The translations under genes and the position numbers were made by a program. A DNA stretch of 64,000 nt, taken from NCBI GenBank assembly GCA_964421245.1, contig CAYQVW010000001.1, forward strand, positions 42,888 through 106,887, written 5' to 3'. Position 1 is the first letter of the stretch. Each line of letters starts with the position of its first letter. The stretch comes from an uncultured bacterium (GTDB lineage: Bacteria > Margulisbacteria > WOR-1 > XYC2-FULL-46-14). The notes below the pieces were generated by a model. The model was not told where the DNA came from and ran no database searches. It saw only the letters and a list, made by a program, of their open reading frames with translations. This document shows positions 1 through 64,000 of the stretch, piece by piece.

Positions 1-418
1 CCCAAATGTTCCAGGTTTGGACGGTCGCAAAATGAGTAAGAGTTATAATAATACGATCAATCTTTCTGATTCTGAGTCAGAACTTAAAAAGAAAGTTAAT
101 ATGATGATCACCGATCCAGCACGAATTACTAAAAAAGATAAAGGGCATCCAAGTGTCTGCACTGTTTTTGCTTTTCATAAAATGTTTAACAAAGATTCCA
201 TCGAGCTTATTTCAAAAGAGTGTCAGAGTGCAAAGCGCGGTTGTGTTGAGTGTAAGAAGGAATTATTGAAACACCTAGAAGCATATTTGGCTCCGATTCA
301 AGAGAAGAGATCAAAGATTGCCGATGTTGATGATGTTTTAGCTGCTGGAGCTAAGAAAGCTAAAAAGATAGCTGCTGCAACGCTTTCTGAGGCTAAGGCA
401 GCAATGGGGCTGCGTTAG
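1..418 (+). CDS. trpS: tryptophanyl-tRNA synthetase, C-terminal fragment (gene starts left of window)
   Basis: KMSKS class-I aaRS motif (GRKMSKSYNN) followed by a TrpRS-like anticodon-binding tail; reading frame is open to position 1. Confidence 0.8.
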   Translation, partial: PNVPGLDGRKMSKSYNNTINLSDSESELKKKVNMMITDPARITKKDKGHPSVCTVFAFHKMFNKDSIELISKECQSAKRGCVECKKELLKHLEAYLAPIQEKRSKIADVDDVLAAGAKKAKKIAAATLSEAKAAMGLR

Positions 419-419
419 G

Positions 420-1157
420 ATGTCGGATACCTACACAATAAAAACAACAACTTATGAGGGACCTTTTGATCTTTTAATGTCTGCTATCAAAGAGGGCCGG
501 ATTGATATTTATGATGTATCTCTTTCAAAAATAACTAACGAATATATAAACTACTTAAAAGATATCTCGGTTTTAAATCTTAATAATGCTTCACAATTTT
601 TATTAATGGTAGCTTGTCTGATTGAGATGAAGTCTAAAAAACTTTTACCTCAGTCCCCAATACTAGAAGACATGGAAAAAGAAGAAGAGATTGAAATGGA
701 TTTGGCCAAGCATCTACAAGAATACAATCTTTACAAACAGATGGGTAAAAATCTTGGAGAAAGAAAGAAAGAGTTTGCCAAGGTTTATTCTCGTTATCAC
801 TTCAACGAGAAACCAGAGCATGAGCCGACTATTAAGTTAAAAAATGTAAGCTTATCTGACTTAGTTTCGGTTTTTCAAAAAGTTTGGGCGCAAGCTCAAA
901 AAGACGACGAGGTAAGAACGATTACCGAGGAGCCGATTACCCTTCCTGCTAGAATTGAAGAAGTGAAAGATATATTATCCGCTGCAAACGGACCAGTTCA
1001 TTTTGAGAAATTATTTATACGTAGAACTCAATTAGAAATTGTGGTAACATTTTTAGCGATACTAGAATTAGCTCGTCAGAAGACGATAGATCTTTTACAA
1101 GGAGAAGAATTCGGTGAAATCTACATTAGTCTTTCAGAAAACGCAGAAAATAATTGA
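420..1157 (+). CDS. scpA: segregation and condensation protein A
   Basis: N-terminal EGPFDLLMSAI...IDIYDVSL signature of ScpA kleisin; sits immediately upstream of scpB. Confidence 0.85.
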   Translation: MSDTYTIKTTTYEGPFDLLMSAIKEGRIDIYDVSLSKITNEYINYLKDISVLNLNNASQFLLMVACLIEMKSKKLLPQSPILEDMEKEEEIEMDLAKHLQEYNLYKQMGKNLGERKKEFAKVYSRYHFNEKPEHEPTIKLKNVSLSDLVSVFQKVWAQAQKDDEVRTITEEPITLPARIEEVKDILSAANGPVHFEKLFIRRTQLEIVVTFLAILELARQKTIDLLQGEEFGEIYISLSENAENN

Positions 1158-1764
1158 GGCATTGCTCTTTGTAACCCGAGAGCCATTGTCTGCCTCAAAG
1201 TTAAAGTCTATCTTGCAGCTGCCCGAAGATTCTATCGAGCAGGTGTTAGAGCATTTAGTTACCGAATATCAGGATCGAGGAATAAAGGTCTTAAAGGTTG
1301 CTCACGGCTATATTTTGGGAACTAATCCAGAGTGTTCAGAGTATGTTGAGCATTTTAAGAATTTTCCGATTGAGAGTCGCTTATCTCCACAAGCACTAGA
1401 AACTTTAGCAATAATTGCTTATAAACAACCAGTTACTCGGCCAGAGATCGAGAGAATCCGTGGAGTCATATCTGATGGGGTTATTGATACACTTGTTGGC
1501 AAGAAATTAATTGAAGAAAAAGGACGCAGTGATGGTCCTGGTCGACCATTTATATATGCTACAACTAACGAGTTTCTCAAGCATTTCGGGATTAAAGATG
1601 TGAAGGACTTGCCTCCTCTTCCAAATATAGAGGAGAAAGAGACTGCCTCAAATTATGACGGGATTTTAATAGAAAAAGAGACAGAGATTGAGGTTGATAT
1701 CCCCTTTATGCCGCTAGATAAGGATACTGATCGGGACCTTCCCGAAGAAACATTAAAAGTTTAA
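1114..1764 (+). CDS. scpB: segregation and condensation protein B (GTG start in ORF track; exact start uncertain)
   Basis: IEALLFVTREPLSASKL winged-helix ScpB signature; overlaps scpA 3' end. Confidence 0.85.
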   Translation: MKSTLVFQKTQKIIEALLFVTREPLSASKLKSILQLPEDSIEQVLEHLVTEYQDRGIKVLKVAHGYILGTNPECSEYVEHFKNFPIESRLSPQALETLAIIAYKQPVTRPEIERIRGVISDGVIDTLVGKKLIEEKGRSDGPGRPFIYATTNEFLKHFGIKDVKDLPPLPNIEEKETASNYDGILIEKETEIEVDIPFMPLDKDTDRDLPEETLKV

Positions 1765-2496
1765 ATGGAAAAAAACAAAGCTTATCTATTTGAAATTTTC
1801 TCCTCTATTCAAGGAGAAGGATTATATATTGGTGATCGACAGCTTTTTATTCGTTTTGCTGGTTGTAATCTTGCCTGCCAGTATTGCGATACCAAGGATG
1901 CTCTAACAATTCCAGATCAGTTTCGCTCCGAAGAGACTCCAGGTGCCGAGGATTTCAAAAAAATCAAGAATCCTGCAAGCTCTGATCAACTACTTGAAAT
2001 AATAGGGCGTTTAACAAAAAATAAAAACCTTCACTCGGCAATTGTTTTGACAGGAGGGGAGCCCCTTTTGCAGATTGATTTCTTATTGGGTTTTTTGCCA
2101 GAACTCAAGAAGTCCGATCTGCCGCCAGTTTATCTTGAAACAAATGGAACATTACCAAAACATATGGATGAAATAATTAATTATGTTGATATTGTTTCAA
2201 TGGATATCAAGCTTCCCTATTTAAATGAAAACTTCGAATTTATGGAGACGGTTTTTTCTTCTGGAACCGAATTGTTTGTTAAGATTTTGGTTGATTCCAA
2301 AGTTACAACAAAAGAGATTAGTGAGGTATCCGATCTGGTTTCAAAAATAAGCCCTGATTTGCCACTGGTAATACAGCCGATTGATTCTAATAAGATAAAG
2401 CATGACCAATTGCTCTCTTTTCAGGCAGTTTTAAAGCGAAAGTTAAAACAGGTTAAGGTTTTACCCCAGATTCATAAAGTTTTAAAGATGCTTTAG
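1765..2496 (+). CDS. queE: 7-carboxy-7-deazaguanine synthase (radical SAM)
   Basis: EIFSSIQGEG...FIRFAGCNLACQYCDT motif is characteristic of QueE (CX14CX2C-type cluster site). Confidence 0.75.
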   Translation: MEKNKAYLFEIFSSIQGEGLYIGDRQLFIRFAGCNLACQYCDTKDALTIPDQFRSEETPGAEDFKKIKNPASSDQLLEIIGRLTKNKNLHSAIVLTGGEPLLQIDFLLGFLPELKKSDLPPVYLETNGTLPKHMDEIINYVDIVSMDIKLPYLNENFEFMETVFSSGTELFVKILVDSKVTTKEISEVSDLVSKISPDLPLVIQPIDSNKIKHDQLLSFQAVLKRKLKQVKVLPQIHKVLKML

Positions 2497-3477
2497 TTTG
2501 GCTACAGTATCTTCAAGCCACTTAATTTCTTTGTCTCTATTCTTGTTGTGCTCTAATTTTTGCATAGAGCGGAGCAGTTCGAGTTTGTAGTTGGCAGTGT
2601 CTAGCGCCAGTTTTTCCAATTTAGTACTAATCCAATCAAAGGTCTGACCTGATATTGCAAGTCCGATTTTTCTGATTTTTTTTGTATGATTTGATATTAT
2701 TTTCGAATAGTAATCAAAATCTTTTTTTGAACCACAAAATACCCGTTTAAGATGAGAGGCCTTTAGTTGAGTTATTTCCTTTAGCCAGGCTATTTGTCTA
2801 GCTTGAACTATAAGCTCATCTATTTGTTGATAAGTTACTTTAAGTTTAAGCAGATTTTTTAACACATAGTTTTTTCTAAGTTTAATTATGATTATATGTA
2901 CAAAATCGTCTTCTAGGAGTTCACCAATTTCTAAAATTTTAAATTCTTCTTTAAGTAGGAGGATTGTTTTCTCCAGTTCACTTAAGTTGGAAGCTAAGAT
3001 TATTTGTCCGGACGAGTTCACTGAGAACTTTTCTAGATTCCATGAGCTGATATCTATTTTTAACTCTCCCGCCATCTTAATTAATTCATCTATTTCTGGT
3101 TGCAGTGCAAAGTAGAGTATTTTTTGCAGGGTTTTTCTTTGAAGATTACCGAGCCAGTTTAAAAAAGGATTTTTGTTTTTCTTGCGATTGATCCACCCAA
3201 ACGCCTTTTTTTTGTATTTCTTCTTTTTGTGTTTTTGCGATTGATTTCTTGTAAGATATTCTTCTTGTCTTTTGTTTATTTCGTCAATTGAAACAGGTGC
3301 AGTTAGTTTTTGTATCTGTTTTTCTAGTTGTTCTAGGTTAACTTTGGGGTCATTGGTTACAACCTTGGACTTGCTTGTTTTAAGCTCTTTGTTAAGCCCC
3401 GAGACAATCATGGCGGAACTTGCAGCCATTGACTCTGATTGTCCTCCTTTGTTTGGATTGATTTTTGGGTTAGTCAT
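2482..3477 (-). CDS. hypothetical lysine-rich protein, last gene of the lexA-side operon
   Basis: 331-aa ORF; start overlaps the kinase stop by 4 nt (ATGA coupling); internal basic patch KHKKKKYKKKAFGWINRKKNK; no domain recognised. Confidence 0.5.
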   Translation of the reverse strand: MTNPKINPNKGGQSESMAASSAMIVSGLNKELKTSKSKVVTNDPKVNLEQLEKQIQKLTAPVSIDEINKRQEEYLTRNQSQKHKKKKYKKKAFGWINRKKNKNPFLNWLGNLQRKTLQKILYFALQPEIDELIKMAGELKIDISSWNLEKFSVNSSGQIILASNLSELEKTILLLKEEFKILEIGELLEDDFVHIIIIKLRKNYVLKNLLKLKVTYQQIDELIVQARQIAWLKEITQLKASHLKRVFCGSKKDFDYYSKIISNHTKKIRKIGLAISGQTFDWISTKLEKLALDTANYKLELLRSMQKLEHNKNRDKEIKWLEDTVAKLKHL

Positions 3478-5531
3478 TTTTTATTTGGGAGGGTGAAGGT
3501 AAAAGTAGACCCCTTGTTGGGTCTGCTCTTAACAGTTAATGTGCCGCCATGTAATTCTGCGAATTTTCTGCTTATTGGTAGTCCCAAGCCTGCCCCGCGA
3601 TGAGTTTTCTTTAGAAATGATTCTGCGTCTTCATATTCAAAAAATATTTTTTCAAGTCGATCCCTTGCAATTCCAGATCCTGTATCGGAAACGCTAAAAA
3701 CTAGCTCTTGATTTTTAGGAGCAATATTTAAAATGATTTCTCCTTTTTCTGTTGCGTTTATTGCATTTGACAAAAGGTTGGAGAGGATTCCACTAACTCT
3801 TTTTGTATCGCCATATGCTGGGGTTTTTGTGGTTTCAATGTTTGTTTCTAATTTTAGGCCTTTCTTTTGTATTTCAAGGTTAAATTCTTGAATAGTTGAT
3901 TTGGCAATATCTTTTGCAGAGAACTCTTCTTTTCTTAATTCCATTTTTTTAGCTTCAATTTTTGAATAATCAAGAATGTTATTTATCATTCTGAGTAAGA
4001 TTTGGCCGTTTATGTGTAATTCAGAAAGTGTTCCTTTGACTTTTTCCGGAGCCTCGCCATAAATACCTCCAAGGATCAGATCAGAAAACCCTAGGATTCC
4101 ATTTAATGGGGTCCTAAGTTCGTGTGACATGCTTGATAAGAATTCGGCTTTGTGTTGGGTAGAGTTTTGTATTTTTTCATTGGTTTCTTGTAATGCAATA
4201 TTCTTTTCTTGTAATTCTCCGGTTCTCTCGGTTACTTTTTGCTCAAGGGTAGCATTTAATTCTTCTAATTTTCTTTTGGCGCGACCGAAGTGATCATATA
4301 GTTTTGCATTTTCTAAGGCTACACCGGTTTGATTAGCTACTATTTCAAGTAACTCAATATCCATTAAGTTTAGCGATTCACCGGCTTGTGATTTTCCAAG
4401 GCTTATAAGCCCAAGCATCTTTTTTCTAAAATAAAAAGGTATAATAAACACTGCCTCAATTTGAGCCATTTGGGCCATGACTTTTATTTTTGATTTACTT
4501 AGTTTTGGATTGTGCATGATTTCGTCATTTGAAAATAGTTTCTTTTTTTCTTCAGTCAATTTAATGAGTTCGGAATCTTTTTTAAGTTTTAATGTTCCAT
4601 CATAGTTTTGAAAGAGGTTTTCTTTTTCTTGATATATAAAAACATTGGCATTCTCAACAAAAAGGCGAGTTCTTAGTATGTTTATTACGGTGTTTATTAC
4701 CAGCTCAATATCCATGATTACAGAAAGTTTATCTCTTACTTGAGAGAAAACAACTTGTATGTTGCCTCTTTTTCTATAAAAGATTTTATCAAGAGTGGCC
4801 TGGATTGGGCGTTTAATATTTTTAAAGTAAAACAAGAAGAATAAAATAACTCCAAGCAAAAATATTTGATTTTGCGAAAATATTAATCCTTCAAGATAGA
4901 GGTCTGATAGATATAGGAATAGTCCGTAGATCGAGGCTATTATTATCATGGTTAGAATGTATAAGAGAGAACGTTTGATGATTTCATCTGCTTCAAAAAG
5001 GTTGTAATGTAGAACGCCATAACTTATTGCCAGAGGTAGGAACGCTGCTGCAATAATGAGTAGGGGATAGTAAGGGATGAGATTGCTTGCATATGCAATT
5101 GCTGCAAGGGCAAGAAAGAACAGGGTTAAGATAAAGGCCGCGATTAATAGTTTTGCTCTTTGTCTAGGTAGTGCCTGTTGGCTCTTGTATCTGGTTTTTA
5201 TCGTTTCAAATACAAAATGAACAATTCCAAGCAGAGCAAATAAATAAGATAGTGGTTGTACGATTTTTAGATTAAGTAAAAACAATACAAACAAAACTAT
5301 TGAAATGCCATAAGGGATCAAGTATCTTTTTCGGCTGGTTTTTTCTTCAAAAAGAGAGAGGCTTAAGTGTATAAAGTATGCTCCAACCAGAAAAATGGTA
5401 ATTGGATAATTAAAGAAAACGGCCAATCCAATGTGTGAGATTAGGATTCCCCAGGTGGCAGGGCGATTTGGCCTTAGGGCAAAAACCAATATTCCAGAAA
5501 CTAAATAGACCAAGCTTAATATTATATTCAT
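3474..5531 (-). CDS. sensor histidine kinase, multi-TM N-terminal sensor + GAF-like + HisKA + HATPase_c
   Basis: About 8 hydrophobic helices at the N-terminus; H-box LSSMSHELRTPLNGILGF; C-terminal G-box GSGIARDRLEKIF...GAGLGLPI. Confidence 0.85.
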   Translation of the reverse strand: MNIILSLVYLVSGILVFALRPNRPATWGILISHIGLAVFFNYPITIFLVGAYFIHLSLSLFEEKTSRKRYLIPYGISIVLFVLFLLNLKIVQPLSYLFALLGIVHFVFETIKTRYKSQQALPRQRAKLLIAAFILTLFFLALAAIAYASNLIPYYPLLIIAAAFLPLAISYGVLHYNLFEADEIIKRSLLYILTMIIIASIYGLFLYLSDLYLEGLIFSQNQIFLLGVILFFLFYFKNIKRPIQATLDKIFYRKRGNIQVVFSQVRDKLSVIMDIELVINTVINILRTRLFVENANVFIYQEKENLFQNYDGTLKLKKDSELIKLTEEKKKLFSNDEIMHNPKLSKSKIKVMAQMAQIEAVFIIPFYFRKKMLGLISLGKSQAGESLNLMDIELLEIVANQTGVALENAKLYDHFGRAKRKLEELNATLEQKVTERTGELQEKNIALQETNEKIQNSTQHKAEFLSSMSHELRTPLNGILGFSDLILGGIYGEAPEKVKGTLSELHINGQILLRMINNILDYSKIEAKKMELRKEEFSAKDIAKSTIQEFNLEIQKKGLKLETNIETTKTPAYGDTKRVSGILSNLLSNAINATEKGEIILNIAPKNQELVFSVSDTGSGIARDRLEKIFFEYEDAESFLKKTHRGAGLGLPISRKFAELHGGTLTVKSRPNKGSTFTFTLPNKK

Positions 5532-5534
5532 GGT

Positions 5535-5966
5535 TTATTTGTGTTTAACACTAAAAGCTGCTATTTTCCAGGCCTTTGCATCTTTTATGAGTTGAATTTT
5601 TATTTGTGCAAATTTATTTTTAAATCTGGCTTTGGCAGAATAGGTTGCGGCGATGATTTTTTTCTCTTTTTTTATATAAATTCCTACCTCGCCGTTTGAT
5701 CCCAAATATTTTTCAAGGGGGCCGAGTTTTCGATTGAAAGCTGCAAAAGATGCTCTAATTTTTTTATGTGATACAGTTTTTAATAATTCTGGACTGGCAT
5801 TTTTGATTAACAAGTTGGGATCCCAAGAGGTTGTGATTTGGGGAACGATTTTATCAACAAAGGCTTTGCTTTCCCGATTCAAACCAGTATTAAGATAATT
5901 AAGCGCTAATGACACAATTACACCGAGAACAACAACGATTGCAAAAATCAATAAAATTTTCTTCAT
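5535..5966 (-). CDS. hypothetical small membrane-anchored protein
   Basis: 143 aa with N-terminal signal/anchor MKKILLIFAIVVVLGVIVSLA; 3-nt gap to the kinase gene. Confidence 0.45.
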   Translation of the reverse strand: MKKILLIFAIVVVLGVIVSLALNYLNTGLNRESKAFVDKIVPQITTSWDPNLLIKNASPELLKTVSHKKIRASFAAFNRKLGPLEKYLGSNGEVGIYIKKEKKIIAATYSAKARFKNKFAQIKIQLIKDAKAWKIAAFSVKHK

Positions 5967-5996
5967 TTCTTGTTGATTATACGCAATAATTATTGC

Positions 5997-7139
5997 TTAT
6001 TCAAGTGATAAGGGTAATTGTTCGGATATTAAGATGTTTTTGATGCTTCCTTGTTTTTTGCCATTGATAAGAATAAAAGGAGCAGCTCTTTTAATTGATA
6101 CCCCAATATTTTTGAGTTCTAGTAAGCTGGTAAAACGTGCCTCTTTTCTGATCTCAATAATCTTTTGGGCAGTAATTTTTCCAATTCCAGGAATATGCAA
6201 TAGCTTGGTAAAGGAGGCTTTGTTGATCTCTGTTGGGAATTTGTCTAAATTGTGCAAAGCATAATTTAACTTTGGATCCATATTGTTAGGGATTTTTCCT
6301 TCCTTATTAAAATAAATTTCCCCAAGAGAAAATTTATAAAGCCTGAATAGAAATTCAACCTGATAAAGACGGTTTTTTCTTATAAAAGAATTCATTAAGT
6401 TGTGCTTCGTTGAGGGCTTATCTATTGGGCTAAAAGCACTAAAATAAGTTCTGTGTAATCCTTTATTTTCTCTTAGCCAATGCATCGTTTTGGTTATTTC
6501 TTGGTCTGTTTCATTGCTTGCCCCAACAATAAATTGAGTGGTTTGATCAACCCATCCAGTTCTTTTTTTTATTTCGTTTTTAATGATTTCCATGCTATCC
6601 AATATGTCATGGTTAAAGTCTTTTCCAGTTGTGATTTTTTCTAGGTGTTTAGGGGAGGGGGATTCTATGTTTACCGAAACCCGGGTAGCGACTCGAAGTG
6701 CCTTTTTTATGGTTGAAGCATGTACTCCTGGCAGAATTTTTAAGTGAATATATCCTCTAAAGTGATGTTTATAGCGCAGAATAGCGGCAGTATCGATCAT
6801 TTTTTGCATGGTTTGTTCGGGGCTCTTTTCTATGCCCGAACTTAAGAATAATCCGTTGATAGAGTGACGACGATAGATTTTATAAAAGGTGTCAGCCAGT
6901 TCGTTTGGGGTAAAGCTTATTCTAGGTGTATCTCTTGCTATGCGGTTAGCACAATAACGACAATTGTTTATACAACTGTTGGTAAAGAGTGTTTTTAATA
7001 TGGGGATAACTTTGCCGTTTTTGCCAGAGGCATAATAAACTCCGGGGATGTTACCAACTTGGTGTTGGGTTCCGCCACAGCAAGAGACATCATATTTTGA
7101 TGAATCGGCTAAAATTTGTAGTTTTTTTTCAGAATCCAT
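5997..7139 (-). CDS. putative DNA modification/repair radical SAM protein (TIGR03916-like) with C-terminal helix-hairpin-helix
   Basis: N-terminal KLQILADSSKYDVSC box, cysteine-rich CINNCRYCANR cluster site, C-terminal HhH LLHIPGIGKITAQKIIEIRK; 1-nt gap after lexA. Confidence 0.75.
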   Translation of the reverse strand: MDSEKKLQILADSSKYDVSCCGGTQHQVGNIPGVYYASGKNGKVIPILKTLFTNSCINNCRYCANRIARDTPRISFTPNELADTFYKIYRRHSINGLFLSSGIEKSPEQTMQKMIDTAAILRYKHHFRGYIHLKILPGVHASTIKKALRVATRVSVNIESPSPKHLEKITTGKDFNHDILDSMEIIKNEIKKRTGWVDQTTQFIVGASNETDQEITKTMHWLRENKGLHRTYFSAFSPIDKPSTKHNLMNSFIRKNRLYQVEFLFRLYKFSLGEIYFNKEGKIPNNMDPKLNYALHNLDKFPTEINKASFTKLLHIPGIGKITAQKIIEIRKEARFTSLLELKNIGVSIKRAAPFILINGKKQGSIKNILISEQLPLSLE

Positions 7140-7140
7140 T

Positions 7141-7731
7141 TTAAAATTTTCTAAATAGTCCTTTTACTTTGCCTTGGATGGCAATATCTTTGACATAGAT
7201 TGGTTTCATTCTGGAATTGGCTGGTTCAAGGCGGATGTGGTTCTTTTCTTTGTAAAATCTTTTTAAGGTGGCGGCTTCTTTATTGATGAGGGCAACAACT
7301 ACTTCTCCATCATCTGCTGTTTCGCATTTTTCAACCACGATGAAGTCCCCATTTACAATATGATCTTCAATCATGCTATTTCCCTTTACCTGTAAGATAA
7401 AGCAGGGCTTTCTACCAACTAGAGCGGTTGGAACATCCATCTCTTCTTGTTGAGGAATTACTTCAATCGGGGCTCCCGCTGCAATAAAGCCTAGAAAGGG
7501 AAGGGTAGTGGTTGAAAGATACGATCCGGATACTATTTTTATCCCCCTCGATTTATTTTGTCTCTCAATATGACCCTGTTCTTCTAATGCCTCTAAATAT
7601 TTTTGTCCTGCTCGGGGGGAAGAAAAGTTAAAGGCCTTGCAAATCTCTCTAACCGATGGCGGAAATCCATTTTCACGGATATGGTCTTTTAGGTACTGTA
7701 AAATTTGTTCCTGCTTTTTATTTAAATTCAT
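7141..7731 (-). CDS. lexA: LexA repressor (S24 peptidase)
   Basis: N-terminal wHTH (QILQYLKDHIRENGFPPSVREI) and C-terminal autocleavage domain (VKGNSMIEDHIVNGDFIVVEK, Ser-Lys dyad context). Confidence 0.9.
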   Translation of the reverse strand: MNLNKKQEQILQYLKDHIRENGFPPSVREICKAFNFSSPRAGQKYLEALEEQGHIERQNKSRGIKIVSGSYLSTTTLPFLGFIAAGAPIEVIPQQEEMDVPTALVGRKPCFILQVKGNSMIEDHIVNGDFIVVEKCETADDGEVVVALINKEAATLKRFYKEKNHIRLEPANSRMKPIYVKDIAIQGKVKGLFRKF

Positions 7732-7765
7732 GATTATTTCTCCTTTTTCTGGTTTTCTGTCTTGG

Positions 7766-7781
7766 TATACAATTGTATACT
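7766..7781. promoter_or_regulatory. perfect 16-bp palindrome GTATACAATTGTATAC in the lexA / 7833-gene divergent promoter region; candidate LexA operator
   Basis: Read directly: ggTATACAATTGTATAc is its own reverse complement; lies 35-50 nt upstream of the lexA start codon on the minus strand. Confidence 0.45.
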
Positions 7782-7832
7782 AATATATTGCATTGTCAAG
7801 TGCTAATATTTTTGTTATCATTCTAACAAAAT

Positions 7833-9635
7833 ATGAAGAAGGCTATTTTAGTAGCGTTACTCTGTTTTGCTTTGGCATTCTTTGCTCAGGCAAAAACTGC
7901 AGATGACCCCGGGAGGGTCAGTGTTGGGGCTCGGCCGCTTGGAATGGGTAAGGCCTATGTCGGCCTAGCCAATGACGTAAATACGATTTTTTTAAATCCA
8001 GCTGGACTAACTCAAATTCCTCAATGGCAGGCAACCTCTCTCTCTGGAAAATTTGTAAATGAAGTTAATTATCTCAACTTGGGAATGGCCATTCCGACAA
8101 TTCGCGGTAATTTTGGAATAGCCTATGTTAGTAGTGGTCTTGGCTTTAGTGCCTCTACAACAACCCTGGAAGCAGGGAGAATAACCGCAAGCAATGAAAC
8201 TGTAAGTTATTCTGATTACGATACCATTTGGCTATTAAGTTATGCCAGACCACTAAGAGGAGATTCTCTTTCCGCTGGTCTAACTTTAAAGTTATTTTCA
8301 AAGAATTTGACTGGTACTAATCTTTCTTCTGGTAATGCTTCTGGCTATGATCTGGATCTTGGTTTTCTATTTAAGCCCAACAAGGTTTTTAATGCCGGGA
8401 TGGTTTTTAAAAATATTATTCCTGCCAGTATGGGGGGGAAAATTATCTGGGGAACCGGTCTTGAGGAAGCTTTACCAGCGACTCTAAAGAGCGGACTTTC
8501 TTTAAAACTATTGGGAATAGATGGGTTAAGGCAGATTGATAGTCACAGATTGGTTTTGAATTTAGATAATGATTATCCGATCAGCCAAAGTAATATTCCG
8601 ATGACTTGGCATCTTGGACTAGAGTGGAAGCCACTGAAATTTTTATATTTAAGAGTTGGAATTGACCAGGATACAGCTGCAAAATCAGGTGGAGGCGTTT
8701 CGGTTGATGGGAATTTAACGGCAGGGATCGGTTTAGTTCACGGCAAATTCCGTTTTGATTATGCATATCATCAGTACAAAGCCACTCCCGGTGTAGATAA
8801 TCACTATTTTGCACTAAATTATGGTTTGTTCCAAGAAGAAGAAATAGAACTCGAAAGAGAGAGGCTTGAAAAAGAAAGAATTGAGAGAGAAAGACTGGAA
8901 AAGATAAGAAGAGAAAAGGAAAGATTAGAGCGGTTGGAAAGAGAGAGATTGGAGAAGATAAGAAGAGAAAAAGAGAGAATAGAGCGTGAGCGCTTAAGGA
9001 CAATACGAGAAAAAGCACGAATTGAAAGAGAAAAGAAAGAAGTAGAATTAAAAAGAATTAAAGAATTTGAAGAAGCCCTGCGCCGTGAACAATTAGAACA
9101 GGAGCGGCAGGAAAGAGCAAAATTATTAGCAAAACAACGTGAAGCCTTCTTTAAAGGAATTGGTAATGCCTTTGGTAATTTGGGAAATGCAGTTACTGGT
9201 GTTGGGCGGGGTGTGGGACAAGGGGTGGCTAATTTGGGTAAAGGGATCGGTAATGTGGTTGGAAATACTGGAAAGGCATTGGGAGCCTTGGGACAGAATG
9301 TAGGGCGTGGGGTTGGTGGAGCAGTGAATAATGTTGCCAAAGGTCTTGGAAGGATGTTTGAGGCTCCTGCTGTTTTAGATAAAGAAATTGAGCGAGGCTT
9401 TGATGAGGGAGAAAGAAAAGAACAAGAATTGCCAAGGGTTATGACGGTCAAGGAATCTTTTAGAGTCTTGAGAAAAATATTCACTGCCGAGAAACCACTG
9501 GAAGAACTTGGTACACTTGTCCCACAAATTGCCACCGGTCTTCTATTGTTAGGAATCAAGATTATCTTATTTATGTTTGTATTGTTGGTTATTTCTCTGA
9601 TTTTTTCTGAATGGGAGAAGAGAACCAGAGCATGA
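7833..9635 (+). CDS. exported modular protein: signal peptide + FadL/PorV-like OM beta-barrel-type domain + ~105-aa ER/K-rich helix + Gly-rich repeats + C-terminal TM anchor
   Basis: SP MKKAILVALLCFALAFFAQA; GARPLGMGKAYVGLANDVNTIFLNPAGL (FadL-like N-terminal signature); barrel-like segment ends ...NYGLF; then EEEIELERERLEKERIERERLEKIRREKERLE...; then GIGNAFGNLGNAVTGVGRGVGQGV...; then hydrophobic IATGLLLLGIKIILFMFVLLVISLIFS. Confidence 0.6.
   Translation: MKKAILVALLCFALAFFAQAKTADDPGRVSVGARPLGMGKAYVGLANDVNTIFLNPAGLTQIPQWQATSLSGKFVNEVNYLNLGMAIPTIRGNFGIAYVSSGLGFSASTTTLEAGRITASNETVSYSDYDTIWLLSYARPLRGDSLSAGLTLKLFSKNLTGTNLSSGNASGYDLDLGFLFKPNKVFNAGMVFKNIIPASMGGKIIWGTGLEEALPATLKSGLSLKLLGIDGLRQIDSHRLVLNLDNDYPISQSNIPMTWHLGLEWKPLKFLYLRVGIDQDTAAKSGGGVSVDGNLTAGIGLVHGKFRFDYAYHQYKATPGVDNHYFALNYGLFQEEEIELERERLEKERIERERLEKIRREKERLERLERERLEKIRREKERIERERLRTIREKARIEREKKEVELKRIKEFEEALRREQLEQERQERAKLLAKQREAFFKGIGNAFGNLGNAVTGVGRGVGQGVANLGKGIGNVVGNTGKALGALGQNVGRGVGGAVNNVAKGLGRMFEAPAVLDKEIERGFDEGERKEQELPRVMTVKESFRVLRKIFTAEKPLEELGTLVPQIATGLLLLGIKIILFMFVLLVISLIFSEWEKRTRA
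8832..9150 (+). repeat. in-frame imperfect tandem DNA repeats encoding the ER/K (ERLEKIRREKE) helix
   Basis: Reiterated gaaagagagag.ttggaaaag.taagaagagaaaa units are visible in the nucleotide sequence. Confidence 0.6.
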
Positions 9636-12367
9636 GGAAGCTGTTATTTTGTTTTGTGGTTTGGATTTTGATGTTTGCGGTTTCTGTAAACGCTGCAACT
9701 TTTACTGTGACTAATACAACTGATGATGGTAGCAGTGCAACCTGTTTACGCCAGGTTATTATTGATGCTGTTGCAAATGAAGAGGATGATACTATCAATT
9801 TTAATATTCCAGATTCTGATCCGGGATATACTACAGATGCAGGACAAAGTTATTGGAAAATCAGTGTTACCTCTGTTCTTCCCGCTCTTGATCCAAGTCC
9901 AAGTGGAAATACTTATTCGATTACTATTGATGGCACGACTCAAACAACTAATCGAGGAGATACAAATTTACTTGGTCCAGAAATAATGATTGATGGAACT
10001 AATGCCGGGGCAAATGAAAGTGGAATTTCTATTTCTACTGATGATTGTGTGATAAGAAATATTACAATATGTAATTTTGGTAATGAAGGCATAGTAATTA
10101 TTGGATCTGAAAATGCTGCTGTTTATGGTTGTTATATTGGAGTAGATGCTACTGGTGAGGCTGCCCAAGCAAACGGTAATGGAGTTGTTATTGATGCTTC
10201 TACTAATTGTCTTGTAGGGAGTAACGAGAGCTCTAGAAGAAATATAATATCTGGAAATACTGAAACAGGAATTACGATTATGGGGGAGGGTGGATCAGGT
10301 AATAGAATTTCAGGAAATTACATTGGGACTAATCGTTCTGGAACTTCTGCTTTGGGCAATGGTGTTCATGGAATAAGTATTGCAGGAACGGGTAGTTCTG
10401 ATGATCCAAATGATAATCAGGTTGAGGGAAATGTTATATCTGGCAATACAAATCATGGAATCAATATGGATGCTAGTGCTAGCAACGATATTTTAGGTAA
10501 TTATATTGGAGTCAATGCAGCAGGAGATGCTGCAATCGCTAATGGAGAAAGTGGTATTACTATCTTTGATGCTTCTCCAAATAATGCAATAGGGGATGGT
10601 ACGTCTTCTGGCAGAAATGTCATATCTGGCAATACAACTGATGGTATTAGTATTTCAGATGCTGAGTCAGAAGGCTGTACTATTAAGGGCAATTATATTG
10701 GAGTCAATGCAGCAGGAGATGCTGCAATCGCTAATGGAGAAGAGGGGATTGATCTTTCCTTGGCAGTTTCGATTGAAGTAGGTGGAACGTCAAGTGGAGA
10801 TAGAAATATAATATCTGGCAATGCAGGTAATGGATTAATCATATCCGAGACATCAAATACTTTGGTCTATGGAAATTATTTTGGTTTAGATGCAGCAGGA
10901 ACGGCGGCAATAGGAAATGGGGCTAACGGAATTTATATTTCGGGTGGGTCCGCAAACAATTTAGTTGGAGATGGAACAACTGCTGGAAGAAATGTTATGT
11001 CTGCAAATGGTGACAATGGGATTGAGATAGTTGATAGTGGAACCAATTCAAATGAGGTTAACAATAATTATTTGGGGCTTGATGCTAATGGGGCTGAGAC
11101 AGCTGGTATGACAAATACTTCAACCGCTATTTATCATGATGATAATGCTAGATACACAAAAATTACCAACTCAAGGATTAAAAATGATGGAATTGCAATA
11201 GTCATTGCCAATGGAGTAAGTGATTATGAAATATCAAACAATATTATCATTGGTGCAGGAATAACGAATTCGTTTGGGATCAGACTTGAGGGGACTGGTA
11301 CGGTTGGTGAAGGAGGGTTGGTTAGCACTAATGAGGTCCGAGGATTTCATGTTGGTATCTATGCTGATACATCGAGTAGTAAAACTGTTGATATTCTTCA
11401 TAACACACTTGTTTCAAATAACGATTCAACTAACTCAGGGGCGGGTGTGCAAGTTGATGGTGGTTTAGTGGATATCAAAAATTGTATTATTGCGACTGAT
11501 CCTACCGAAACAGCAACTCCTTCTGCCAGTATTGGAATACAGGCTGATGGAGGGACTACTAGTGTTTCGTATTCTGATATCTATGGCAATAGTAACAATT
11601 ATTCAGGCACAGGAACAATTACAAAAACTGCTACCATCCATGCAAAAGCCCTTTTTACTGACTCGGCTAATGATGATTATACTCTTTTATTTAACTCTCC
11701 CTGTATCAATACCGGTACCCCCGAAGGTGCTGATATGGGAATGTATCAATATACCGATGTTACTCCGGAGGTAAGAGTTATATCTCCTAACGGTGGGGAA
11801 AATTGGCAAGAGGAATCGACTCAGACTATTACTTGGACAACAACCGCCTCTGCCAATACTTATGACCTATATTACTCCACCGATAGCGGTGTTTCTTATA
11901 CGGCTATTACTACTGGATTATCTAATGTTGGTACATATAGCTGGACACTTCCTAGTGTGGACTCTTCAACCTCTAGGGTAAGGGTAGTTGCCAATGGAAC
12001 AACCTATACGTCAAGTGATGAATCCGATGCTGATTTTACTATCAGCTCTAAATCTGTACAGGTTGAAGGTGAAGTTATGACCAGGCCAAAGAGTATAAAA
12101 CCACAACAAGGTCAAACAACCAAGATTGCTTATAATCTATCTACACAAGCTGATATTAGAATTCTCTTAATTAGTAAGTATGGAAAAGTACATTGGAACT
12201 ACTTTGCATCAGCGGGGAGTGTGGGAGCCGCGGCTGGTTACAATGAAGTAACCTTTGATGGGAAATCGATTCTGATTGGAGAAACTGTTCCAAATGGCAT
12301 TTATATGATAAAGATTATCTCTCAAAATAGGGTTCTTGAATCTGGCCATTTGGTTGTAATTGATTAG
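9611..12367 (+). CDS. secreted right-handed parallel beta-helix (PbH1) repeat protein with C-terminal Ig/sorting-like domain
   Basis: SP MRKLLFCFVVWILMFAVSVNA; more than 10 repeats of the form NxISGNxxxGIxI / GNYIGxNAAGDAAxANG; C-terminal ~90 aa (VTFDGKS...NGIYMIKIISQNRVLESGHLVVID) resembles FlgD-Ig/T9SS-type C-terminal domains. Confidence 0.7.
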   Translation: MGEENQSMRKLLFCFVVWILMFAVSVNAATFTVTNTTDDGSSATCLRQVIIDAVANEEDDTINFNIPDSDPGYTTDAGQSYWKISVTSVLPALDPSPSGNTYSITIDGTTQTTNRGDTNLLGPEIMIDGTNAGANESGISISTDDCVIRNITICNFGNEGIVIIGSENAAVYGCYIGVDATGEAAQANGNGVVIDASTNCLVGSNESSRRNIISGNTETGITIMGEGGSGNRISGNYIGTNRSGTSALGNGVHGISIAGTGSSDDPNDNQVEGNVISGNTNHGINMDASASNDILGNYIGVNAAGDAAIANGESGITIFDASPNNAIGDGTSSGRNVISGNTTDGISISDAESEGCTIKGNYIGVNAAGDAAIANGEEGIDLSLAVSIEVGGTSSGDRNIISGNAGNGLIISETSNTLVYGNYFGLDAAGTAAIGNGANGIYISGGSANNLVGDGTTAGRNVMSANGDNGIEIVDSGTNSNEVNNNYLGLDANGAETAGMTNTSTAIYHDDNARYTKITNSRIKNDGIAIVIANGVSDYEISNNIIIGAGITNSFGIRLEGTGTVGEGGLVSTNEVRGFHVGIYADTSSSKTVDILHNTLVSNNDSTNSGAGVQVDGGLVDIKNCIIATDPTETATPSASIGIQADGGTTSVSYSDIYGNSNNYSGTGTITKTATIHAKALFTDSANDDYTLLFNSPCINTGTPEGADMGMYQYTDVTPEVRVISPNGGENWQEESTQTITWTTTASANTYDLYYSTDSGVSYTAITTGLSNVGTYSWTLPSVDSSTSRVRVVANGTTYTSSDESDADFTISSKSVQVEGEVMTRPKSIKPQQGQTTKIAYNLSTQADIRILLISKYGKVHWNYFASAGSVGAAAGYNEVTFDGKSILIGETVPNGIYMIKIISQNRVLESGHLVVID

Positions 12368-12375
12368 GATAGTCC

Positions 12376-12404
12376 TTGACAAGCCAATTTGCCCTTGTCA
12401 TAAT
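12376..12404 (+). promoter_or_regulatory. sigma70-like promoter TTGACA-N17-CATAAT within an inverted repeat (TTGACAAG...CTTGTCA), upstream of the small zinc-ribbon gene and dnaE
   Basis: Read from sequence: TTGACA at 12376-12381, CATAAT at 12399-12404. Confidence 0.4.
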
Positions 12405-12430
12405 TCAAAAAAAGGGGAGGTGAGGTAAAA

Positions 12431-12577
12431 ATGGTATCAGGATATTGCGTAAAATGTAAAAAGAAACAGGAAATGGGTGGAGCGAAAGAAGTAACTTTAA
12501 AAAATGGAAGAAAAGCGGTAAAGGGAGAATGCCCAAAGTGCGGAACTAAAATGTTTAGAATTGGGGGTATGAAATAG
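12431..12577 (+). CDS. small zinc-ribbon protein (48 aa, DUF5679-like), absent from the ORF track because it is under 60 aa
   Basis: Strong RBS GGGGAGGTGAGG 7 nt upstream; MVSGYCVKCKKKQEMGGAKEVTLKNGRKAVKGECPKCGTKMFRIGGMK has two CxxC knuckles. Confidence 0.6.
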   Translation: MVSGYCVKCKKKQEMGGAKEVTLKNGRKAVKGECPKCGTKMFRIGGMK

Positions 12578-12601
12578 GTGTTGTGATATAATTAGGAGGT
12601 T

Positions 12602-15600
12602 ATGCCTTCTAATTTTGTACATTTACACGTTCATTCAGAATTTAGTCTGCTTGATGGTGCATCAAGGATACCGGATCTAGTTCAAAGATCTAAAGATTTG
12701 GGTATGCCGGCCATTGCGATAACCGATCATGGTTATACATATGCGCTCATCAATTTTTATATAAAAGCTGTCGCTGCTGGAGTGAAGCCTATATTAGGCT
12801 GTGAGCTCTATGTTGCTCCACGTACTCGTTTTGATAAGGAGACTAAGGCAGATCGGTCTCCTTATCACATTACTCTGCTTGCAAAAAATCGAGATGGTTA
12901 TCGAAATCTCTTAAAACTAGTATCACTTGCTTCTATTGAAGGATTTTATTCAAAACCTCGTATTGATAAAGAATTAATAGAAAAACATCGTGAAGGTCTA
13001 ATTGTCTTATCTGGATGTCCAAAGGGTGAAATACCTCAACTTATTTTGGCTGATAAATTTGAAGAGGCAAAAAAAGTTGCTAAGTGGTATAAGGACAATT
13101 TTTCCGACGATTTTTATCTTGAAGTACAGAATGTTTCTATAGACATAAATGAAACCATTAATAATGCTCTGCGTAAAATCGGAGATGAATTAAAAATCAA
13201 ACTGGTTGCAAGTAATGATTCTCACTATACTAATCAGTGTGATGCCACGACCCAAGATGTTTTAATGTGTATTCAAACCGGAGCGTTTCTAGATCAAGAG
13301 AAGAGGATGAAGTTTTCAAGTCAAGAACTCTACCTCAAAACAGAAAAAGAGATGCTCGAAGCTTTGCCCGATTTTAAAGATGCCATAAAAAATACAATTG
13401 AAGTTGCCAATAAGTGTAATGTTGAACTTGAATTAGAGACCCTGCGCTTACCTCATTTTCCAGTACCTAAGGGATACACTTTAGAGAGTTATTTGGAAGA
13501 GTTGGTTTGGCAAGGGGTACAAAAGTATTATGGCGTTTCCGTTAATGGAGAAATAAAAGTTCCCCCAGAGATTAATGATCGTGTAAAATATGAACTCTTC
13601 ACTATTGAAAAGATGGGTTATCCTGCTTATTTCTTGATTGTTCAAGATTTTATTAACTTTGCAAAATCTTCTGGGATCCAGGTTGGGCCCGGCCGTGGTT
13701 CTGCAGCAGGTAGTATTGTCTCTTACGTTTTGGGAATCACCAGTGTTGATCCGATGAAATTTGGTTTGCTTTTTGAACGCTTCCTAAATATGGAAAGAGT
13801 CTCGATGCCCGATATTGATATTGATTTTTGTATCGATCGCAGAGGTGAAGTAATTGAATATGTTTCAAAAAAATATGGGCAGGACCATGTTGCCCAAATT
13901 GTTACCTTTGGAACGATGGCAGCTAGGGGAGTTTTGCGAGATGTTGGACGAGTAAAACAGATTCCTTTAAATGATGTTGATCGCTTGGCTAAGATGGTTC
14001 CTTTTGCTCCGGATATGAATTTAAATAAGGCACTGGAACAGAGCAAAGAATTAAAAGAGCGATATGACAAAGACAAAGTTGTAAAAGATTTAATTGATAC
14101 AGCCAAACAATTGGAGGGTTTTTCGCGCCATGCATCAATGCATGCAGCTGGTGTTGTTATCTCTAAAGAGCCATTAACCGATTATGTTGCGCTGCAGAGA
14201 ATTGACGATAAGACCATTGTAACTCAAGCTCCAATGGGAGATTTAGAAGCAGTTGGATTGCTTAAGATGGACTTTTTAGGTCTTCGAAACCTTACCATGA
14301 TGGCCCATGCGGTCAATTTGATTAAAGAGAATAAGGATCCTGAATTTGACATGGATAAGATTCCATTTGATGATCTAAACAGTTTTGGTCTTTTTTCAAA
14401 AGGAGAGACAGTTGGAATATTTCAGCTCGAATCATCTGGAATGAGAACATTGATTAAAGATCTGAAGCCAGATAATTTTGAAGAGATTATTGCTCTTTTA
14501 GCTCTCTATCGTCCAGGCCCGCTTGAATCTGGCATGGTATCGGATTATGTAAAAAGAAAACACAAAGAGATTCCGGTTAAGTATGATCTCCCAGTACTTA
14601 AACCGATTCTTCAATCAACTTACGGGGTAATACTTTATCAAGAGCAGGTAATGGAGATTGCCTCAAAAGTTGCGGGCTTTAGTCTTGGACAGGCAGATAT
14701 TTTGCGGCGTGCAATGGGGAAGAAGAAGGTTAAGGAGATGGCGACCCAGAAAGAGTTGTTTATTACGGGGGCAGTAAAAAATGGGGTATCAAAGCATAAG
14801 GCGGCACAACTCTTTAATCTCTGTGCAAAATTTGCCGGTTATGGATTTAATAAGTCTCACTCTGCTGCTTATGCTGTTATTTCTTATCAGACAGCTTATT
14901 TAAAAGCTAATTATCCGGTAGAATTTATGGCAGCTTTATTAACATCGGTTATGGGCAATACCGATAAGCTGGCAATTTATCTTGGCGAAGCGCAAAAGAT
15001 GGGGATTAAAGTTTTGGGGCCAGATGTTAATTTGAGCCAAAGAATCTTTTCTGTTTCAGATGGAGCAATTCGTTTTGGAGTGACCGCAATTAAGAATGTT
15101 GGAGTGGCGGCAATTGATTCTATTATTAATTCAAGAATTGATGGTCCGTATAAATCGATGCTCGACTTTTTTAAACGGATCGATAACAGGACAGTGAATA
15201 AAAAAGTAATTGAGAGTCTGATTAAAGCCGGGGCTTTTGATTCTTTTGGTGCCAATAGGGCCTATCTTTTAGAAACTTTTACAAAAACTTTAGGTCGCGC
15301 TAATTCAGAAGAGAAGAGTCGGGCAAATGGACAAAGTCTTCTCTTTGGTTATGAAGAAATCGCGACCTCTGGAATAATTGAAAATGGGGAAGAGATTGAT
15401 ATTCCCGAATTTGCTCCAGATGTTAAACTTCGAATGGAAAAAGAACTTTTAGGCTTTTATATTTCAGATCATCCATTGGTTCACATAAAAGAGTCTTTAG
15501 CTGCACAGGTCAAGAATCAAATATTAGATATCCAGGAGAAGAAAGAGGGGGACGCTGTATTAATTGGTGGGATGCTTAATCGCTCAAGACGAATTAACAC

Positions 15601-16060
15601 TAAAAAGGGAGATCCGATGTTGATTACAAACATTGAAGATCTTTCTGCAACGATTGGTTTGGTTGTTTTTCCAAGAACATTCAAAGAATGTTCTGAACTT
15701 CTAATGGATGATGCGGTTGTTATTGTTTCTGGTAAGGTCAATCGAGATATTAGAACTGATGAACTCAATGTAATTGCCGAAAATGTTCGACCGTTGGCAG
15801 AGATTCACAAAGAACGGATTCTCTTTCTTGATATTCTTGATATGAAGGATAAGTCAGTTTTGCATAAAGCTAAGGACCTGTTATTAGAGAATTCTGGCCC
15901 TAATCCGGTAGAGATTGTTTATGATGGTAAAAAGCTTGCAGCATCATCGAAGTATCATGTTAAAATAAGTCCGGAGCTGGTAGCTGAACTCGAGAAGTTA
16001 TTAGGTAGTGAATCGGTAGAAGTTAAGATGACCGCAGTGCCGGTTAGAACAGGAGGGTAA
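12602..16060 (+). CDS. dnaE: DNA polymerase III alpha subunit
   Basis: PHP domain start [16 protein letters not shown], 1152 aa, polymerase core and OB-fold C-terminus. Confidence 0.95.
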
Positions 16061-16061
16061 G

Positions 16062-16376
16062 ATGGTTGAATTAAAATTTGGCAAAGATGGTTTAATTCCT
16101 GTAATTGCTCAGGATTATGAAACAGGAGAAGTTTACATGTTGGCTTATATGAATAAAGAATCATATGAGAAAACAATAGAGACCAAAGAAATGTGGTACT
16201 GGAGTCGTTCGCGTAAATGCTTATGGCACAAGGGAGATACCTCTGGTTGTGTACAGAAAGTTAAAGAATTATATTTTGACTGCGATAAAGACACACTTTT
16301 AGCTAAGATTGAACAGCTTGGCGGTAAGGCCTGTCATACCGGCAATAGAACCTGCTTTTTTGAGAAGATTATTTAA
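16062..16376 (+). CDS. hisI: phosphoribosyl-AMP cyclohydrolase
   Basis: [21 protein letters not shown]-type HisI signature with a CX..C..C metal site; 104 aa. Confidence 0.8.
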
Positions 16377-16792
16377 TGCGTATGATCGTGAGGTTTGAAG
16401 CCCGGTAATCCCTTACCAGTAGTCTTCTTTAGATAATCATCAATTGCAGATTTCAAAGCATCCTCGGCAAGTACAGAACAGTGCATTTTTACTGGTGGAA
16501 GACCACCTAACGCTTCAGCAACTGCTTTATTGGTAATTTTCAATGCTTCCTCAATAGTTTTTCCTTTAATTAAATCAGTTGCCATTGATGATGTTGCAAT
16601 TGCTGCGCCACAGCCGAAGGTCTTGAATTTTGCATCAGTGATTACGTTGTCTTTAACTTTGATATACATTTCCATAATATCGCCACAAACAGGGTTGCCA
16701 ACATGACCCGTGCCGTCTGGGTTTTCTATCTCACCCACGTTGTGCGGATTTTTGAAATGTTCCATCACTTTGTTTGAATACGAATCTGCCAT
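16373..16792 (-). CDS. iscU: Fe-S cluster assembly scaffold (IscU/NifU-like)
   Basis: NPxCGD...[11 protein letters not shown] conserved cysteines; 139 aa. Confidence 0.85.
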
Positions 16793-17953
16793 TTACTTTC
16801 TCCTTAAGGGCGACATAGCCCGTAAATTTTTAACAATCTTCGGAAAGACCTCTAATAGATATTTTACATCCTCTTTAGTATTAAGTCTACCCAGGGAGAA
16901 CCTAATTGATCCATGAGAGTCCTCGGGTGAGGTGCCGATTGCTCTTATAACGTGTGATGCCTCAAGACTTCCAGAAGAGCAGGCCGAGCCGGTTGATGCG
17001 GCAATGCCCTCCATGTCAAGCTTTAATAGCATTGACTCTCCTTCAACATATTTAACAATTATTGCCGCATTTTTGGGGAGTCTTTTGGTTCTATGTCCAC
17101 AGATAATAACATCGGGAATCTTTTTTTCAATCCCTTTAAATAACATTTCACGAAGTTCGGTAGTTCTTTTGATTCTATCTTGAAGTTCATTTTTTGCAAT
17201 TTCTAATGCTTTGCCTAATGCAACTATTCCTGCAACATTTTCGGTAGAAGCGCGACGGTTGCTCTCTTGTGATCCTCCACGCAGGAATTGAGTCATACGG
17301 GTTCCTTTTTTAATATATAAGAATCCAATTCCTTTTGGTCCATAAAACTTATGTGCTGATGCAGAAAGTAAATCGACACCCAAATCGGCTACATCAACCT
17401 CAAGCTGTCCGACGGTCTGTACCGCATCAGTGTGGAAATAAACACCTTTTTCTTTGGTGATTTTGGATATTTCTTTAATCGGTTCAATTGTACCGATCTC
17501 ATTATTTGCATGCATTATTGAAACAAGGGCTGTTTTATCTGCAATTGCTTTTTTTACATCCTCTGGATTTATTAATCCATCTTTATCAACATCAAGATAA
17601 GTGACTTTGAATCCTTCTTTTTCTAAAAAGTGGCAGGGTTCAAGAATTGCATGATGCTCGATTTTTGAAGTTATAATATGATTCTTCTTTGGTTTCAATT
17701 TATTGATAACACCGAAGATTGCAAAGTTGTTGGACTCAGTTCCACCGGAGGTAAAGACAATCTCTTCTGGTTGGCAGTTTATTAAATCAGCAACCTGAAT
17801 TCTCGCTTTTTGTACTGCTGCTTTGGCTTCTTGTCCAAAACTGTGTAGAGAAGATGGATTTCCAAATTTTTCTTTCAAATAAGGGAGCATAGCTTCTACT
17901 ACTTCTGGGTGTGGAGGAGTAGTTGCAGCATAGTCCATGTAGATACGTTTCAT
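16793..17953 (-). CDS. iscS: cysteine desulfurase (class V aminotransferase)
   Basis: YMDYAATTP start, SASAHKFYGPKG PLP-lysine motif, SSGSACSS active-site Cys loop. Confidence 0.9.
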   Translation of the reverse strand: MKRIYMDYAATTPPHPEVVEAMLPYLKEKFGNPSSLHSFGQEAKAAVQKARIQVADLINCQPEEIVFTSGGTESNNFAIFGVINKLKPKKNHIITSKIEHHAILEPCHFLEKEGFKVTYLDVDKDGLINPEDVKKAIADKTALVSIMHANNEIGTIEPIKEISKITKEKGVYFHTDAVQTVGQLEVDVADLGVDLLSASAHKFYGPKGIGFLYIKKGTRMTQFLRGGSQESNRRASTENVAGIVALGKALEIAKNELQDRIKRTTELREMLFKGIEKKIPDVIICGHRTKRLPKNAAIIVKYVEGESMLLKLDMEGIAASTGSACSSGSLEASHVIRAIGTSPEDSHGSIRFSLGRLNTKEDVKYLLEVFPKIVKNLRAMSPLRRK

Positions 17954-17977
17954 GTATCTATTATACTATGGAGAGAA

Positions 17978-18448
17978 TTAAGCGTCTACTACGTAGTACT
18001 TGATCTTACGAATTCCAAACTGGCGGGCATCTTTGTATTGGCGAAACCAGATGTCAATCCTTCTTTTATAGCGGCGGTTCATACGGTCTTCAACTGTGAA
18101 TATTTGGTTACCAAACCCTTCAATCATCAGCTTTGTTCCAAAAGGTAAGAAGTTTGAAGCAATTACCCCTTCTTTACAGCGAGTTCCAGAAGCAGTAATC
18201 CAAGGGCTTGAATCGGTCTGATTTTCTAGGGAATTATAGGCCGTAGCCATTACAATTCCTTTTTGCACTATACGGTGTTTGTTATAGGTCTCCCCAACCT
18301 TTGCTAGGGATAAGATTGGTACTAGAACTAGACACAAAATGATTATAGTTACTGTTTTAATCGTTGCTCTTATAGGCAATCTCATACCTATATTATCGTG
18401 ATAAATGGGGGAGAACTTGTATGATTCCCAAGGAGTCTCAAATTTCAT
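17978..18448 (-). CDS. 3D (MltA-like) domain-containing protein
   Basis: Three conserved Asp context FGTKLMIEGFGNQIFTVEDRMNRRYKRRIDIWF at the C-terminus; N-terminal signal/TM. Confidence 0.65.
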   Translation of the reverse strand: MKFETPWESYKFSPIYHDNIGMRLPIRATIKTVTIIILCLVLVPILSLAKVGETYNKHRIVQKGIVMATAYNSLENQTDSSPWITASGTRCKEGVIASNFLPFGTKLMIEGFGNQIFTVEDRMNRRYKRRIDIWFRQYKDARQFGIRKIKYYVVDA

Positions 18449-18622
18449 CCCGAATCAGGTATCTCGAATGAACCCTAATAGAGCGGTCCCAAATCTACTT
18501 CTCGAATCTCCGAATATGTTCCCGAACCTATTCGAGATAGAATTTGGGGATTTGAGATAAGATATTCGATTAAAGAATTTGGGATCGTTTGGGACTGCCG
18601 ATTAGGGAGAAAAATTAGGGAC
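18449..18622. repeat. intergenic low-complexity region with reiterated TCGAAT / CCGAAT / ATTTGGGA / TAGGGA short motifs
   Basis: Read from sequence; the same motif vocabulary recurs at 21260-21400 and 23551-23675. Confidence 0.35.
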
Positions 18623-19435
18623 TTAAGGCAGCAACACTTCGTTCATGGCGCCAGTGCGGTAGCCGATTAAATCAAGGGTTACATATATATAGCCTAGTTT
18701 ATTTAGCTTTTTTGTTATCTTATCCTTGTTATCTATAGCTTTTAGCATATCCCTTTCTTCTATTTCAATACGGGCAATATTCTTATGGTGTCGTACTCTT
18801 GATTGCTTAAAGCCAAGTTTTCTCAAATAGGCCTCAGCCTTGTCTATCTGCTTTAATTTCTTATCAGTTATTTTGTCACCATAAGGGAAACGGGAGGAGA
18901 GACAGGCAAAAGAGGGCTTGTTCCAGGTTGGAAGTTTCAGCTTTTTTGAAAGTTTGCGGATATCATCTTTAGTTAATTTTGCTTCTTCAAGAGGACTTCT
19001 AACGCCTAATTCTTTTTTGGCTTTGTTTCCTGGTCGAAAGTCCGACAAATCATCATAATTTGATCCGTCACAAACATAATTTAAGCCTTCTTTTTTAGCT
19101 ATTTTAATAAGTTTTGAAAAAAGTTCTGTTTTACAATAGTAACAGCGGTTTTTTTGATTTGATGCAAAGTTGGGATTGTTGAGCTCTTTGGTCTTTATGG
19201 TCTTATATCTAATTTTATGTTTCTTGCAAAAACTAACTGCAAATTTGTATTCGTGTTCTGGATAAGTCTCTGATTTTGCAATCACAGCCAATACTTTTTT
19301 TCTATCCAGGGAGTCAATTGCCAATCTCAAAAGAAGGGTTGAATCCACTCCTCCAGAATAAGCAATTAGAAGGCTATCCAGGGATTTAATGTGCTTCAAT
19401 AAATTTGCGAGCTTCATCAGCAGCACTTGCTCCAT
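18623..19435 (-). CDS. PP-loop ATP pyrophosphatase family protein (LarE/TIGR00268-like)
   Basis: SGGVDSTLLL PP-loop motif and C-terminal cysteines; 270 aa. Confidence 0.7.
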   Translation of the reverse strand: MEQVLLMKLANLLKHIKSLDSLLIAYSGGVDSTLLLRLAIDSLDRKKVLAVIAKSETYPEHEYKFAVSFCKKHKIRYKTIKTKELNNPNFASNQKNRCYYCKTELFSKLIKIAKKEGLNYVCDGSNYDDLSDFRPGNKAKKELGVRSPLEEAKLTKDDIRKLSKKLKLPTWNKPSFACLSSRFPYGDKITDKKLKQIDKAEAYLRKLGFKQSRVRHHKNIARIEIEERDMLKAIDNKDKITKKLNKLGYIYVTLDLIGYRTGAMNEVLLP

Positions 19436-20354
19436 CCGCAGCGGCGGTAACTATTTGGCGAAGAGTTTTGCGCCTGACATCTCCCGCAACAAAAATGCCG
19501 GGGACAGATGTTGTAAATTTACCGGTGGTTGGAATAAATCCGTTTTCATCCAGATCCACGATTCCTTTAATAAAGTCAGTTTGTGGGTTCGATCCAACGT
19601 AAATAAAAATACCATTTGCAGCTATGGTACTTGATTTATCAGTTATTCTATTTTTTATTACAACTTCTTCAACTCTTCCATCTCCTTTTATCTCTGCTAC
19701 CACCGAATTCCATAACATAAAAATCTTAGGGTGGGTTAGAGCCTTTTTAGCTACTGCAAGGTCGGCTCTTAATTTGTCTCTGCGATGAACAATTGATACT
19801 TTTTTTGCATAACGTGTTAGAAAGAGCGCTTCTTCAACGGCGGAATTTCCTCCGCCTATTACTAATATATCCTTGTCTTTGTAGAAGGGACCATCACAGG
19901 TTGCACAATAGGAGACTCCGCGTCCACGTAATTTATCTTCTCCATCCACGTTAAGTTTTTGTGGTTCGGTTCCTACTGCCAAAAGTATTGCTTTGGTTTT
20001 AAATTTTTTGTTTTCATCTACAAAGACCACTTTGTGTTTTTTGTGGTTTTCGATATTAGTAGCGTTTCCGTATATTATTTTCACCCCATAGAGTCTGGCC
20101 TGTTCTTCCAGCTTGTTGGATAGATCGATTCCAGAAACTCCTTCTGGAAATCCAGGATAATTTTCGATGCGATAGGTGGTAGAAGCAAGTCCACCAAGTA
20201 TTGCTTTTTCTATCAGCAGTGTTTTTAGTCCGTATCGTCCTGCATAGATGGCGGCTGTTAGGCCAGCGGGCCCTCCTCCAATAATTGTAAGATCATATCC
20301 TGAAATCATTTTTGTAATAATTGTTTCAATTTTTGGTTGAGTTGATAGTTTCAT
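19386..20354 (-). CDS. trxB: thioredoxin-disulfide reductase
   Basis: GGGPAGLTAAIYAGR FAD site, redox CATCDGPFY motif, GGGNSAVEEALFL NADPH site. Confidence 0.9.
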   Translation of the reverse strand: MKLSTQPKIETIITKMISGYDLTIIGGGPAGLTAAIYAGRYGLKTLLIEKAILGGLASTTYRIENYPGFPEGVSGIDLSNKLEEQARLYGVKIIYGNATNIENHKKHKVVFVDENKKFKTKAILLAVGTEPQKLNVDGEDKLRGRGVSYCATCDGPFYKDKDILVIGGGNSAVEEALFLTRYAKKVSIVHRRDKLRADLAVAKKALTHPKIFMLWNSVVAEIKGDGRVEEVVIKNRITDKSSTIAANGIFIYVGSNPQTDFIKGIVDLDENGFIPTTGKFTTSVPGIFVAGDVRRKTLRQIVTAAADGASAADEARKFIEAH

Positions 20355-21259
20355 AATTTATCTCCTCCTATAATTGCCTTGCTTTTTCCCGATATTTCAA
20401 AACGATCATTTTTTACCGAGTAGGTGATTATTTCACCTGTTAGGGAACTTTTTTCTTGTTCCAGTTTGACGTTTCCTTTTAATGTAACTAATTCGTTGAT
20501 AAGATCATAATCTCCAACTTTGCCATATGCTTTTGCGCTACCTGATAATATAGTAATATCTCCATGGGCCATGATAGTATCTTTTGGTCCGTTAAATTCG
20601 AAATACATCGCTTCAATTGTTGTGACTTGCGGTTTGGTTATGACGATCTTGGGATCCCCACCAAGCAAAACATGAGCGAATTTAATATCACTTTTTAGTG
20701 TTTGGGCATATCCTATTATTTTGTTTCTTCGAAACCATATGTTACCTTTGCAGGATATTTTATTCTCTTTTTGTTTCCAAGTGAGATCACGAGCCTTAAA
20801 GTAGTATCCAGCTCCATCCTTATCTGGAAGGTTAAAAATGTTTTGTCTTGAATTATTTAATAATTTTTTTACTTTGTTTTTTGATTTAGAGTCAAAGCCG
20901 AAAGGTTGTTTCATTTTTATTTCTTTTTTATCCATTTTCCAAACAATTTCCGGAGAGATAAAGTTTAATTCTGCTTTATTTTTTTCAAAGAAAGAACCAT
21001 TAGTGTCTTTTAATATTACGGTATTGTTATCGTTATTCAAGTCGGATGTCTTTGCTCTAATTTCCCAATATTTAGTTCCATTTGAAATCTCGGAGACAAC
21101 AACTCCTTTAAACGATAAGTCGCTTCTTTTGCTTTGGGATTTAATTGCTTTGGCGATTGTTTGCGATATTTCTGTTTTGGGGAGAAAAAGAGCCCAAATG
21201 AATAAGAAAAGTATGAAAATTACGAAAACGAAAAATAATAATTTTTTTATTAGTTCCAT
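20351..21259 (-). CDS. membrane-anchored periplasmic protein, possibly LptC/LptA (OstA-like) family
   Basis: N-terminal TM LLFFVFVIFILFLFIWALFL; beta-rich repeats with LptA-like pattern (GDITILSGSAKAYGKV...LKGNVKL); lies beside the heptose genes. Confidence 0.35.
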   Translation of the reverse strand: MELIKKLLFFVFVIFILFLFIWALFLPKTEISQTIAKAIKSQSKRSDLSFKGVVVSEISNGTKYWEIRAKTSDLNNDNNTVILKDTNGSFFEKNKAELNFISPEIVWKMDKKEIKMKQPFGFDSKSKNKVKKLLNNSRQNIFNLPDKDGAGYYFKARDLTWKQKENKISCKGNIWFRRNKIIGYAQTLKSDIKFAHVLLGGDPKIVITKPQVTTIEAMYFEFNGPKDTIMAHGDITILSGSAKAYGKVGDYDLINELVTLKGNVKLEQEKSSLTGEIITYSVKNDRFEISGKSKAIIGGDKL

Positions 21260-21400
21260 TTATTTAAAATCCTAAGCACTAATTTCTAAATCCCAAATAA
21301 ATCCCAATTTTCCGAATCCAAAATTCAAAACGTTTGTGATTTGGAACATTTGAATTTGTAATTTGTTTAGGATTTAGGGTTTCGAATTTAGAATTTATCA
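21260..21400. repeat. intergenic short-motif repeat region (TCCCAAAT / ATTTGGA / TTCGAAT family)
   Basis: Read from sequence. Confidence 0.35.
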
Positions 21401-22084
21401 TTAGTATCCAAGTGCTTTCAGGCGCAAGGCTTCGGTTGCTTCAAGAAACCCTTTCCAGGAATCGCCTTTATTATAATAGCCTTGAGAGAGTAGGAGATGA
21501 AGTGCTGCAACTAGCTTATCAATCTTAATTCCTTTTTCTGCCCATTCAATAGCTTTGTCATTTTCTCCCATATCTCCATAGGCTAGTGAGATATAACCAT
21601 AGGCCCATACGTTGTAGGGATCGCTGACTAAGACATATTTGAACTGCTGTATTGCCTCTTTCTTTTGATCGTTAAAATACATTGCAAAGGCCAGACGAAA
21701 ACGGGTCTTCCAGTTTCCGGGATCAGCATTAACTTCTGTAATATAGTAGTTGAGAGCATCTTTTTTGAATTCGGGATCCATTTCTGGTAATCTTTTCAAT
21801 TGATCCCAGGCTTCCAGAATTTTATTTGAATAAGAATATGTTACAGCAAGATCGTATTTTGCCCAGGGATCGTCGGGATTTTTTCTTGCAGCTTCTTCTT
21901 TTTGTTTTATCTCTTTTCTAAGTTCCGGGGTCATTCTCCATGCGTCTGCGTTAACTTGCAATATTAGAATAAGAAAAATTAATAGAAGTGGGGTAATAAG
22001 ATATGAGAGGTGGGTTAGGATGTGGGATATGGGATGTGTGATTTTTCTTACTTCAAACTTCTCATTTCCAAACTTATTTCTCAT
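21401..22084 (-). CDS. TPR repeat protein with N-terminal TM
   Basis: W/Y-A-Y-G TPR-like helices (AYGYISLAYGDMGENDKAIEWAEKGIKI). Confidence 0.6.
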   Translation of the reverse strand: MRNKFGNEKFEVRKITHPISHILTHLSYLITPLLLIFLILILQVNADAWRMTPELRKEIKQKEEAARKNPDDPWAKYDLAVTYSYSNKILEAWDQLKRLPEMDPEFKKDALNYYITEVNADPGNWKTRFRLAFAMYFNDQKKEAIQQFKYVLVSDPYNVWAYGYISLAYGDMGENDKAIEWAEKGIKIDKLVAALHLLLSQGYYNKGDSWKGFLEATEALRLKALGY

Positions 22085-22095
22085 TTCTAGTTACC

Positions 22096-23550
22096 TCACT
22101 TCTTTGAAAGAATTCTTTCGATTATATTAGTCGTTGAACGACCTTCTACTGGAGGGATGATAATAACTTTTCCTCCTAGAGATTTTACAAGTTTGGCTTC
22201 TGGGAGGTCCTTCATCTTATAGTCTCCGCCCTTTACATGAATTTTGGGTTTGATAATTTTCAAAAGATTATCTGGCCTCATTTCAGAGAAGATTGTGACA
22301 TAGTCAACGGATTCAAGGGAGGCAAGTACCTCTGCACGTTCAAGCTCGCTTACATATGGGCGAGGAGAGCCTTTTAATCTTCTGACTGAAGAGTCGGAAT
22401 TTATTCCAACAATAAGGATATCGCCTAGTTTTTTTGCTTCTCTTAAATAACGAGCATGTCCAAGATGAAGAATATCGAAACAACCATTGGTAAAAACGAT
22501 TTTTGCATTTTGGCTTTTTAGTCTTTTAACGGTTTTTGTCAGTTGATTACGAGATTTAATTTTTTGTCCGGCCAATTCTTTTTCTTCCAGAGCTTCTTCG
22601 AGCTCATCTTTTTGAACGGCCTGGGTTCCAATTTTTGACACTGCAACCGATGCTGCATAATTTCCAAGTAATGCAGCTTCTTTAATGTTTGCACCAGAGG
22701 CTAGGGCCAAAGATAGGGTTGCGATAACGGTATCGCCGGCACCAGTTATGTCAAAGACCTCTCTTTGGATAGCTGGTATGTGTTTTGTTTCTCCCGATTT
22801 GCTAAAGATAGAAAGGCCATCTTTTCCACGGGTTATGATTATATGATCGGCTTGGGTTTCTCTAAGTATTGTTTTTCCTGCTTTTTTCAGGGACTCTTTA
22901 TCCTTTATTTTTATTCCTGATGCAGCCTCTGCTTCAAGCAGATTAGGGGTAATAATCATTGCTCTTTTATATTTTGAATAATTGGTCCCTTTTGGATCAA
23001 CCGCTAGTGGTTTTTTATGTTTTCTAGCTAAATTAACTATTTCTCGACAGATCTTATCGGATAATATTCCTTTTTTGTAATCAGATAGAACTATTGCATC
23101 TACCTTTTTAACTAGTGCTTTAATCTGGGAGACAATTTGTCTTTCTGTCTTATCCGGGATCGGAGTCTCCTCTTCACGGTCTACTCGAATAACTTGTTGA
23201 TTGGCAGCAATGATTCTCGATTTTAAGATAGTTGGTCTATTTTTTGATTTTATAAGATGAGAAGTAGAAATCTTATTCTTCTTTAAGGCGTTGATTAATT
23301 TTTGTCCGGAGCTGTCATTTCCAATTAGACCAATAAGAAGGGCGGTTCCACCAAGTGTTTTTATATTGGTTGAGACATTTCCGCATCCACCGGGGACGTG
23401 AGTAATCTCTTTAACTTTTGCAATTGGAACTGGGGCTTCAGGAGATATTCTCGAAACGGTACTCCAGATATGTTCATCTAGCATCAAATCGCCGATAATC
23501 AAGATCTTTTTCTCTTCAAACTTAGGAATAATGGTTTTTAAATGTTCCAT
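22096..23550 (-). CDS. hldE: bifunctional D-glycero-beta-D-manno-heptose-7-phosphate kinase / heptose-1-phosphate adenylyltransferase
   Basis: N-terminal ribokinase-like domain (ILIIGDLMLDEHIW) and C-terminal cytidylyltransferase domain (VFTNGCFDILHLGHARYL). Confidence 0.9.
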   Translation of the reverse strand: MEHLKTIIPKFEEKKILIIGDLMLDEHIWSTVSRISPEAPVPIAKVKEITHVPGGCGNVSTNIKTLGGTALLIGLIGNDSSGQKLINALKKNKISTSHLIKSKNRPTILKSRIIAANQQVIRVDREEETPIPDKTERQIVSQIKALVKKVDAIVLSDYKKGILSDKICREIVNLARKHKKPLAVDPKGTNYSKYKRAMIITPNLLEAEAASGIKIKDKESLKKAGKTILRETQADHIIITRGKDGLSIFSKSGETKHIPAIQREVFDITGAGDTVIATLSLALASGANIKEAALLGNYAASVAVSKIGTQAVQKDELEEALEEKELAGQKIKSRNQLTKTVKRLKSQNAKIVFTNGCFDILHLGHARYLREAKKLGDILIVGINSDSSVRRLKGSPRPYVSELERAEVLASLESVDYVTIFSEMRPDNLLKIIKPKIHVKGGDYKMKDLPEAKLVKSLGGKVIIIPPVEGRSTTNIIERILSKK

Positions 23551-23675
23551 TGGGGATATTATATCATTTAAGGGAAGGGGAGGGAATATAGGGAGAAGTA
23601 GGGATGAGTAGGGAAGGGGAAAATATGGTGAAATTTTTGAAAAATGATAGCGAAATAAAAATGAGGTGATTAATT

Positions 23676-24872
23676 ATGTCAATGATTATGTCAGCGAATA
23701 TGTTAACAGCAAGATTAAAAGCGAGTCCAACTTTGGTTTATCAAGGGCAAGAGATTAAGGTTAATCCTGCGCTTAGCTTTCGACATGAAATGGGTGTTCG
23801 TGCTCAATTAAATTTGGGAATCAAAGATGGAAGTGGAAAAACAATTGCCTTATTGCCTCTTGAACTTAGCAGAGAAGATGTTAATAGAGCAGGCAATGAC
23901 TCTAGTTTCGAAGCTCAGAGAGGAGATTTGTTAGATATTAATCCAACAAGAGTAATTCCAAGGGGAGAAACACAAGTAGAAGATGTCCCTTTAGAAGTTG
24001 ATGCGAGTACCGCAGTTGTTGAATCCCTATTTTTTTCTAACGAAATACCCAAATCTCAGGGAGTATCGCCTGGTAGACCGTCTGATCTTGGGGGAATGAC
24101 TCATCCACGGGATATTCCTGATTGTGTAGTTCCTGGTGTCGGAAGAGGAACAACTATCCACGTTGGAAGAAATGTTGTCTGGCCTACCTTGCCTCTTGAT
24201 CTACAACCTTTTATACGTTCATTGGAACAAGGTTTCCCTGTTGATAGTATGTATTCATTTATCGATGCAATGCAGACACGGGCTTATTATATGTTTAGAG
24301 ATATGAGAAGTGGGGGGAACATGCATCCCGGAATTGTAAATATGTTAAGTCAAACAGTGACCGTTCAGGGACTAGATCAAATAAAAAAAGTTCCGATATT
24401 AGAAGGACTGTTTTCTCCACCACACTCTTTAATAGAGGGAGCTGAGTTAGTATTCTATACTAATAGTGAAGGTCAAATGATTTTGGCTGATATTGTTATC
24501 TTTTTACAGCTTATCAAAGAAGCTGGAGCAAATCCGGTTTTGTATCCTTTTAGTTTAGGTCTTTTAGGTATGGGGGGATACAATTTTTCTCATGGGACCT
24601 TGCTATCGAGAAGTGAAGATCAGGATGTAAATGAAACCATTCTAGTTTCTGACTTGCCTGATCAAAATTTAGGAGAAAGCTTTCCTGGGAATAATTTAGT
24701 AGTTTTAAGTCTAAGAGGAACAAAAATGAGTGCTCAAAGATTGGCCCATATTTTAAATGCTCGACCAGGAGTAGGGGTTGTTATAAAGAAACATGAAGAC
24801 GCAGCAGTAGAGTTTGGGGATCAACTTGCAGAATTTGTTTCTGATGCAAGTGAGATAATTACTCCTCTTTAG
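23676..24872 (+). CDS. hypothetical protein, no recognisable domain
   Basis: 398-aa ORF on the opposite strand to the flanking heptose genes; no motifs recognised. Confidence 0.45.
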   Translation: MSMIMSANMLTARLKASPTLVYQGQEIKVNPALSFRHEMGVRAQLNLGIKDGSGKTIALLPLELSREDVNRAGNDSSFEAQRGDLLDINPTRVIPRGETQVEDVPLEVDASTAVVESLFFSNEIPKSQGVSPGRPSDLGGMTHPRDIPDCVVPGVGRGTTIHVGRNVVWPTLPLDLQPFIRSLEQGFPVDSMYSFIDAMQTRAYYMFRDMRSGGNMHPGIVNMLSQTVTVQGLDQIKKVPILEGLFSPPHSLIEGAELVFYTNSEGQMILADIVIFLQLIKEAGANPVLYPFSLGLLGMGGYNFSHGTLLSRSEDQDVNETILVSDLPDQNLGESFPGNNLVVLSLRGTKMSAQRLAHILNARPGVGVVIKKHEDAAVEFGDQLAEFVSDASEIITPL

Positions 24873-25464
24873 TCTGACTAGAATTCGGTTCCAGTGTCAA
24901 AATCCAGTTAACAGCCTCTAATAAGTCTTTTGCAATAAAATCAGGGCGATTGCCGTTTAGGCTTTTCTTGGCTTCTTCTCCATATCCGGTTAAAACCAGA
25001 ATTGTTTTGCAACCAGCGCGTCGGCCAGCTTCAAGATCAGATTTTTTATCACCAATCATGTACGAATCTTTTAAATCTAGGGTGTATTCTGCTGCGGCCT
25101 GGAGGAGCATTCCAGGATTTGGTTTTCTACATTCACAATCTTTTTTATATGGGTAATGTCCAAAGTCTGGATGATGAGGACAGTAGTAGATTGCATCATA
25201 GTATGCATGGTTGGCGAGCAGTTTTCTTTGCAATGTTTTATCAATCGCTTTCAACATGTCCTCTCCGTAGTGACCGCGTGCAATCCCGGATTGGTTACTA
25301 ACTACACAAACTTTTAATCCGGCATTATTAAGTAACTGAATTGCTTTTGAAGAGTTGGGGAATAGTTCAACTTTTGTATGATGATCAAGATATCCTACGT
25401 CGTGACTTATGGTACCATCTTTATCTAGAAAAACAGCTTTATCCATTAAAAATCTCCTTTTCAA
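24859..25464 (-). CDS. gmhB: D,D-heptose 1,7-bisphosphate phosphatase (HAD-IIIA)
   Basis: [11 protein letters not shown] motif I, GmhB-type zinc-cysteine cluster CPHHP...[10 protein letters not shown]. Confidence 0.8.
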
Positions 25465-26011
25465 CTATTTCACAAATAATATGAGCGATTGTTATATGTG
25501 ATTCTTGTATTCTTGGCGTATCATTTGATGGAACAGTAAGGTTAATATCAACCACTTGAGCTATTTTTCCACCACCAGATCCTAATAATCCAATATTTAT
25601 ACATCCAGCTTGTTTTCCTTCTTCAAGTGCTAGAAGTACATTTTCTGAATTACCAGAAGTTGAAAGACCGATTAGAACATCCCCTTTTTTTGCTAGTGCT
25701 TGGACTTGTCTTAAAAAGATCAATTCAAATCCAAAATCATTTCCGCATGAAGTAATGATAGAGGTATCGGTTGTCAGTGCAATTGCTGGTAATGGATTTC
25801 GATTTATCTTGAATCTATTAACAAATTCAGCTGCAATATGTTGAGAATCCGCAGCCGATCCACCGTTACCAAAGATTAGGATCTTATTTCCCGATTTTAA
25901 GGCATTAATAACTGTTTTGCTGGCCTTTTCGATTTCAGGAACTAAGCTGTTTAGAACCTTCTTTTTTACTTCTATACTTTCAGTAATTAACTTCTTTATT
26001 TCTTGTTGCAT
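25439..26011 (-). CDS. gmhA: phosphoheptose isomerase (SIS domain); start refined to internal ATG (MQQEIKK)
   Basis: SIS motif [20 protein letters not shown]; the ORF-track start at 26059 is a TTG. Confidence 0.8.
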
Positions 26012-26105
26012 AATATAATTATAACACCATATTATATGTATAACTACCGCGTTGGTCAATCCTGTTTTCTATGTTATAATTTTTATTATTCTCTGGAGGG
26101 ATTTT

Positions 26106-26843
26106 ATGAAAAAGATAATTGCAGGAGTGGTGGTTGCTTTGTTTGTGGCTTCACTAGGTGTATCATCTGCTGTTCCAAGAAGAGTTAAGATGAAGAATAG
26201 AAAGAAGATAGTTAAGACAAAAAGACAGATTGTAAGAAATGCTAAGAAAAAAAGAGTTTTAAAGAATAAATTAAAAAAACAAGTTAAGAAAGCTTATCCA
26301 AGAGCAGTTGTTAAACCTAAAGTAATTGTTAAGCCCGTTCCTGTTATTGTTCCCCGTTCTAGAAAAGTAATAAAAATAGGGCCCAAAAAAGTAGTCCCAA
26401 AAAGGCCAAGAAGTTTTACCGAAATTGAACTTGGTGCCGGCTATGTAGCGGGTATTCCGGGAGTTGAAGCAGCTCTAAGATTTAACAATCCACTTGGAAT
26501 GGTTGCTTCTTCCTTAAAAACAGGTGTGATTTATGCCGTTGGAAAGGATACCGATTCTGTGGAAAGAAAGCATGCATTGGTTGTTGTTGATGGGATTTAT
26601 CATATGGCACCAATGTTTGGGCCGGGAGTTAAGCCGTATTTTGGCTTAGGACTAAATTATAATGCATACACAACCGGAAAGCGGAATGGTGCTGTTGCTT
26701 ATCAGGCTTACTTGGGGCTTCAAGGAAGAATGTCTAGGCATAATTCTGCCTATCTTGAGGTTGGTTACGGTTATATAAGAACAGGATTTAGCCCACAATA
26801 TAAAGGACTACATAGTATTGTTGGTGTAAAGGCGGTCATATAA
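26106..26843 (+). CDS. exported protein: signal peptide + ~80-aa Lys/Arg/Pro-rich histone-H1-like segment + small C-terminal beta-barrel-like OMP domain (start refined)
   Basis: RBS GGAGGG; MKKIIAGVVVALFVASLGVSSA; RRVKMKNRKKIVKTKRQIVRNAKKKRVLKNKLKKQVKK...; alternating-hydrophobic C-terminal strands (YLEVGYGYIRTGF). Confidence 0.55.
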   Translation: MKKIIAGVVVALFVASLGVSSAVPRRVKMKNRKKIVKTKRQIVRNAKKKRVLKNKLKKQVKKAYPRAVVKPKVIVKPVPVIVPRSRKVIKIGPKKVVPKRPRSFTEIELGAGYVAGIPGVEAALRFNNPLGMVASSLKTGVIYAVGKDTDSVERKHALVVVDGIYHMAPMFGPGVKPYFGLGLNYNAYTTGKRNGAVAYQAYLGLQGRMSRHNSAYLEVGYGYIRTGFSPQYKGLHSIVGVKAVI

Positions 26844-27857
26844 ATGAAAAAGTATAATGTTTGTGTTTTAGGTGCAACTGGAATGGTAGGTAAAGAGATG
26901 ATGAAGGTTTTGGAAGAGAGAGATTTTCCAATAGATAAATTTCTTCCATTGGCTTCTTCGCGTACTGCTGGTTCAAAGGTCACTTTTAAGGGTAAGGAGT
27001 ATGTAGTTGAAGAAGCAAAACCAGAATCTTTTGAAGGAATGGAAATTGGTCTCTTTTCCGCTGGAGCTTCTATTTCAAAAACTTTTGCTCCTGAGGCTGC
27101 TAAGAGAAAGTGCATTGTAGTTGATAATACTTCTCACTTTAGGATGGATCCAGAAGTTCCATTAATTGTTCCAGAGGTTAACCCCCAAGCGATAAAAAAA
27201 CACAAGGGGATTATTGCGAACCCAAATTGTTCAACTGCGCAGATGGTTCTGCCTCTAAAGCCTATCTATGACGAAGTAGGGATTGAACGTTTAGTTATTT
27301 CTACCTATCAATCTGTTTCTGGATGGGGAAAAGAGGCGGTTGAAGAGTTAAGGGTGCAAACTAAAACTTTGCTTGCCGATCCAAAGGCAAAAGTAGAGGC
27401 TAAGGCAATTTTTAAACAGATCGCTTTTAACGTTGTCCCACAAATTGATAAATTTATGGATAATGGCTATACAAAAGAAGAGATGAAAATGGTTAACGAA
27501 ACTCAGAAAATATTTGAAGATGATTCGATAAAAGTAACTGCAACCTGTGTCCGTGTTCCGGTGGTAATTAGCCATGCGGAAGTAGTTAATATAAAGACCA
27601 AGAAAAAGATTTCGGTTGCTCGCGTGCGAAAGCTTTTGTCCAAGTTCCCAACTTTGAAGGTTTTAGACGATCCAGCTAAGGGTGATTACCCAACTCCAAT
27701 TGACTGTGCAGGTAAAAATGATACTTATGTTGGTAGAATCCGCGAAGATATCTCACAAGAAAACGGGATTGAAATGTGGATTGTCTCTGATAACCTTCGA
27801 CGAGGAGCAGCATTAAACGCAGTATTAATTGCGGAGAAGCTAATAAATGTCAATTGA
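26844..27857 (+). CDS. asd: aspartate-semialdehyde dehydrogenase
   Basis: VCVLGATGMVGKEM Rossmann motif, active-site NPNCSTAQM. Confidence 0.9.
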   Translation: MKKYNVCVLGATGMVGKEMMKVLEERDFPIDKFLPLASSRTAGSKVTFKGKEYVVEEAKPESFEGMEIGLFSAGASISKTFAPEAAKRKCIVVDNTSHFRMDPEVPLIVPEVNPQAIKKHKGIIANPNCSTAQMVLPLKPIYDEVGIERLVISTYQSVSGWGKEAVEELRVQTKTLLADPKAKVEAKAIFKQIAFNVVPQIDKFMDNGYTKEEMKMVNETQKIFEDDSIKVTATCVRVPVVISHAEVVNIKTKKKISVARVRKLLSKFPTLKVLDDPAKGDYPTPIDCAGKNDTYVGRIREDISQENGIEMWIVSDNLRRGAALNAVLIAEKLINVN

Positions 27858-40074: not shown

Positions 40075-41146
40075 AGTAGATATCACAATAATAGGTGCCG
40101 GGGTTGTTGGTCTCGCGATTGCAAAAGAGCTCTCGGAAAAATATCCAAACAAAGATATAGTAGTTCTCGAAAAACACGATGCATATGGTCAGGAGACCAG
40201 TAGTCGCAATTCAGAGGTCGTTCATGCTGGAATCTATTACACCCCCGGATCAAAAAAAGCCAAGTTCTGTGTCCAGGGTAAAAAGATGTTGTGGGATATT
40301 TGTGAGAAGCATAATATTTTATTTCGTAAGCTTGGTAAGATAATTGTAGCAACAAATGAGAAAGAATTGAGGCAGCTTGAGGAATTAAAAGTTAGGGGAG
40401 AAGCAAATGGGGTAGAGGATTTAGAGATAATTGGGAAAAGTAGAATTAGGGAGATGGAACCAAATGTTAGGGCGTTAGCTGCGCTCTATTCCCCTGGAAC
40501 GGGGGTTATTGATTCTCATAGCATAATGAAATACTTCTATCAGTCTGCAAAGGATAATGGGGTGATGTTTTCTTTTGGGGCAGAAGTGATAGGGGTTAGG
40601 GGTCAGGGGATAGGGTATAGGGTTGAGCTTTCTGAATATTTTTTTGAAAGTGAAAGGGTGATCAATTGTGCTGGGCTTGGAGCAGATAAAATTGCGGCAA
40701 TGGTTGGTGTTGATTATAAGATAAATTATTTAAAAGGAGAATATTTTGCTTGTTCGAAACAAGGACTTGTGAATGGGTTGGTTTATCCAACTCCGCAAGA
40801 AGGGAATAAGTCTTTGGGGATTCATACTTTGGTTGATCCTGGTGGTAGCATCAAATTTGGTCCAAATGCTTATCCGGTTGACGAAATTGACTATAACGTT
40901 GTGGTTGAACATCGTTTGGATTTTCATAAATCCGTCTTAACTTATTTACCGGATGTAAAATTGGAAGATTTAACTCCTGATCAATCTGGTATTCGTCCTA
41001 AATTAGTTATGAAAGATGGTATAGAGCCTGATTTTATTATTAGAAAAGACCTTCCTGGATTTATTAATTTGATAGGAATAGAGTCTCCAGGACTGACCTC
41101 TGCTCCCGCCATTGCTCGACACGTTTTGACATGTTTTGACACGTAG
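40067..41146 (+). CDS. FAD-dependent oxidoreductase (L-2-hydroxyglutarate oxidase LhgO-like)
   Basis: VDITIIGAGVVGLAIAKEL dinucleotide-binding motif; 359 aa. Confidence 0.7.
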   Translation: MDKVDITIIGAGVVGLAIAKELSEKYPNKDIVVLEKHDAYGQETSSRNSEVVHAGIYYTPGSKKAKFCVQGKKMLWDICEKHNILFRKLGKIIVATNEKELRQLEELKVRGEANGVEDLEIIGKSRIREMEPNVRALAALYSPGTGVIDSHSIMKYFYQSAKDNGVMFSFGAEVIGVRGQGIGYRVELSEYFFESERVINCAGLGADKIAAMVGVDYKINYLKGEYFACSKQGLVNGLVYPTPQEGNKSLGIHTLVDPGGSIKFGPNAYPVDEIDYNVVVEHRLDFHKSVLTYLPDVKLEDLTPDQSGIRPKLVMKDGIEPDFIIRKDLPGFINLIGIESPGLTSAPAIARHVLTCFDT

Positions 41147-41155
41147 AAAGACCTC

Positions 41156-41183
41156 TTGACATTTACAGTGCTTACGGTACAAT
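41156..41183 (+). promoter_or_regulatory. sigma70-like promoter TTGACA-N16-TACAAT upstream of the glycan-locus HTH gene
   Basis: Read from sequence: TTGACA 41156-41161, TACAAT 41178-41183, ATG at 41197. Confidence 0.45.
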
Positions 41184-41196
41184 TATATACATATAT

Positions 41197-41439
41197 ATGG
41201 AAGTACGTGAAAACGAGATATATACCCTTGAAGAAACCACCTCTCTTTTAAAGATATCCCGGTCTACCTTTCTTCGTTTGATAAAAAAAGGAATTATTAG
41301 TGCATATAAAGTTGGTGGGCAGCATCGGGTTTTAGGAGCAGAGATATTAAGTTTGTTTAAACCATCGGTACAAGATCGTGCTAGGGCTGCATTTAGGAAA
41401 GTTAAAGATAAGATTAAACATAATTTAGAGTCTGTTTAG
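41197..41439 (+). CDS. helix-turn-helix DNA-binding protein (excisionase/MerR-type HTH), first gene of the glycan locus
   Basis: LEETTSLLKISRSTFLRLIKKGIISAYKVGGQHRV HTH_17-like pattern. Confidence 0.6.
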   Translation: MEVRENEIYTLEETTSLLKISRSTFLRLIKKGIISAYKVGGQHRVLGAEILSLFKPSVQDRARAAFRKVKDKIKHNLESV

Positions 41440-41448
41440 AAAGGAGAA

Positions 41449-42240
41449 ATGAGAATGTTAAAGAAAATTTGTATTTGTTTAGTTTTTTTACTGGTTTCTA
41501 ATTTTTGTTTACCGGCTATTGCACAAGTTTCTAGTTCTATACATAATAGGTCTAATTCATCCAGTTCTCTTGTCGATGCTTCAACTGAATATTTTGCTGG
41601 AGACAGGGTTTTGAGGGATAAATATAAATTAGCTTCGGGAGATAGTGTGGCTGTTGATTTAGTAATTGGTGATAATGATTTGGCTATCAAACATGTATTT
41701 GTGATTGGACCAGAGGGAACTATTTATTTCCCTAAGGTTGGAGAAATAAACTTATTTGATTTAACAATCCCTGAAGCAAAGAGCTTGGTTGATTCTCGCA
41801 TAAAAAAGGTTTTTAAGGAGAAATATAGTCTATCTTTTCGTTTGGAAGTGCCAAGGCAGGTTCAGGTTTATCTTTCCGGATCAGAAAGTAAGCCGCTCTA
41901 TGTCGCGAACAAGAGATATGTAAATATTTATGGGGAGGTTGCTAAATCAGGTAGGTTTGAATATTTGCCTGAAAAGAAATTTTCTGACTACATAAGTTAT
42001 GCAGGAGGATTTTCTCGTCAGGCGAATTCCCATGCTTGTTCTATTACTAGGAAGGGAAATAAGTACAAAATAAATGGTTCTGATGTGATATTTAATGGTA
42101 ATGAGAAAAATGACTTAGCAATTATGCCCGGGGATGTTATTAATGTTCCGAAGAATATGTTCTATTTTTCTGATTTTGCTAGTTTTGCTGCTATGGCGTA
42201 TGGTTTATTGGCTTTTTATAATACATTTTTAAAAAATTGA
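41449..42240 (+). CDS. polysaccharide export outer-membrane protein (Wza/KpsD family)
   Basis: SP; Poly_export motifs (YKLASGDSVAVDL, GDVINVPK); C-terminal amphipathic hydrophobic helix FASFAAMAYGLLAFYNTFL. Confidence 0.8.
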   Translation: MRMLKKICICLVFLLVSNFCLPAIAQVSSSIHNRSNSSSSLVDASTEYFAGDRVLRDKYKLASGDSVAVDLVIGDNDLAIKHVFVIGPEGTIYFPKVGEINLFDLTIPEAKSLVDSRIKKVFKEKYSLSFRLEVPRQVQVYLSGSESKPLYVANKRYVNIYGEVAKSGRFEYLPEKKFSDYISYAGGFSRQANSHACSITRKGNKYKINGSDVIFNGNEKNDLAIMPGDVINVPKNMFYFSDFASFAAMAYGLLAFYNTFLKN

Positions 42241-42252
42241 GGAGAAATAAAT

Positions 42253-43179
42253 ATGGACGATGAAATAAATTTAAAAGAATACATTACGGTGGTTATGAAA
42301 AATTGGAAACTGATTGTGATAATTGCGTTGGTCTTTGCAACGCTAGCTTTTATATTAAGCACTCAGCAAAAGTCGGTTTATCAGGCTAAAGCGACAATGC
42401 TGGTGCAGGGAGGGGCTGGAGCTAAAGGAGGAGGTTCCGCAGGGGGATTGGCGGCTTATGCGAGTTTAGCAGGAATTAATCTTTCCGGTGCTTCAGTAGG
42501 GTCTTATGACATAAAAAGCCTTTTAAAAAGTCGCATGGTTGCAAAAAGAGTGGTAGAAGGTTTGGATTTAAAAAACAAAATAGAAGGATGGAAAAGTCCG
42601 TTAATTAAAGAAGATGATATGGCTATGGCAGTTTCTGGAATGATAAAGCAGATAAAGTCGTCTGGCGGTATTATTGAATTGATAGTTGAATATGGCGATC
42701 CGAATTTATCGGCGGAAATTGCTAATGGCTTTGTGGATGCGTTGACTTTTGTGTGGAATCAGTTGAATTATACAGAAGCTCAAAAGCAAAGAGAGTATAT
42801 TGAAAACCAATTACCAAGAGTTGAGAAGGAACTTAAAAAAACAGAACGCAGGTTGAAGGATTATACTTTGCTTATTTCTTCTTTTGGGGATTTTTCTTCT
42901 GAGCGATCAGGAGGTATTGAGATTGATAGACTCAGGAGAGAATTGGAAATTCATAGTTCTGTTTATAAAATGCTACGGAGCCAATATGAATCTGTTAAGT
43001 TAGAAGAAGCAAAAAAGATTGTTCCTTTTTCTATGCTGGATAAAGCAAGGGTTCCTGGAGGACCAATCAACAATAAGAAGAAAACAAAAGTAATGATGGG
43101 TTTAGTGTTTGGAATATTTGTTGGATTGTTCATTGCTTTTGGTAAAGAATATTGGAATAGAAGTTGGAGAGGGAAGTAG
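42253..43179 (+). CDS. polysaccharide chain-length determinant (Wzz/PCP family)
   Basis: N-terminal IDLKEYI..W + TM, coiled-coil periplasmic region, C-terminal TM (LVFGIFVGLFIAF). Confidence 0.75.
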   Translation: MDDEINLKEYITVVMKNWKLIVIIALVFATLAFILSTQQKSVYQAKATMLVQGGAGAKGGGSAGGLAAYASLAGINLSGASVGSYDIKSLLKSRMVAKRVVEGLDLKNKIEGWKSPLIKEDDMAMAVSGMIKQIKSSGGIIELIVEYGDPNLSAEIANGFVDALTFVWNQLNYTEAQKQREYIENQLPRVEKELKKTERRLKDYTLLISSFGDFSSERSGGIEIDRLRRELEIHSSVYKMLRSQYESVKLEEAKKIVPFSMLDKARVPGGPINNKKKTKVMMGLVFGIFVGLFIAFGKEYWNRSWRGK

Positions 43180-45019
43180 AATTAAATATTTTAATAGAGA
43201 AAAAGGTGAAGCGAATATTGGCAAATTAGCTATTATTTGGTATTTTTTTCGTCCATATAAAGTCCAATTAGGTATTTTGTTATTTGTTATGTTTTTTTCT
43301 GGCCTGATGGAAATGCTAAATTTGGCTGTTTTGTATCCCATAATAAACTTTGGTCTTGATCTTCAAAATGATACTTTTATTTTAAGATCTTTTGATAAGG
43401 TGGTCAATCTTTTTGCTAATGATAACCCATTTTTTGTCTCTTGCGTTATTTTAATGATCATTACTCTGATAGCAACAGCTTTTAAAATTTTTTACACATA
43501 TTTCTCCCACAAATTAATGATAAAAATTGTAGGAGATACTCAGAAAAAGATCTTTAGTAAATATTTAACAGCAGATTATAGTTTTTTTACCCAAAACCAG
43601 CAGGGCAAACTCATTCATACTGGGACAATTGCACCTGATCATGTACTAAATATTGTTTTGTCGACAATTCGGTTTACCTATGACTCTTTGAACTCAATAC
43701 TTCTTTTTTCTTTGCTTTTGGCTATTGCCTGGCAAGGAACTATGGCATTAATATTGATTGGACTGATTTATACAATGCTCATAAAAAGGGTTCTTGAAAA
43801 AGTAATCTATAAATGTGCAGTCATTTCAAATGATGAGGATAGAAAAAAGAATGTGATTTTAAATGAGTTTATTAACGGTGTCAAGGCAATCAGGATATTT
43901 TTTACGTTAAGTGGCTGGAAGAAAAAATACGAAAGTGTTGTTGATAAAAAACTTTTTAATCAGTTAAAAATGCTAGTTGCCCGTGTAATACCAGAATGCT
44001 CTACGAGGTTTATCTTTTTTGTTTTGCTTGCTGGTGTAGGGATGTATTTAAGTCAGCAATCCCGTGGTGCGTTGATAGCGGCTATCCCGTTATTTGGGTC
44101 ATTTGCTGTAGTGGCTAACCGGTTTTTACCTTCGATACAGGTGGTAGGAAACGATGTTATGTCAATAGCGCACTCTGTGCCAAATACAAAAATTGTTTAT
44201 AATCTTCTCGTGTCAAAGATTAAGACTATTTCGGATGGGGAAAAGGTGCTGAAATTATTTGATAAGGAGATTGCTTTTGAGAGAGTTTGGTTCAGATATG
44301 AAAATATGCGAGAGTATTTATTAAAAGATGTGAGTTTTGAGATTAAAAAGAAGAAGGTAACTGCTGTTGTTGGTCCATCAGGTTCTGGTAAGACGACAAT
44401 AGTAAATCTCTTGTTAAAATTATATCAAGCAGATAAGGGTAAGATCAAAATTGATGGTACAGATATTTCTGATTATACAAATGAGTCTTTTTTGAAAAAG
44501 ATAGGTTATGTTAGTCAGGAGACTTTTATTTTTAATGATACGATAAGAGAAAATATTCGTTTTGGAATGGAAAATTGTTCAGATGAATTAATATTTGAAG
44601 CAGCAAAGCTGGCTCACGCACATGATTTTATAATGAATATGCAAGGAGGTTATGATGCTGTGGTTGGGGATGCAGGGGTAAAGCTGTCTGGGGGACAGAG
44701 GCAACGTCTTGCTATTGCGCGTGCTATGCTCAGAAAACCTGAAATACTTGTCCTTGATGAAGCAACGAGTTCTTTGGATAATATTGCGGAAAAAAATGTA
44801 CAGCAAGCAATCAATCAAGTTTCTCAACATACGACGGTATTAGTAATTGCACATAGGTTATCAACTGTTGAGAGAGCAGATAAAATAGTGGTTTTAGAAA
44901 ATGGCTTTGTTCGGGAACAGGGGGATCACAATGCATTAATGGCTCAGAAAGGTTTGTATTTCAATCTTTATACAAAGGAGGGTTGGGAAGGCGAGATGGT
45001 GACGTTACTTAGTAAATAA
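43109..45019 (+). CDS. ABC exporter, fused permease+ATPase (MsbA/Wzk-like); real start probably downstream of the annotated ATG
   Basis: Six TM helices then Walker A GPSGSGKTT, signature LSGGQRQR, Walker B ILVLDEATS; ORF-track ATG overlaps wzz by 70 nt. Confidence 0.85.
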   Translation: MEYLLDCSLLLVKNIGIEVGEGSRIKYFNREKGEANIGKLAIIWYFFRPYKVQLGILLFVMFFSGLMEMLNLAVLYPIINFGLDLQNDTFILRSFDKVVNLFANDNPFFVSCVILMIITLIATAFKIFYTYFSHKLMIKIVGDTQKKIFSKYLTADYSFFTQNQQGKLIHTGTIAPDHVLNIVLSTIRFTYDSLNSILLFSLLLAIAWQGTMALILIGLIYTMLIKRVLEKVIYKCAVISNDEDRKKNVILNEFINGVKAIRIFFTLSGWKKKYESVVDKKLFNQLKMLVARVIPECSTRFIFFVLLAGVGMYLSQQSRGALIAAIPLFGSFAVVANRFLPSIQVVGNDVMSIAHSVPNTKIVYNLLVSKIKTISDGEKVLKLFDKEIAFERVWFRYENMREYLLKDVSFEIKKKKVTAVVGPSGSGKTTIVNLLLKLYQADKGKIKIDGTDISDYTNESFLKKIGYVSQETFIFNDTIRENIRFGMENCSDELIFEAAKLAHAHDFIMNMQGGYDAVVGDAGVKLSGGQRQRLAIARAMLRKPEILVLDEATSSLDNIAEKNVQQAINQVSQHTTVLVIAHRLSTVERADKIVVLENGFVREQGDHNALMAQKGLYFNLYTKEGWEGEMVTLLSK

Positions 45020-45047
45020 ATAACTGGTTAGTATAGGAGGAATAAAA

Positions 45048-45896
45048 ATGTCTATTTATATTATTGCTGAGATTGGAATCAATCACAACGGAGATGTTAA
45101 GATTGCGAAACAATTAATTGATGTTGCTAAAATTGCTGGAGCCGATGCTGTCAAATTTCAGAAGAGGGCAATTGATCTGGTATATACAAAAGAACTGCTA
45201 GACTCAAAGCGTGAGAGCCCCTGGGGCACTACGCAGCGTGAGCAAAAAGAAGGACTTGAATTTTCACTAGATAATTACAAAGAGATAGATGCTTATTGTA
45301 AGGAAAAAGGAATTGAGTGGTTTGCATCAGCTTGGGATACTGAAAGCCAGAAATTTTTGCGGCAGTTTAATTGTAAATTCAACAAGGTTGCTTCGGCTAT
45401 GCTTGTTTATGAAGAATTACTAAAAGAGATAGCTTCAGAAAAGAAACATACCTTTATTTCTACAGGAATGACGGAAGTTGAGCAGATTGACCGTGCTGTG
45501 GAGATATTCAAGAAGGCAGATTGCTCATTTGAACTTATGCATACTGTTTCCACTTATCCTATGAGTGATGAAGATGCAAATCTTAACCGTATTAAAACAC
45601 TCCGTGATCGTTATGGTTGTGATGTGGGATATAGTGGGCACGAGGTTGGCTTAGCGGTTTCTTATGCTGCGGCAGCGCTTGGAATAACTTCACTTGAGAG
45701 GCACATTACTCTCAATCGTGCTATGTATGGTTCTGATCAGGCTGCCTCAGTTGAACCTATGGGACTCTTTCAGCTGATAGGTGCTGTGCGAAAAATTGAA
45801 AAGGCTATGGGAAATGGGAAAGTAATTATTAATCATAAGGAAGTCCCGATTGCCAAGAAACTCCGGGCACATATTCCTTTTGAATCGCATAGATAG
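45048..45896 (+). CDS. NeuB-family (N-acylneuraminate/ulosonate) synthase, short form lacking the C-terminal SAF domain
   Basis: IIAEIGINHNGDVKIAKQLIDVAKIAGADAVKFQKR TIM-barrel NeuB signature; 282 aa. Confidence 0.8.
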   Translation: MSIYIIAEIGINHNGDVKIAKQLIDVAKIAGADAVKFQKRAIDLVYTKELLDSKRESPWGTTQREQKEGLEFSLDNYKEIDAYCKEKGIEWFASAWDTESQKFLRQFNCKFNKVASAMLVYEELLKEIASEKKHTFISTGMTEVEQIDRAVEIFKKADCSFELMHTVSTYPMSDEDANLNRIKTLRDRYGCDVGYSGHEVGLAVSYAAAALGITSLERHITLNRAMYGSDQAASVEPMGLFQLIGAVRKIEKAMGNGKVIINHKEVPIAKKLRAHIPFESHR

Positions 45897-45908
45897 GGAG
45901 AATTAATT

Positions 45909-46649
45909 GTGAAAGACAAAGATGTTGTTGCCGTGATTCCAGCGCGTTCAGGTTCTAAAGGGGTTAAAGATAAAAATATTAAATTATTAGCTGGCGTACC
46001 ATTGTTAGCTTATAGTATTTTTGCGGCACGTTTAGCTGATAATATTGATCGTATAATTGTCTCAACTGATTCTGAGCATTATGCTGATATTGCTCGCCAA
46101 TACGGGGCAGAGGTGCCTTTTATTCGTCCTCAGGCAATATCTGGAGACAGAAATACTGATTATGAATTGGTCAAACATATGCTTGATTGGATGCAAAGTG
46201 AAGAGGGTTTTGTTCCAAGCTACCTGGTTCACTTGAGACCAACAACCCCGTTGCGTGATCCGGTATACATTAAGAAAGCTATTGAATGTTTAAGAAAAGA
46301 AAAGGGTGCTACCGCGTTGCGTTCATCACATGAGATGGATCAGTCCTCATACAAAACCCTTGAGGTTAAGGAAGGGTATTATAAGTGTATAGGGTCAGAG
46401 TCGTTCGATCTGGATCAAGCAAATAGACCAAGACAAGAATATGAAAAAACATATGATCCAAATGGATATGTTGATGTATATAGAAGTCACTTTGTTATAG
46501 GGAATGGCAAACTCTTAGGAGATCGTGTTCTTGCTTACATTACACCAAAAATATCTGAGGTTGATACTTTAGAAGAGTTCGAATTTCTGGAATATCAAGC
46601 TCAAAAAAACCCGGTATTGGTAAGTAGGTTTTTGAAGAAAAAAATATGA
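45909..46649 (+). CDS. acylneuraminate (CMP-nonulosonate) cytidylyltransferase family protein, copy 1 (GTG start)
   Basis: VAVIPARSGSKGVKDKNIKLLAGVPLLAYSI CTP_transf_3 signature. Confidence 0.8.
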   Translation: MKDKDVVAVIPARSGSKGVKDKNIKLLAGVPLLAYSIFAARLADNIDRIIVSTDSEHYADIARQYGAEVPFIRPQAISGDRNTDYELVKHMLDWMQSEEGFVPSYLVHLRPTTPLRDPVYIKKAIECLRKEKGATALRSSHEMDQSSYKTLEVKEGYYKCIGSESFDLDQANRPRQEYEKTYDPNGYVDVYRSHFVIGNGKLLGDRVLAYITPKISEVDTLEEFEFLEYQAQKNPVLVSRFLKKKI

Positions 46650-46658
46650 GGTGGAAAT

Positions 46659-47387
46659 ATGGATTACAGTGTTCTTAAAAATAAACGTTGTTTGATCGTT
46701 GGGGCAACAGGAGGGATTGGTCAGTGTATAGCTATGGAAATCGCTAAATATAATTGCGAATTATTTTTAACTTCAAACGAGATTAAAAAACTAAAGAAGC
46801 TAAAAGGAGAACTAGAGGCTTTGCAGGGTAAAGAATCCGTAGTTTATTATGAATATGGTGATTTAAATAAGGTGCAGGATGTTAGCAAAATTATCACGGC
46901 TGTTAGAAAAAAAATTCGTTCTGTAGACATTTTAATTAATTGTGCGGGTATTTTTGAGCTAAAATCATTATCCAATTTGAATTTGAATAATTTTAATAAG
47001 ACTTTTAACTTAAATGTTAGAGCGCCTTTTTTATTTTGCAAAGAATTTTCTAAGGATATGGTAAAAAATGGTTGGGGGCGCATTATAAATATTGCTTCTT
47101 CATCTGCGTATGCGGGATTTAAGAATACTTCTCTTTATTGTGCTTCAAAACATGCTCTTTTAGGATTTTCGCGGGCTTTACATGATGAGCTGAAAGCTTC
47201 TAATATCAGGGTTTTTTGTCTGTCTCCTGGTTCGGTAAAAACAAGAATGGGAAAAATATTAAAAGATCAAAAATTTGCTACTTTCATAGATCCTAAGGAA
47301 ATAGCTGAATATGTTGTTTTTATTAGTTCCTTTAACGGTGAAGTGGTTTCTAATGAAGTAAGGCTTAACAGGATGATAATTGAATGA
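46659..47387 (+). CDS. SDR-family oxidoreductase
   Basis: LIVGATGGIGQCIA Rossmann motif, YCASKHAL catalytic YxxxK. Confidence 0.8.
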   Translation: MDYSVLKNKRCLIVGATGGIGQCIAMEIAKYNCELFLTSNEIKKLKKLKGELEALQGKESVVYYEYGDLNKVQDVSKIITAVRKKIRSVDILINCAGIFELKSLSNLNLNNFNKTFNLNVRAPFLFCKEFSKDMVKNGWGRIINIASSSAYAGFKNTSLYCASKHALLGFSRALHDELKASNIRVFCLSPGSVKTRMGKILKDQKFATFIDPKEIAEYVVFISSFNGEVVSNEVRLNRMIIE

Positions 47388-47424
47388 TTAAAAATATTTA
47401 TTATTTTGTTGCAGGAGTTTGATA

Positions 47425-48168
47425 ATGGAAGATATTGTTGCGATAATTCCAGCACGTTCAGGTTCTAAGGGTGTCCCAGATAAAAACATAAGATTGCTGG
47501 AGGGGAAGCCGTTGCTTGCATATAGCATTGCTGCGGCCTTGCAGGTAAAATTAATCAAACGTGTTATTGTTTCAACGGATTCACAACAGTATGCAGATAT
47601 TGCTCAAAAATATGGTGCTGAAGTTCCCTTTCTCAGGCCCGCAGATATATCGGATGATGGAAGCACAGCTTACGACTTTATCAAGCACACACTAGATTGG
47701 CTTAATACTCATGAAGGGCATAGGCCTGCCTATTTCGTTCTTTTATTACCAACCACCCCATTGCGTGAGATTAGTTATATCGAGGCGGCTATCAGAAGCA
47801 TAAAAAATAATGATAAAGCTACCGGGTTGCGTTCGGTACATGAAATGTCCGAAAGTGCATATAAAACAGTCGAGATAGATGGTGGATATTTGAAGTGTGT
47901 ATGTACTGGATCGTTCGATGCGGATACAGGAAATTTGCCCCGGCAGGGATATCCGAAGACCTACCAACCTAATGGATATGTAGACATTATTAAAACCAAC
48001 TATGTTATCAAAAATGGGAAATTGTTTGGTGATCGAGTCATTGCCCATACCACACCGCAGGTTGTCGAAGTAGATGCAATGGAAGACTTCGCCTATTTAG
48101 AATATAAGGTGACAAAAGAACCAGCAATTGTTGAGAAACTATTCGCAAAAGGAAGGGATCAGTCATGA
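47425..48168 (+). CDS. acylneuraminate cytidylyltransferase family protein, copy 2 (start refined to MEDIVAII)
   Basis: IVAIIPARSGSKGVPDKNIRLLEGKPLLAYSI; paralogous to the 45909 gene. Confidence 0.8.
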   Translation: MEDIVAIIPARSGSKGVPDKNIRLLEGKPLLAYSIAAALQVKLIKRVIVSTDSQQYADIAQKYGAEVPFLRPADISDDGSTAYDFIKHTLDWLNTHEGHRPAYFVLLLPTTPLREISYIEAAIRSIKNNDKATGLRSVHEMSESAYKTVEIDGGYLKCVCTGSFDADTGNLPRQGYPKTYQPNGYVDIIKTNYVIKNGKLFGDRVIAHTTPQVVEVDAMEDFAYLEYKVTKEPAIVEKLFAKGRDQS

Positions 48169-49535
48169 GCTTTCGGTTTTCACAAACTCCAGTCAATGTG
48201 CCGCATGTGCACACGGAGTATCGTGAGATAAAAACAGCTATTCCAGCGCCGGGGACAGAAGTAGTTTTGCTTAATCTGGAAAAATATGAATCTCGCTCAA
48301 TGCACGGGCAGCTTCCTGTAGTATGGGATAGGGCAGAGGATTTCCAGGTTTATGATACGTGTGGAAACTGTTGGATTGACTTTACATCTACTATCTTTGT
48401 TGCAAATACTGGACATGCAAATCCTCTAATATTATCTGCTCTTCATAAGATTATTGATCATAAGATTCTCCATACATATACTTTCCCCAATAAGATGCGG
48501 GTTTCTTTTTTGAAGAAGTTGATTAAAACAACCCCTGATCAATTTGAGAAGGCTTTTTTGTTATCTGCTGGGACGGAAGCAACTGAATGTGCTGTAAAAT
48601 TGATGAGGATGCATGGTCAAAGCATAAGTCCAGACAAGGTTGGCATCATTTCGTTTCAGGGTGCTATGCATGGACGCACTATGGGAGCCGAAATGCTCAA
48701 AGGAGTTCCTAGTCAATCTGCTTGGATTGGGTATAAGGATCCAAATATGTATCATTTGCCTTTCCCTTATCCCTGGAAGGAATATGATTGGGAAAAACGT
48801 TTTGAGGAGGATATTCACGCTTTAGAAGAAAAAGGATTAAACTTTGATAATATTGCAGGTTTTATGATTGAGTCCTACTTGGGATGGGGGGCTGTTTTTT
48901 ACCCAGTTGCATATATAAAAGCTCTTGTTAATTTTGCAAGGAGACATAACTGTTTGATAACCTTTGATGAAATGCAAGGCGGATTTGGAAGAACCGGAAA
49001 ACTATTTGCTTATCAACATTATGATGTTGAGCCCGACCTCCTCTGTCTTGGCAAGGCATTGAGTGGTAGTTTGCCTTTGTCTGCTGTTATTGGAAGTCAA
49101 AAGATAATGGATTTGCCCGAATTTGGTTCTATGAGCAGTACTCACTCAGCAAATCCTTTATGTTGTGCTGCTGGATTGGCAAATTTACAGGCGTTAGAAT
49201 TTAGAGATTTGGTTAGAGAATCAGAAAGAAAAGGGAAAACACTACATTGTCGATTAAATGTACTTAAAGAAAAATATTCTAACAGGATTTCACATGTTTT
49301 GGGTAAAGGTTTGATTGCAGGTGTTATTTTTAAGCACCCAAAAACTGGGGAACCAGACGATCTATTTGCAAACCGGGTATGTGAAAAAGCTATGCAAAAG
49401 GGATTACTTCTTGTTCATACTGGACGAGAATCTATTAAGATTGGTCCCCCACTTACCATACCTGATGGTGCCTTAGAAGAAGGCTTGGATGTTTTTAATG
49501 AAGCCATTGCTGAGACAATTCAGGAGGTAAATTGA
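48165..49535 (+). CDS. class-III PLP-dependent aminotransferase
   Basis: LSAGTEATECAVKLMR and DEMQGGFGRTGKLFA (PLP-lysine) motifs. Confidence 0.8.
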   Translation: MSFRFSQTPVNVPHVHTEYREIKTAIPAPGTEVVLLNLEKYESRSMHGQLPVVWDRAEDFQVYDTCGNCWIDFTSTIFVANTGHANPLILSALHKIIDHKILHTYTFPNKMRVSFLKKLIKTTPDQFEKAFLLSAGTEATECAVKLMRMHGQSISPDKVGIISFQGAMHGRTMGAEMLKGVPSQSAWIGYKDPNMYHLPFPYPWKEYDWEKRFEEDIHALEEKGLNFDNIAGFMIESYLGWGAVFYPVAYIKALVNFARRHNCLITFDEMQGGFGRTGKLFAYQHYDVEPDLLCLGKALSGSLPLSAVIGSQKIMDLPEFGSMSSTHSANPLCCAAGLANLQALEFRDLVRESERKGKTLHCRLNVLKEKYSNRISHVLGKGLIAGVIFKHPKTGEPDDLFANRVCEKAMQKGLLLVHTGRESIKIGPPLTIPDGALEEGLDVFNEAIAETIQEVN

Positions 49536-49969
49536 TAAAAGATATTCGCCATATAGGGATAGTAGTTGTTGACTTGGAGATATCGCTTTGTTTTTATCGT
49601 GATCTTCTTGGGTTTCGGATTGCAAAGCAAATGGAAGAAAAAGGGGATTATATCGATAATATTTTATCGCTGCAAAATGTTAAAGTTACAACAGTTAAGA
49701 TGACTTCCCCATCTGGCCAGATGATAGAACTGTTGAAGTATCATTCACATCCAGCAGAGCAAAAACAGCGGAAAATTTGCGAGATAGGAATTTCTCATAT
49801 AGCGTGCACTGTAGATGATTTAGATATGGAGTATGAAAGACTTAAAGAGAAGGGGATTAAGTTTAATTCTCTCCCACAACTATCACCAGATGGATATGCA
49901 AAAGTTGCCTTTTGCAGTGCCCCGGAAGGTACTTTGATCGAATTAGTGGAGGTGCTAAATTTAAGATGA
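49532..49969 (+). CDS. VOC (glyoxalase/bleomycin-resistance/dioxygenase) family protein
   Basis: IRHIGIVVVDLEISLCFYRDLLGF beta-alpha-beta-beta-beta module. Confidence 0.65.
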   Translation: MIKDIRHIGIVVVDLEISLCFYRDLLGFRIAKQMEEKGDYIDNILSLQNVKVTTVKMTSPSGQMIELLKYHSHPAEQKQRKICEIGISHIACTVDDLDMEYERLKEKGIKFNSLPQLSPDGYAKVAFCSAPEGTLIELVEVLNLR

Positions 49970-50766
49970 ATAAATGTTTTAATAGTCTTACAACAGTAAA
50001 TATAGAATTAACCTCCAGATGCAACAAAGATTGTTGGATGTGTGGTAGAAGAAAAATAGATAAAGAATATCCGGAAATAGCTATGAACTATGGTGATATG
50101 GATTTCGAACTGGTTAAGAAGATAGCTAACCAATTACCAGAGGGGATAGTGGTTCAATTTCACAACAATGGCGATCCATTTCTTTATCCTAAGTTGGGAG
50201 AAGCGATTAGTCTATTTAAAAATCAAATTAAATGTGTGGATACCAATGCAAAATTAATTGTTGAGAGGGCAGATGAAGTTATAGGGAACCTTGATACTAT
50301 AACAATATCTGTTATAGAAAATGACCCGGAAGGTGATGAGCAATATGAACTGGTTAATAAGTTTTTGGAGATTAAGGGCAAGAAAAAACCTCATATGATT
50401 TATCGGTGTCTGGGGAAGGTAGATAGGACGAGATGGGAAAAGTTACCCGGAATAATTGCTACCAGGATATTACATAATCCTCTGGGGAGTTTTAAATATA
50501 CCAAAAAACCGACTGTGCCAGAAATTGGGATATGTTTGGAAATTTTAAATCATATGGCTATTGATAGATTTGGCAAGGTCTCGATATGTGTAAGGTTTGA
50601 TCCCAAGCGTTTGGGAGTGATTGGAGATGTTAATGTAGACACACTCCTAGATATTTGGAATAGCGAAAAAAGAAAAGAATGGATTGAATATCATAAACAA
50701 GGAAGAAGAGACAAGGTTGAGTTATGTAGTTATTGTCATTATTGGGGGGTATCGACAGGAAATTAA
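49966..50766 (+). CDS. radical SAM enzyme (start refined to MNKCFNS with RBS; ATGA overlap)
   Basis: ELTSRCNKDCWMCG = CX3CX2C cluster motif. Confidence 0.7.
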   Translation: MNKCFNSLTTVNIELTSRCNKDCWMCGRRKIDKEYPEIAMNYGDMDFELVKKIANQLPEGIVVQFHNNGDPFLYPKLGEAISLFKNQIKCVDTNAKLIVERADEVIGNLDTITISVIENDPEGDEQYELVNKFLEIKGKKKPHMIYRCLGKVDRTRWEKLPGIIATRILHNPLGSFKYTKKPTVPEIGICLEILNHMAIDRFGKVSICVRFDPKRLGVIGDVNVDTLLDIWNSEKRKEWIEYHKQGRRDKVELCSYCHYWGVSTGN

Positions 50767-50769
50767 TAT

Positions 50770-51648
50770 ATGGCTATAAAAGAAAAGTGCTATTTATGTG
50801 GGCCCCAAAAAATAATTAAAAGACCTGGTACTGTGCGTGATAATCCTGAACTGGAGATTTTGGAATGTGCGTCTTGCGGGTTGGTTTTTTTCTCGTCACT
50901 TGATCATATAAAAGATGGTTTTTATGAAAGTTCAGGGATGCACGGTAAGGAGATCTTGGATATTCAAGATTGGCTCAGAGATACTGAGGGTGATGATAAA
51001 CGACGGTTTAAATACCTTGAATCACTTTTGCCGAATAGTAAATTGCTTGATTATGGGTGTGGGGTAGGTGGATTTCTTCTAAATGCCAGGGAACTGACGG
51101 AGACAGCGCATGGGGTAGAACTGGAAAGTCGATTGAAAAATTATTTTCAAAATCACGGTCTTACCGTTTTTAAAAACACCTCTGACATTCCAAATGATAT
51201 TCGTGGCGGGTATGACATAATAACTATGTTTCATGTGCTGGAGCACATTCCCGATCCGAAGTCGATATTAGATGAGTTGAGTAAAATGTTAGCGGACGGT
51301 GGGCAGATTATTATTGAAGTGCCAAGCGCAAACGATGCTTTGTTAACATTGTATAGCAGTGAACCATTTTCTAATTTTACCTATTGGAGTTGTCATTTAT
51401 TCTTATATACGGCAAAAGCCTTACAGATCTTGTTTGACCAAGCTAATTTAAAGGTTAACTATATTAAGCAGATTCAAAGATATCCGTTATCTAATCATTT
51501 GCACTGGTTAGCTAATGGCAAGCCTGGTGGTCACCAAGAGTGGAACTTTCTCGATTCGCCGGAATTACATACCAAATATGAAAAACAACTTGCAGCTATT
51601 GGAAAGTGCGACACAATTATAGCAAGTGTTTCAAGGGCTGAAAAATAA
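50770..51648 (+). CDS. class I SAM-dependent methyltransferase with N-terminal zinc ribbon
   Basis: CYLCG...CASCG ribbon then LLDYGCGVGGFL motif I. Confidence 0.75.
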   Translation: MAIKEKCYLCGPQKIIKRPGTVRDNPELEILECASCGLVFFSSLDHIKDGFYESSGMHGKEILDIQDWLRDTEGDDKRRFKYLESLLPNSKLLDYGCGVGGFLLNARELTETAHGVELESRLKNYFQNHGLTVFKNTSDIPNDIRGGYDIITMFHVLEHIPDPKSILDELSKMLADGGQIIIEVPSANDALLTLYSSEPFSNFTYWSCHLFLYTAKALQILFDQANLKVNYIKQIQRYPLSNHLHWLANGKPGGHQEWNFLDSPELHTKYEKQLAAIGKCDTIIASVSRAEK

Positions 51649-52841
51649 TGCGAATGTCAATATTTAAGTTTAATGGTCTCCTAAGGAATAAAGTAGTTAT
51701 TTTTGATAATGAAAGCAACAAAATACTAAAAAATGTGGTATTAAAGGGTATTAAATATACAACTCTTCATTGTAGATGGGAAGAAATTCATATTACATTT
51801 CCGATACTATTTCTCATGTTAAAAAATGCAATGCGTTTTCTGATAAAATCGAAGGGACTAGGCATAAAGGGAATACCAAAACACAGGTGGATTGGCCGCA
51901 TTTACAAAATATATCTTTACTCTTGCATTGAATACATAAATCCAAAAGTTGTTATTACTTTTATTGATAATGAGCATAATTTTCATTGGCTTTCTAAGGT
52001 ATATAAGCGATGTGAATTTTTTGCCATTCAGAACGGTCATAGAACCGAAGGGCAGCTAAGTTTATGTGAAAAAAATTATCTTCAGAACTTTTTTTGTTTT
52101 GGTAAATATGATGAGCAGCGGTATGCCCAGTTTGGTCACGTTATTGATAAATGCTATCCAATAGGCTCTCTGAAGGCAGGGCATTATAGGTTGACTGTCA
52201 AAAAAGAAAGAGTAAAGAAGTACGATATAGCCATAGTTTCTCAATACACGCGGAGAGGATATAATCTTTATTCAGATTCACAAAGAAAAGAATTATCCAA
52301 ACAACAAATCACAAATGAAAATATATACAAAGAAACATCTGACTTGATGGATTCGTTTTTGGCTGATTATATTGATGAGTATAACCTTAGGGCAGCAGTG
52401 TTAATGAGATATCCATTGAGCTTTGAAGATGTGCGTAATTATTATGAAGAAAAATATAGGGGGAAGGCAGTTCTTTTGGGTGGAGATGTGAGGACAACGA
52501 ATAGTTATATTGTGGCAGAAGAAAGTGAGGTTTTAGTGGGGTTTAGTTCAACGCTACTTGCAGAAATGTTTGGATTAGGGAACAAAGTGTTGAGTATTAA
52601 TTTTTCAGGGAATGGTTGGTGGGTTGATTATGATCCAATGATAATGTTCACGAAACCAGACTACTCGCTCTTCAAGAAGTGTTTAAATGAGTTAAGATCT
52701 GAGCCCTATGACGAATATAGGAGGCGTACAAAAGAATACGCAACTTATTTGATGAATTATAACCCTGATAGTCCTCCCCATATGTTTATAAGAAAAAAGG
52801 TGCTGCAGTATTTAAATGAATCTGAAAAGGAGAAGATATGA
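51648..52841 (+). CDS. hypothetical protein, possibly glycosyl/ulosonate transferase (GT-B-like)
   Basis: 397 aa, no definitive motif; placement within the nonulosonate locus; QNGH / GGDVRTTNSYIVAEESEVLVGFSSTL segments are reminiscent of capsule polymerases/transferases. Confidence 0.35.
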   Translation: MRMSIFKFNGLLRNKVVIFDNESNKILKNVVLKGIKYTTLHCRWEEIHITFPILFLMLKNAMRFLIKSKGLGIKGIPKHRWIGRIYKIYLYSCIEYINPKVVITFIDNEHNFHWLSKVYKRCEFFAIQNGHRTEGQLSLCEKNYLQNFFCFGKYDEQRYAQFGHVIDKCYPIGSLKAGHYRLTVKKERVKKYDIAIVSQYTRRGYNLYSDSQRKELSKQQITNENIYKETSDLMDSFLADYIDEYNLRAAVLMRYPLSFEDVRNYYEEKYRGKAVLLGGDVRTTNSYIVAEESEVLVGFSSTLLAEMFGLGNKVLSINFSGNGWWVDYDPMIMFTKPDYSLFKKCLNELRSEPYDEYRRRTKEYATYLMNYNPDSPPHMFIRKKVLQYLNESEKEKI

Positions 52842-53284
52842 AAGAATGTGGATTAGAGATAATTAAGGCGGGGATAGCTGTTGATGATAGGGGGCAAATC
52901 CAGTTTTGTAATGAATTTGATATGAAAGAGGTGCAGAGGTTCTATATTGTTTCAAATCATCAGTCCCAATTTGTCCGTGCTTGGCATGGGCATAAAAAAG
53001 AATGTAAATACGCCTTTGTAGTTTCAGGAGCAGCCGTATTTGCGGCAGTCAGGATAGATAACTGGGATAATCCTTCCAGAGATATTCCTGTAGAACGGTT
53101 TGTTCTAAGTGAGAAAAATCCCAGGCTGTTAAAAATTCCGGCAGGTTTTGCCAATGGATTCAAAACCCTTATGCCGGATACTAAAGTGATGTTTTTCTCA
53201 ACATCTACTTTAGGTCAAAGTTCTGATGATGACTTTCGTTTTGAGTATGATTATTGGAATCCGTGGGAAGTGGAACCGCGATAA
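52838..53284 (+). CDS. WxcM-like / FdtA-like cupin (sugar 3,4-ketoisomerase-like) domain protein
   Basis: RFYIVSNHQSQFVRAWHGHKKECKYAF resembles the FdtA/WxcM C-terminal RGxHAH motif. Confidence 0.55.
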   Translation: MKECGLEIIKAGIAVDDRGQIQFCNEFDMKEVQRFYIVSNHQSQFVRAWHGHKKECKYAFVVSGAAVFAAVRIDNWDNPSRDIPVERFVLSEKNPRLLKIPAGFANGFKTLMPDTKVMFFSTSTLGQSSDDDFRFEYDYWNPWEVEPR

Positions 53285-53301
53285 TAATTGGAGGGAAATT
53301 A

Positions 53302-54735
53302 ATGCAAGATATAAATGAATCGTTTCAACTGATTCCAGCGCCTCAGTTAAAAGAGGATAATACTATTTTTGATGCTCTCAATTTTATCGAGGAGCAATAT
53401 GGAATGATTATTACTATTCTTGATAGTAGTGGCAAGCTCAGCGGTATCGCTTCACCGGGTGATTTGCGTAAAGCTATTCTTAAGGGGAATTCAGTTAATA
53501 CAAAGCTCAGTTTAGTTATGAACAAAAAACCTGTTTGTATTGAGTTTAATGAATTAAAAACCGCAGAGGATATAAATCAGCGCATTCTTGACGATTTGCG
53601 CAAGCGTTATAGCGATATGTTTATGTTGTATGCCATGGTTCCAGTTATCACAAAGGATAAAAAAGTAATGGGACTGATAAGTCTTGAGTCATTAACAAGT
53701 AGTTTTTCTGGACCCAAACTTAAATTAAACCATCGTACGGTTTTAATAGTGGGGGGAGCAGGATATATCGGTTCAGTTCTTGCACGAAAGCTGCTTGATG
53801 ATGGATGGACGGTGAGAGTATTAGATAAATTGCTTTATGGTGGAGATTCCCTCAAGGATATTAAGCATGAAAAATTTTCATTACTTCTTGGTGATGCTGG
53901 AAATATTGATGATATTGTAAGAGCTGTTGAAGGAGTTGATGCGGTTGTTTATTTGGCTGAATTGGTGGGTGATCCTGCCTGTTCTATTGCTCCACAAACT
54001 ACCTTAAAAACAAATTATTTGGCGGTTACTGCTATGGCACACCTATGCTCTCATCTTAATATAAATCGTTTTGTCTATACGTCATCTTGTAGTGTTTATG
54101 GTGCAAGCGATAATCCAGAGGATATATTGAGAGAGAATTCACCCATACATCCAGTTTCATTATATGGTCGAATGAAAGTTCGTGTTGAACAATCTATCTT
54201 GTCTGTTTGCAATTTACCTAATCCATTATTTGCACCGACAATTTTACGCTTATCTACCGTTTTTGGTAACTCCTATCGTCCTCGTTTTGATTTAGTTGTC
54301 AATACTTTTGTAAAGAATGCTATACAGAAAGGTAAGATTGAGATATTTGGTGGTAATCAATGGAGGCCAAATGTGCATGTTCGTGATGTGGCGGGAGCTA
54401 TAACTAAGGTCTTATGTGCGCCAGCTGAAGATGTGCGAGGGCAAGTATTCAATGTTGGTAATAATGGATTGAATTATACAATTAACGATTTGGCCGATAT
54501 AGCCAAAGAAGTGTTTCCTTCTGTAGAAATTATTAAAAAGACTGGTTTGACTGACCCAAGAAACTATCGTGTTGGTTTTGATAAGATTAAAGATGTTTTA
54601 GGTTTTGAGACCAAGATGGACATAAAAAAAGGAATGCTTGAGATTAAAGAAGCTTTTGAACGTAACGAATATGGTGATTTAGATAACCCAAGGTATAGTA
54701 ATTTTCAAAGAATGCAAGAACTAAACCTTGTTTAA
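53302..54735 (+). CDS. CBS-pair + NAD-dependent epimerase/dehydratase (extended SDR) fusion (start refined to MQDINESF)
   Basis: N-terminal CBS domains; VLIVGGAGYIGSVLARKL Rossmann motif; YGRMK catalytic YxxxK. Only candidate for the 4,6-dehydratase step. Confidence 0.7.
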   Translation: MQDINESFQLIPAPQLKEDNTIFDALNFIEEQYGMIITILDSSGKLSGIASPGDLRKAILKGNSVNTKLSLVMNKKPVCIEFNELKTAEDINQRILDDLRKRYSDMFMLYAMVPVITKDKKVMGLISLESLTSSFSGPKLKLNHRTVLIVGGAGYIGSVLARKLLDDGWTVRVLDKLLYGGDSLKDIKHEKFSLLLGDAGNIDDIVRAVEGVDAVVYLAELVGDPACSIAPQTTLKTNYLAVTAMAHLCSHLNINRFVYTSSCSVYGASDNPEDILRENSPIHPVSLYGRMKVRVEQSILSVCNLPNPLFAPTILRLSTVFGNSYRPRFDLVVNTFVKNAIQKGKIEIFGGNQWRPNVHVRDVAGAITKVLCAPAEDVRGQVFNVGNNGLNYTINDLADIAKEVFPSVEIIKKTGLTDPRNYRVGFDKIKDVLGFETKMDIKKGMLEIKEAFERNEYGDLDNPRYSNFQRMQELNLV

Positions 54736-54757
54736 TTAATTAGAAACGAGAGGAGGA

Positions 54758-55942
54758 GTGTTAGTGGAAAGTTTTATCCCTTACGGAAAACAAAGTCTTG
54801 AAGCTGATGATATTGAGGCGGTGGTCGCGACTTTAAAGAGCGACTGGATAACTCAAGGACCAGCCATTCCAAAGTTTGAAGAAGCGGTTGCCAAGAAAAC
54901 AGGAGCCCAAAATGCGGTTGCTGTAGCTACAGGTACAGCTGCTCTTCACTGTGCTTGTTTTGCTGCTGGGATAGGTGCAGGAGATGAAATTATTACTTCT
55001 CCAATTACTTTTGCAGCAAGTGGTAACTGTGCTCTTTTTTTGGGGGCATCTGTAAAGTTTGTTGATATTCGGCCCGATACTTATTGTATGGATTCAAATA
55101 AATTGGAGGCGGCTATAACTCCAAAGACAAAAGCTATTATACCTGTAGATTTTGCTGGTCAACCGTGTGATATGGATGAGATTAATGCTATTGCCAAAAA
55201 ACACAATTTAATAGTTATTGAGGATGCTGCTCACTCTATTGGTGCTACCTATAAGGGAAGGTTAGTAGGGTCTTTAGCTCCGATGACCATCTTTTCTTTT
55301 CATCCGGTCAAGCATATAACAACGGGTGAGGGTGGTATGATCATGACCGATAGTAAGGAGTTAGCTGAGAAATTAAAATTATTCCGTACCCATGGGATTA
55401 CTAATAATGATAATAGTATGATTTTAAAAGAACAAGCTGCTGATAATGCTAAACAGCTTACCCGTGCGCCCTGGTATTATGAAATGCAAGAACTTGGTTA
55501 CAATTACCGCATTACTGATTTGCAATGTGCTTTAGGGGTAAGTCAACTAAAAAAGATAGATAATTTTATTAAAAGACGCCGCACTATTGCTGCAAGATAC
55601 AGTGAGGAGTTTTTCAAGTCTCCTTATTTAATAGTCCCTTACCAAGAAGAGGATCGGATGAGTGCTTGGCACCTTTATATGTTGCGTCTTCGATTAGATA
55701 AGATAAAGAAGACCAGGCGTCAAATATTTGAGGAGTTGCGTGCTTTAAAGATTGGAGTTCACGTTCATTATATACCATTACATCTGCAGCCTTACTACAG
55801 AAATAGATTTGGGTACAAGAGGGGGGATTTTTCTCAGGCAGAAGCTTATTATGATTCAGCACTTACCATTCCCTTGTATCCGTCTATGACAGATGATGAT
55901 TGTGAACGTGTGATCAAGAGAGTTTTGGAGATAGTAAAATAA
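54758..55942 (+). CDS. DegT/DnrJ/EryC1/StrS-family sugar aminotransferase (PseC-like), GTG start
   Basis: IPYGKQSL start, PLP-lysine context FSFHPVKHITTGEGG. Confidence 0.85.
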   Translation: MLVESFIPYGKQSLEADDIEAVVATLKSDWITQGPAIPKFEEAVAKKTGAQNAVAVATGTAALHCACFAAGIGAGDEIITSPITFAASGNCALFLGASVKFVDIRPDTYCMDSNKLEAAITPKTKAIIPVDFAGQPCDMDEINAIAKKHNLIVIEDAAHSIGATYKGRLVGSLAPMTIFSFHPVKHITTGEGGMIMTDSKELAEKLKLFRTHGITNNDNSMILKEQAADNAKQLTRAPWYYEMQELGYNYRITDLQCALGVSQLKKIDNFIKRRRTIAARYSEEFFKSPYLIVPYQEEDRMSAWHLYMLRLRLDKIKKTRRQIFEELRALKIGVHVHYIPLHLQPYYRNRFGYKRGDFSQAEAYYDSALTIPLYPSMTDDDCERVIKRVLEIVK

Positions 55943-55958
55943 AAAAAGGAGGAAAAAT

Positions 55959-56621
55959 ATGATAGCTTTACCGGAGTTTACAAAAGCGTTTGAATATGAG
56001 AATAATTTTTATCTTTCTAGTGATGTGAGTCGAATGGCAAAGACCCTGGCCCATTATAAGTTTTATGAAATGACAGCAGATCTTCCCGGAGCGATTGTTG
56101 AGTGTGGTGTTTTTAAGGGGATTTCTCTGATCAAGTTGGCAACTTTTAGACAGCTGATTGGTCCTCCCTTTTCTAAGCAAATAATTGGTTTTGATACTTT
56201 TGGTCAATTTCCAGATACAGAGTTTGCTCCAGATAAAAAGATGCGCCAATATCATTTGGATACAGCAGGAGGCGAAAGTATATCCCGACAGCAATTGCTG
56301 GAAGTTTTAAAACGTAAAGGTATTGATAGAGATATCCAATTGATTGAAGGAGATATCACAAAGACTGTTCCTGATTATGTGAAATCTCATCCCGAACTTA
56401 GGATATCTCTATTGAATCTTGATGTTGATATTTATGAGCCATCAGTTGCGGTGCTGGAAGAGCTTTATCCACGTTTAGTACCAGGGGGAGTGATTCTTTT
56501 AGATGATTATGGATTCTTCCCTGGCGAAACCCAGGCAGTGGATGATTATTTTAAGGGTAAAAATGTAAAAATCCAAAAATTTCCTTTTGCTCTTTCTCCG
56601 GCATATATTGTAAAGGATTAA
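55959..56621 (+). CDS. TylF/MycF-family SAM-dependent O-methyltransferase
   Basis: LPGAIVECGVFKGISL and ISLLNLDVDIYEPS motifs of the macrocin-O-MT family. Confidence 0.7.
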   Translation: MIALPEFTKAFEYENNFYLSSDVSRMAKTLAHYKFYEMTADLPGAIVECGVFKGISLIKLATFRQLIGPPFSKQIIGFDTFGQFPDTEFAPDKKMRQYHLDTAGGESISRQQLLEVLKRKGIDRDIQLIEGDITKTVPDYVKSHPELRISLLNLDVDIYEPSVAVLEELYPRLVPGGVILLDDYGFFPGETQAVDDYFKGKNVKIQKFPFALSPAYIVKD

Positions 56622-56632
56622 AAATTAATTAT

Positions 56633-57376
56633 ATGAAGAAATCGAAGAAAATAGTTGCTATTATCCAGGCAAGGATGGGATCTAGCCGTCTTCCTGGAAA
56701 AGTATTGGAGGATATAGAAGGTCGACCTATACTTTGGCATGTAGTGAACCGGTTAAAAGAGAGCACCTTAATAGATATGATAGTGGTGGCGACGACAGTA
56801 GAGAAGAAAGACAATGTGGTAGAAGAGTTTTGTAAAAAGTATGGTATCGAGGTTTTTCGGGGTAGCGAAGAGGATGTATTGGACCGATATTATCAGGCTG
56901 CTAGAACCTATAGAGCTGATGTTATTGTGCGGATTACTGCAGATTGTGCAGTAATTGATCCCAGAGTGACAGATCAGGTTATATCCTGTTACTTAGAAAA
57001 CCAAGAGAGCTGCGATTTTTGCAGCAATGTCATTACTCGAACATATCCTAATGGTCTTGAGACGGAAGTTGTTCCAATTCATGCTTTGAGGTTAGCCTGG
57101 GATAAAGCAAAAAAAGAGTGTGACAGAGAACACGTCACGCTTTATATTGCCAATCATCCAAAGCAATTTCGGTTACATAGTGTGGAAAATAATGAAGATT
57201 TATCACACTTACGCTGGACAGTTGATCAAAAAGAAGATTTAGAGTTGATGTGCCAGATTTATAAGCGCTTACATTCTGATGGAAAAATATTTTATATGGA
57301 AGATGTTTTAGATGTATTGCACAAGGAGCCCGATTTAAAAGAAATAAACAAGTTAGTTAAACAAAAGGTTGCATAA
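56633..57376 (+). CDS. cytidylyltransferase of the SpsF / PseF (CMP-pseudaminic acid synthetase-like) family
   Basis: IVAIIQARMGSSRLPGKVLEDIEGRPIL signature. Confidence 0.7.
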   Translation: MKKSKKIVAIIQARMGSSRLPGKVLEDIEGRPILWHVVNRLKESTLIDMIVVATTVEKKDNVVEEFCKKYGIEVFRGSEEDVLDRYYQAARTYRADVIVRITADCAVIDPRVTDQVISCYLENQESCDFCSNVITRTYPNGLETEVVPIHALRLAWDKAKKECDREHVTLYIANHPKQFRLHSVENNEDLSHLRWTVDQKEDLELMCQIYKRLHSDGKIFYMEDVLDVLHKEPDLKEINKLVKQKVA

Positions 57377-57386
57377 AGGGGAAACC

Positions 57387-58526
57387 ATGAAATATTGTAA
57401 AAAATGTATAATTCCTGATACCCGGCCAGAACAAGTCTTTGATGAGAGTGGTATATGCGATGCTTGTCATTCTGCAGTTCGCAAACATAATGAAATTGAT
57501 TGGAAAGTGCGTAGAAAAGAATTTGTAGAGATTTTGGACCGTTATCGCAATAAAAATGGTACTTGGTGGGATTGTATAGTGCCGGTTAGTGGAGGGAAAG
57601 ACAGTTGTTATCAAGCTTATACCTTAAAGTATGAGTTTGGGATGAATCCACTTTGTGTTAATTTTGTCCCTTGTGAAATGTGTGATGTTGGTTTAAAGAA
57701 CATACTCTTTTTACGCGATTTGGGTTTTGACATGGTACAGGTTAGTGCGAATCGCAAAGTTTATCGTAAAATGGTGCGCAAAGGTTTTTTTGATTTAGGT
57801 GATAGCTGTTGGCCGGAACATATTGGTATTTTTACTTCGGCTCCACGGGTTGCGGTGCAGTACAAGATACCTTTGATTATTTGGGGAGAGAATTCTCAGT
57901 TTGAATATGGTGGACCAGCAGCTGGGAGAAAAAACAACTATCTTGATCGTAATTGGCTTGAGCAATATCAAATGTTAGGTTGTCGTGTTTCTGATATGTA
58001 TGAGGAAGGCGTAGATAGAAAAGAATTGCTTGCTTTTGAATATCCGAGCGATAAAGAACTGAAAGAAGCTAAGGTTACAGGATTGTTTATGGGGCATTAT
58101 TTAAAATGGGATCCGCTAGAGCATGTTGATATGGTACTAAAATTGGGTTGGAATCCTAATCCCGATGGTCCGGTTGAATGTGCCTACAATGCCTATGAAA
58201 ATATAGATTGTAAATGGGCATCTGGTTTACATGATTATTTTAAATTTATTAAGTATGGTTATAGTCGTGCTTCTGATCAGTTGTCGGTTGAGATAAGAAA
58301 TGGCCGCATGAAGAGAGAAGAGGCTATACGCATAGTTAGGGATTATGAAGGGAAAGTTCCTCGCAGATTTTTACCAGATTTTCTTAGATATCTTAATATT
58401 ACCGAGGATGAGTTTTTTAAGGTGGCCGATCGTTTTACTAATCGCAAGATTTTTTTAACTGATAAAGAAGGAAGGTTTATGCGCGACAAAAAGGGAGATT
58501 TAATTAAACGTGATTACGGTTATTGA
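57387..58526 (+). CDS. N-acetyl sugar amidotransferase (PP-loop; PseA/WbuX/LfnA family); start refined to MKYCKKC
   Basis: N-terminal Cys4 knuckle KYCKKC...CDAC, PP-loop VSGGKDS; followed by hisH/hisF paralogs. Confidence 0.8.
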   Translation: MKYCKKCIIPDTRPEQVFDESGICDACHSAVRKHNEIDWKVRRKEFVEILDRYRNKNGTWWDCIVPVSGGKDSCYQAYTLKYEFGMNPLCVNFVPCEMCDVGLKNILFLRDLGFDMVQVSANRKVYRKMVRKGFFDLGDSCWPEHIGIFTSAPRVAVQYKIPLIIWGENSQFEYGGPAAGRKNNYLDRNWLEQYQMLGCRVSDMYEEGVDRKELLAFEYPSDKELKEAKVTGLFMGHYLKWDPLEHVDMVLKLGWNPNPDGPVECAYNAYENIDCKWASGLHDYFKFIKYGYSRASDQLSVEIRNGRMKREEAIRIVRDYEGKVPRRFLPDFLRYLNITEDEFFKVADRFTNRKIFLTDKEGRFMRDKKGDLIKRDYGY

Positions 58527-59118
58527 TTTAAAAATTTGTAATATTGCCAGTGTTGCTTGGGCCCTAAACCGTCTGGGTGTTGAGTGTTGGGTTTCGGACA
58601 ACCCTAAGGATTTAGGTCAACCTGATAAGCTAATCCTTCCCGGAGTTGGAAGTTTTTCTGAGGCATCCAGCAGGATAAAAAGTGTTGGTTGGGATGTTGT
58701 TTTAAAGGATAAAGTACTTAAGGAAAAGATTCCTATTTTGGGGATATGTCTTGGTATGCAGCTTTTTGCCAGTTGTGGTGAAGAGGGAGGGAATTCCAAA
58801 GGATTGGATTTTATTAAAGCCAAAGTTTCCCATCTTCGTTCCAGTAAATCCAACCTAAGAATTCCTCATGTTGGCTGGAATGATGTGTCTTTTTCTGATA
58901 TGCCGATATTTGATTCTTTGGAAGACAAAAGTTGTTTTTATTTTGTCCACAGTTATGAGATGGTTCTTCAGGAGCAGATAAAAGCAGCCTATTGTAGTTA
59001 CGGAGTCGATTTTGTAGCTGCAGTGCAAAAAGAGAATATAATTGGTGTGCAATTTCATCCAGAAAAAAGTCAAGAGGCGGGTCTCAAGTTGCTGGAAAAT
59101 TTTGCAAAAAGGATGTAG
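58510..59118 (+). CDS. imidazole-glycerol-phosphate-synthase-like glutamine amidotransferase subunit (HisH/WbuY paralog), GTG start
   Basis: GICLGMQ nucleophile elbow, FHPEKS. Confidence 0.85.
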   Translation: MITVIDLKICNIASVAWALNRLGVECWVSDNPKDLGQPDKLILPGVGSFSEASSRIKSVGWDVVLKDKVLKEKIPILGICLGMQLFASCGEEGGNSKGLDFIKAKVSHLRSSKSNLRIPHVGWNDVSFSDMPIFDSLEDKSCFYFVHSYEMVLQEQIKAAYCSYGVDFVAAVQKENIIGVQFHPEKSQEAGLKLLENFAKRM

Positions 59119-59121
59119 GAA

Positions 59122-59877
59122 ATGTTGCGTCATAGAGTGATTCCTTTAGTTTTATTGGATGGTTATTCGGTAGTGAAAACCATTAAGTTTGATGTAAGGA
59201 GAAACTTAGGTAGTCCTATTACGGTGGCGAGAATTTACAACCGCCGCAATGTGGATGAGCTAATTTTGCTTGATATTGACGCTGCTAAGGAGAATCGGGG
59301 AATTGATTTGCATACCGTTAAGGCAGTTGCAGAAGAATGTTTTATGCCATTAACCGTTGGTGGTGGAATTAGAACCTGCGAAGATATAGCAAATGTTTTA
59401 GCTGCCGGGGCAGATAAAGTATCTCTAAACTCTATTATTTTTGAAGATAAAGAAATATTAAAGAAAGCTGTTTCGGTATTTGGTAGCCAATGCATTATAG
59501 CCTCTATAGATATTAAGAAGGATGACGATGGTAACTATGCATTGTATTCGCATTCGGGTAAAACCACGAATTTTAATTTAGAAGAATGTCTTGATTTGTT
59601 GTGTAATTCAAATGTTGGAGAAGTCTTAGTAAATAACGTTGACCTTGACGGGGTCATGAAAGGTTACGATTCTGATTTGATCAAATATATAACACAACGT
59701 ATTAAAAATATACCAATAATTGTTGTTGGCGGGGCCTCAAGTCCAGCTGATTGTAGCCACGCAATAAAGTGTGGAGCATCAGCAGTATCTGCGGCGAGCA
59801 TTTTTCATTTTACTAGTTTTACTCCAAGAAGCTGTAAAGAAGACATGTTGACAGCAGGTATTCCAGTAAGATTATAA
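59122..59877 (+). CDS. imidazole-glycerol-phosphate-synthase-like cyclase subunit (HisF/WbuZ paralog)
   Basis: RVIPLVLLDG...TVGGGIR...VSLNS (beta/alpha)8 HisF signature. Confidence 0.85.
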   Translation: MLRHRVIPLVLLDGYSVVKTIKFDVRRNLGSPITVARIYNRRNVDELILLDIDAAKENRGIDLHTVKAVAEECFMPLTVGGGIRTCEDIANVLAAGADKVSLNSIIFEDKEILKKAVSVFGSQCIIASIDIKKDDDGNYALYSHSGKTTNFNLEECLDLLCNSNVGEVLVNNVDLDGVMKGYDSDLIKYITQRIKNIPIIVVGGASSPADCSHAIKCGASAVSAASIFHFTSFTPRSCKEDMLTAGIPVRL

Positions 59878-59893
59878 GATAATAGGAGAAAGA

Positions 59894-64000: not shown

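Follow-up and report, generated by a model that had tools for sequence, protein, structure and literature searches.

Can a single polypeptide be an outer-membrane beta-barrel at one end and an inner-membrane protein at the other? This question is raised by an open reading frame in the window, the whole 64,000-nucleotide stretch of DNA that was analysed. An earlier note had divided its product into a signal peptide, a barrel-like domain, an ER/K helix, a Gly-rich block, and a hydrophobic anchor with a short basic tail, and had read these parts as a tether across the envelope. All of these segments were found in the reading frame, and the chain of the protein, here called the tether, runs from signal peptide to PorV/PorQ-family barrel, ER/K helix, Gly-rich repeat, juxtamembrane motif, TM helix, and basic tail. 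The segments are listed with the evidence for each.

7833..9635, plus strand: tether open reading frame, 600 aa, ATG start
7833..7892, plus strand: signal peptide, residues 1-20 (sequence inspection, hydropathy; kept in homologs)
7893..8831, plus strand: PorV/PorQ-family outer-membrane domain (NF033709, AF2, Foldseek)
8835..9143, plus strand: ER/K single alpha-helix spacer, residues 335-437 (composition, charge patterning, AF2)
9153..9356, plus strand: Gly-rich 11-residue amphipathic repeat block, residues 441-508 (periodicity; AF2 confidence low)
9357..9521, plus strand: juxtamembrane region, residues 509-563 (alignments A1 and A3; AF2 helix 539-550)
9522..9608, plus strand: PQIAT motif and C-terminal TM helix, residues 564-592 (hydropathy, AF2 helix 556-598, alignment A3)
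9609..9635, plus strand: basic tail SEWEKRTRA and stop codon, predicted cytoplasmic (charge sign pattern)

The tether is a rare protein of uncultivated Saganbacteria (Margulisiibacteriota), and the evidence on it consists of sequence, models, and gene context from uncultivated organisms. The same protein, 100% identical, is present on six contigs in public data, and the whole architecture is kept in seven or eight homologs at 41-78% identity, so it is not a product of chance. Related proteins fall into three classes according to what follows the barrel: an Ig-like domain and three SLH repeats (class A), an ER/K spacer and C-terminal TM helix (class B, the tether type), or a Pro/Lys-rich linker and TM helix (class C). 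Class B amounts to about eight sequences in public data, which leaves conservation statistics thin, and its rarity rests on a profile search of 1.84 billion cluster representatives and a scan of 241 million metagenome records. A scan of species-representative genomes relied on the pattern [VM]GARxLGMGK; since most class B and C sequences lack it, the 80 loci without either class that the scan gave are not evidence of their absence. The 64-kb window itself encodes no tether paralog and no SLH protein.

The signal peptide, MKKAILVALLCFALAFFAQA with cleavage before KT, ends in an AxA motif (AQA, then K) at residue 20 that is present in homologs, consistent with the proposed cleavage. It is followed by a plug (residues ~21-65) and a 14-strand barrel (residues 66-330), with the domain ending in ...HYFALNYGLF at residue 333. 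This domain passes the cutoff of NF033709, the curated PorV/PorQ family model, with 97.8 bits against 90 (E=8.9e-28), and residues 29-330 align to profile positions 9-324 of 326. The AF2 model of the tether has a mean pLDDT of 80, rising above 90 in the barrel, and contains 14 strands and the N-terminal plug. The best Foldseek matches in the PDB were two PorV chains, 8gl6_F (E=1.4e-12, target-normalised TM-score 0.66) and 6h3i_F; FadL and TodX came next. The proposed FadL/PorV-type barrel is therefore borne out by the profile search and the structural model alike. Pfam gave no match to the whole protein even at E<=1, and the barrel is recognised by NCBIfam only. Judged by sequence scores, the tether is not an ortholog of PorV or PorQ, because it falls far short of both equivalog models (21.5 bits against 250 for PorV, NF033710, and 43.6 against 220 for PorQ, NF033711). 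The likeness is at family level and extends to the 14-strand FadL-like barrel, the plug, and a CTD-bearing gene partner. PorV and PorQ are not known to have a periplasmic extension, whereas the tether has 270 extra residues comprising the single-helix spacer, the Gly repeat, and the TM helix.

The common form of this protein in the phylum is class A, with the same signal peptide and barrel (roughly 30-50% identity) and a C-terminal extension on the same side. At the loci examined, 63 barrel paralogs end in an Ig-like domain and three SLH repeats, and they are annotated as S-layer homology domain-containing or PorV/PorQ family proteins. In class A the C-terminal module attaches to the cell wall through SLH, whereas the tether has the ER/K helix, Gly repeat, and TM helix in its place; Pfam gave no SLH match in the tether, and a local SLH HMM found none in the tether or the window. 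Because paralogs with the same barrel end in SLH wall-binding domains, the C-terminus of the tether barrel must likewise be expected to face the periplasm. The strand count of the AF2 barrel is even, which counts in favor of a periplasmic tail. The topology proposed earlier, with the signal peptide first and the TM helix last, thus gains independent support from the SLH-ended paralogs. By sequence, the tether appears to be a rare domain-swap variant in which the wall-binding module of class A was replaced by a spacer and an inner-membrane anchor. A literature search on PorV barrels with S-layer homology and on Saganbacteria with S-layers returned nothing relevant. Signs of a diderm envelope include FlgH and FlgI in relatives, and the window encodes LptC/LptA-like, HldE-like, GmhA-like, and GmhB-like proteins; the host would be a diderm, LPS-containing Saganbacterium.

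The ER/K spacer has ~103 residues, corresponding to ~15.4 nm as a helix, and is built from an ER[L/I]E[K/R] pentad repeat. Glu, Arg, and Lys make up 65-80% of each 20-residue block between residues 341 and 420, and 45% of residues 421-440. The run has no Pro, and the sole Gly in its measured window is that of the barrel-end YGLF; across the measured spacer windows Pro numbers 0-1 and Gly 0-3. AF2 predicts a single unbroken helix over residues 335-439, with pLDDT up to 98. In seven homologs (41-78% identity) the spacer keeps a length of 98-109 residues, while the Gly block ranges from 33 to 113. Opposite-charge pairs at i+3/i+4 are enriched in these seven (z 2.0-4.4), same-charge pairs are depleted (z -1.9 to -3.1), and heptad power lies at background against shuffles (z -1.1 to 0.7). 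The dominant hydrophobic period of 2.55 is a harmonic of the pentad, and the hydrophobic residues form no stripe. The earlier reading of this run as a single alpha-helix of ~15 nm agrees with charge pairing and heptad power in 7/7 homologs, and on sequence patterning and modelling the run probably behaves as a monomeric single alpha-helix (SAH).

In its E/R/K richness, opposite-charge i+3/i+4 pairing, and lack of a hydrophobic seam, the spacer resembles the ER/K SAH domains of the myosin VI and X lever extensions and of the CAF-1 KER. The CAF-1 KER is a single alpha-helix of 128 A (PMC10335832). Such domains serve as rigid spacers of defined length, and the tether spacer may be likened to them. 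Characterised SAH domains are mostly eukaryotic and are cytoplasmic or nuclear, whereas that of the tether would lie in a bacterial periplasm. If the topology is real, the ER/K helix would be a natural periplasmic single-helix spacer, possibly useful for engineered envelope-spanning constructs.

Rod-like periplasmic stalks are also found in proteins that make no inner-membrane contact, and the tether could in principle be one of them, with its C-terminal helix in the outer membrane or its ER/K run forming an oligomeric coiled coil. [quoted passage not shown] Such an arrangement is very unlikely for the tether: since the barrel already occupies the outer membrane, a rigid helix of ~15 nm would need to double back, the C-terminal tails obey the positive-inside rule in 11/11 cases, and there is no known route for a helical anchor to the outer membrane. 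The heptad z-scores and the hydrophobic pentad without a stripe also speak against it. As a candidate in its own right, a coiled-coil stalk for the ER/K region was rejected for its periodicity, no heptad signal rising above shuffles.

OmpM/SlpA of diderm Terrabacteria, with OmpM homologues reported in Saganbacteria and Margulisbacteria (bioRxiv 10.1101/2021.05.31.446380; PMC10160955), unite in one chain a barrel in the outer membrane, a long alpha-helical stalk in the periplasm, and a module fixing the protein to an inner layer, as the tether would. In the tether, however, the order is reversed so that the barrel comes first, the barrel is of the FadL/PorV type, SLH is missing, the stalk is probably a monomeric single helix instead of a coiled coil, and the target would be the inner membrane instead of peptidoglycan. 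[quoted passage not shown]

The Gly-rich block noted earlier after the ER/K run is present at residues 441-508. Its 11-residue repeat has Gly at positions 4, 8, and 11 and hydrophobic residues at positions 3, 7, and 10; the hydrophobic periodicity is 3.6-3.65 in all homologs, and the register is cleanest in homolog P0011. The end-to-end reach of the linker is uncertain because the Gly block is modelled at low confidence. The juxtamembrane region that follows contains the conserved motif ESFxxLRKIFxGEKPLxELG. The hydrophobic segment at residues ~566-592 reaches a Kyte-Doolittle peak of 2.95 and has a conserved stripe that includes an invariant mid-membrane Lys576; the invariant positions of alignment A3, in its own numbering, are P55, Q56, I57, A58, T59, L64, K67, F71, L75, F82, W85, and R88. 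The tail of the tether has a net charge of +1 and the 15 residues upstream of the TM core a net charge of -2, and in 11/11 TM-bearing relatives the tail is net positive and the upstream flank zero or negative. Hydropathy and charge thus back the predicted C-terminal stop-transfer helix with a basic tail.

A motif, a TM helix, and a basic tail in this order formally resemble known sorting signals, and the C-terminus might accordingly be a sortase-, exosortase-, or rhombosortase-type signal that first keeps the precursor at the inner membrane and is cleaved later. The mature protein would then not span two membranes but would be a barrel with its periplasmic helix free or covalently attached to peptidoglycan or lipid. 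Wall attachment would also follow the ancestral logic, as class A is attached to the wall via SLH. We nevertheless consider cleavage unlikely. No known C-terminal sorting-domain model in NCBIfam or Pfam matches the tether at E<=1, and to our knowledge PQIAT is not a described sorting signature. No sortase, exosortase, or rhomboid family is listed by Pfam in the +/-7-10 kb around the class B and C loci. Sorting tags usually occur on many substrates, whereas the profile search of 1.84 billion cluster representatives with the C-terminal module returned seven matches, of which six belong to this family (four full-length class B proteins and two fragments) and the last, a zinc-finger protein, is spurious; the 241 million metagenome records contained it at two loci. 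The conserved helix face with its invariant Lys suggests a lasting intramembrane contact, and class C has a different TM helix and tail with no motif in common. A general sorting tag, considered separately, is unlikely because the exhaustive profile search finds the module on this barrel family only.

Class C bears on the spacer as well. Here the same barrel carries a Pro/Lys-rich linker of 72-111 residues, unrelated to the ER/K spacer, and its own C-terminal TM helix, which lacks the Lys stripe and has GxxxG-like motifs instead. Class C occurs at the same fliJ locus as the class B homolog P0011, and homologs without the ER/K segment therefore do retain synteny, an outcome that the earlier note had counted against its own proposal. 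The Pro/Lys linker and TM helix in place of the ER/K module argue for a spacer role and do not refute it. In composition, the class C linker resembles the TonB spacer.

The reading preferred here, of a barrel held to the inner membrane by a rigid helix, gains a possible purpose from the gene that follows.

9632..12367, plus strand: partner gene, its ATG overlapping the tether TGA as ATGA
12020..12364, plus strand: C-terminal domain (CTD) of the partner, a FlgD-Ig / T9SS-CTD-like beta-sandwich and the proposed docking domain for the barrel

The partner product consists of a signal peptide, a parallel beta-helix passenger, and the CTD, and its homologs are labelled CSLREA-domain or parallel beta-helix repeat proteins. 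The called tether and partner genes overlap by 4 nt likewise in homolog loci L001-L003. The CTD, modelled with AF2 from a 5-sequence alignment, is an Ig-like beta-sandwich at the extreme C-terminus that is related to known T9SS CTDs; structurally, PorU matches it best. It shares homology with FlgD-Ig and with the C-termini of PorU and of the 5m11 chain (PorZ), and its fold also matches generic Ig-like domains. Its profile scores lie below cutoff, at 13-17.3 bits against 23 for TIGR04183 in 5/7 partners and 13.2 bits against 27 for PF18962. A homolog search with the 132-residue CTD alone gave no match in a word-index search, which is limited for such a query.

The pairing of barrel and CTD is widespread among the relatives. 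A CTD-bearing gene adjoins 7/7 class B genes, the one class C gene counted, 34/63 class A genes, and 9/11 barrel-only genes, and 55/62 CTD reading frames abut a barrel gene. The class C partner at L091, which is complete, also has a CTD, and two further class C partners are cut by contig ends. Class A genes are often paired with giant CTD-bearing beta-helix or Ig-repeat proteins, and minimal reading frames of 109 aa, with only a signal peptide and a CTD, precede barrel-only genes. In class A the partner gene mostly precedes the barrel gene; in classes B and C it follows it. In known systems, PorV and PorQ keep PorU and PorZ attached to the cell surface, and PorV is also a direct binding partner of T9SS substrates (PMC5562754). 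By analogy, the tether and its partner look like a PorV-PorU or PorQ-PorZ pair, because the coupled partner carries a T9SS-like CTD. None of SprA/Sov, PorK/L/M/N, or PorU was found among the annotated window reading frames or the locus flanks, and the searchable literature holds no report of a T9SS in Margulisiibacteriota. Outside Bacteroidota, PorV-type barrels seem to form systematic pairs with giant surface proteins that carry a CTD, which bears on the origin of the T9SS cargo-recognition module. Neither the SLH-bearing parent family nor the translationally coupled CTD-bearing partner gene had been part of the earlier note.

From these elements a mechanism may be proposed. After Sec export and signal-peptide cleavage, the PorV/FadL-type domain would be assembled as a 14-strand outer-membrane barrel with its C-terminus directed into the periplasm. 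The length-conserved ER/K helix of ~100 residues (~15 nm) would act as a rigid periplasmic spacer, followed by the variable Gly-rich amphipathic 11-mer repeat and the conserved juxtamembrane motif. The C-terminal stop-transfer helix would remain lodged in the inner membrane and leave its short basic tail on the cytoplasmic side, such that the protein would be inserted in both membranes at once. By analogy with T9SS pairs, the barrel probably docks the T9SS-like CTD of the coupled beta-helix partner, presumably exposed at the surface, and the resulting chain would run from surface protein to outer-membrane barrel, rigid helix, and inner membrane. It is somewhat probable that the tether, with its predicted localisation in both membranes, serves in the outer membrane as the dock of a surface protein, and that its rigid spacer secures it to the inner membrane. 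It is also quite conceivable, if just short of probable, that the ER/K helix is a molecular ruler or strut across the periplasm, coupling the CTD-docked surface beta-helix protein to the inner membrane within an undescribed PorV-barrel/CTD surface-anchoring system of Margulisiibacteriota that normally anchors through SLH to the wall.

The physiological purpose could be mechanical anchoring and spacing, or it could be signalling and force transmission. With the same topology but an active role, the inner-membrane helix would engage a motor or sensor, and the rigid helix would transmit force or signal to the barrel-cargo complex, a TonB/TolA-like coupling in the reverse direction. The invariant Lys576 on the conserved TM stripe and the strongly conserved juxtamembrane motif would fit such an engagement, a stiff single helix of conserved length suits transmission, and four loci keep, upstream and in divergent orientation, genes for a membrane GAF-HisKA kinase and a small membrane protein. 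Neither the P0011 locus nor the class C loci have that kinase, however, and the synteny may reflect close relatedness only. Since there are also no ExbBD, TolQR, MotAB, or GldLM-like genes nearby, and the TM helices of class C have GxxxG-like motifs in place of the Lys stripe, active coupling is judged improbable.

The claim that a one-protein envelope tether has no precedent was too strong, as VirB10/TraF of the T4SS links both membranes (PMC6120205). VirB10 is a partial precedent, and what is new is the combination of a beta-barrel and an inner-membrane helix in one chain. No description of such a chain was found in the literature searched. TonB, TolA, and TamB also reach across the envelope; the spacer of TolA is helical, and those of TonB and VirB10 are rich in Pro. 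Like the tether, VirB10/TraF, TonB, and TolA are single polypeptides that bridge both membranes via an extended periplasmic spacer. They differ in having an N-terminal inner-membrane anchor and no beta-barrel, whereas the tether has a C-terminal anchor and a barrel; they contact the outer membrane via helices or another protein, and they are coupled to motors or ATPases. Pfam and NCBIfam detected no sequence relationship between them and the tether. We know of no earlier outer-membrane beta-barrel with its own inner-membrane anchor, nor of any instance of barrel assembly by BAM while the chain's own C-terminal helix still tethers it to the inner membrane.

Should the topology be real, it raises the question of how BAM copes with a barrel whose chain is still fixed to the inner membrane at its far end, and whether a single helix of conserved length sets or senses the intermembrane distance. 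In E. coli, the length of Lpp sets the distance from outer membrane to wall. Attachment to the inner membrane would be a third tether solution, beside Lpp, Pal, and OmpA on one side and OmpM on the other, in a lineage that adjoins its sister phylum Cyanobacteria and figures in debates on envelope evolution.

The region upstream of the tether gene contains three further elements.

7765..7780, unstranded: perfect 16-nt palindrome GTATACAATTGTATAC, unique in the window and conserved in L001
7793..7821, plus strand: promoter-like site of the tether (TTGTCA, 17 nt, TATCAT, TG extension; consensus match only)
7810..7831, plus strand: leader inverted repeat TTTTGTTA-N6-TAACAAAA, ending one base before the ATG and identical in L001

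The gene lies divergent from lexA (7141-7731; TIGR00498, 189 bits), and the two share the intergenic region with the palindrome, as had been pointed out earlier. The palindrome overlaps the predicted lexA -10 (TACAAT, 7777-7772) and lies 12 nt upstream of the tether -35, and from its sequence it is probably a LexA operator for lexA autoregulation. It is a neighbor of the tether gene and not a conserved part of the tether system. The linkage to lexA appears incidental, because lexA is absent from the corresponding position in L002 and L003 and the tether gene is preceded by a conserved promoter-like site of its own; L001 also differs in what its SOS cassette contains. Co-regulation with lexA as a part of the system was ruled out on the absence of lexA in L002 and L003 and the overlap of the palindrome with the lexA -10. 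The promoter-like sequence of the tether is kept in L001, and a similar TTGTCA...TATTAT lies upstream in the lexA-less L002 and L003.

The tether gene of the window encodes a 600-residue protein whose translation contains every element named in the earlier note: a signal peptide, a barrel-like domain, an ER/K run, a Gly block, a hydrophobic segment and an EWEKRTRA tail. The segments are as follows:

7833..9635 (+), tether ORF, 600 residues
residues 1-20, signal peptide with an AQA/K cleavage motif (translation with hydropathy and composition windows)
up to residue 333, N-terminal domain ending in ...HYFALNYGLF (translation)
residues 335-437, ER/K run with no Pro and with E/R/K at 65-80% per 20-residue block across 341-420 (composition windows)
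residues 441-508, Gly-rich block (composition windows)
residues ~566-592, the single strong hydrophobic segment (Kyte-Doolittle peak 2.95)
C-terminus, tail EWEKRTRA (translation)

The purine-rich stretch that codes for the ER/K and Gly segments has two antisense ORFs on its other strand, at 8819-9559 (-) (246 aa) and 8581-9018 (-) (145 aa), almost certainly artefacts of biased codon content.

A Pfam search of the tether protein returned zero matches, and NCBIfam assigned residues 29-330 to the PorV/PorQ family (97.8 bits against a curated cutoff of 90), with scores far below both the PorV and the PorQ equivalog cutoffs; judged by these profiles, the protein belongs to PorV/PorQ at family level only. 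The AlphaFold2 model (input alignment of 95 sequences, mean pLDDT 80) comprises a barrel with a plug and 14 strands at pLDDT above 90, a single unbroken helix at residues 335-439, and further helices at 539-550 and 556-598, with low confidence in the Gly region. Foldseek searches of the PDB placed the T9SS PorV chains 8gl6_F and 6h3i_F on top, followed by FadL and TodX, and these matches, together with the family assignment, uphold the proposed FadL/PorV-type N-terminal domain.

The spacer that follows the barrel is conserved in length among seven proteins with mutual identity of only 41-78%, measuring 105, 100, 99, 98, 109, 102, and 103 residues from barrel end to Gly block, and the Gly block next to it ranges in length from 33 to 113 residues across homologs. 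Compared with composition-preserving shuffles, each of the seven proteins has an excess of opposite-charge i+3/i+4 pairs (z 2.0-4.4), a deficit of same-charge pairs (z -1.9 to -3.1), and background-level heptad power (z -1.1 to 0.7); the hydrophobic residues fall in an ER[L/I]E[K/R] pentad and the 3.5-residue signal is absent. Because of this charge-pair patterning and background heptad power, the segment carries the predicted signature of a single alpha-helix, as had been proposed, with a length of 14.4-16.1 nm computed at 0.15 nm per residue that agrees with the suggested reach of ~15 nm. A coiled coil was ruled out by heptad power at background in all seven proteins. It is very improbable that the C-terminal helix is inserted in the outer membrane or that the ER/K region, whose patterning is not that of a coiled coil, forms an oligomeric stalk. 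The Gly block is an 11-residue repeat with Gly at positions 4, 8, and 11, hydrophobic residues at 3, 7, and 10, and a periodicity of 3.6-3.65, which fits an 11/3 amphipathic helix bearing a glycine face, in a region where AlphaFold2 confidence is low.

Homolog alignments identify the last ~60 residues as the best-conserved part of the tether outside the barrel, with the motif ESFxxLRKIFxGEKPLxELGxxxPQIAT followed by a helix and then FxEWExRT. Invariant residues of the transmembrane (TM) helix (L, K, F, L, and F at i, i+3, i+7, i+11, and i+18) share one face that includes a mid-membrane Lys, which suggests that the helix specifically contacts itself or a partner within the membrane. In 11/11 TM-bearing relatives the tail carries a net charge of +1 to +3 and the 15 residues ahead of the TM core are neutral or negative overall, so the segment fits the stop-transfer helix with a basic, cytoplasmic C-terminus that the earlier note had described. 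That this conserved motif, helix, and basic tail instead make up a cleaved sorting signal seems unlikely.

Retrieved sequences, together with a local HMM that sorted 95 barrel ORFs drawn from 87 sources (the window and 86 loci), show three forms built on one barrel. In class A (63 ORFs), the barrel is followed by an Ig-like Glucodextran_B domain and three C-terminal SLH repeats, a layout supported by Pfam domain coordinates in two retrieved proteins, P0012 and P0014; the 80 species-representative loci L007-L086 hold 63 such proteins, and two class A genes lie on contig MEUD01000001.1. The SLH domains of OmpM/SlpA tethers bind wall polymers beneath the outer membrane (PMC10160955). Since class A carries wall-binding SLH repeats at that end, it shows, independently of the tether's own sequence, a predicted periplasmic C-terminus of the barrel, in line with the topology first claimed. 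Class B, with the order barrel, ER/K helix, Gly repeat, conserved juxtamembrane motif, and TM, includes the tether, P0002, P0004, P0005, P0006, and P0011, the truncated P0003, and the fragments P0121 and P0122. Its genes are carried by the 349-kb contig of this organism and by Ga0208953_1000001 (1.67 Mb), among others. Class C (P0007-P0010 and P0016) joins the barrel to a Pro/Lys/Val/Glu-rich linker of 72-111 residues, a C-terminal TM, and a basic tail, and barrel-only forms are also present among the classified ORFs. Classes B and C have a spacer and membrane helix in place of the wall-binding module.

Sequences of class B are very rare. When a profile built on the final ~90 residues of the class was run, with no word index, on 1.84 billion cluster representatives, it picked up seven proteins: four full-length members and two fragments of the tether family, plus a spurious zinc-finger match. 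Metagenome records, 241 million in all, gave two loci when scanned. The prefilter pattern of the species-representative genome scan misses most class B and C sequences, and that scan is no argument for absence. The interval from fliJ to his/ROK/peptidase U32 holds class B in one lineage (P0011; L004/L005) and class C in others (P0007, P0008, and P0010; L006, L090, and L092). The earlier note had counted homologs that lack the ER/K segment but keep the synteny against its reading, and class C genes at the fliJ locus of P0011 are such homologs; carrying a Pro/Lys-rich linker and a C-terminal TM instead, they speak for a spacer role rather than against the reading. Class B and class C genes occur together in samples SRR29660421 and SRR22387810, so individual genomes may carry both forms.

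The tether gene is translationally coupled to the downstream partner gene, its TGA overlapping the partner ATG as ATGA at 9632-9635. The called gene pairs in the related loci L001, L002, and L003 have the identical 4-nt overlap, and L001 has two tether-partner pairs in tandem. The partner passenger belongs to a very widespread family of parallel beta-helix proteins, and the CSLREA-domain label is attached to some of the family's members. A C-terminal domain (CTD) of ~110 residues is common to the partners, those of class C included where the C-terminus is complete; one exception is a 935-aa Peptidase_S74 protein downstream of P0011 (L005), which has no CTD, the CTD-bearing neighbor of P0011 being an upstream 394-aa gene. 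Across all loci, 55/62 CTD ORFs directly adjoin a barrel gene, and an adjacent CTD gene accompanies class B (7/7), class C (1/1 in the count), and barrel-only genes (9/11); for class A, 34/63 have an adjacent gene for a CTD-bearing giant protein, mostly upstream. Several barrel-only genes are preceded by minimal ORFs of ~109 aa that consist only of a signal peptide and a CTD-like domain (beginning NYPNPFNP...), and these look like minimal barrel-CTD pairs:

L062, L063, L064, L067, L069, L076, L081 (other Margulisiibacteriota genomes), barrel-only PorV-like genes of 329-372 aa, each overlapping the preceding ~109-aa ORF by 3-18 nt

TIGR04183 (T9SS type A sorting domain) matched the CTD below threshold but recurrently, in 5/7 partners, and one CTD copy matched the C-terminal end of the PorU model (E=1.3e-7). 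A CTD profile of 33 sequences searched against PDB sequences matched FlgD (E=3.4e-7), PorU residues 1043-1151 of 1156 (E=3.4e-5), and residues 666-742 of 758 of the PorZ structure 5m11_A (E=1.6e-4), and the AlphaFold2 model of the CTD is a seven-strand sandwich (pLDDT 83). In Porphyromonas, PorV and PorQ hold PorU and PorZ at the surface, and PorV binds T9SS substrates directly (PMC5562754); because of this precedent and the CTD likeness, the gene pair looks like a barrel with docked cargo.

The observations made here are the domain identities and their conservation, the spacer length, the coupling of the genes, and the homology of the CTD. We consider it somewhat better than an even chance that the tether serves a CTD-bearing surface protein as its dock in the outer membrane and is fixed to the inner membrane by a rigid, length-conserved helix. 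The protein would be inserted in both membranes, the CTD would dock on its barrel, the partner would be exposed at the surface, and the helix would fasten the dock to the inner membrane. The same dual-membrane topology could serve force or signal transmission, a role to which we give a low probability. Judged from sequence, models, and gene context, the proposed dock would work like an envelope tether.

Lacking SLH and a coiled coil and having the reversed domain order, the tether is not an OmpM/SlpA member; class A, with SLH last, is likewise the reverse of the OmpM order. TonB and TolA reach across the periplasm. VirB10 links both membranes (PMC6120205). These three have N-terminal anchors and no barrel, whereas the tether has a barrel and a C-terminal helix. 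Omp-alpha ends in a C-terminal helix and also lacks a barrel (PMC9388160). The earlier claim that a one-protein envelope tether lacks precedent is therefore too broad, given VirB10, and it holds for the narrower case: in the searchable literature and to our knowledge, no outer-membrane beta-barrel with its own inner-membrane helix has been described, and this PorV-type combination would be the new element. The same sources gave no account of a PorV-type barrel fused to SLH.

Nearly all tether homologs belong to Candidatus Saganbacteria, Margulisiibacteriota, or WOR-1. Relatives encode FlgH and FlgI, the L- and P-ring proteins of the flagellum, and the window encodes an LptC/LptA-like protein and HldE-, GmhA-, and GmhB-like enzymes; together these point to a diderm envelope with LPS. 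One of these genes may be an LptC-LptA fusion within the LPS bridge:

20351-21259 (-), single 302-aa ORF, LptC-like at residues 12-102 (TIGR04409, 35 bits, slightly under the cutoff of 38) and LptA/LptD_N-like at residues 156-294 (PF03968, 36.9 bits)

On its upstream side, the tether gene is separated by lexA and a radical-SAM repair gene from a conserved block of ScpA, ScpB, a radical-SAM gene, a 331-aa ORF, a GAF-HisKA kinase, and a 143-aa ORF:

5997-7731 (-), SOS cassette of the window, lexA and a radical-SAM 'DNA modification/repair' gene (TIGR03916, 333.5 bits against a cutoff of 343.5)
5210-7281 of L001, SOS cassette, lexA, a 77-aa ORF, and a Y-family polymerase
7765-7780, perfect 16-nt palindrome GTATACAATTGTATAC, overlapping the predicted lexA -10, kept in L001 and unique in the window
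7810-7831 (identical at 7298-7319 of L001), leader inverted repeat TTTTGTTA-N6-TAACAAAA, its last base one short of the tether start codon

The cassette has a fixed position and variable content, and L002 and L003 have no genes there. The palindrome is a candidate LexA box of the lineage. The tether gene has a separate promoter-like site of its own and the conserved leader repeat, which may help control translation or transcription. Of the suggested link to a divergent lexA through a shared intergenic region, the palindrome stands; the tie to the tether does not, given the empty position in L002 and L003 and the separate promoter-like site, and the adjacency is incidental.

Elsewhere in the window, a FemAB-family peptidyltransferase gene adjoins a Mur ligase gene (33986-36260 (+)), which hints at interpeptide-bridged or otherwise modified peptidoglycan in a diderm. 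A 933-aa protein (36295-39096 (+)) has a known domain only at residues 574-680 (RelA_SpoT, 41.8 bits), with large unannotated flanks. From 26000 to 64000, nearly all genes are on the + strand and GC skew is sustained and positive (0.17-0.29), consistent with one replichore with strong gene co-orientation.

Follow-up and report, generated by a model that had tools for sequence, protein, structure and literature searches.

The 64,000-nucleotide stretch of DNA analyzed here, hereafter the window, carries an operon predicted to make a second 3-deoxy-2-ulosonic acid, activated with CMP and used in the surface polysaccharide whose genes surround the operon. As the best, still tentative, explanation, this operon of nine or ten genes, from 45048 to about 52841, would have been acquired horizontally, and its front would be the merger of two cassette versions, sNeuB-[CT1-SDR]-[CT2-AT3]-VOC-..., so that one CMP-ulosonic acid would be made in an amino and a hydroxy form.

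Gene organization and the short synthase

Both ORF calls and Pfam searches identified five closely spaced genes on the forward strand between 45048 and 49535 (Table 1), the same set as in the preliminary description: a SAF-less NeuB-like synthase of 282 aa (sNeuB), a cytidylyltransferase (CT1), an SDR, a second cytidylyltransferase (CT2) and a class III aminotransferase (AT3). The gaps from sNeuB through CT1 and SDR to CT2 are 12, 9 and 31 nt, and CT2 and AT3 overlap by 4 nt. Translation of CT2 probably starts at the ATG at 47425, located 7 nt 3' of AGGAG, in place of 47419. With NCBIfam profiles, an equivalog cut-off was reached by none of the five genes. The operon does not end with these five genes: those for a VOC protein, a BtrN-like radical SAM enzyme and a methyltransferase (49532-51648) follow and belong to the same unit, whose end had been set too early, at 49535.

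Table 1. Features of the window discussed in the text
Feature	Coordinates	Strand	Length and matches
GmhA (sedoheptulose-7-P isomerase-like), housekeeping	25439..26059	-	SIS_2 98.4 bits
ABC exporter (MsbA/PglK-like), immediately upstream of sNeuB	43109..45019	+	ABC_membrane + ABC_tran
sNeuB, SAF-less NeuB-family PEP-condensing synthase	45048..45896	+	282 aa; Pfam NeuB 233.7 bits
CT1, NeuA/PseF-like cytidylyltransferase, SDR-paired	45909..46649	+	246 aa; CTP_transf_3 84.2 bits
Classical SDR	46659..47387	+	242 aa; adh_short 165.8 bits
CT2, second NeuA/PseF-like cytidylyltransferase, AT3-paired	47419..48168	+	249 aa; CTP_transf_3 92.2 bits
AT3, class III (GABA-AT / acetylornithine-AT-like) aminotransferase	48165..49535	+	456 aa; Aminotran_3 294.8 bits
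VOC / glyoxalase-fold protein	49532..49969	+	145 aa; Glyoxalase 61.7 bits
BtrN-like Twitch radical SAM enzyme	49912..50766	+	Radical_SAM + SPASM (Pfam)
SAM-dependent methyltransferase	50770..51648	+	292 aa; Methyltransf_23 83.3 bits
LA_1612-family protein	51648..52841	+	TIGR04441 96 bits, under 150 cut-off
PseC, DegT family	54758..55942		
CT3, KdsB/SpsF-like CTP_transf_3 protein	56633..57376		PseF 32.6 bits; best solved relative 6oew
PseI, second NeuB homologue	61339..62373		NeuB + SAF (Pfam)

Within Pfam, sNeuB matched NeuB alone (residues 23-258), whereas PseI of the window matched both NeuB and SAF; the two are 35% identical in pairwise alignment. The NCBIfam scores of sNeuB were under the cut-offs of both NeuB_NnaB (246.1 against 399.65) and PseI (181.3 against 340.25), and its closest solved structure is 6ncs, a chain of 290 aa. 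The claim that the window has a second module for an ulosonate, distinct from its Pse genes, is supported.

The equivalents of E25, K53, Q55, K129, S132, S154, Y186, S213, H215, E234, H236 and D247 of Neisseria meningitidis NeuB are all kept in sNeuB, and most of them are present in 81 of 81 orthologues. In the alignment of these 81 sequences from many phyla, 70 of the 282 positions are invariant, the metal and PEP residues among them, and the C-terminal tail (E265..L272-R273-x-H275) is conserved as a substitute tail with an invariant Arg. The check for a pseudogene with lost ligands, proposed in the preliminary description, thus found the metal and PEP ligands intact; a pseudogene was rejected, and sNeuB is intact as a predicted synthase. 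The glutamate E134, described in PMC8208679 as one of three potentially catalytic glutamates of NeuB, is replaced in the family by Met (75 of 81, including sNeuB of the window), Leu (5) or Ser (1), and the chemistry of sNeuB may differ from that of NeuB because this Glu is absent. The equivalents of F288 and of R314, the latter given as the conserved C-terminal catalytic residue (PMC8208679), are missing together with the SAF domain.

SDR and AT3 as alternatives in related loci

Related cassettes were compared in the best 80 of 353 loci of sNeuB relatives, beyond which other hybrids may exist; genes were labelled by blastp with identity thresholds of our choice. AT3 was found in 28 and SDR in five of these 80 loci, and both together in none; five further metagenome loci with SDR also carried no AT3. 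Outside the window the two genes share one slot, each after a single CT and before VOC. The SDR orthologues in the five loci of the best 80 are 44-66% identical, always in the order CT-SDR-VOC, and a CT of the CT1/CT2 subfamily is present in 32 of the 33 AT3 or SDR loci. Against these 80 and five metagenome loci, the window is the only case with CT-SDR as well as CT-AT3, and a second CT of this subfamily was found in none of them, in agreement with the earlier remark that two CTs one gene apart are unusual. The AT3-VOC overlap typical of AT3-type loci is retained in the window, and the SDR-VOC junction of SDR-type loci is exchanged for a 31-nt spacer plus CT2. A merger of CT-SDR and CT-AT3 versions would explain the duplicated, divergent CT. 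A parallel double unit with its own CT for each tailoring enzyme is locus L029, where sNeuB is followed first by a distant CT with a class IV aminotransferase and then by a CT1/CT2-subfamily CT, AT3 and VOC.

CT1 and CT2 are 57% identical over 244 residues in pairwise alignment (56-57% across the comparisons made). Their best foreign matches reach 65% and 66%, respectively, and 13 of 36 foreign CTs are nearer to CT1, and 14 of 36 to CT2, than the two are to each other. The preliminary description had asked whether they were recent tandem duplicates; this was rejected, since each is nearer to CTs of other phyla. In the CT tree, CT1 sits in the cassette CT-A clade, both fall inside one 18-row subclade (support 94/84), and SDR-partnered CTs form no clade of their own, being intermixed with AT3-partnered ones. 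Between six SDR-partnered and 12 AT3-partnered sequences no separating column was found, so CT1 and CT2 may well be identical in specificity, and one of the two may be no more than a passenger of the merger. AT3 itself is closest among solved structures to GABA transaminases and differs, as noted earlier, from DegT enzymes such as PseC of the window, the two being separate Pfam families (PF00202 and PF01041). The four nearest longer relatives of CT2 (P0001 to P0004; 46-51% identity) are CTP_transf_3 + Aminotran_3 fusions, and AT3 is 59% identical to residues 271-728 of P0001. CT-HAD fusions also exist among relatives, as do CT-methyltransferase fusions (in L016, and as P0009). The natural CT-AT3 fusions show coupling of CT and AT3, not reaction order.

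The proposal that the SDR oxidizes and AT3 then transaminates was not supported as a general logic, the two being alternatives in 33 cassettes and partners in none of the best 80 of 353 loci. The AT3 cassettes must obtain their carbonyl without a window-type SDR, because the two never occur together in these 33 other cassettes; the 23 complete AT3 cassettes lack such an SDR, and 12 of them have the BtrN-like radical SAM enzyme and 10 a TIM-barrel protein together with other SDRs. For the window itself, sequential tailoring of a single sugar, by SDR oxidation of a hydroxyl (possibly on the CMP-sugar) followed by amination, or by action at two positions, with one product and a redundant second CT, is unlikely. 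In its favor, the AT3 gene is the second one after the SDR gene in the same operon, the CT directly after the synthase and the lack of a partner-tracking CT residue fit a CT acting early on a common intermediate, and the CT-AT3 fusions are compatible with AT3 acting on a CMP-sugar. However, the two enzymes never occur together in the 80 loci or in the five metagenome SDR loci, the slot is without an aminotransferase in SDR cassettes, and the window already has the BtrN-like companion of AT3. Rather unlikely, too, is a real merger with a single relevant branch and a single sugar, in which one CT, or a CT with its partner, is redundant baggage kept by chance or dosage. The single occurrence of the arrangement among 85 loci (best 80 of 353 plus five metagenome loci), the mixed CT tree and the lack of a partner-specific signature agree with it; against it, CT1 retains 50 and CT2 all of the 51 family-conserved columns, neither SDR nor AT3 is truncated, their operon spacing is tight, and the host-like composition (below) shows no newly arrived genes.

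It is decidedly improbable that CT1 or CT2 serves the downstream Pse genes as their missing PseF, the pseudaminic-acid cytidylyltransferase, and does not belong to the second pathway. In the 95%-complete genome the PseF model matched CT2, CT1 and CT3 only, none above the cut-off of 205.7 bits, and CT1 (132.3 bits) and CT2 (147.4 bits) scored far above CT3, which had earlier been labelled PseF wrongly and is not PseF-like. Yet the CT1/CT2 subfamily travels with the short synthase and AT3 or SDR, in many loci without nearby Pse genes, and CT3-like genes occur within Pse-type clusters elsewhere, such as PseC ... CT3 ... PseI in L060. The substitution at E134 and the loss of the SAF residues would also suit a short synthase that is inactive or makes a small metabolite, and no glycan sugar acid. 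This is very improbable in view of its invariant metal and PEP residues, its substitute tail, the nearly constant adjacency of a CT, and the location of sNeuB-family genes among the flippase, glycosyltransferase and exporter genes of polysaccharide loci. The merger of two cassette versions is kept as the preferred reading; if it is true, the cell probably makes amino and hydroxy (epimeric) forms of the same sugar acid.

Predicted pathway and distribution of the cassette

All pathway steps were predicted from families, synteny and fusions. The SAF-less synthase would condense PEP with an aldose, most likely as a sugar phosphate, that is drawn from central or LPS metabolism; D-glycero-D-manno-heptose 7-phosphate, made by GmhA, is the first guess, with mannose 6-phosphate as the alternative. 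The BtrN-like enzyme would then turn one hydroxyl into a carbonyl without O2 or NAD. AT3 would aminate this carbonyl, or the SDR would reduce it; the VOC protein would adjust a neighboring centre, the methyltransferase would methylate the product, and a NeuA-like cytidylyltransferase would form the CMP-sugar. The housekeeping GmhA gene, which adjoins HAD (GmhB-like) and PfkB + cytidylyltransferase-like (HldE-like) genes and is 53% identical to the SIS gene preceding the synthase in L025, may supply the precursor. The window module has neither HAD nor SIS gene, and among the best 80 of 353 loci the radical SAM-type cassettes include a dedicated HAD phosphatase in none of 18 and SIS in one of 18, so the sugar-phosphate and heptose idea rests on TIM-type loci and the host GmhA.

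The radical SAM enzyme likely starts at 49966 (266 aa). BtrN was its top solved match by sequence (6.2e-09), by profile (2e-12) and by fold (Foldseek 5e-10; predicted model with pLDDT 77.4), and seven Cys are invariant in the family, three in CxxxCxxC and four elsewhere. BtrN forms a ketone from an alcohol and contains a single Cys4 auxiliary cluster (PMC10337720). Epimerases, dehydratases and decarboxylases (EpeE, DesII, BlsE) are found among the BtrN-like folds of the structure matches as well, so the enzyme is a putative dehydrogenase, by its closest match. Of the best 80 of 353 loci, 53 have 8 kb or more of downstream sequence; in these, the radical SAM enzyme (18 loci) never occurred together with the set of FabG-like SDRs and a xylose-isomerase-like TIM barrel (23 loci), and the two therefore look like interchangeable back ends. 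The VOC protein, with weak matches to methylmalonyl-CoA epimerase and glyoxalase I, was found in 29 of the best 80 of 353 loci, always accompanied by AT3 or SDR. Orthologues of the methyltransferase, 50-71% identical, are found in many loci. The LA_1612-family protein, a candidate transferase, had no Pfam match; its Atlas neighbors are hypothetical Lept_O_ant_chp1 clusters, and its gene turns up again close to the synthase gene of L021 and L063. The ABC exporter fell under every NCBIfam equivalog cut-off.

The cassette is widespread and promiscuously transferred. In the best 80 of 353 loci, from many phyla, sNeuB is 69-86% identical. Horizontal transfer is indicated because the synthase was found in three of 40 relatives at 66-73% identity and is closer, up to 86%, in other phyla, and the SDR orthologue was found in none of the 40. 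GC3 of the cassette parts (0.25-0.36, against 0.24-0.31 in housekeeping genes) marked none as recent; with this host-like composition, the genes have not just arrived.

Comparison with known systems

In the literature searched, the cassette is uncharacterized. Like NeuB/NeuA (Neu5Ac), LegI/LegF and PseI/PseF, it combines a PEP-condensing synthase of the NeuB family with a CTP_transf_3 cytidylyltransferase encoded next to it. Unlike these systems, its synthase lacks SAF, has Met for E134 and misses all equivalog cut-offs, and no conserved UDP-/GDP-GlcNAc dehydratase, DegT aminotransferase, acetyltransferase or hydrolysing epimerase lies beside it. Its tailoring enzymes (AT3 or the SDR, the VOC protein, the Twitch radical SAM enzyme and methyltransferases) are foreign to the NeuB, LegI and PseI pathways.

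Animals make Neu5Ac by way of Neu5Ac-9-P, and Bacteroides thetaiotaomicron has a Kdn-9-P synthase and a phosphatase. A NeuB-phosphatase fusion for phosphate-route sialic acid in Leptospira interrogans is described in PMC3438082. As in these phosphate-route Neu5Ac-9-P/Kdn pathways, related loci put the synthase beside KdsC-like HAD phosphatases (16 of 21 TIM-type loci), CT-HAD fusions exist, and GmhA-type SIS genes are frequent (13 of 50). The window module and the radical SAM-type cassettes differ in lacking HAD, as noted above, and the proposed amination or reduction, radical SAM step and methylation lie outside those routes. Formation of Kdo8N in Shewanella employs the alcohol oxidase KdnB and the aminotransferase KdnA. 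The concept of converting a hydroxyl of a 3-deoxy-2-ulosonic acid to an amine by oxidation and then transamination is shared, but the proposed oxidant of the cassette is a radical SAM enzyme and its synthase is NeuB-type, not KdsA-type. Pfam detected no iron-type alcohol dehydrogenase in the cassette, and none of KdsA, KdsB, KdsC and WaaA was above cut-off in the 95%-complete host genome.

PtmA-LegF pairs occur in legionaminic acid loci of Plesiomonas, Vibrio and Campylobacter, and PtmA ("flagella modification protein"), like the window SDR, is an SDR of roughly 250 aa beside a CMP-nonulosonate synthetase, a likeness by description (PMC4481668, Table 5). Unlike the Leg arrangement, the SDR of these cassettes is interchangeable with an aminotransferase and is followed by VOC. 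The logic of butirosin synthesis, BtrN and then an aminotransferase, is resembled in that BtrN is the best match by sequence, profile and fold, with an aminotransferase alongside; this aminotransferase is class III, unlike BtrS, which is DegT-type. The Cys count of the radical SAM enzyme, CxxxCxxC plus a Cys4 auxiliary cluster, agrees with BtrN as described in PMC10337720. The two differ, however, in showing only 17% identity in structural alignment, and the proposed substrate would be an ulosonic acid, not an aminocyclitol.

Gene array and its synthase

ORF calling and Pfam domains confirmed the gene content given in the preliminary description: a SAF-less NeuB-family synthase (sNeuB), two cytidylyltransferases (CT1 and CT2) flanking a 242-aa SDR gene, and a class III aminotransferase (AT3). 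The unit extends further than described there, the array running on unbroken to 52841 through genes for a glyoxalase-fold (VOC) protein, a BtrN-like radical SAM enzyme (rSAM), a methyltransferase and an LA_1612-family protein. A scan of positions 41000-57000 yielded 56 promoter-like and 10 terminator-like sites against 55.3 and 9.3 expected from shuffles, no excess, and gave no internal unit boundary. The LA_1612-like protein had no Pfam match and its atlas neighbours were only hypothetical Lept_O_ant_chp1 clusters; a role as transferase is a guess. Genes for Wza-like and Wzz-like proteins and an ABC exporter lie 5' of the module.

Genes of the array in the window
Feature	Position	Arrangement	Domain match
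Five genes, sNeuB to AT3	45048-49535	co-directional; gaps of 12, 9 and 31 nt, then 4-nt overlap	
sNeuB, 282 aa			NeuB domain only, residues 23-258, 233.7 bits (gathering score 22.1)
CT1			CTP_transf_3 (PF02348), 84.2 bits, above gathering score
SDR		between CT1 and CT2	classical; adh_short, 165.8 bits
CT2			CTP_transf_3 (PF02348), 92.2 bits, above gathering score
AT3		last of five	Aminotran_3 (PF00202), 294.8 bits (gathering score 30.5)
VOC/glyoxalase-fold protein	49532-49969		
Radical SAM/SPASM protein	49912-50766	likely start 49966	
Methyltransferase	50770-51648		
LA_1612-family protein	51648-52841		

None of the five proteins reached an NCBIfam equivalog cut-off. The scores of sNeuB were 246.1 for NeuB_NnaB (TIGR03569; cut-off 399.65) and 181.3 for PseI (TIGR03586; cut-off 340.25), and it was 35% identical to the PseI of the window, which has a SAF domain. 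By Pfam no SAF domain was detected in sNeuB, and the protein ends 22 residues past the barrel; the tail replacing SAF carries a conserved E..KLR.H motif, with E265, L272 and R273 invariant and H275 present in 80 of 81 sequences. For alignment we used 12 residues of N. meningitidis NeuB that bind the metal or serve PEP binding and catalysis (E25, K53, Q55, K129, S132, S154, Y186, S213, H215, E234, H236 and D247 in 2wqp numbering). All 12 are identical in sNeuB, and each is conserved in 78-81 of the 81 orthologues, most being invariant. Loss of metal or PEP ligands had been named beforehand as a sign of a pseudogene, and by that test the synthase is not degraded. With 70 of its 282 positions invariant among the 81 orthologues, sNeuB is clearly strongly constrained.

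To judge from its substitutions, sNeuB is not a canonical NeuB. T110, F112 and N184 of the N. meningitidis enzyme are replaced by Ser, Trp and Ser, and the equivalent of E134 is Met (residue 118 of sNeuB; of the 81 sequences, 75 have Met, five Leu and one Ser). This position is Glu in the PseI of the window, 8h2c and 1vli, and Asp in 6ncs; no conserved acidic residue was seen near the Met in the conservation string of the 81 sequences. Passages of a published article name, for N. meningitidis NeuB, E25, E134, E234, F112, F288 and R314, of which E25, E134 and E234 are potentially catalytic and R314 of SAF is the conserved C-terminal catalytic residue, and describe SAF-less homologues as an environmental group, without an assay (PMC8208679).

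Related loci and origin of the double cassette

Relatives of sNeuB numbered 353 (one genome per species), and the best 80, 69-86% identical, were kept. Record titles of these best 80 name more than 15 phylum-level groups, and the sources include Omnitrophota, Planctomycetota, Desulfobacterota, Nitrospirota, Elusimicrobiota, Bacillota, Prochlorococcus, Pelagibacteraceae, Actinomycetota and many others. The synthase was found in only three of 40 relatives of the window organism (66-73% identity, all three being class-level kin only), and the SDR in none of the 40. Identity of up to 86% in other phyla, with so few relatives carrying these genes, indicates horizontal transfer.

ORFs were called in the 80 loci and labelled by blastp against the window proteins and nine further queries with identity thresholds of our own, Pfam checks being made on representatives. 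Of these loci, 28 had an AT3 orthologue, five an SDR orthologue and 16 a class IV aminotransferase; none of the 80 combined AT3 with SDR. AT3 and SDR share one slot, which follows a single CT of the same subfamily in 32 of 33 loci and precedes VOC. VOC was found in 29 loci, always alongside AT3 or SDR. In 12 of its 16 loci the class IV aminotransferase is paired with another CT subfamily (about 30% identity). In the 53 loci whose downstream sequence reached 8 kb or more, the back end was rSAM in 18, a xylose isomerase-like TIM barrel in 23, both in none and neither in 12. For the 50 that also had at least 2.5 kb upstream, FabG-like SDRs accompanied the TIM barrel in 21 of 21; a KdsC-like HAD phosphatase and a GmhA-like SIS protein were found in 16 and 11 of these 21 TIM-type loci, against none and one of the 18 rSAM-type loci. 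As judged from gene content, the cassette is modular, with a constant synthase, a middle unit pairing a CT with either an aminotransferase or a reductase, and a back end of two alternative kinds. In most AT3- and SDR-type loci a Methyltransf_11 gene of 220-250 aa lies between VOC and the next gene (for example, L025:13400-14122 and L036:12753-13445); the window is without it, VOC running directly into the radical SAM gene (49969/49912). No paper on these genes as a set turned up in full-text searches. The cassette is widespread but uncharacterised, and the window carries a merged variant that is new.

Two CTs of the cassette subfamily were found only in the window among the 80 loci, and AT3 was present in none of five metagenome loci recovered with the SDR as query. 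The order in the window is sNeuB-[CT1-SDR]-[CT2-AT3]-VOC. The 4-nt AT3/VOC overlap of AT3-type loci is kept, and where SDR-type loci have their SDR/VOC junction there is a 31-nt spacer plus CT2. The simplest history would be a merger of an SDR-type with an AT3-type cassette. A parallel double cassette was found in a Scalindua record (L029, 10001-19416), in which synthase, distant CT, class IV aminotransferase, cassette CT, AT3 and VOC follow one another.

Recent tandem duplication of the two CTs, raised in the preliminary description, was not borne out. CT1 and CT2 are 57% identical by BLASTP and 56% in the alignment of cassette CTs, and 13 (for CT1) and 14 (for CT2) of the 36 foreign CTs resemble them more than the two resemble each other, so that they are not recent duplicates; the best identity to CTs of other phyla is at most 65% for CT1 and 66% for CT2. 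Of the 51 columns with conservation of 94% or more in the other 36 cassette CTs, CT1 keeps 50 and CT2 all 51. In a maximum-likelihood tree of 38 cassette CTs and six outgroup CTs, leaving out CT ORFs below 200 aa and all other distant CTs, both fell in one 18-member subclade (support 94/84), internally unresolved. The possibility that each partner has its own CT lineage was not supported, the SDR-adjacent CTs forming no clade (four changes required; 83 of 500 shuffles as low). Within the subclade no column separates the six SDR-partnered from the 12 AT3-partnered CTs, and this comparison gave no sequence signature of a specificity difference between CT1 and CT2. GC3 of all module genes is 0.25-0.36, against 0.24-0.31 in housekeeping genes of the window; GC and GC3 of CT1-SDR (0.28, 0.25) and CT2-AT3 (0.36, 0.30) are both near the housekeeping values. 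Composition thus gives no datable seam between the two pairs, and nothing looks freshly imported.

Predicted chemistry of the cassette

The best solved relative of rSAM was BtrN, both by sequence (6.2e-09) and by a 23-sequence profile (2e-12), and BtrN was also the best fold for the predicted model (Foldseek 5e-10; TM 0.57-0.71; pLDDT 77.4). Invariant in the 23 sequences are C19, C23 and C26 (CxxxCxxC) together with C190, C208, C254 and C257, and three of these four auxiliary Cys lie inside segments aligned to BtrN in the profile search. BtrN is described, in passages of PMC10337720, as converting an alcohol to a ketone and as having the CxxxCxxC motif and one four-Cys auxiliary cluster, which lies in a short C-terminal domain. 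By similarity, rSAM is a putative enzyme of alcohol-to-ketone oxidation on a carbohydrate. The next-best folds were EpeE (an epimerase), DesII, anSME, SpeY and BlsE, and therefore other radical chemistry is possible.

AT3 reached no functional equivalog, the best being PRK05769 (293.1 against 552). GABA, ornithine and acetylornithine transaminases were its closest solved relatives among 60 listed of 93 with E at or below 1e-30; a class III sugar aminotransferase of aminoglycoside type was considered and rejected, none being named among these 60. The four closest longer relatives of CT2 (P0001-P0004, 46-51% identity) are single proteins of CTP_transf_3 plus Aminotran_3; in P0001 the CT part comes first and residues 271-728 match AT3 at 59% identity, which is the order of CT2-AT3. 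Other CTs are fused to HAD phosphatase, class IV aminotransferase, Methyltransf_23, SIS or TIM barrel. On this comparative evidence, the fusions tie the parts to one predicted pathway ending in a CMP-sugar and imply that CT and AT3 act in successive steps or cooperate, without giving their order. Similar Rosetta-stone support for the SDR was discarded, the SDR in the CT-SDR fusion P0057 being of another kind (22% identity over 156 residues). Further CT2 relatives (P0005, P0013-P0021) are fused to cytidylate kinase (PF02224) and Maf-type flagellin glycosyltransferase (PF01973).

For every step of the mechanism we infer the following: the synthase would make an ulosonic acid, the BtrN-like enzyme would then create a carbonyl, and this would be aminated by AT3 or reduced by the SDR, with VOC acting on a neighbouring centre; the product would be methylated by the methyltransferase and activated to CMP-sugar by the CTs. 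Because each replaces the other in other cassettes, SDR and AT3 were read as two exits from one intermediate, leading to two related CMP-sugars; we favour this tentatively, giving it close to an even chance. Its most detailed form is doubtful, namely that oxidation free of O2 and NAD yields a keto intermediate for an amino (AT3, CT2) and an epimeric hydroxy (SDR, CT1) product, and that two CMP-activated ulosonic acids, possibly ten-carbon and derived from D-glycero-D-manno-heptose 7-phosphate, are displayed.

The preliminary description had proposed a second activated keto-acid sugar or, at the CMP-sugar level, oxidation by the SDR followed by transamination. This interpretation is partly supported: the CTs are not recent duplicates and the synthase is conserved, and action of SDR and AT3 in sequence on one sugar, two enzymes that occur together in the window and in no other of the loci, is retained as an unlikely rival. 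A merger with one idle branch, for which the lack of a distinguishing signature in the CTs speaks, is rather improbable, both CTs keeping nearly all conserved columns. That one CT serves the Pse pathway is favoured by the genome having no PseF above cut-off, and CT1 and CT2 score 132.3 and 147.4 for PseF (TIGR03584; cut-off 205.7); we consider it very unlikely. A synthase that is inactive or acts outside glycan synthesis, to which the Met at E134 might point, is highly improbable beside the 12 retained residues.

For the substrate of the synthase, related loci and the window were compared. Among the 50 loci, 13 have a GmhA-like SIS gene beside the synthase; a HAD gene is present in 20, and in L031 and L048 a CT-HAD fusion immediately precedes the synthase. 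The window module contains neither HAD nor SIS, HAD being absent throughout 43109-52841, and no KdsC was above cut-off in the genome. The window has an ADP-heptose operon with a GmhA-like gene (25439-26059), a GmhB-like HAD gene and an HldE-like gene, and this GmhA shares 53% identity with the cassette SIS of L025. From SIS and HAD in related loci and this operon, heptose 7-phosphate, giving a ten-carbon acid, is a reasonable guess, with mannose 6-phosphate (Kdn type) as the chief alternative. We know of no pathway for the C10 class of ulosonic acids. CMP-linked ulosonic acids with a C10 marker fragment are mentioned in part of a report on Magnetospirillum, their origin not being given there (bioRxiv 10.64898/2026.04.20.719630), and a NeuB-phosphatase fusion of L. 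interrogans was read by its authors, in a passage of PMC3438082, as an animal-like phosphate route.

Surrounding genes and comparison with known pathways

On the 3' side of the module, PseC and PseI are above cut-off, together with a PseG-PseH fusion and WbuX/HisH/WbuZ for acetamidino formation; neither PseB nor PseF scores above cut-off anywhere in the genome. Candidates for these two roles are a fusion of a CBS-domain protein with an SDR epimerase/dehydratase (53254-54735) and a KdsB/SpsF-like cytidylyltransferase (56633-57376), whose best solved relative is 6oew. Past PseI, at 62358-63998, a gene of the sulfotransferase family is followed by the first part of one encoding a PPDK_N/PRK05849-like protein, reminiscent of the glutamine kinase in O-methyl phosphoramidate synthesis by Campylobacter; sulfate or phosphoramidate decoration may follow from these genes. 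Elsewhere, two large ORFs (600 and 918 aa; 7833-12367) have no family match or a weak beta-helix match only, and the sole Pfam match of a 933-aa protein (36295-39096) is a small RelA_SpoT domain at residues 574-680.

The genome, 95% complete, has LpxC, an LptA-like gene and the ADP-heptose operon (see positions 20351-26059 of the window). KdsA, KdsB and KdsC are not above cut-off in the genome and WaaA has no match at all, and from these absences the LPS of this organism may lack Kdo. Replacement of a missing Kdo pathway by the module was rejected, WaaA being absent too and the synthase occurring in so few relatives.

Sialic-acid-like sugars shape the recognition of bacteria by phages, predators and immune systems, and to our knowledge few biosynthetic routes are known (Neu5Ac, Leg, Pse, Kdn and Kdo). 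The window offers a natural experiment, in which the CT-SDR and CT-AT3 alternatives adjoin behind one synthase. Competition of AT3 and the reductase for one intermediate, CT specificity, the radical SAM enzyme as an anaerobic source of the carbonyl, and the role of a NeuB homologue without SAF and E134 equivalent are all open to direct test, and the cassette is also present in Prochlorococcus and Pelagibacteraceae genomes among the best 80 of 353.

The module was finally compared with known systems. Unlike the canonical NulO synthases NeuB, LegI and PseI, sNeuB has neither an acidic E134 equivalent nor the SAF domain that supplies R314. The Kdo8N-type module, which we take to be KdnB plus KdnA (an iron-type alcohol dehydrogenase beside an aminotransferase), differs in its KdnB-like enzyme, no iron-type alcohol dehydrogenase being found among 28 proteins scanned at 36295-63998. 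In contrast to the Kdn-9-P and Neu5Ac-9-P phosphate route, the module has no dedicated HAD phosphatase. With the BtrN-type Twitch radical SAM dehydrogenases, rSAM shares both the motif and the four-Cys auxiliary pattern.
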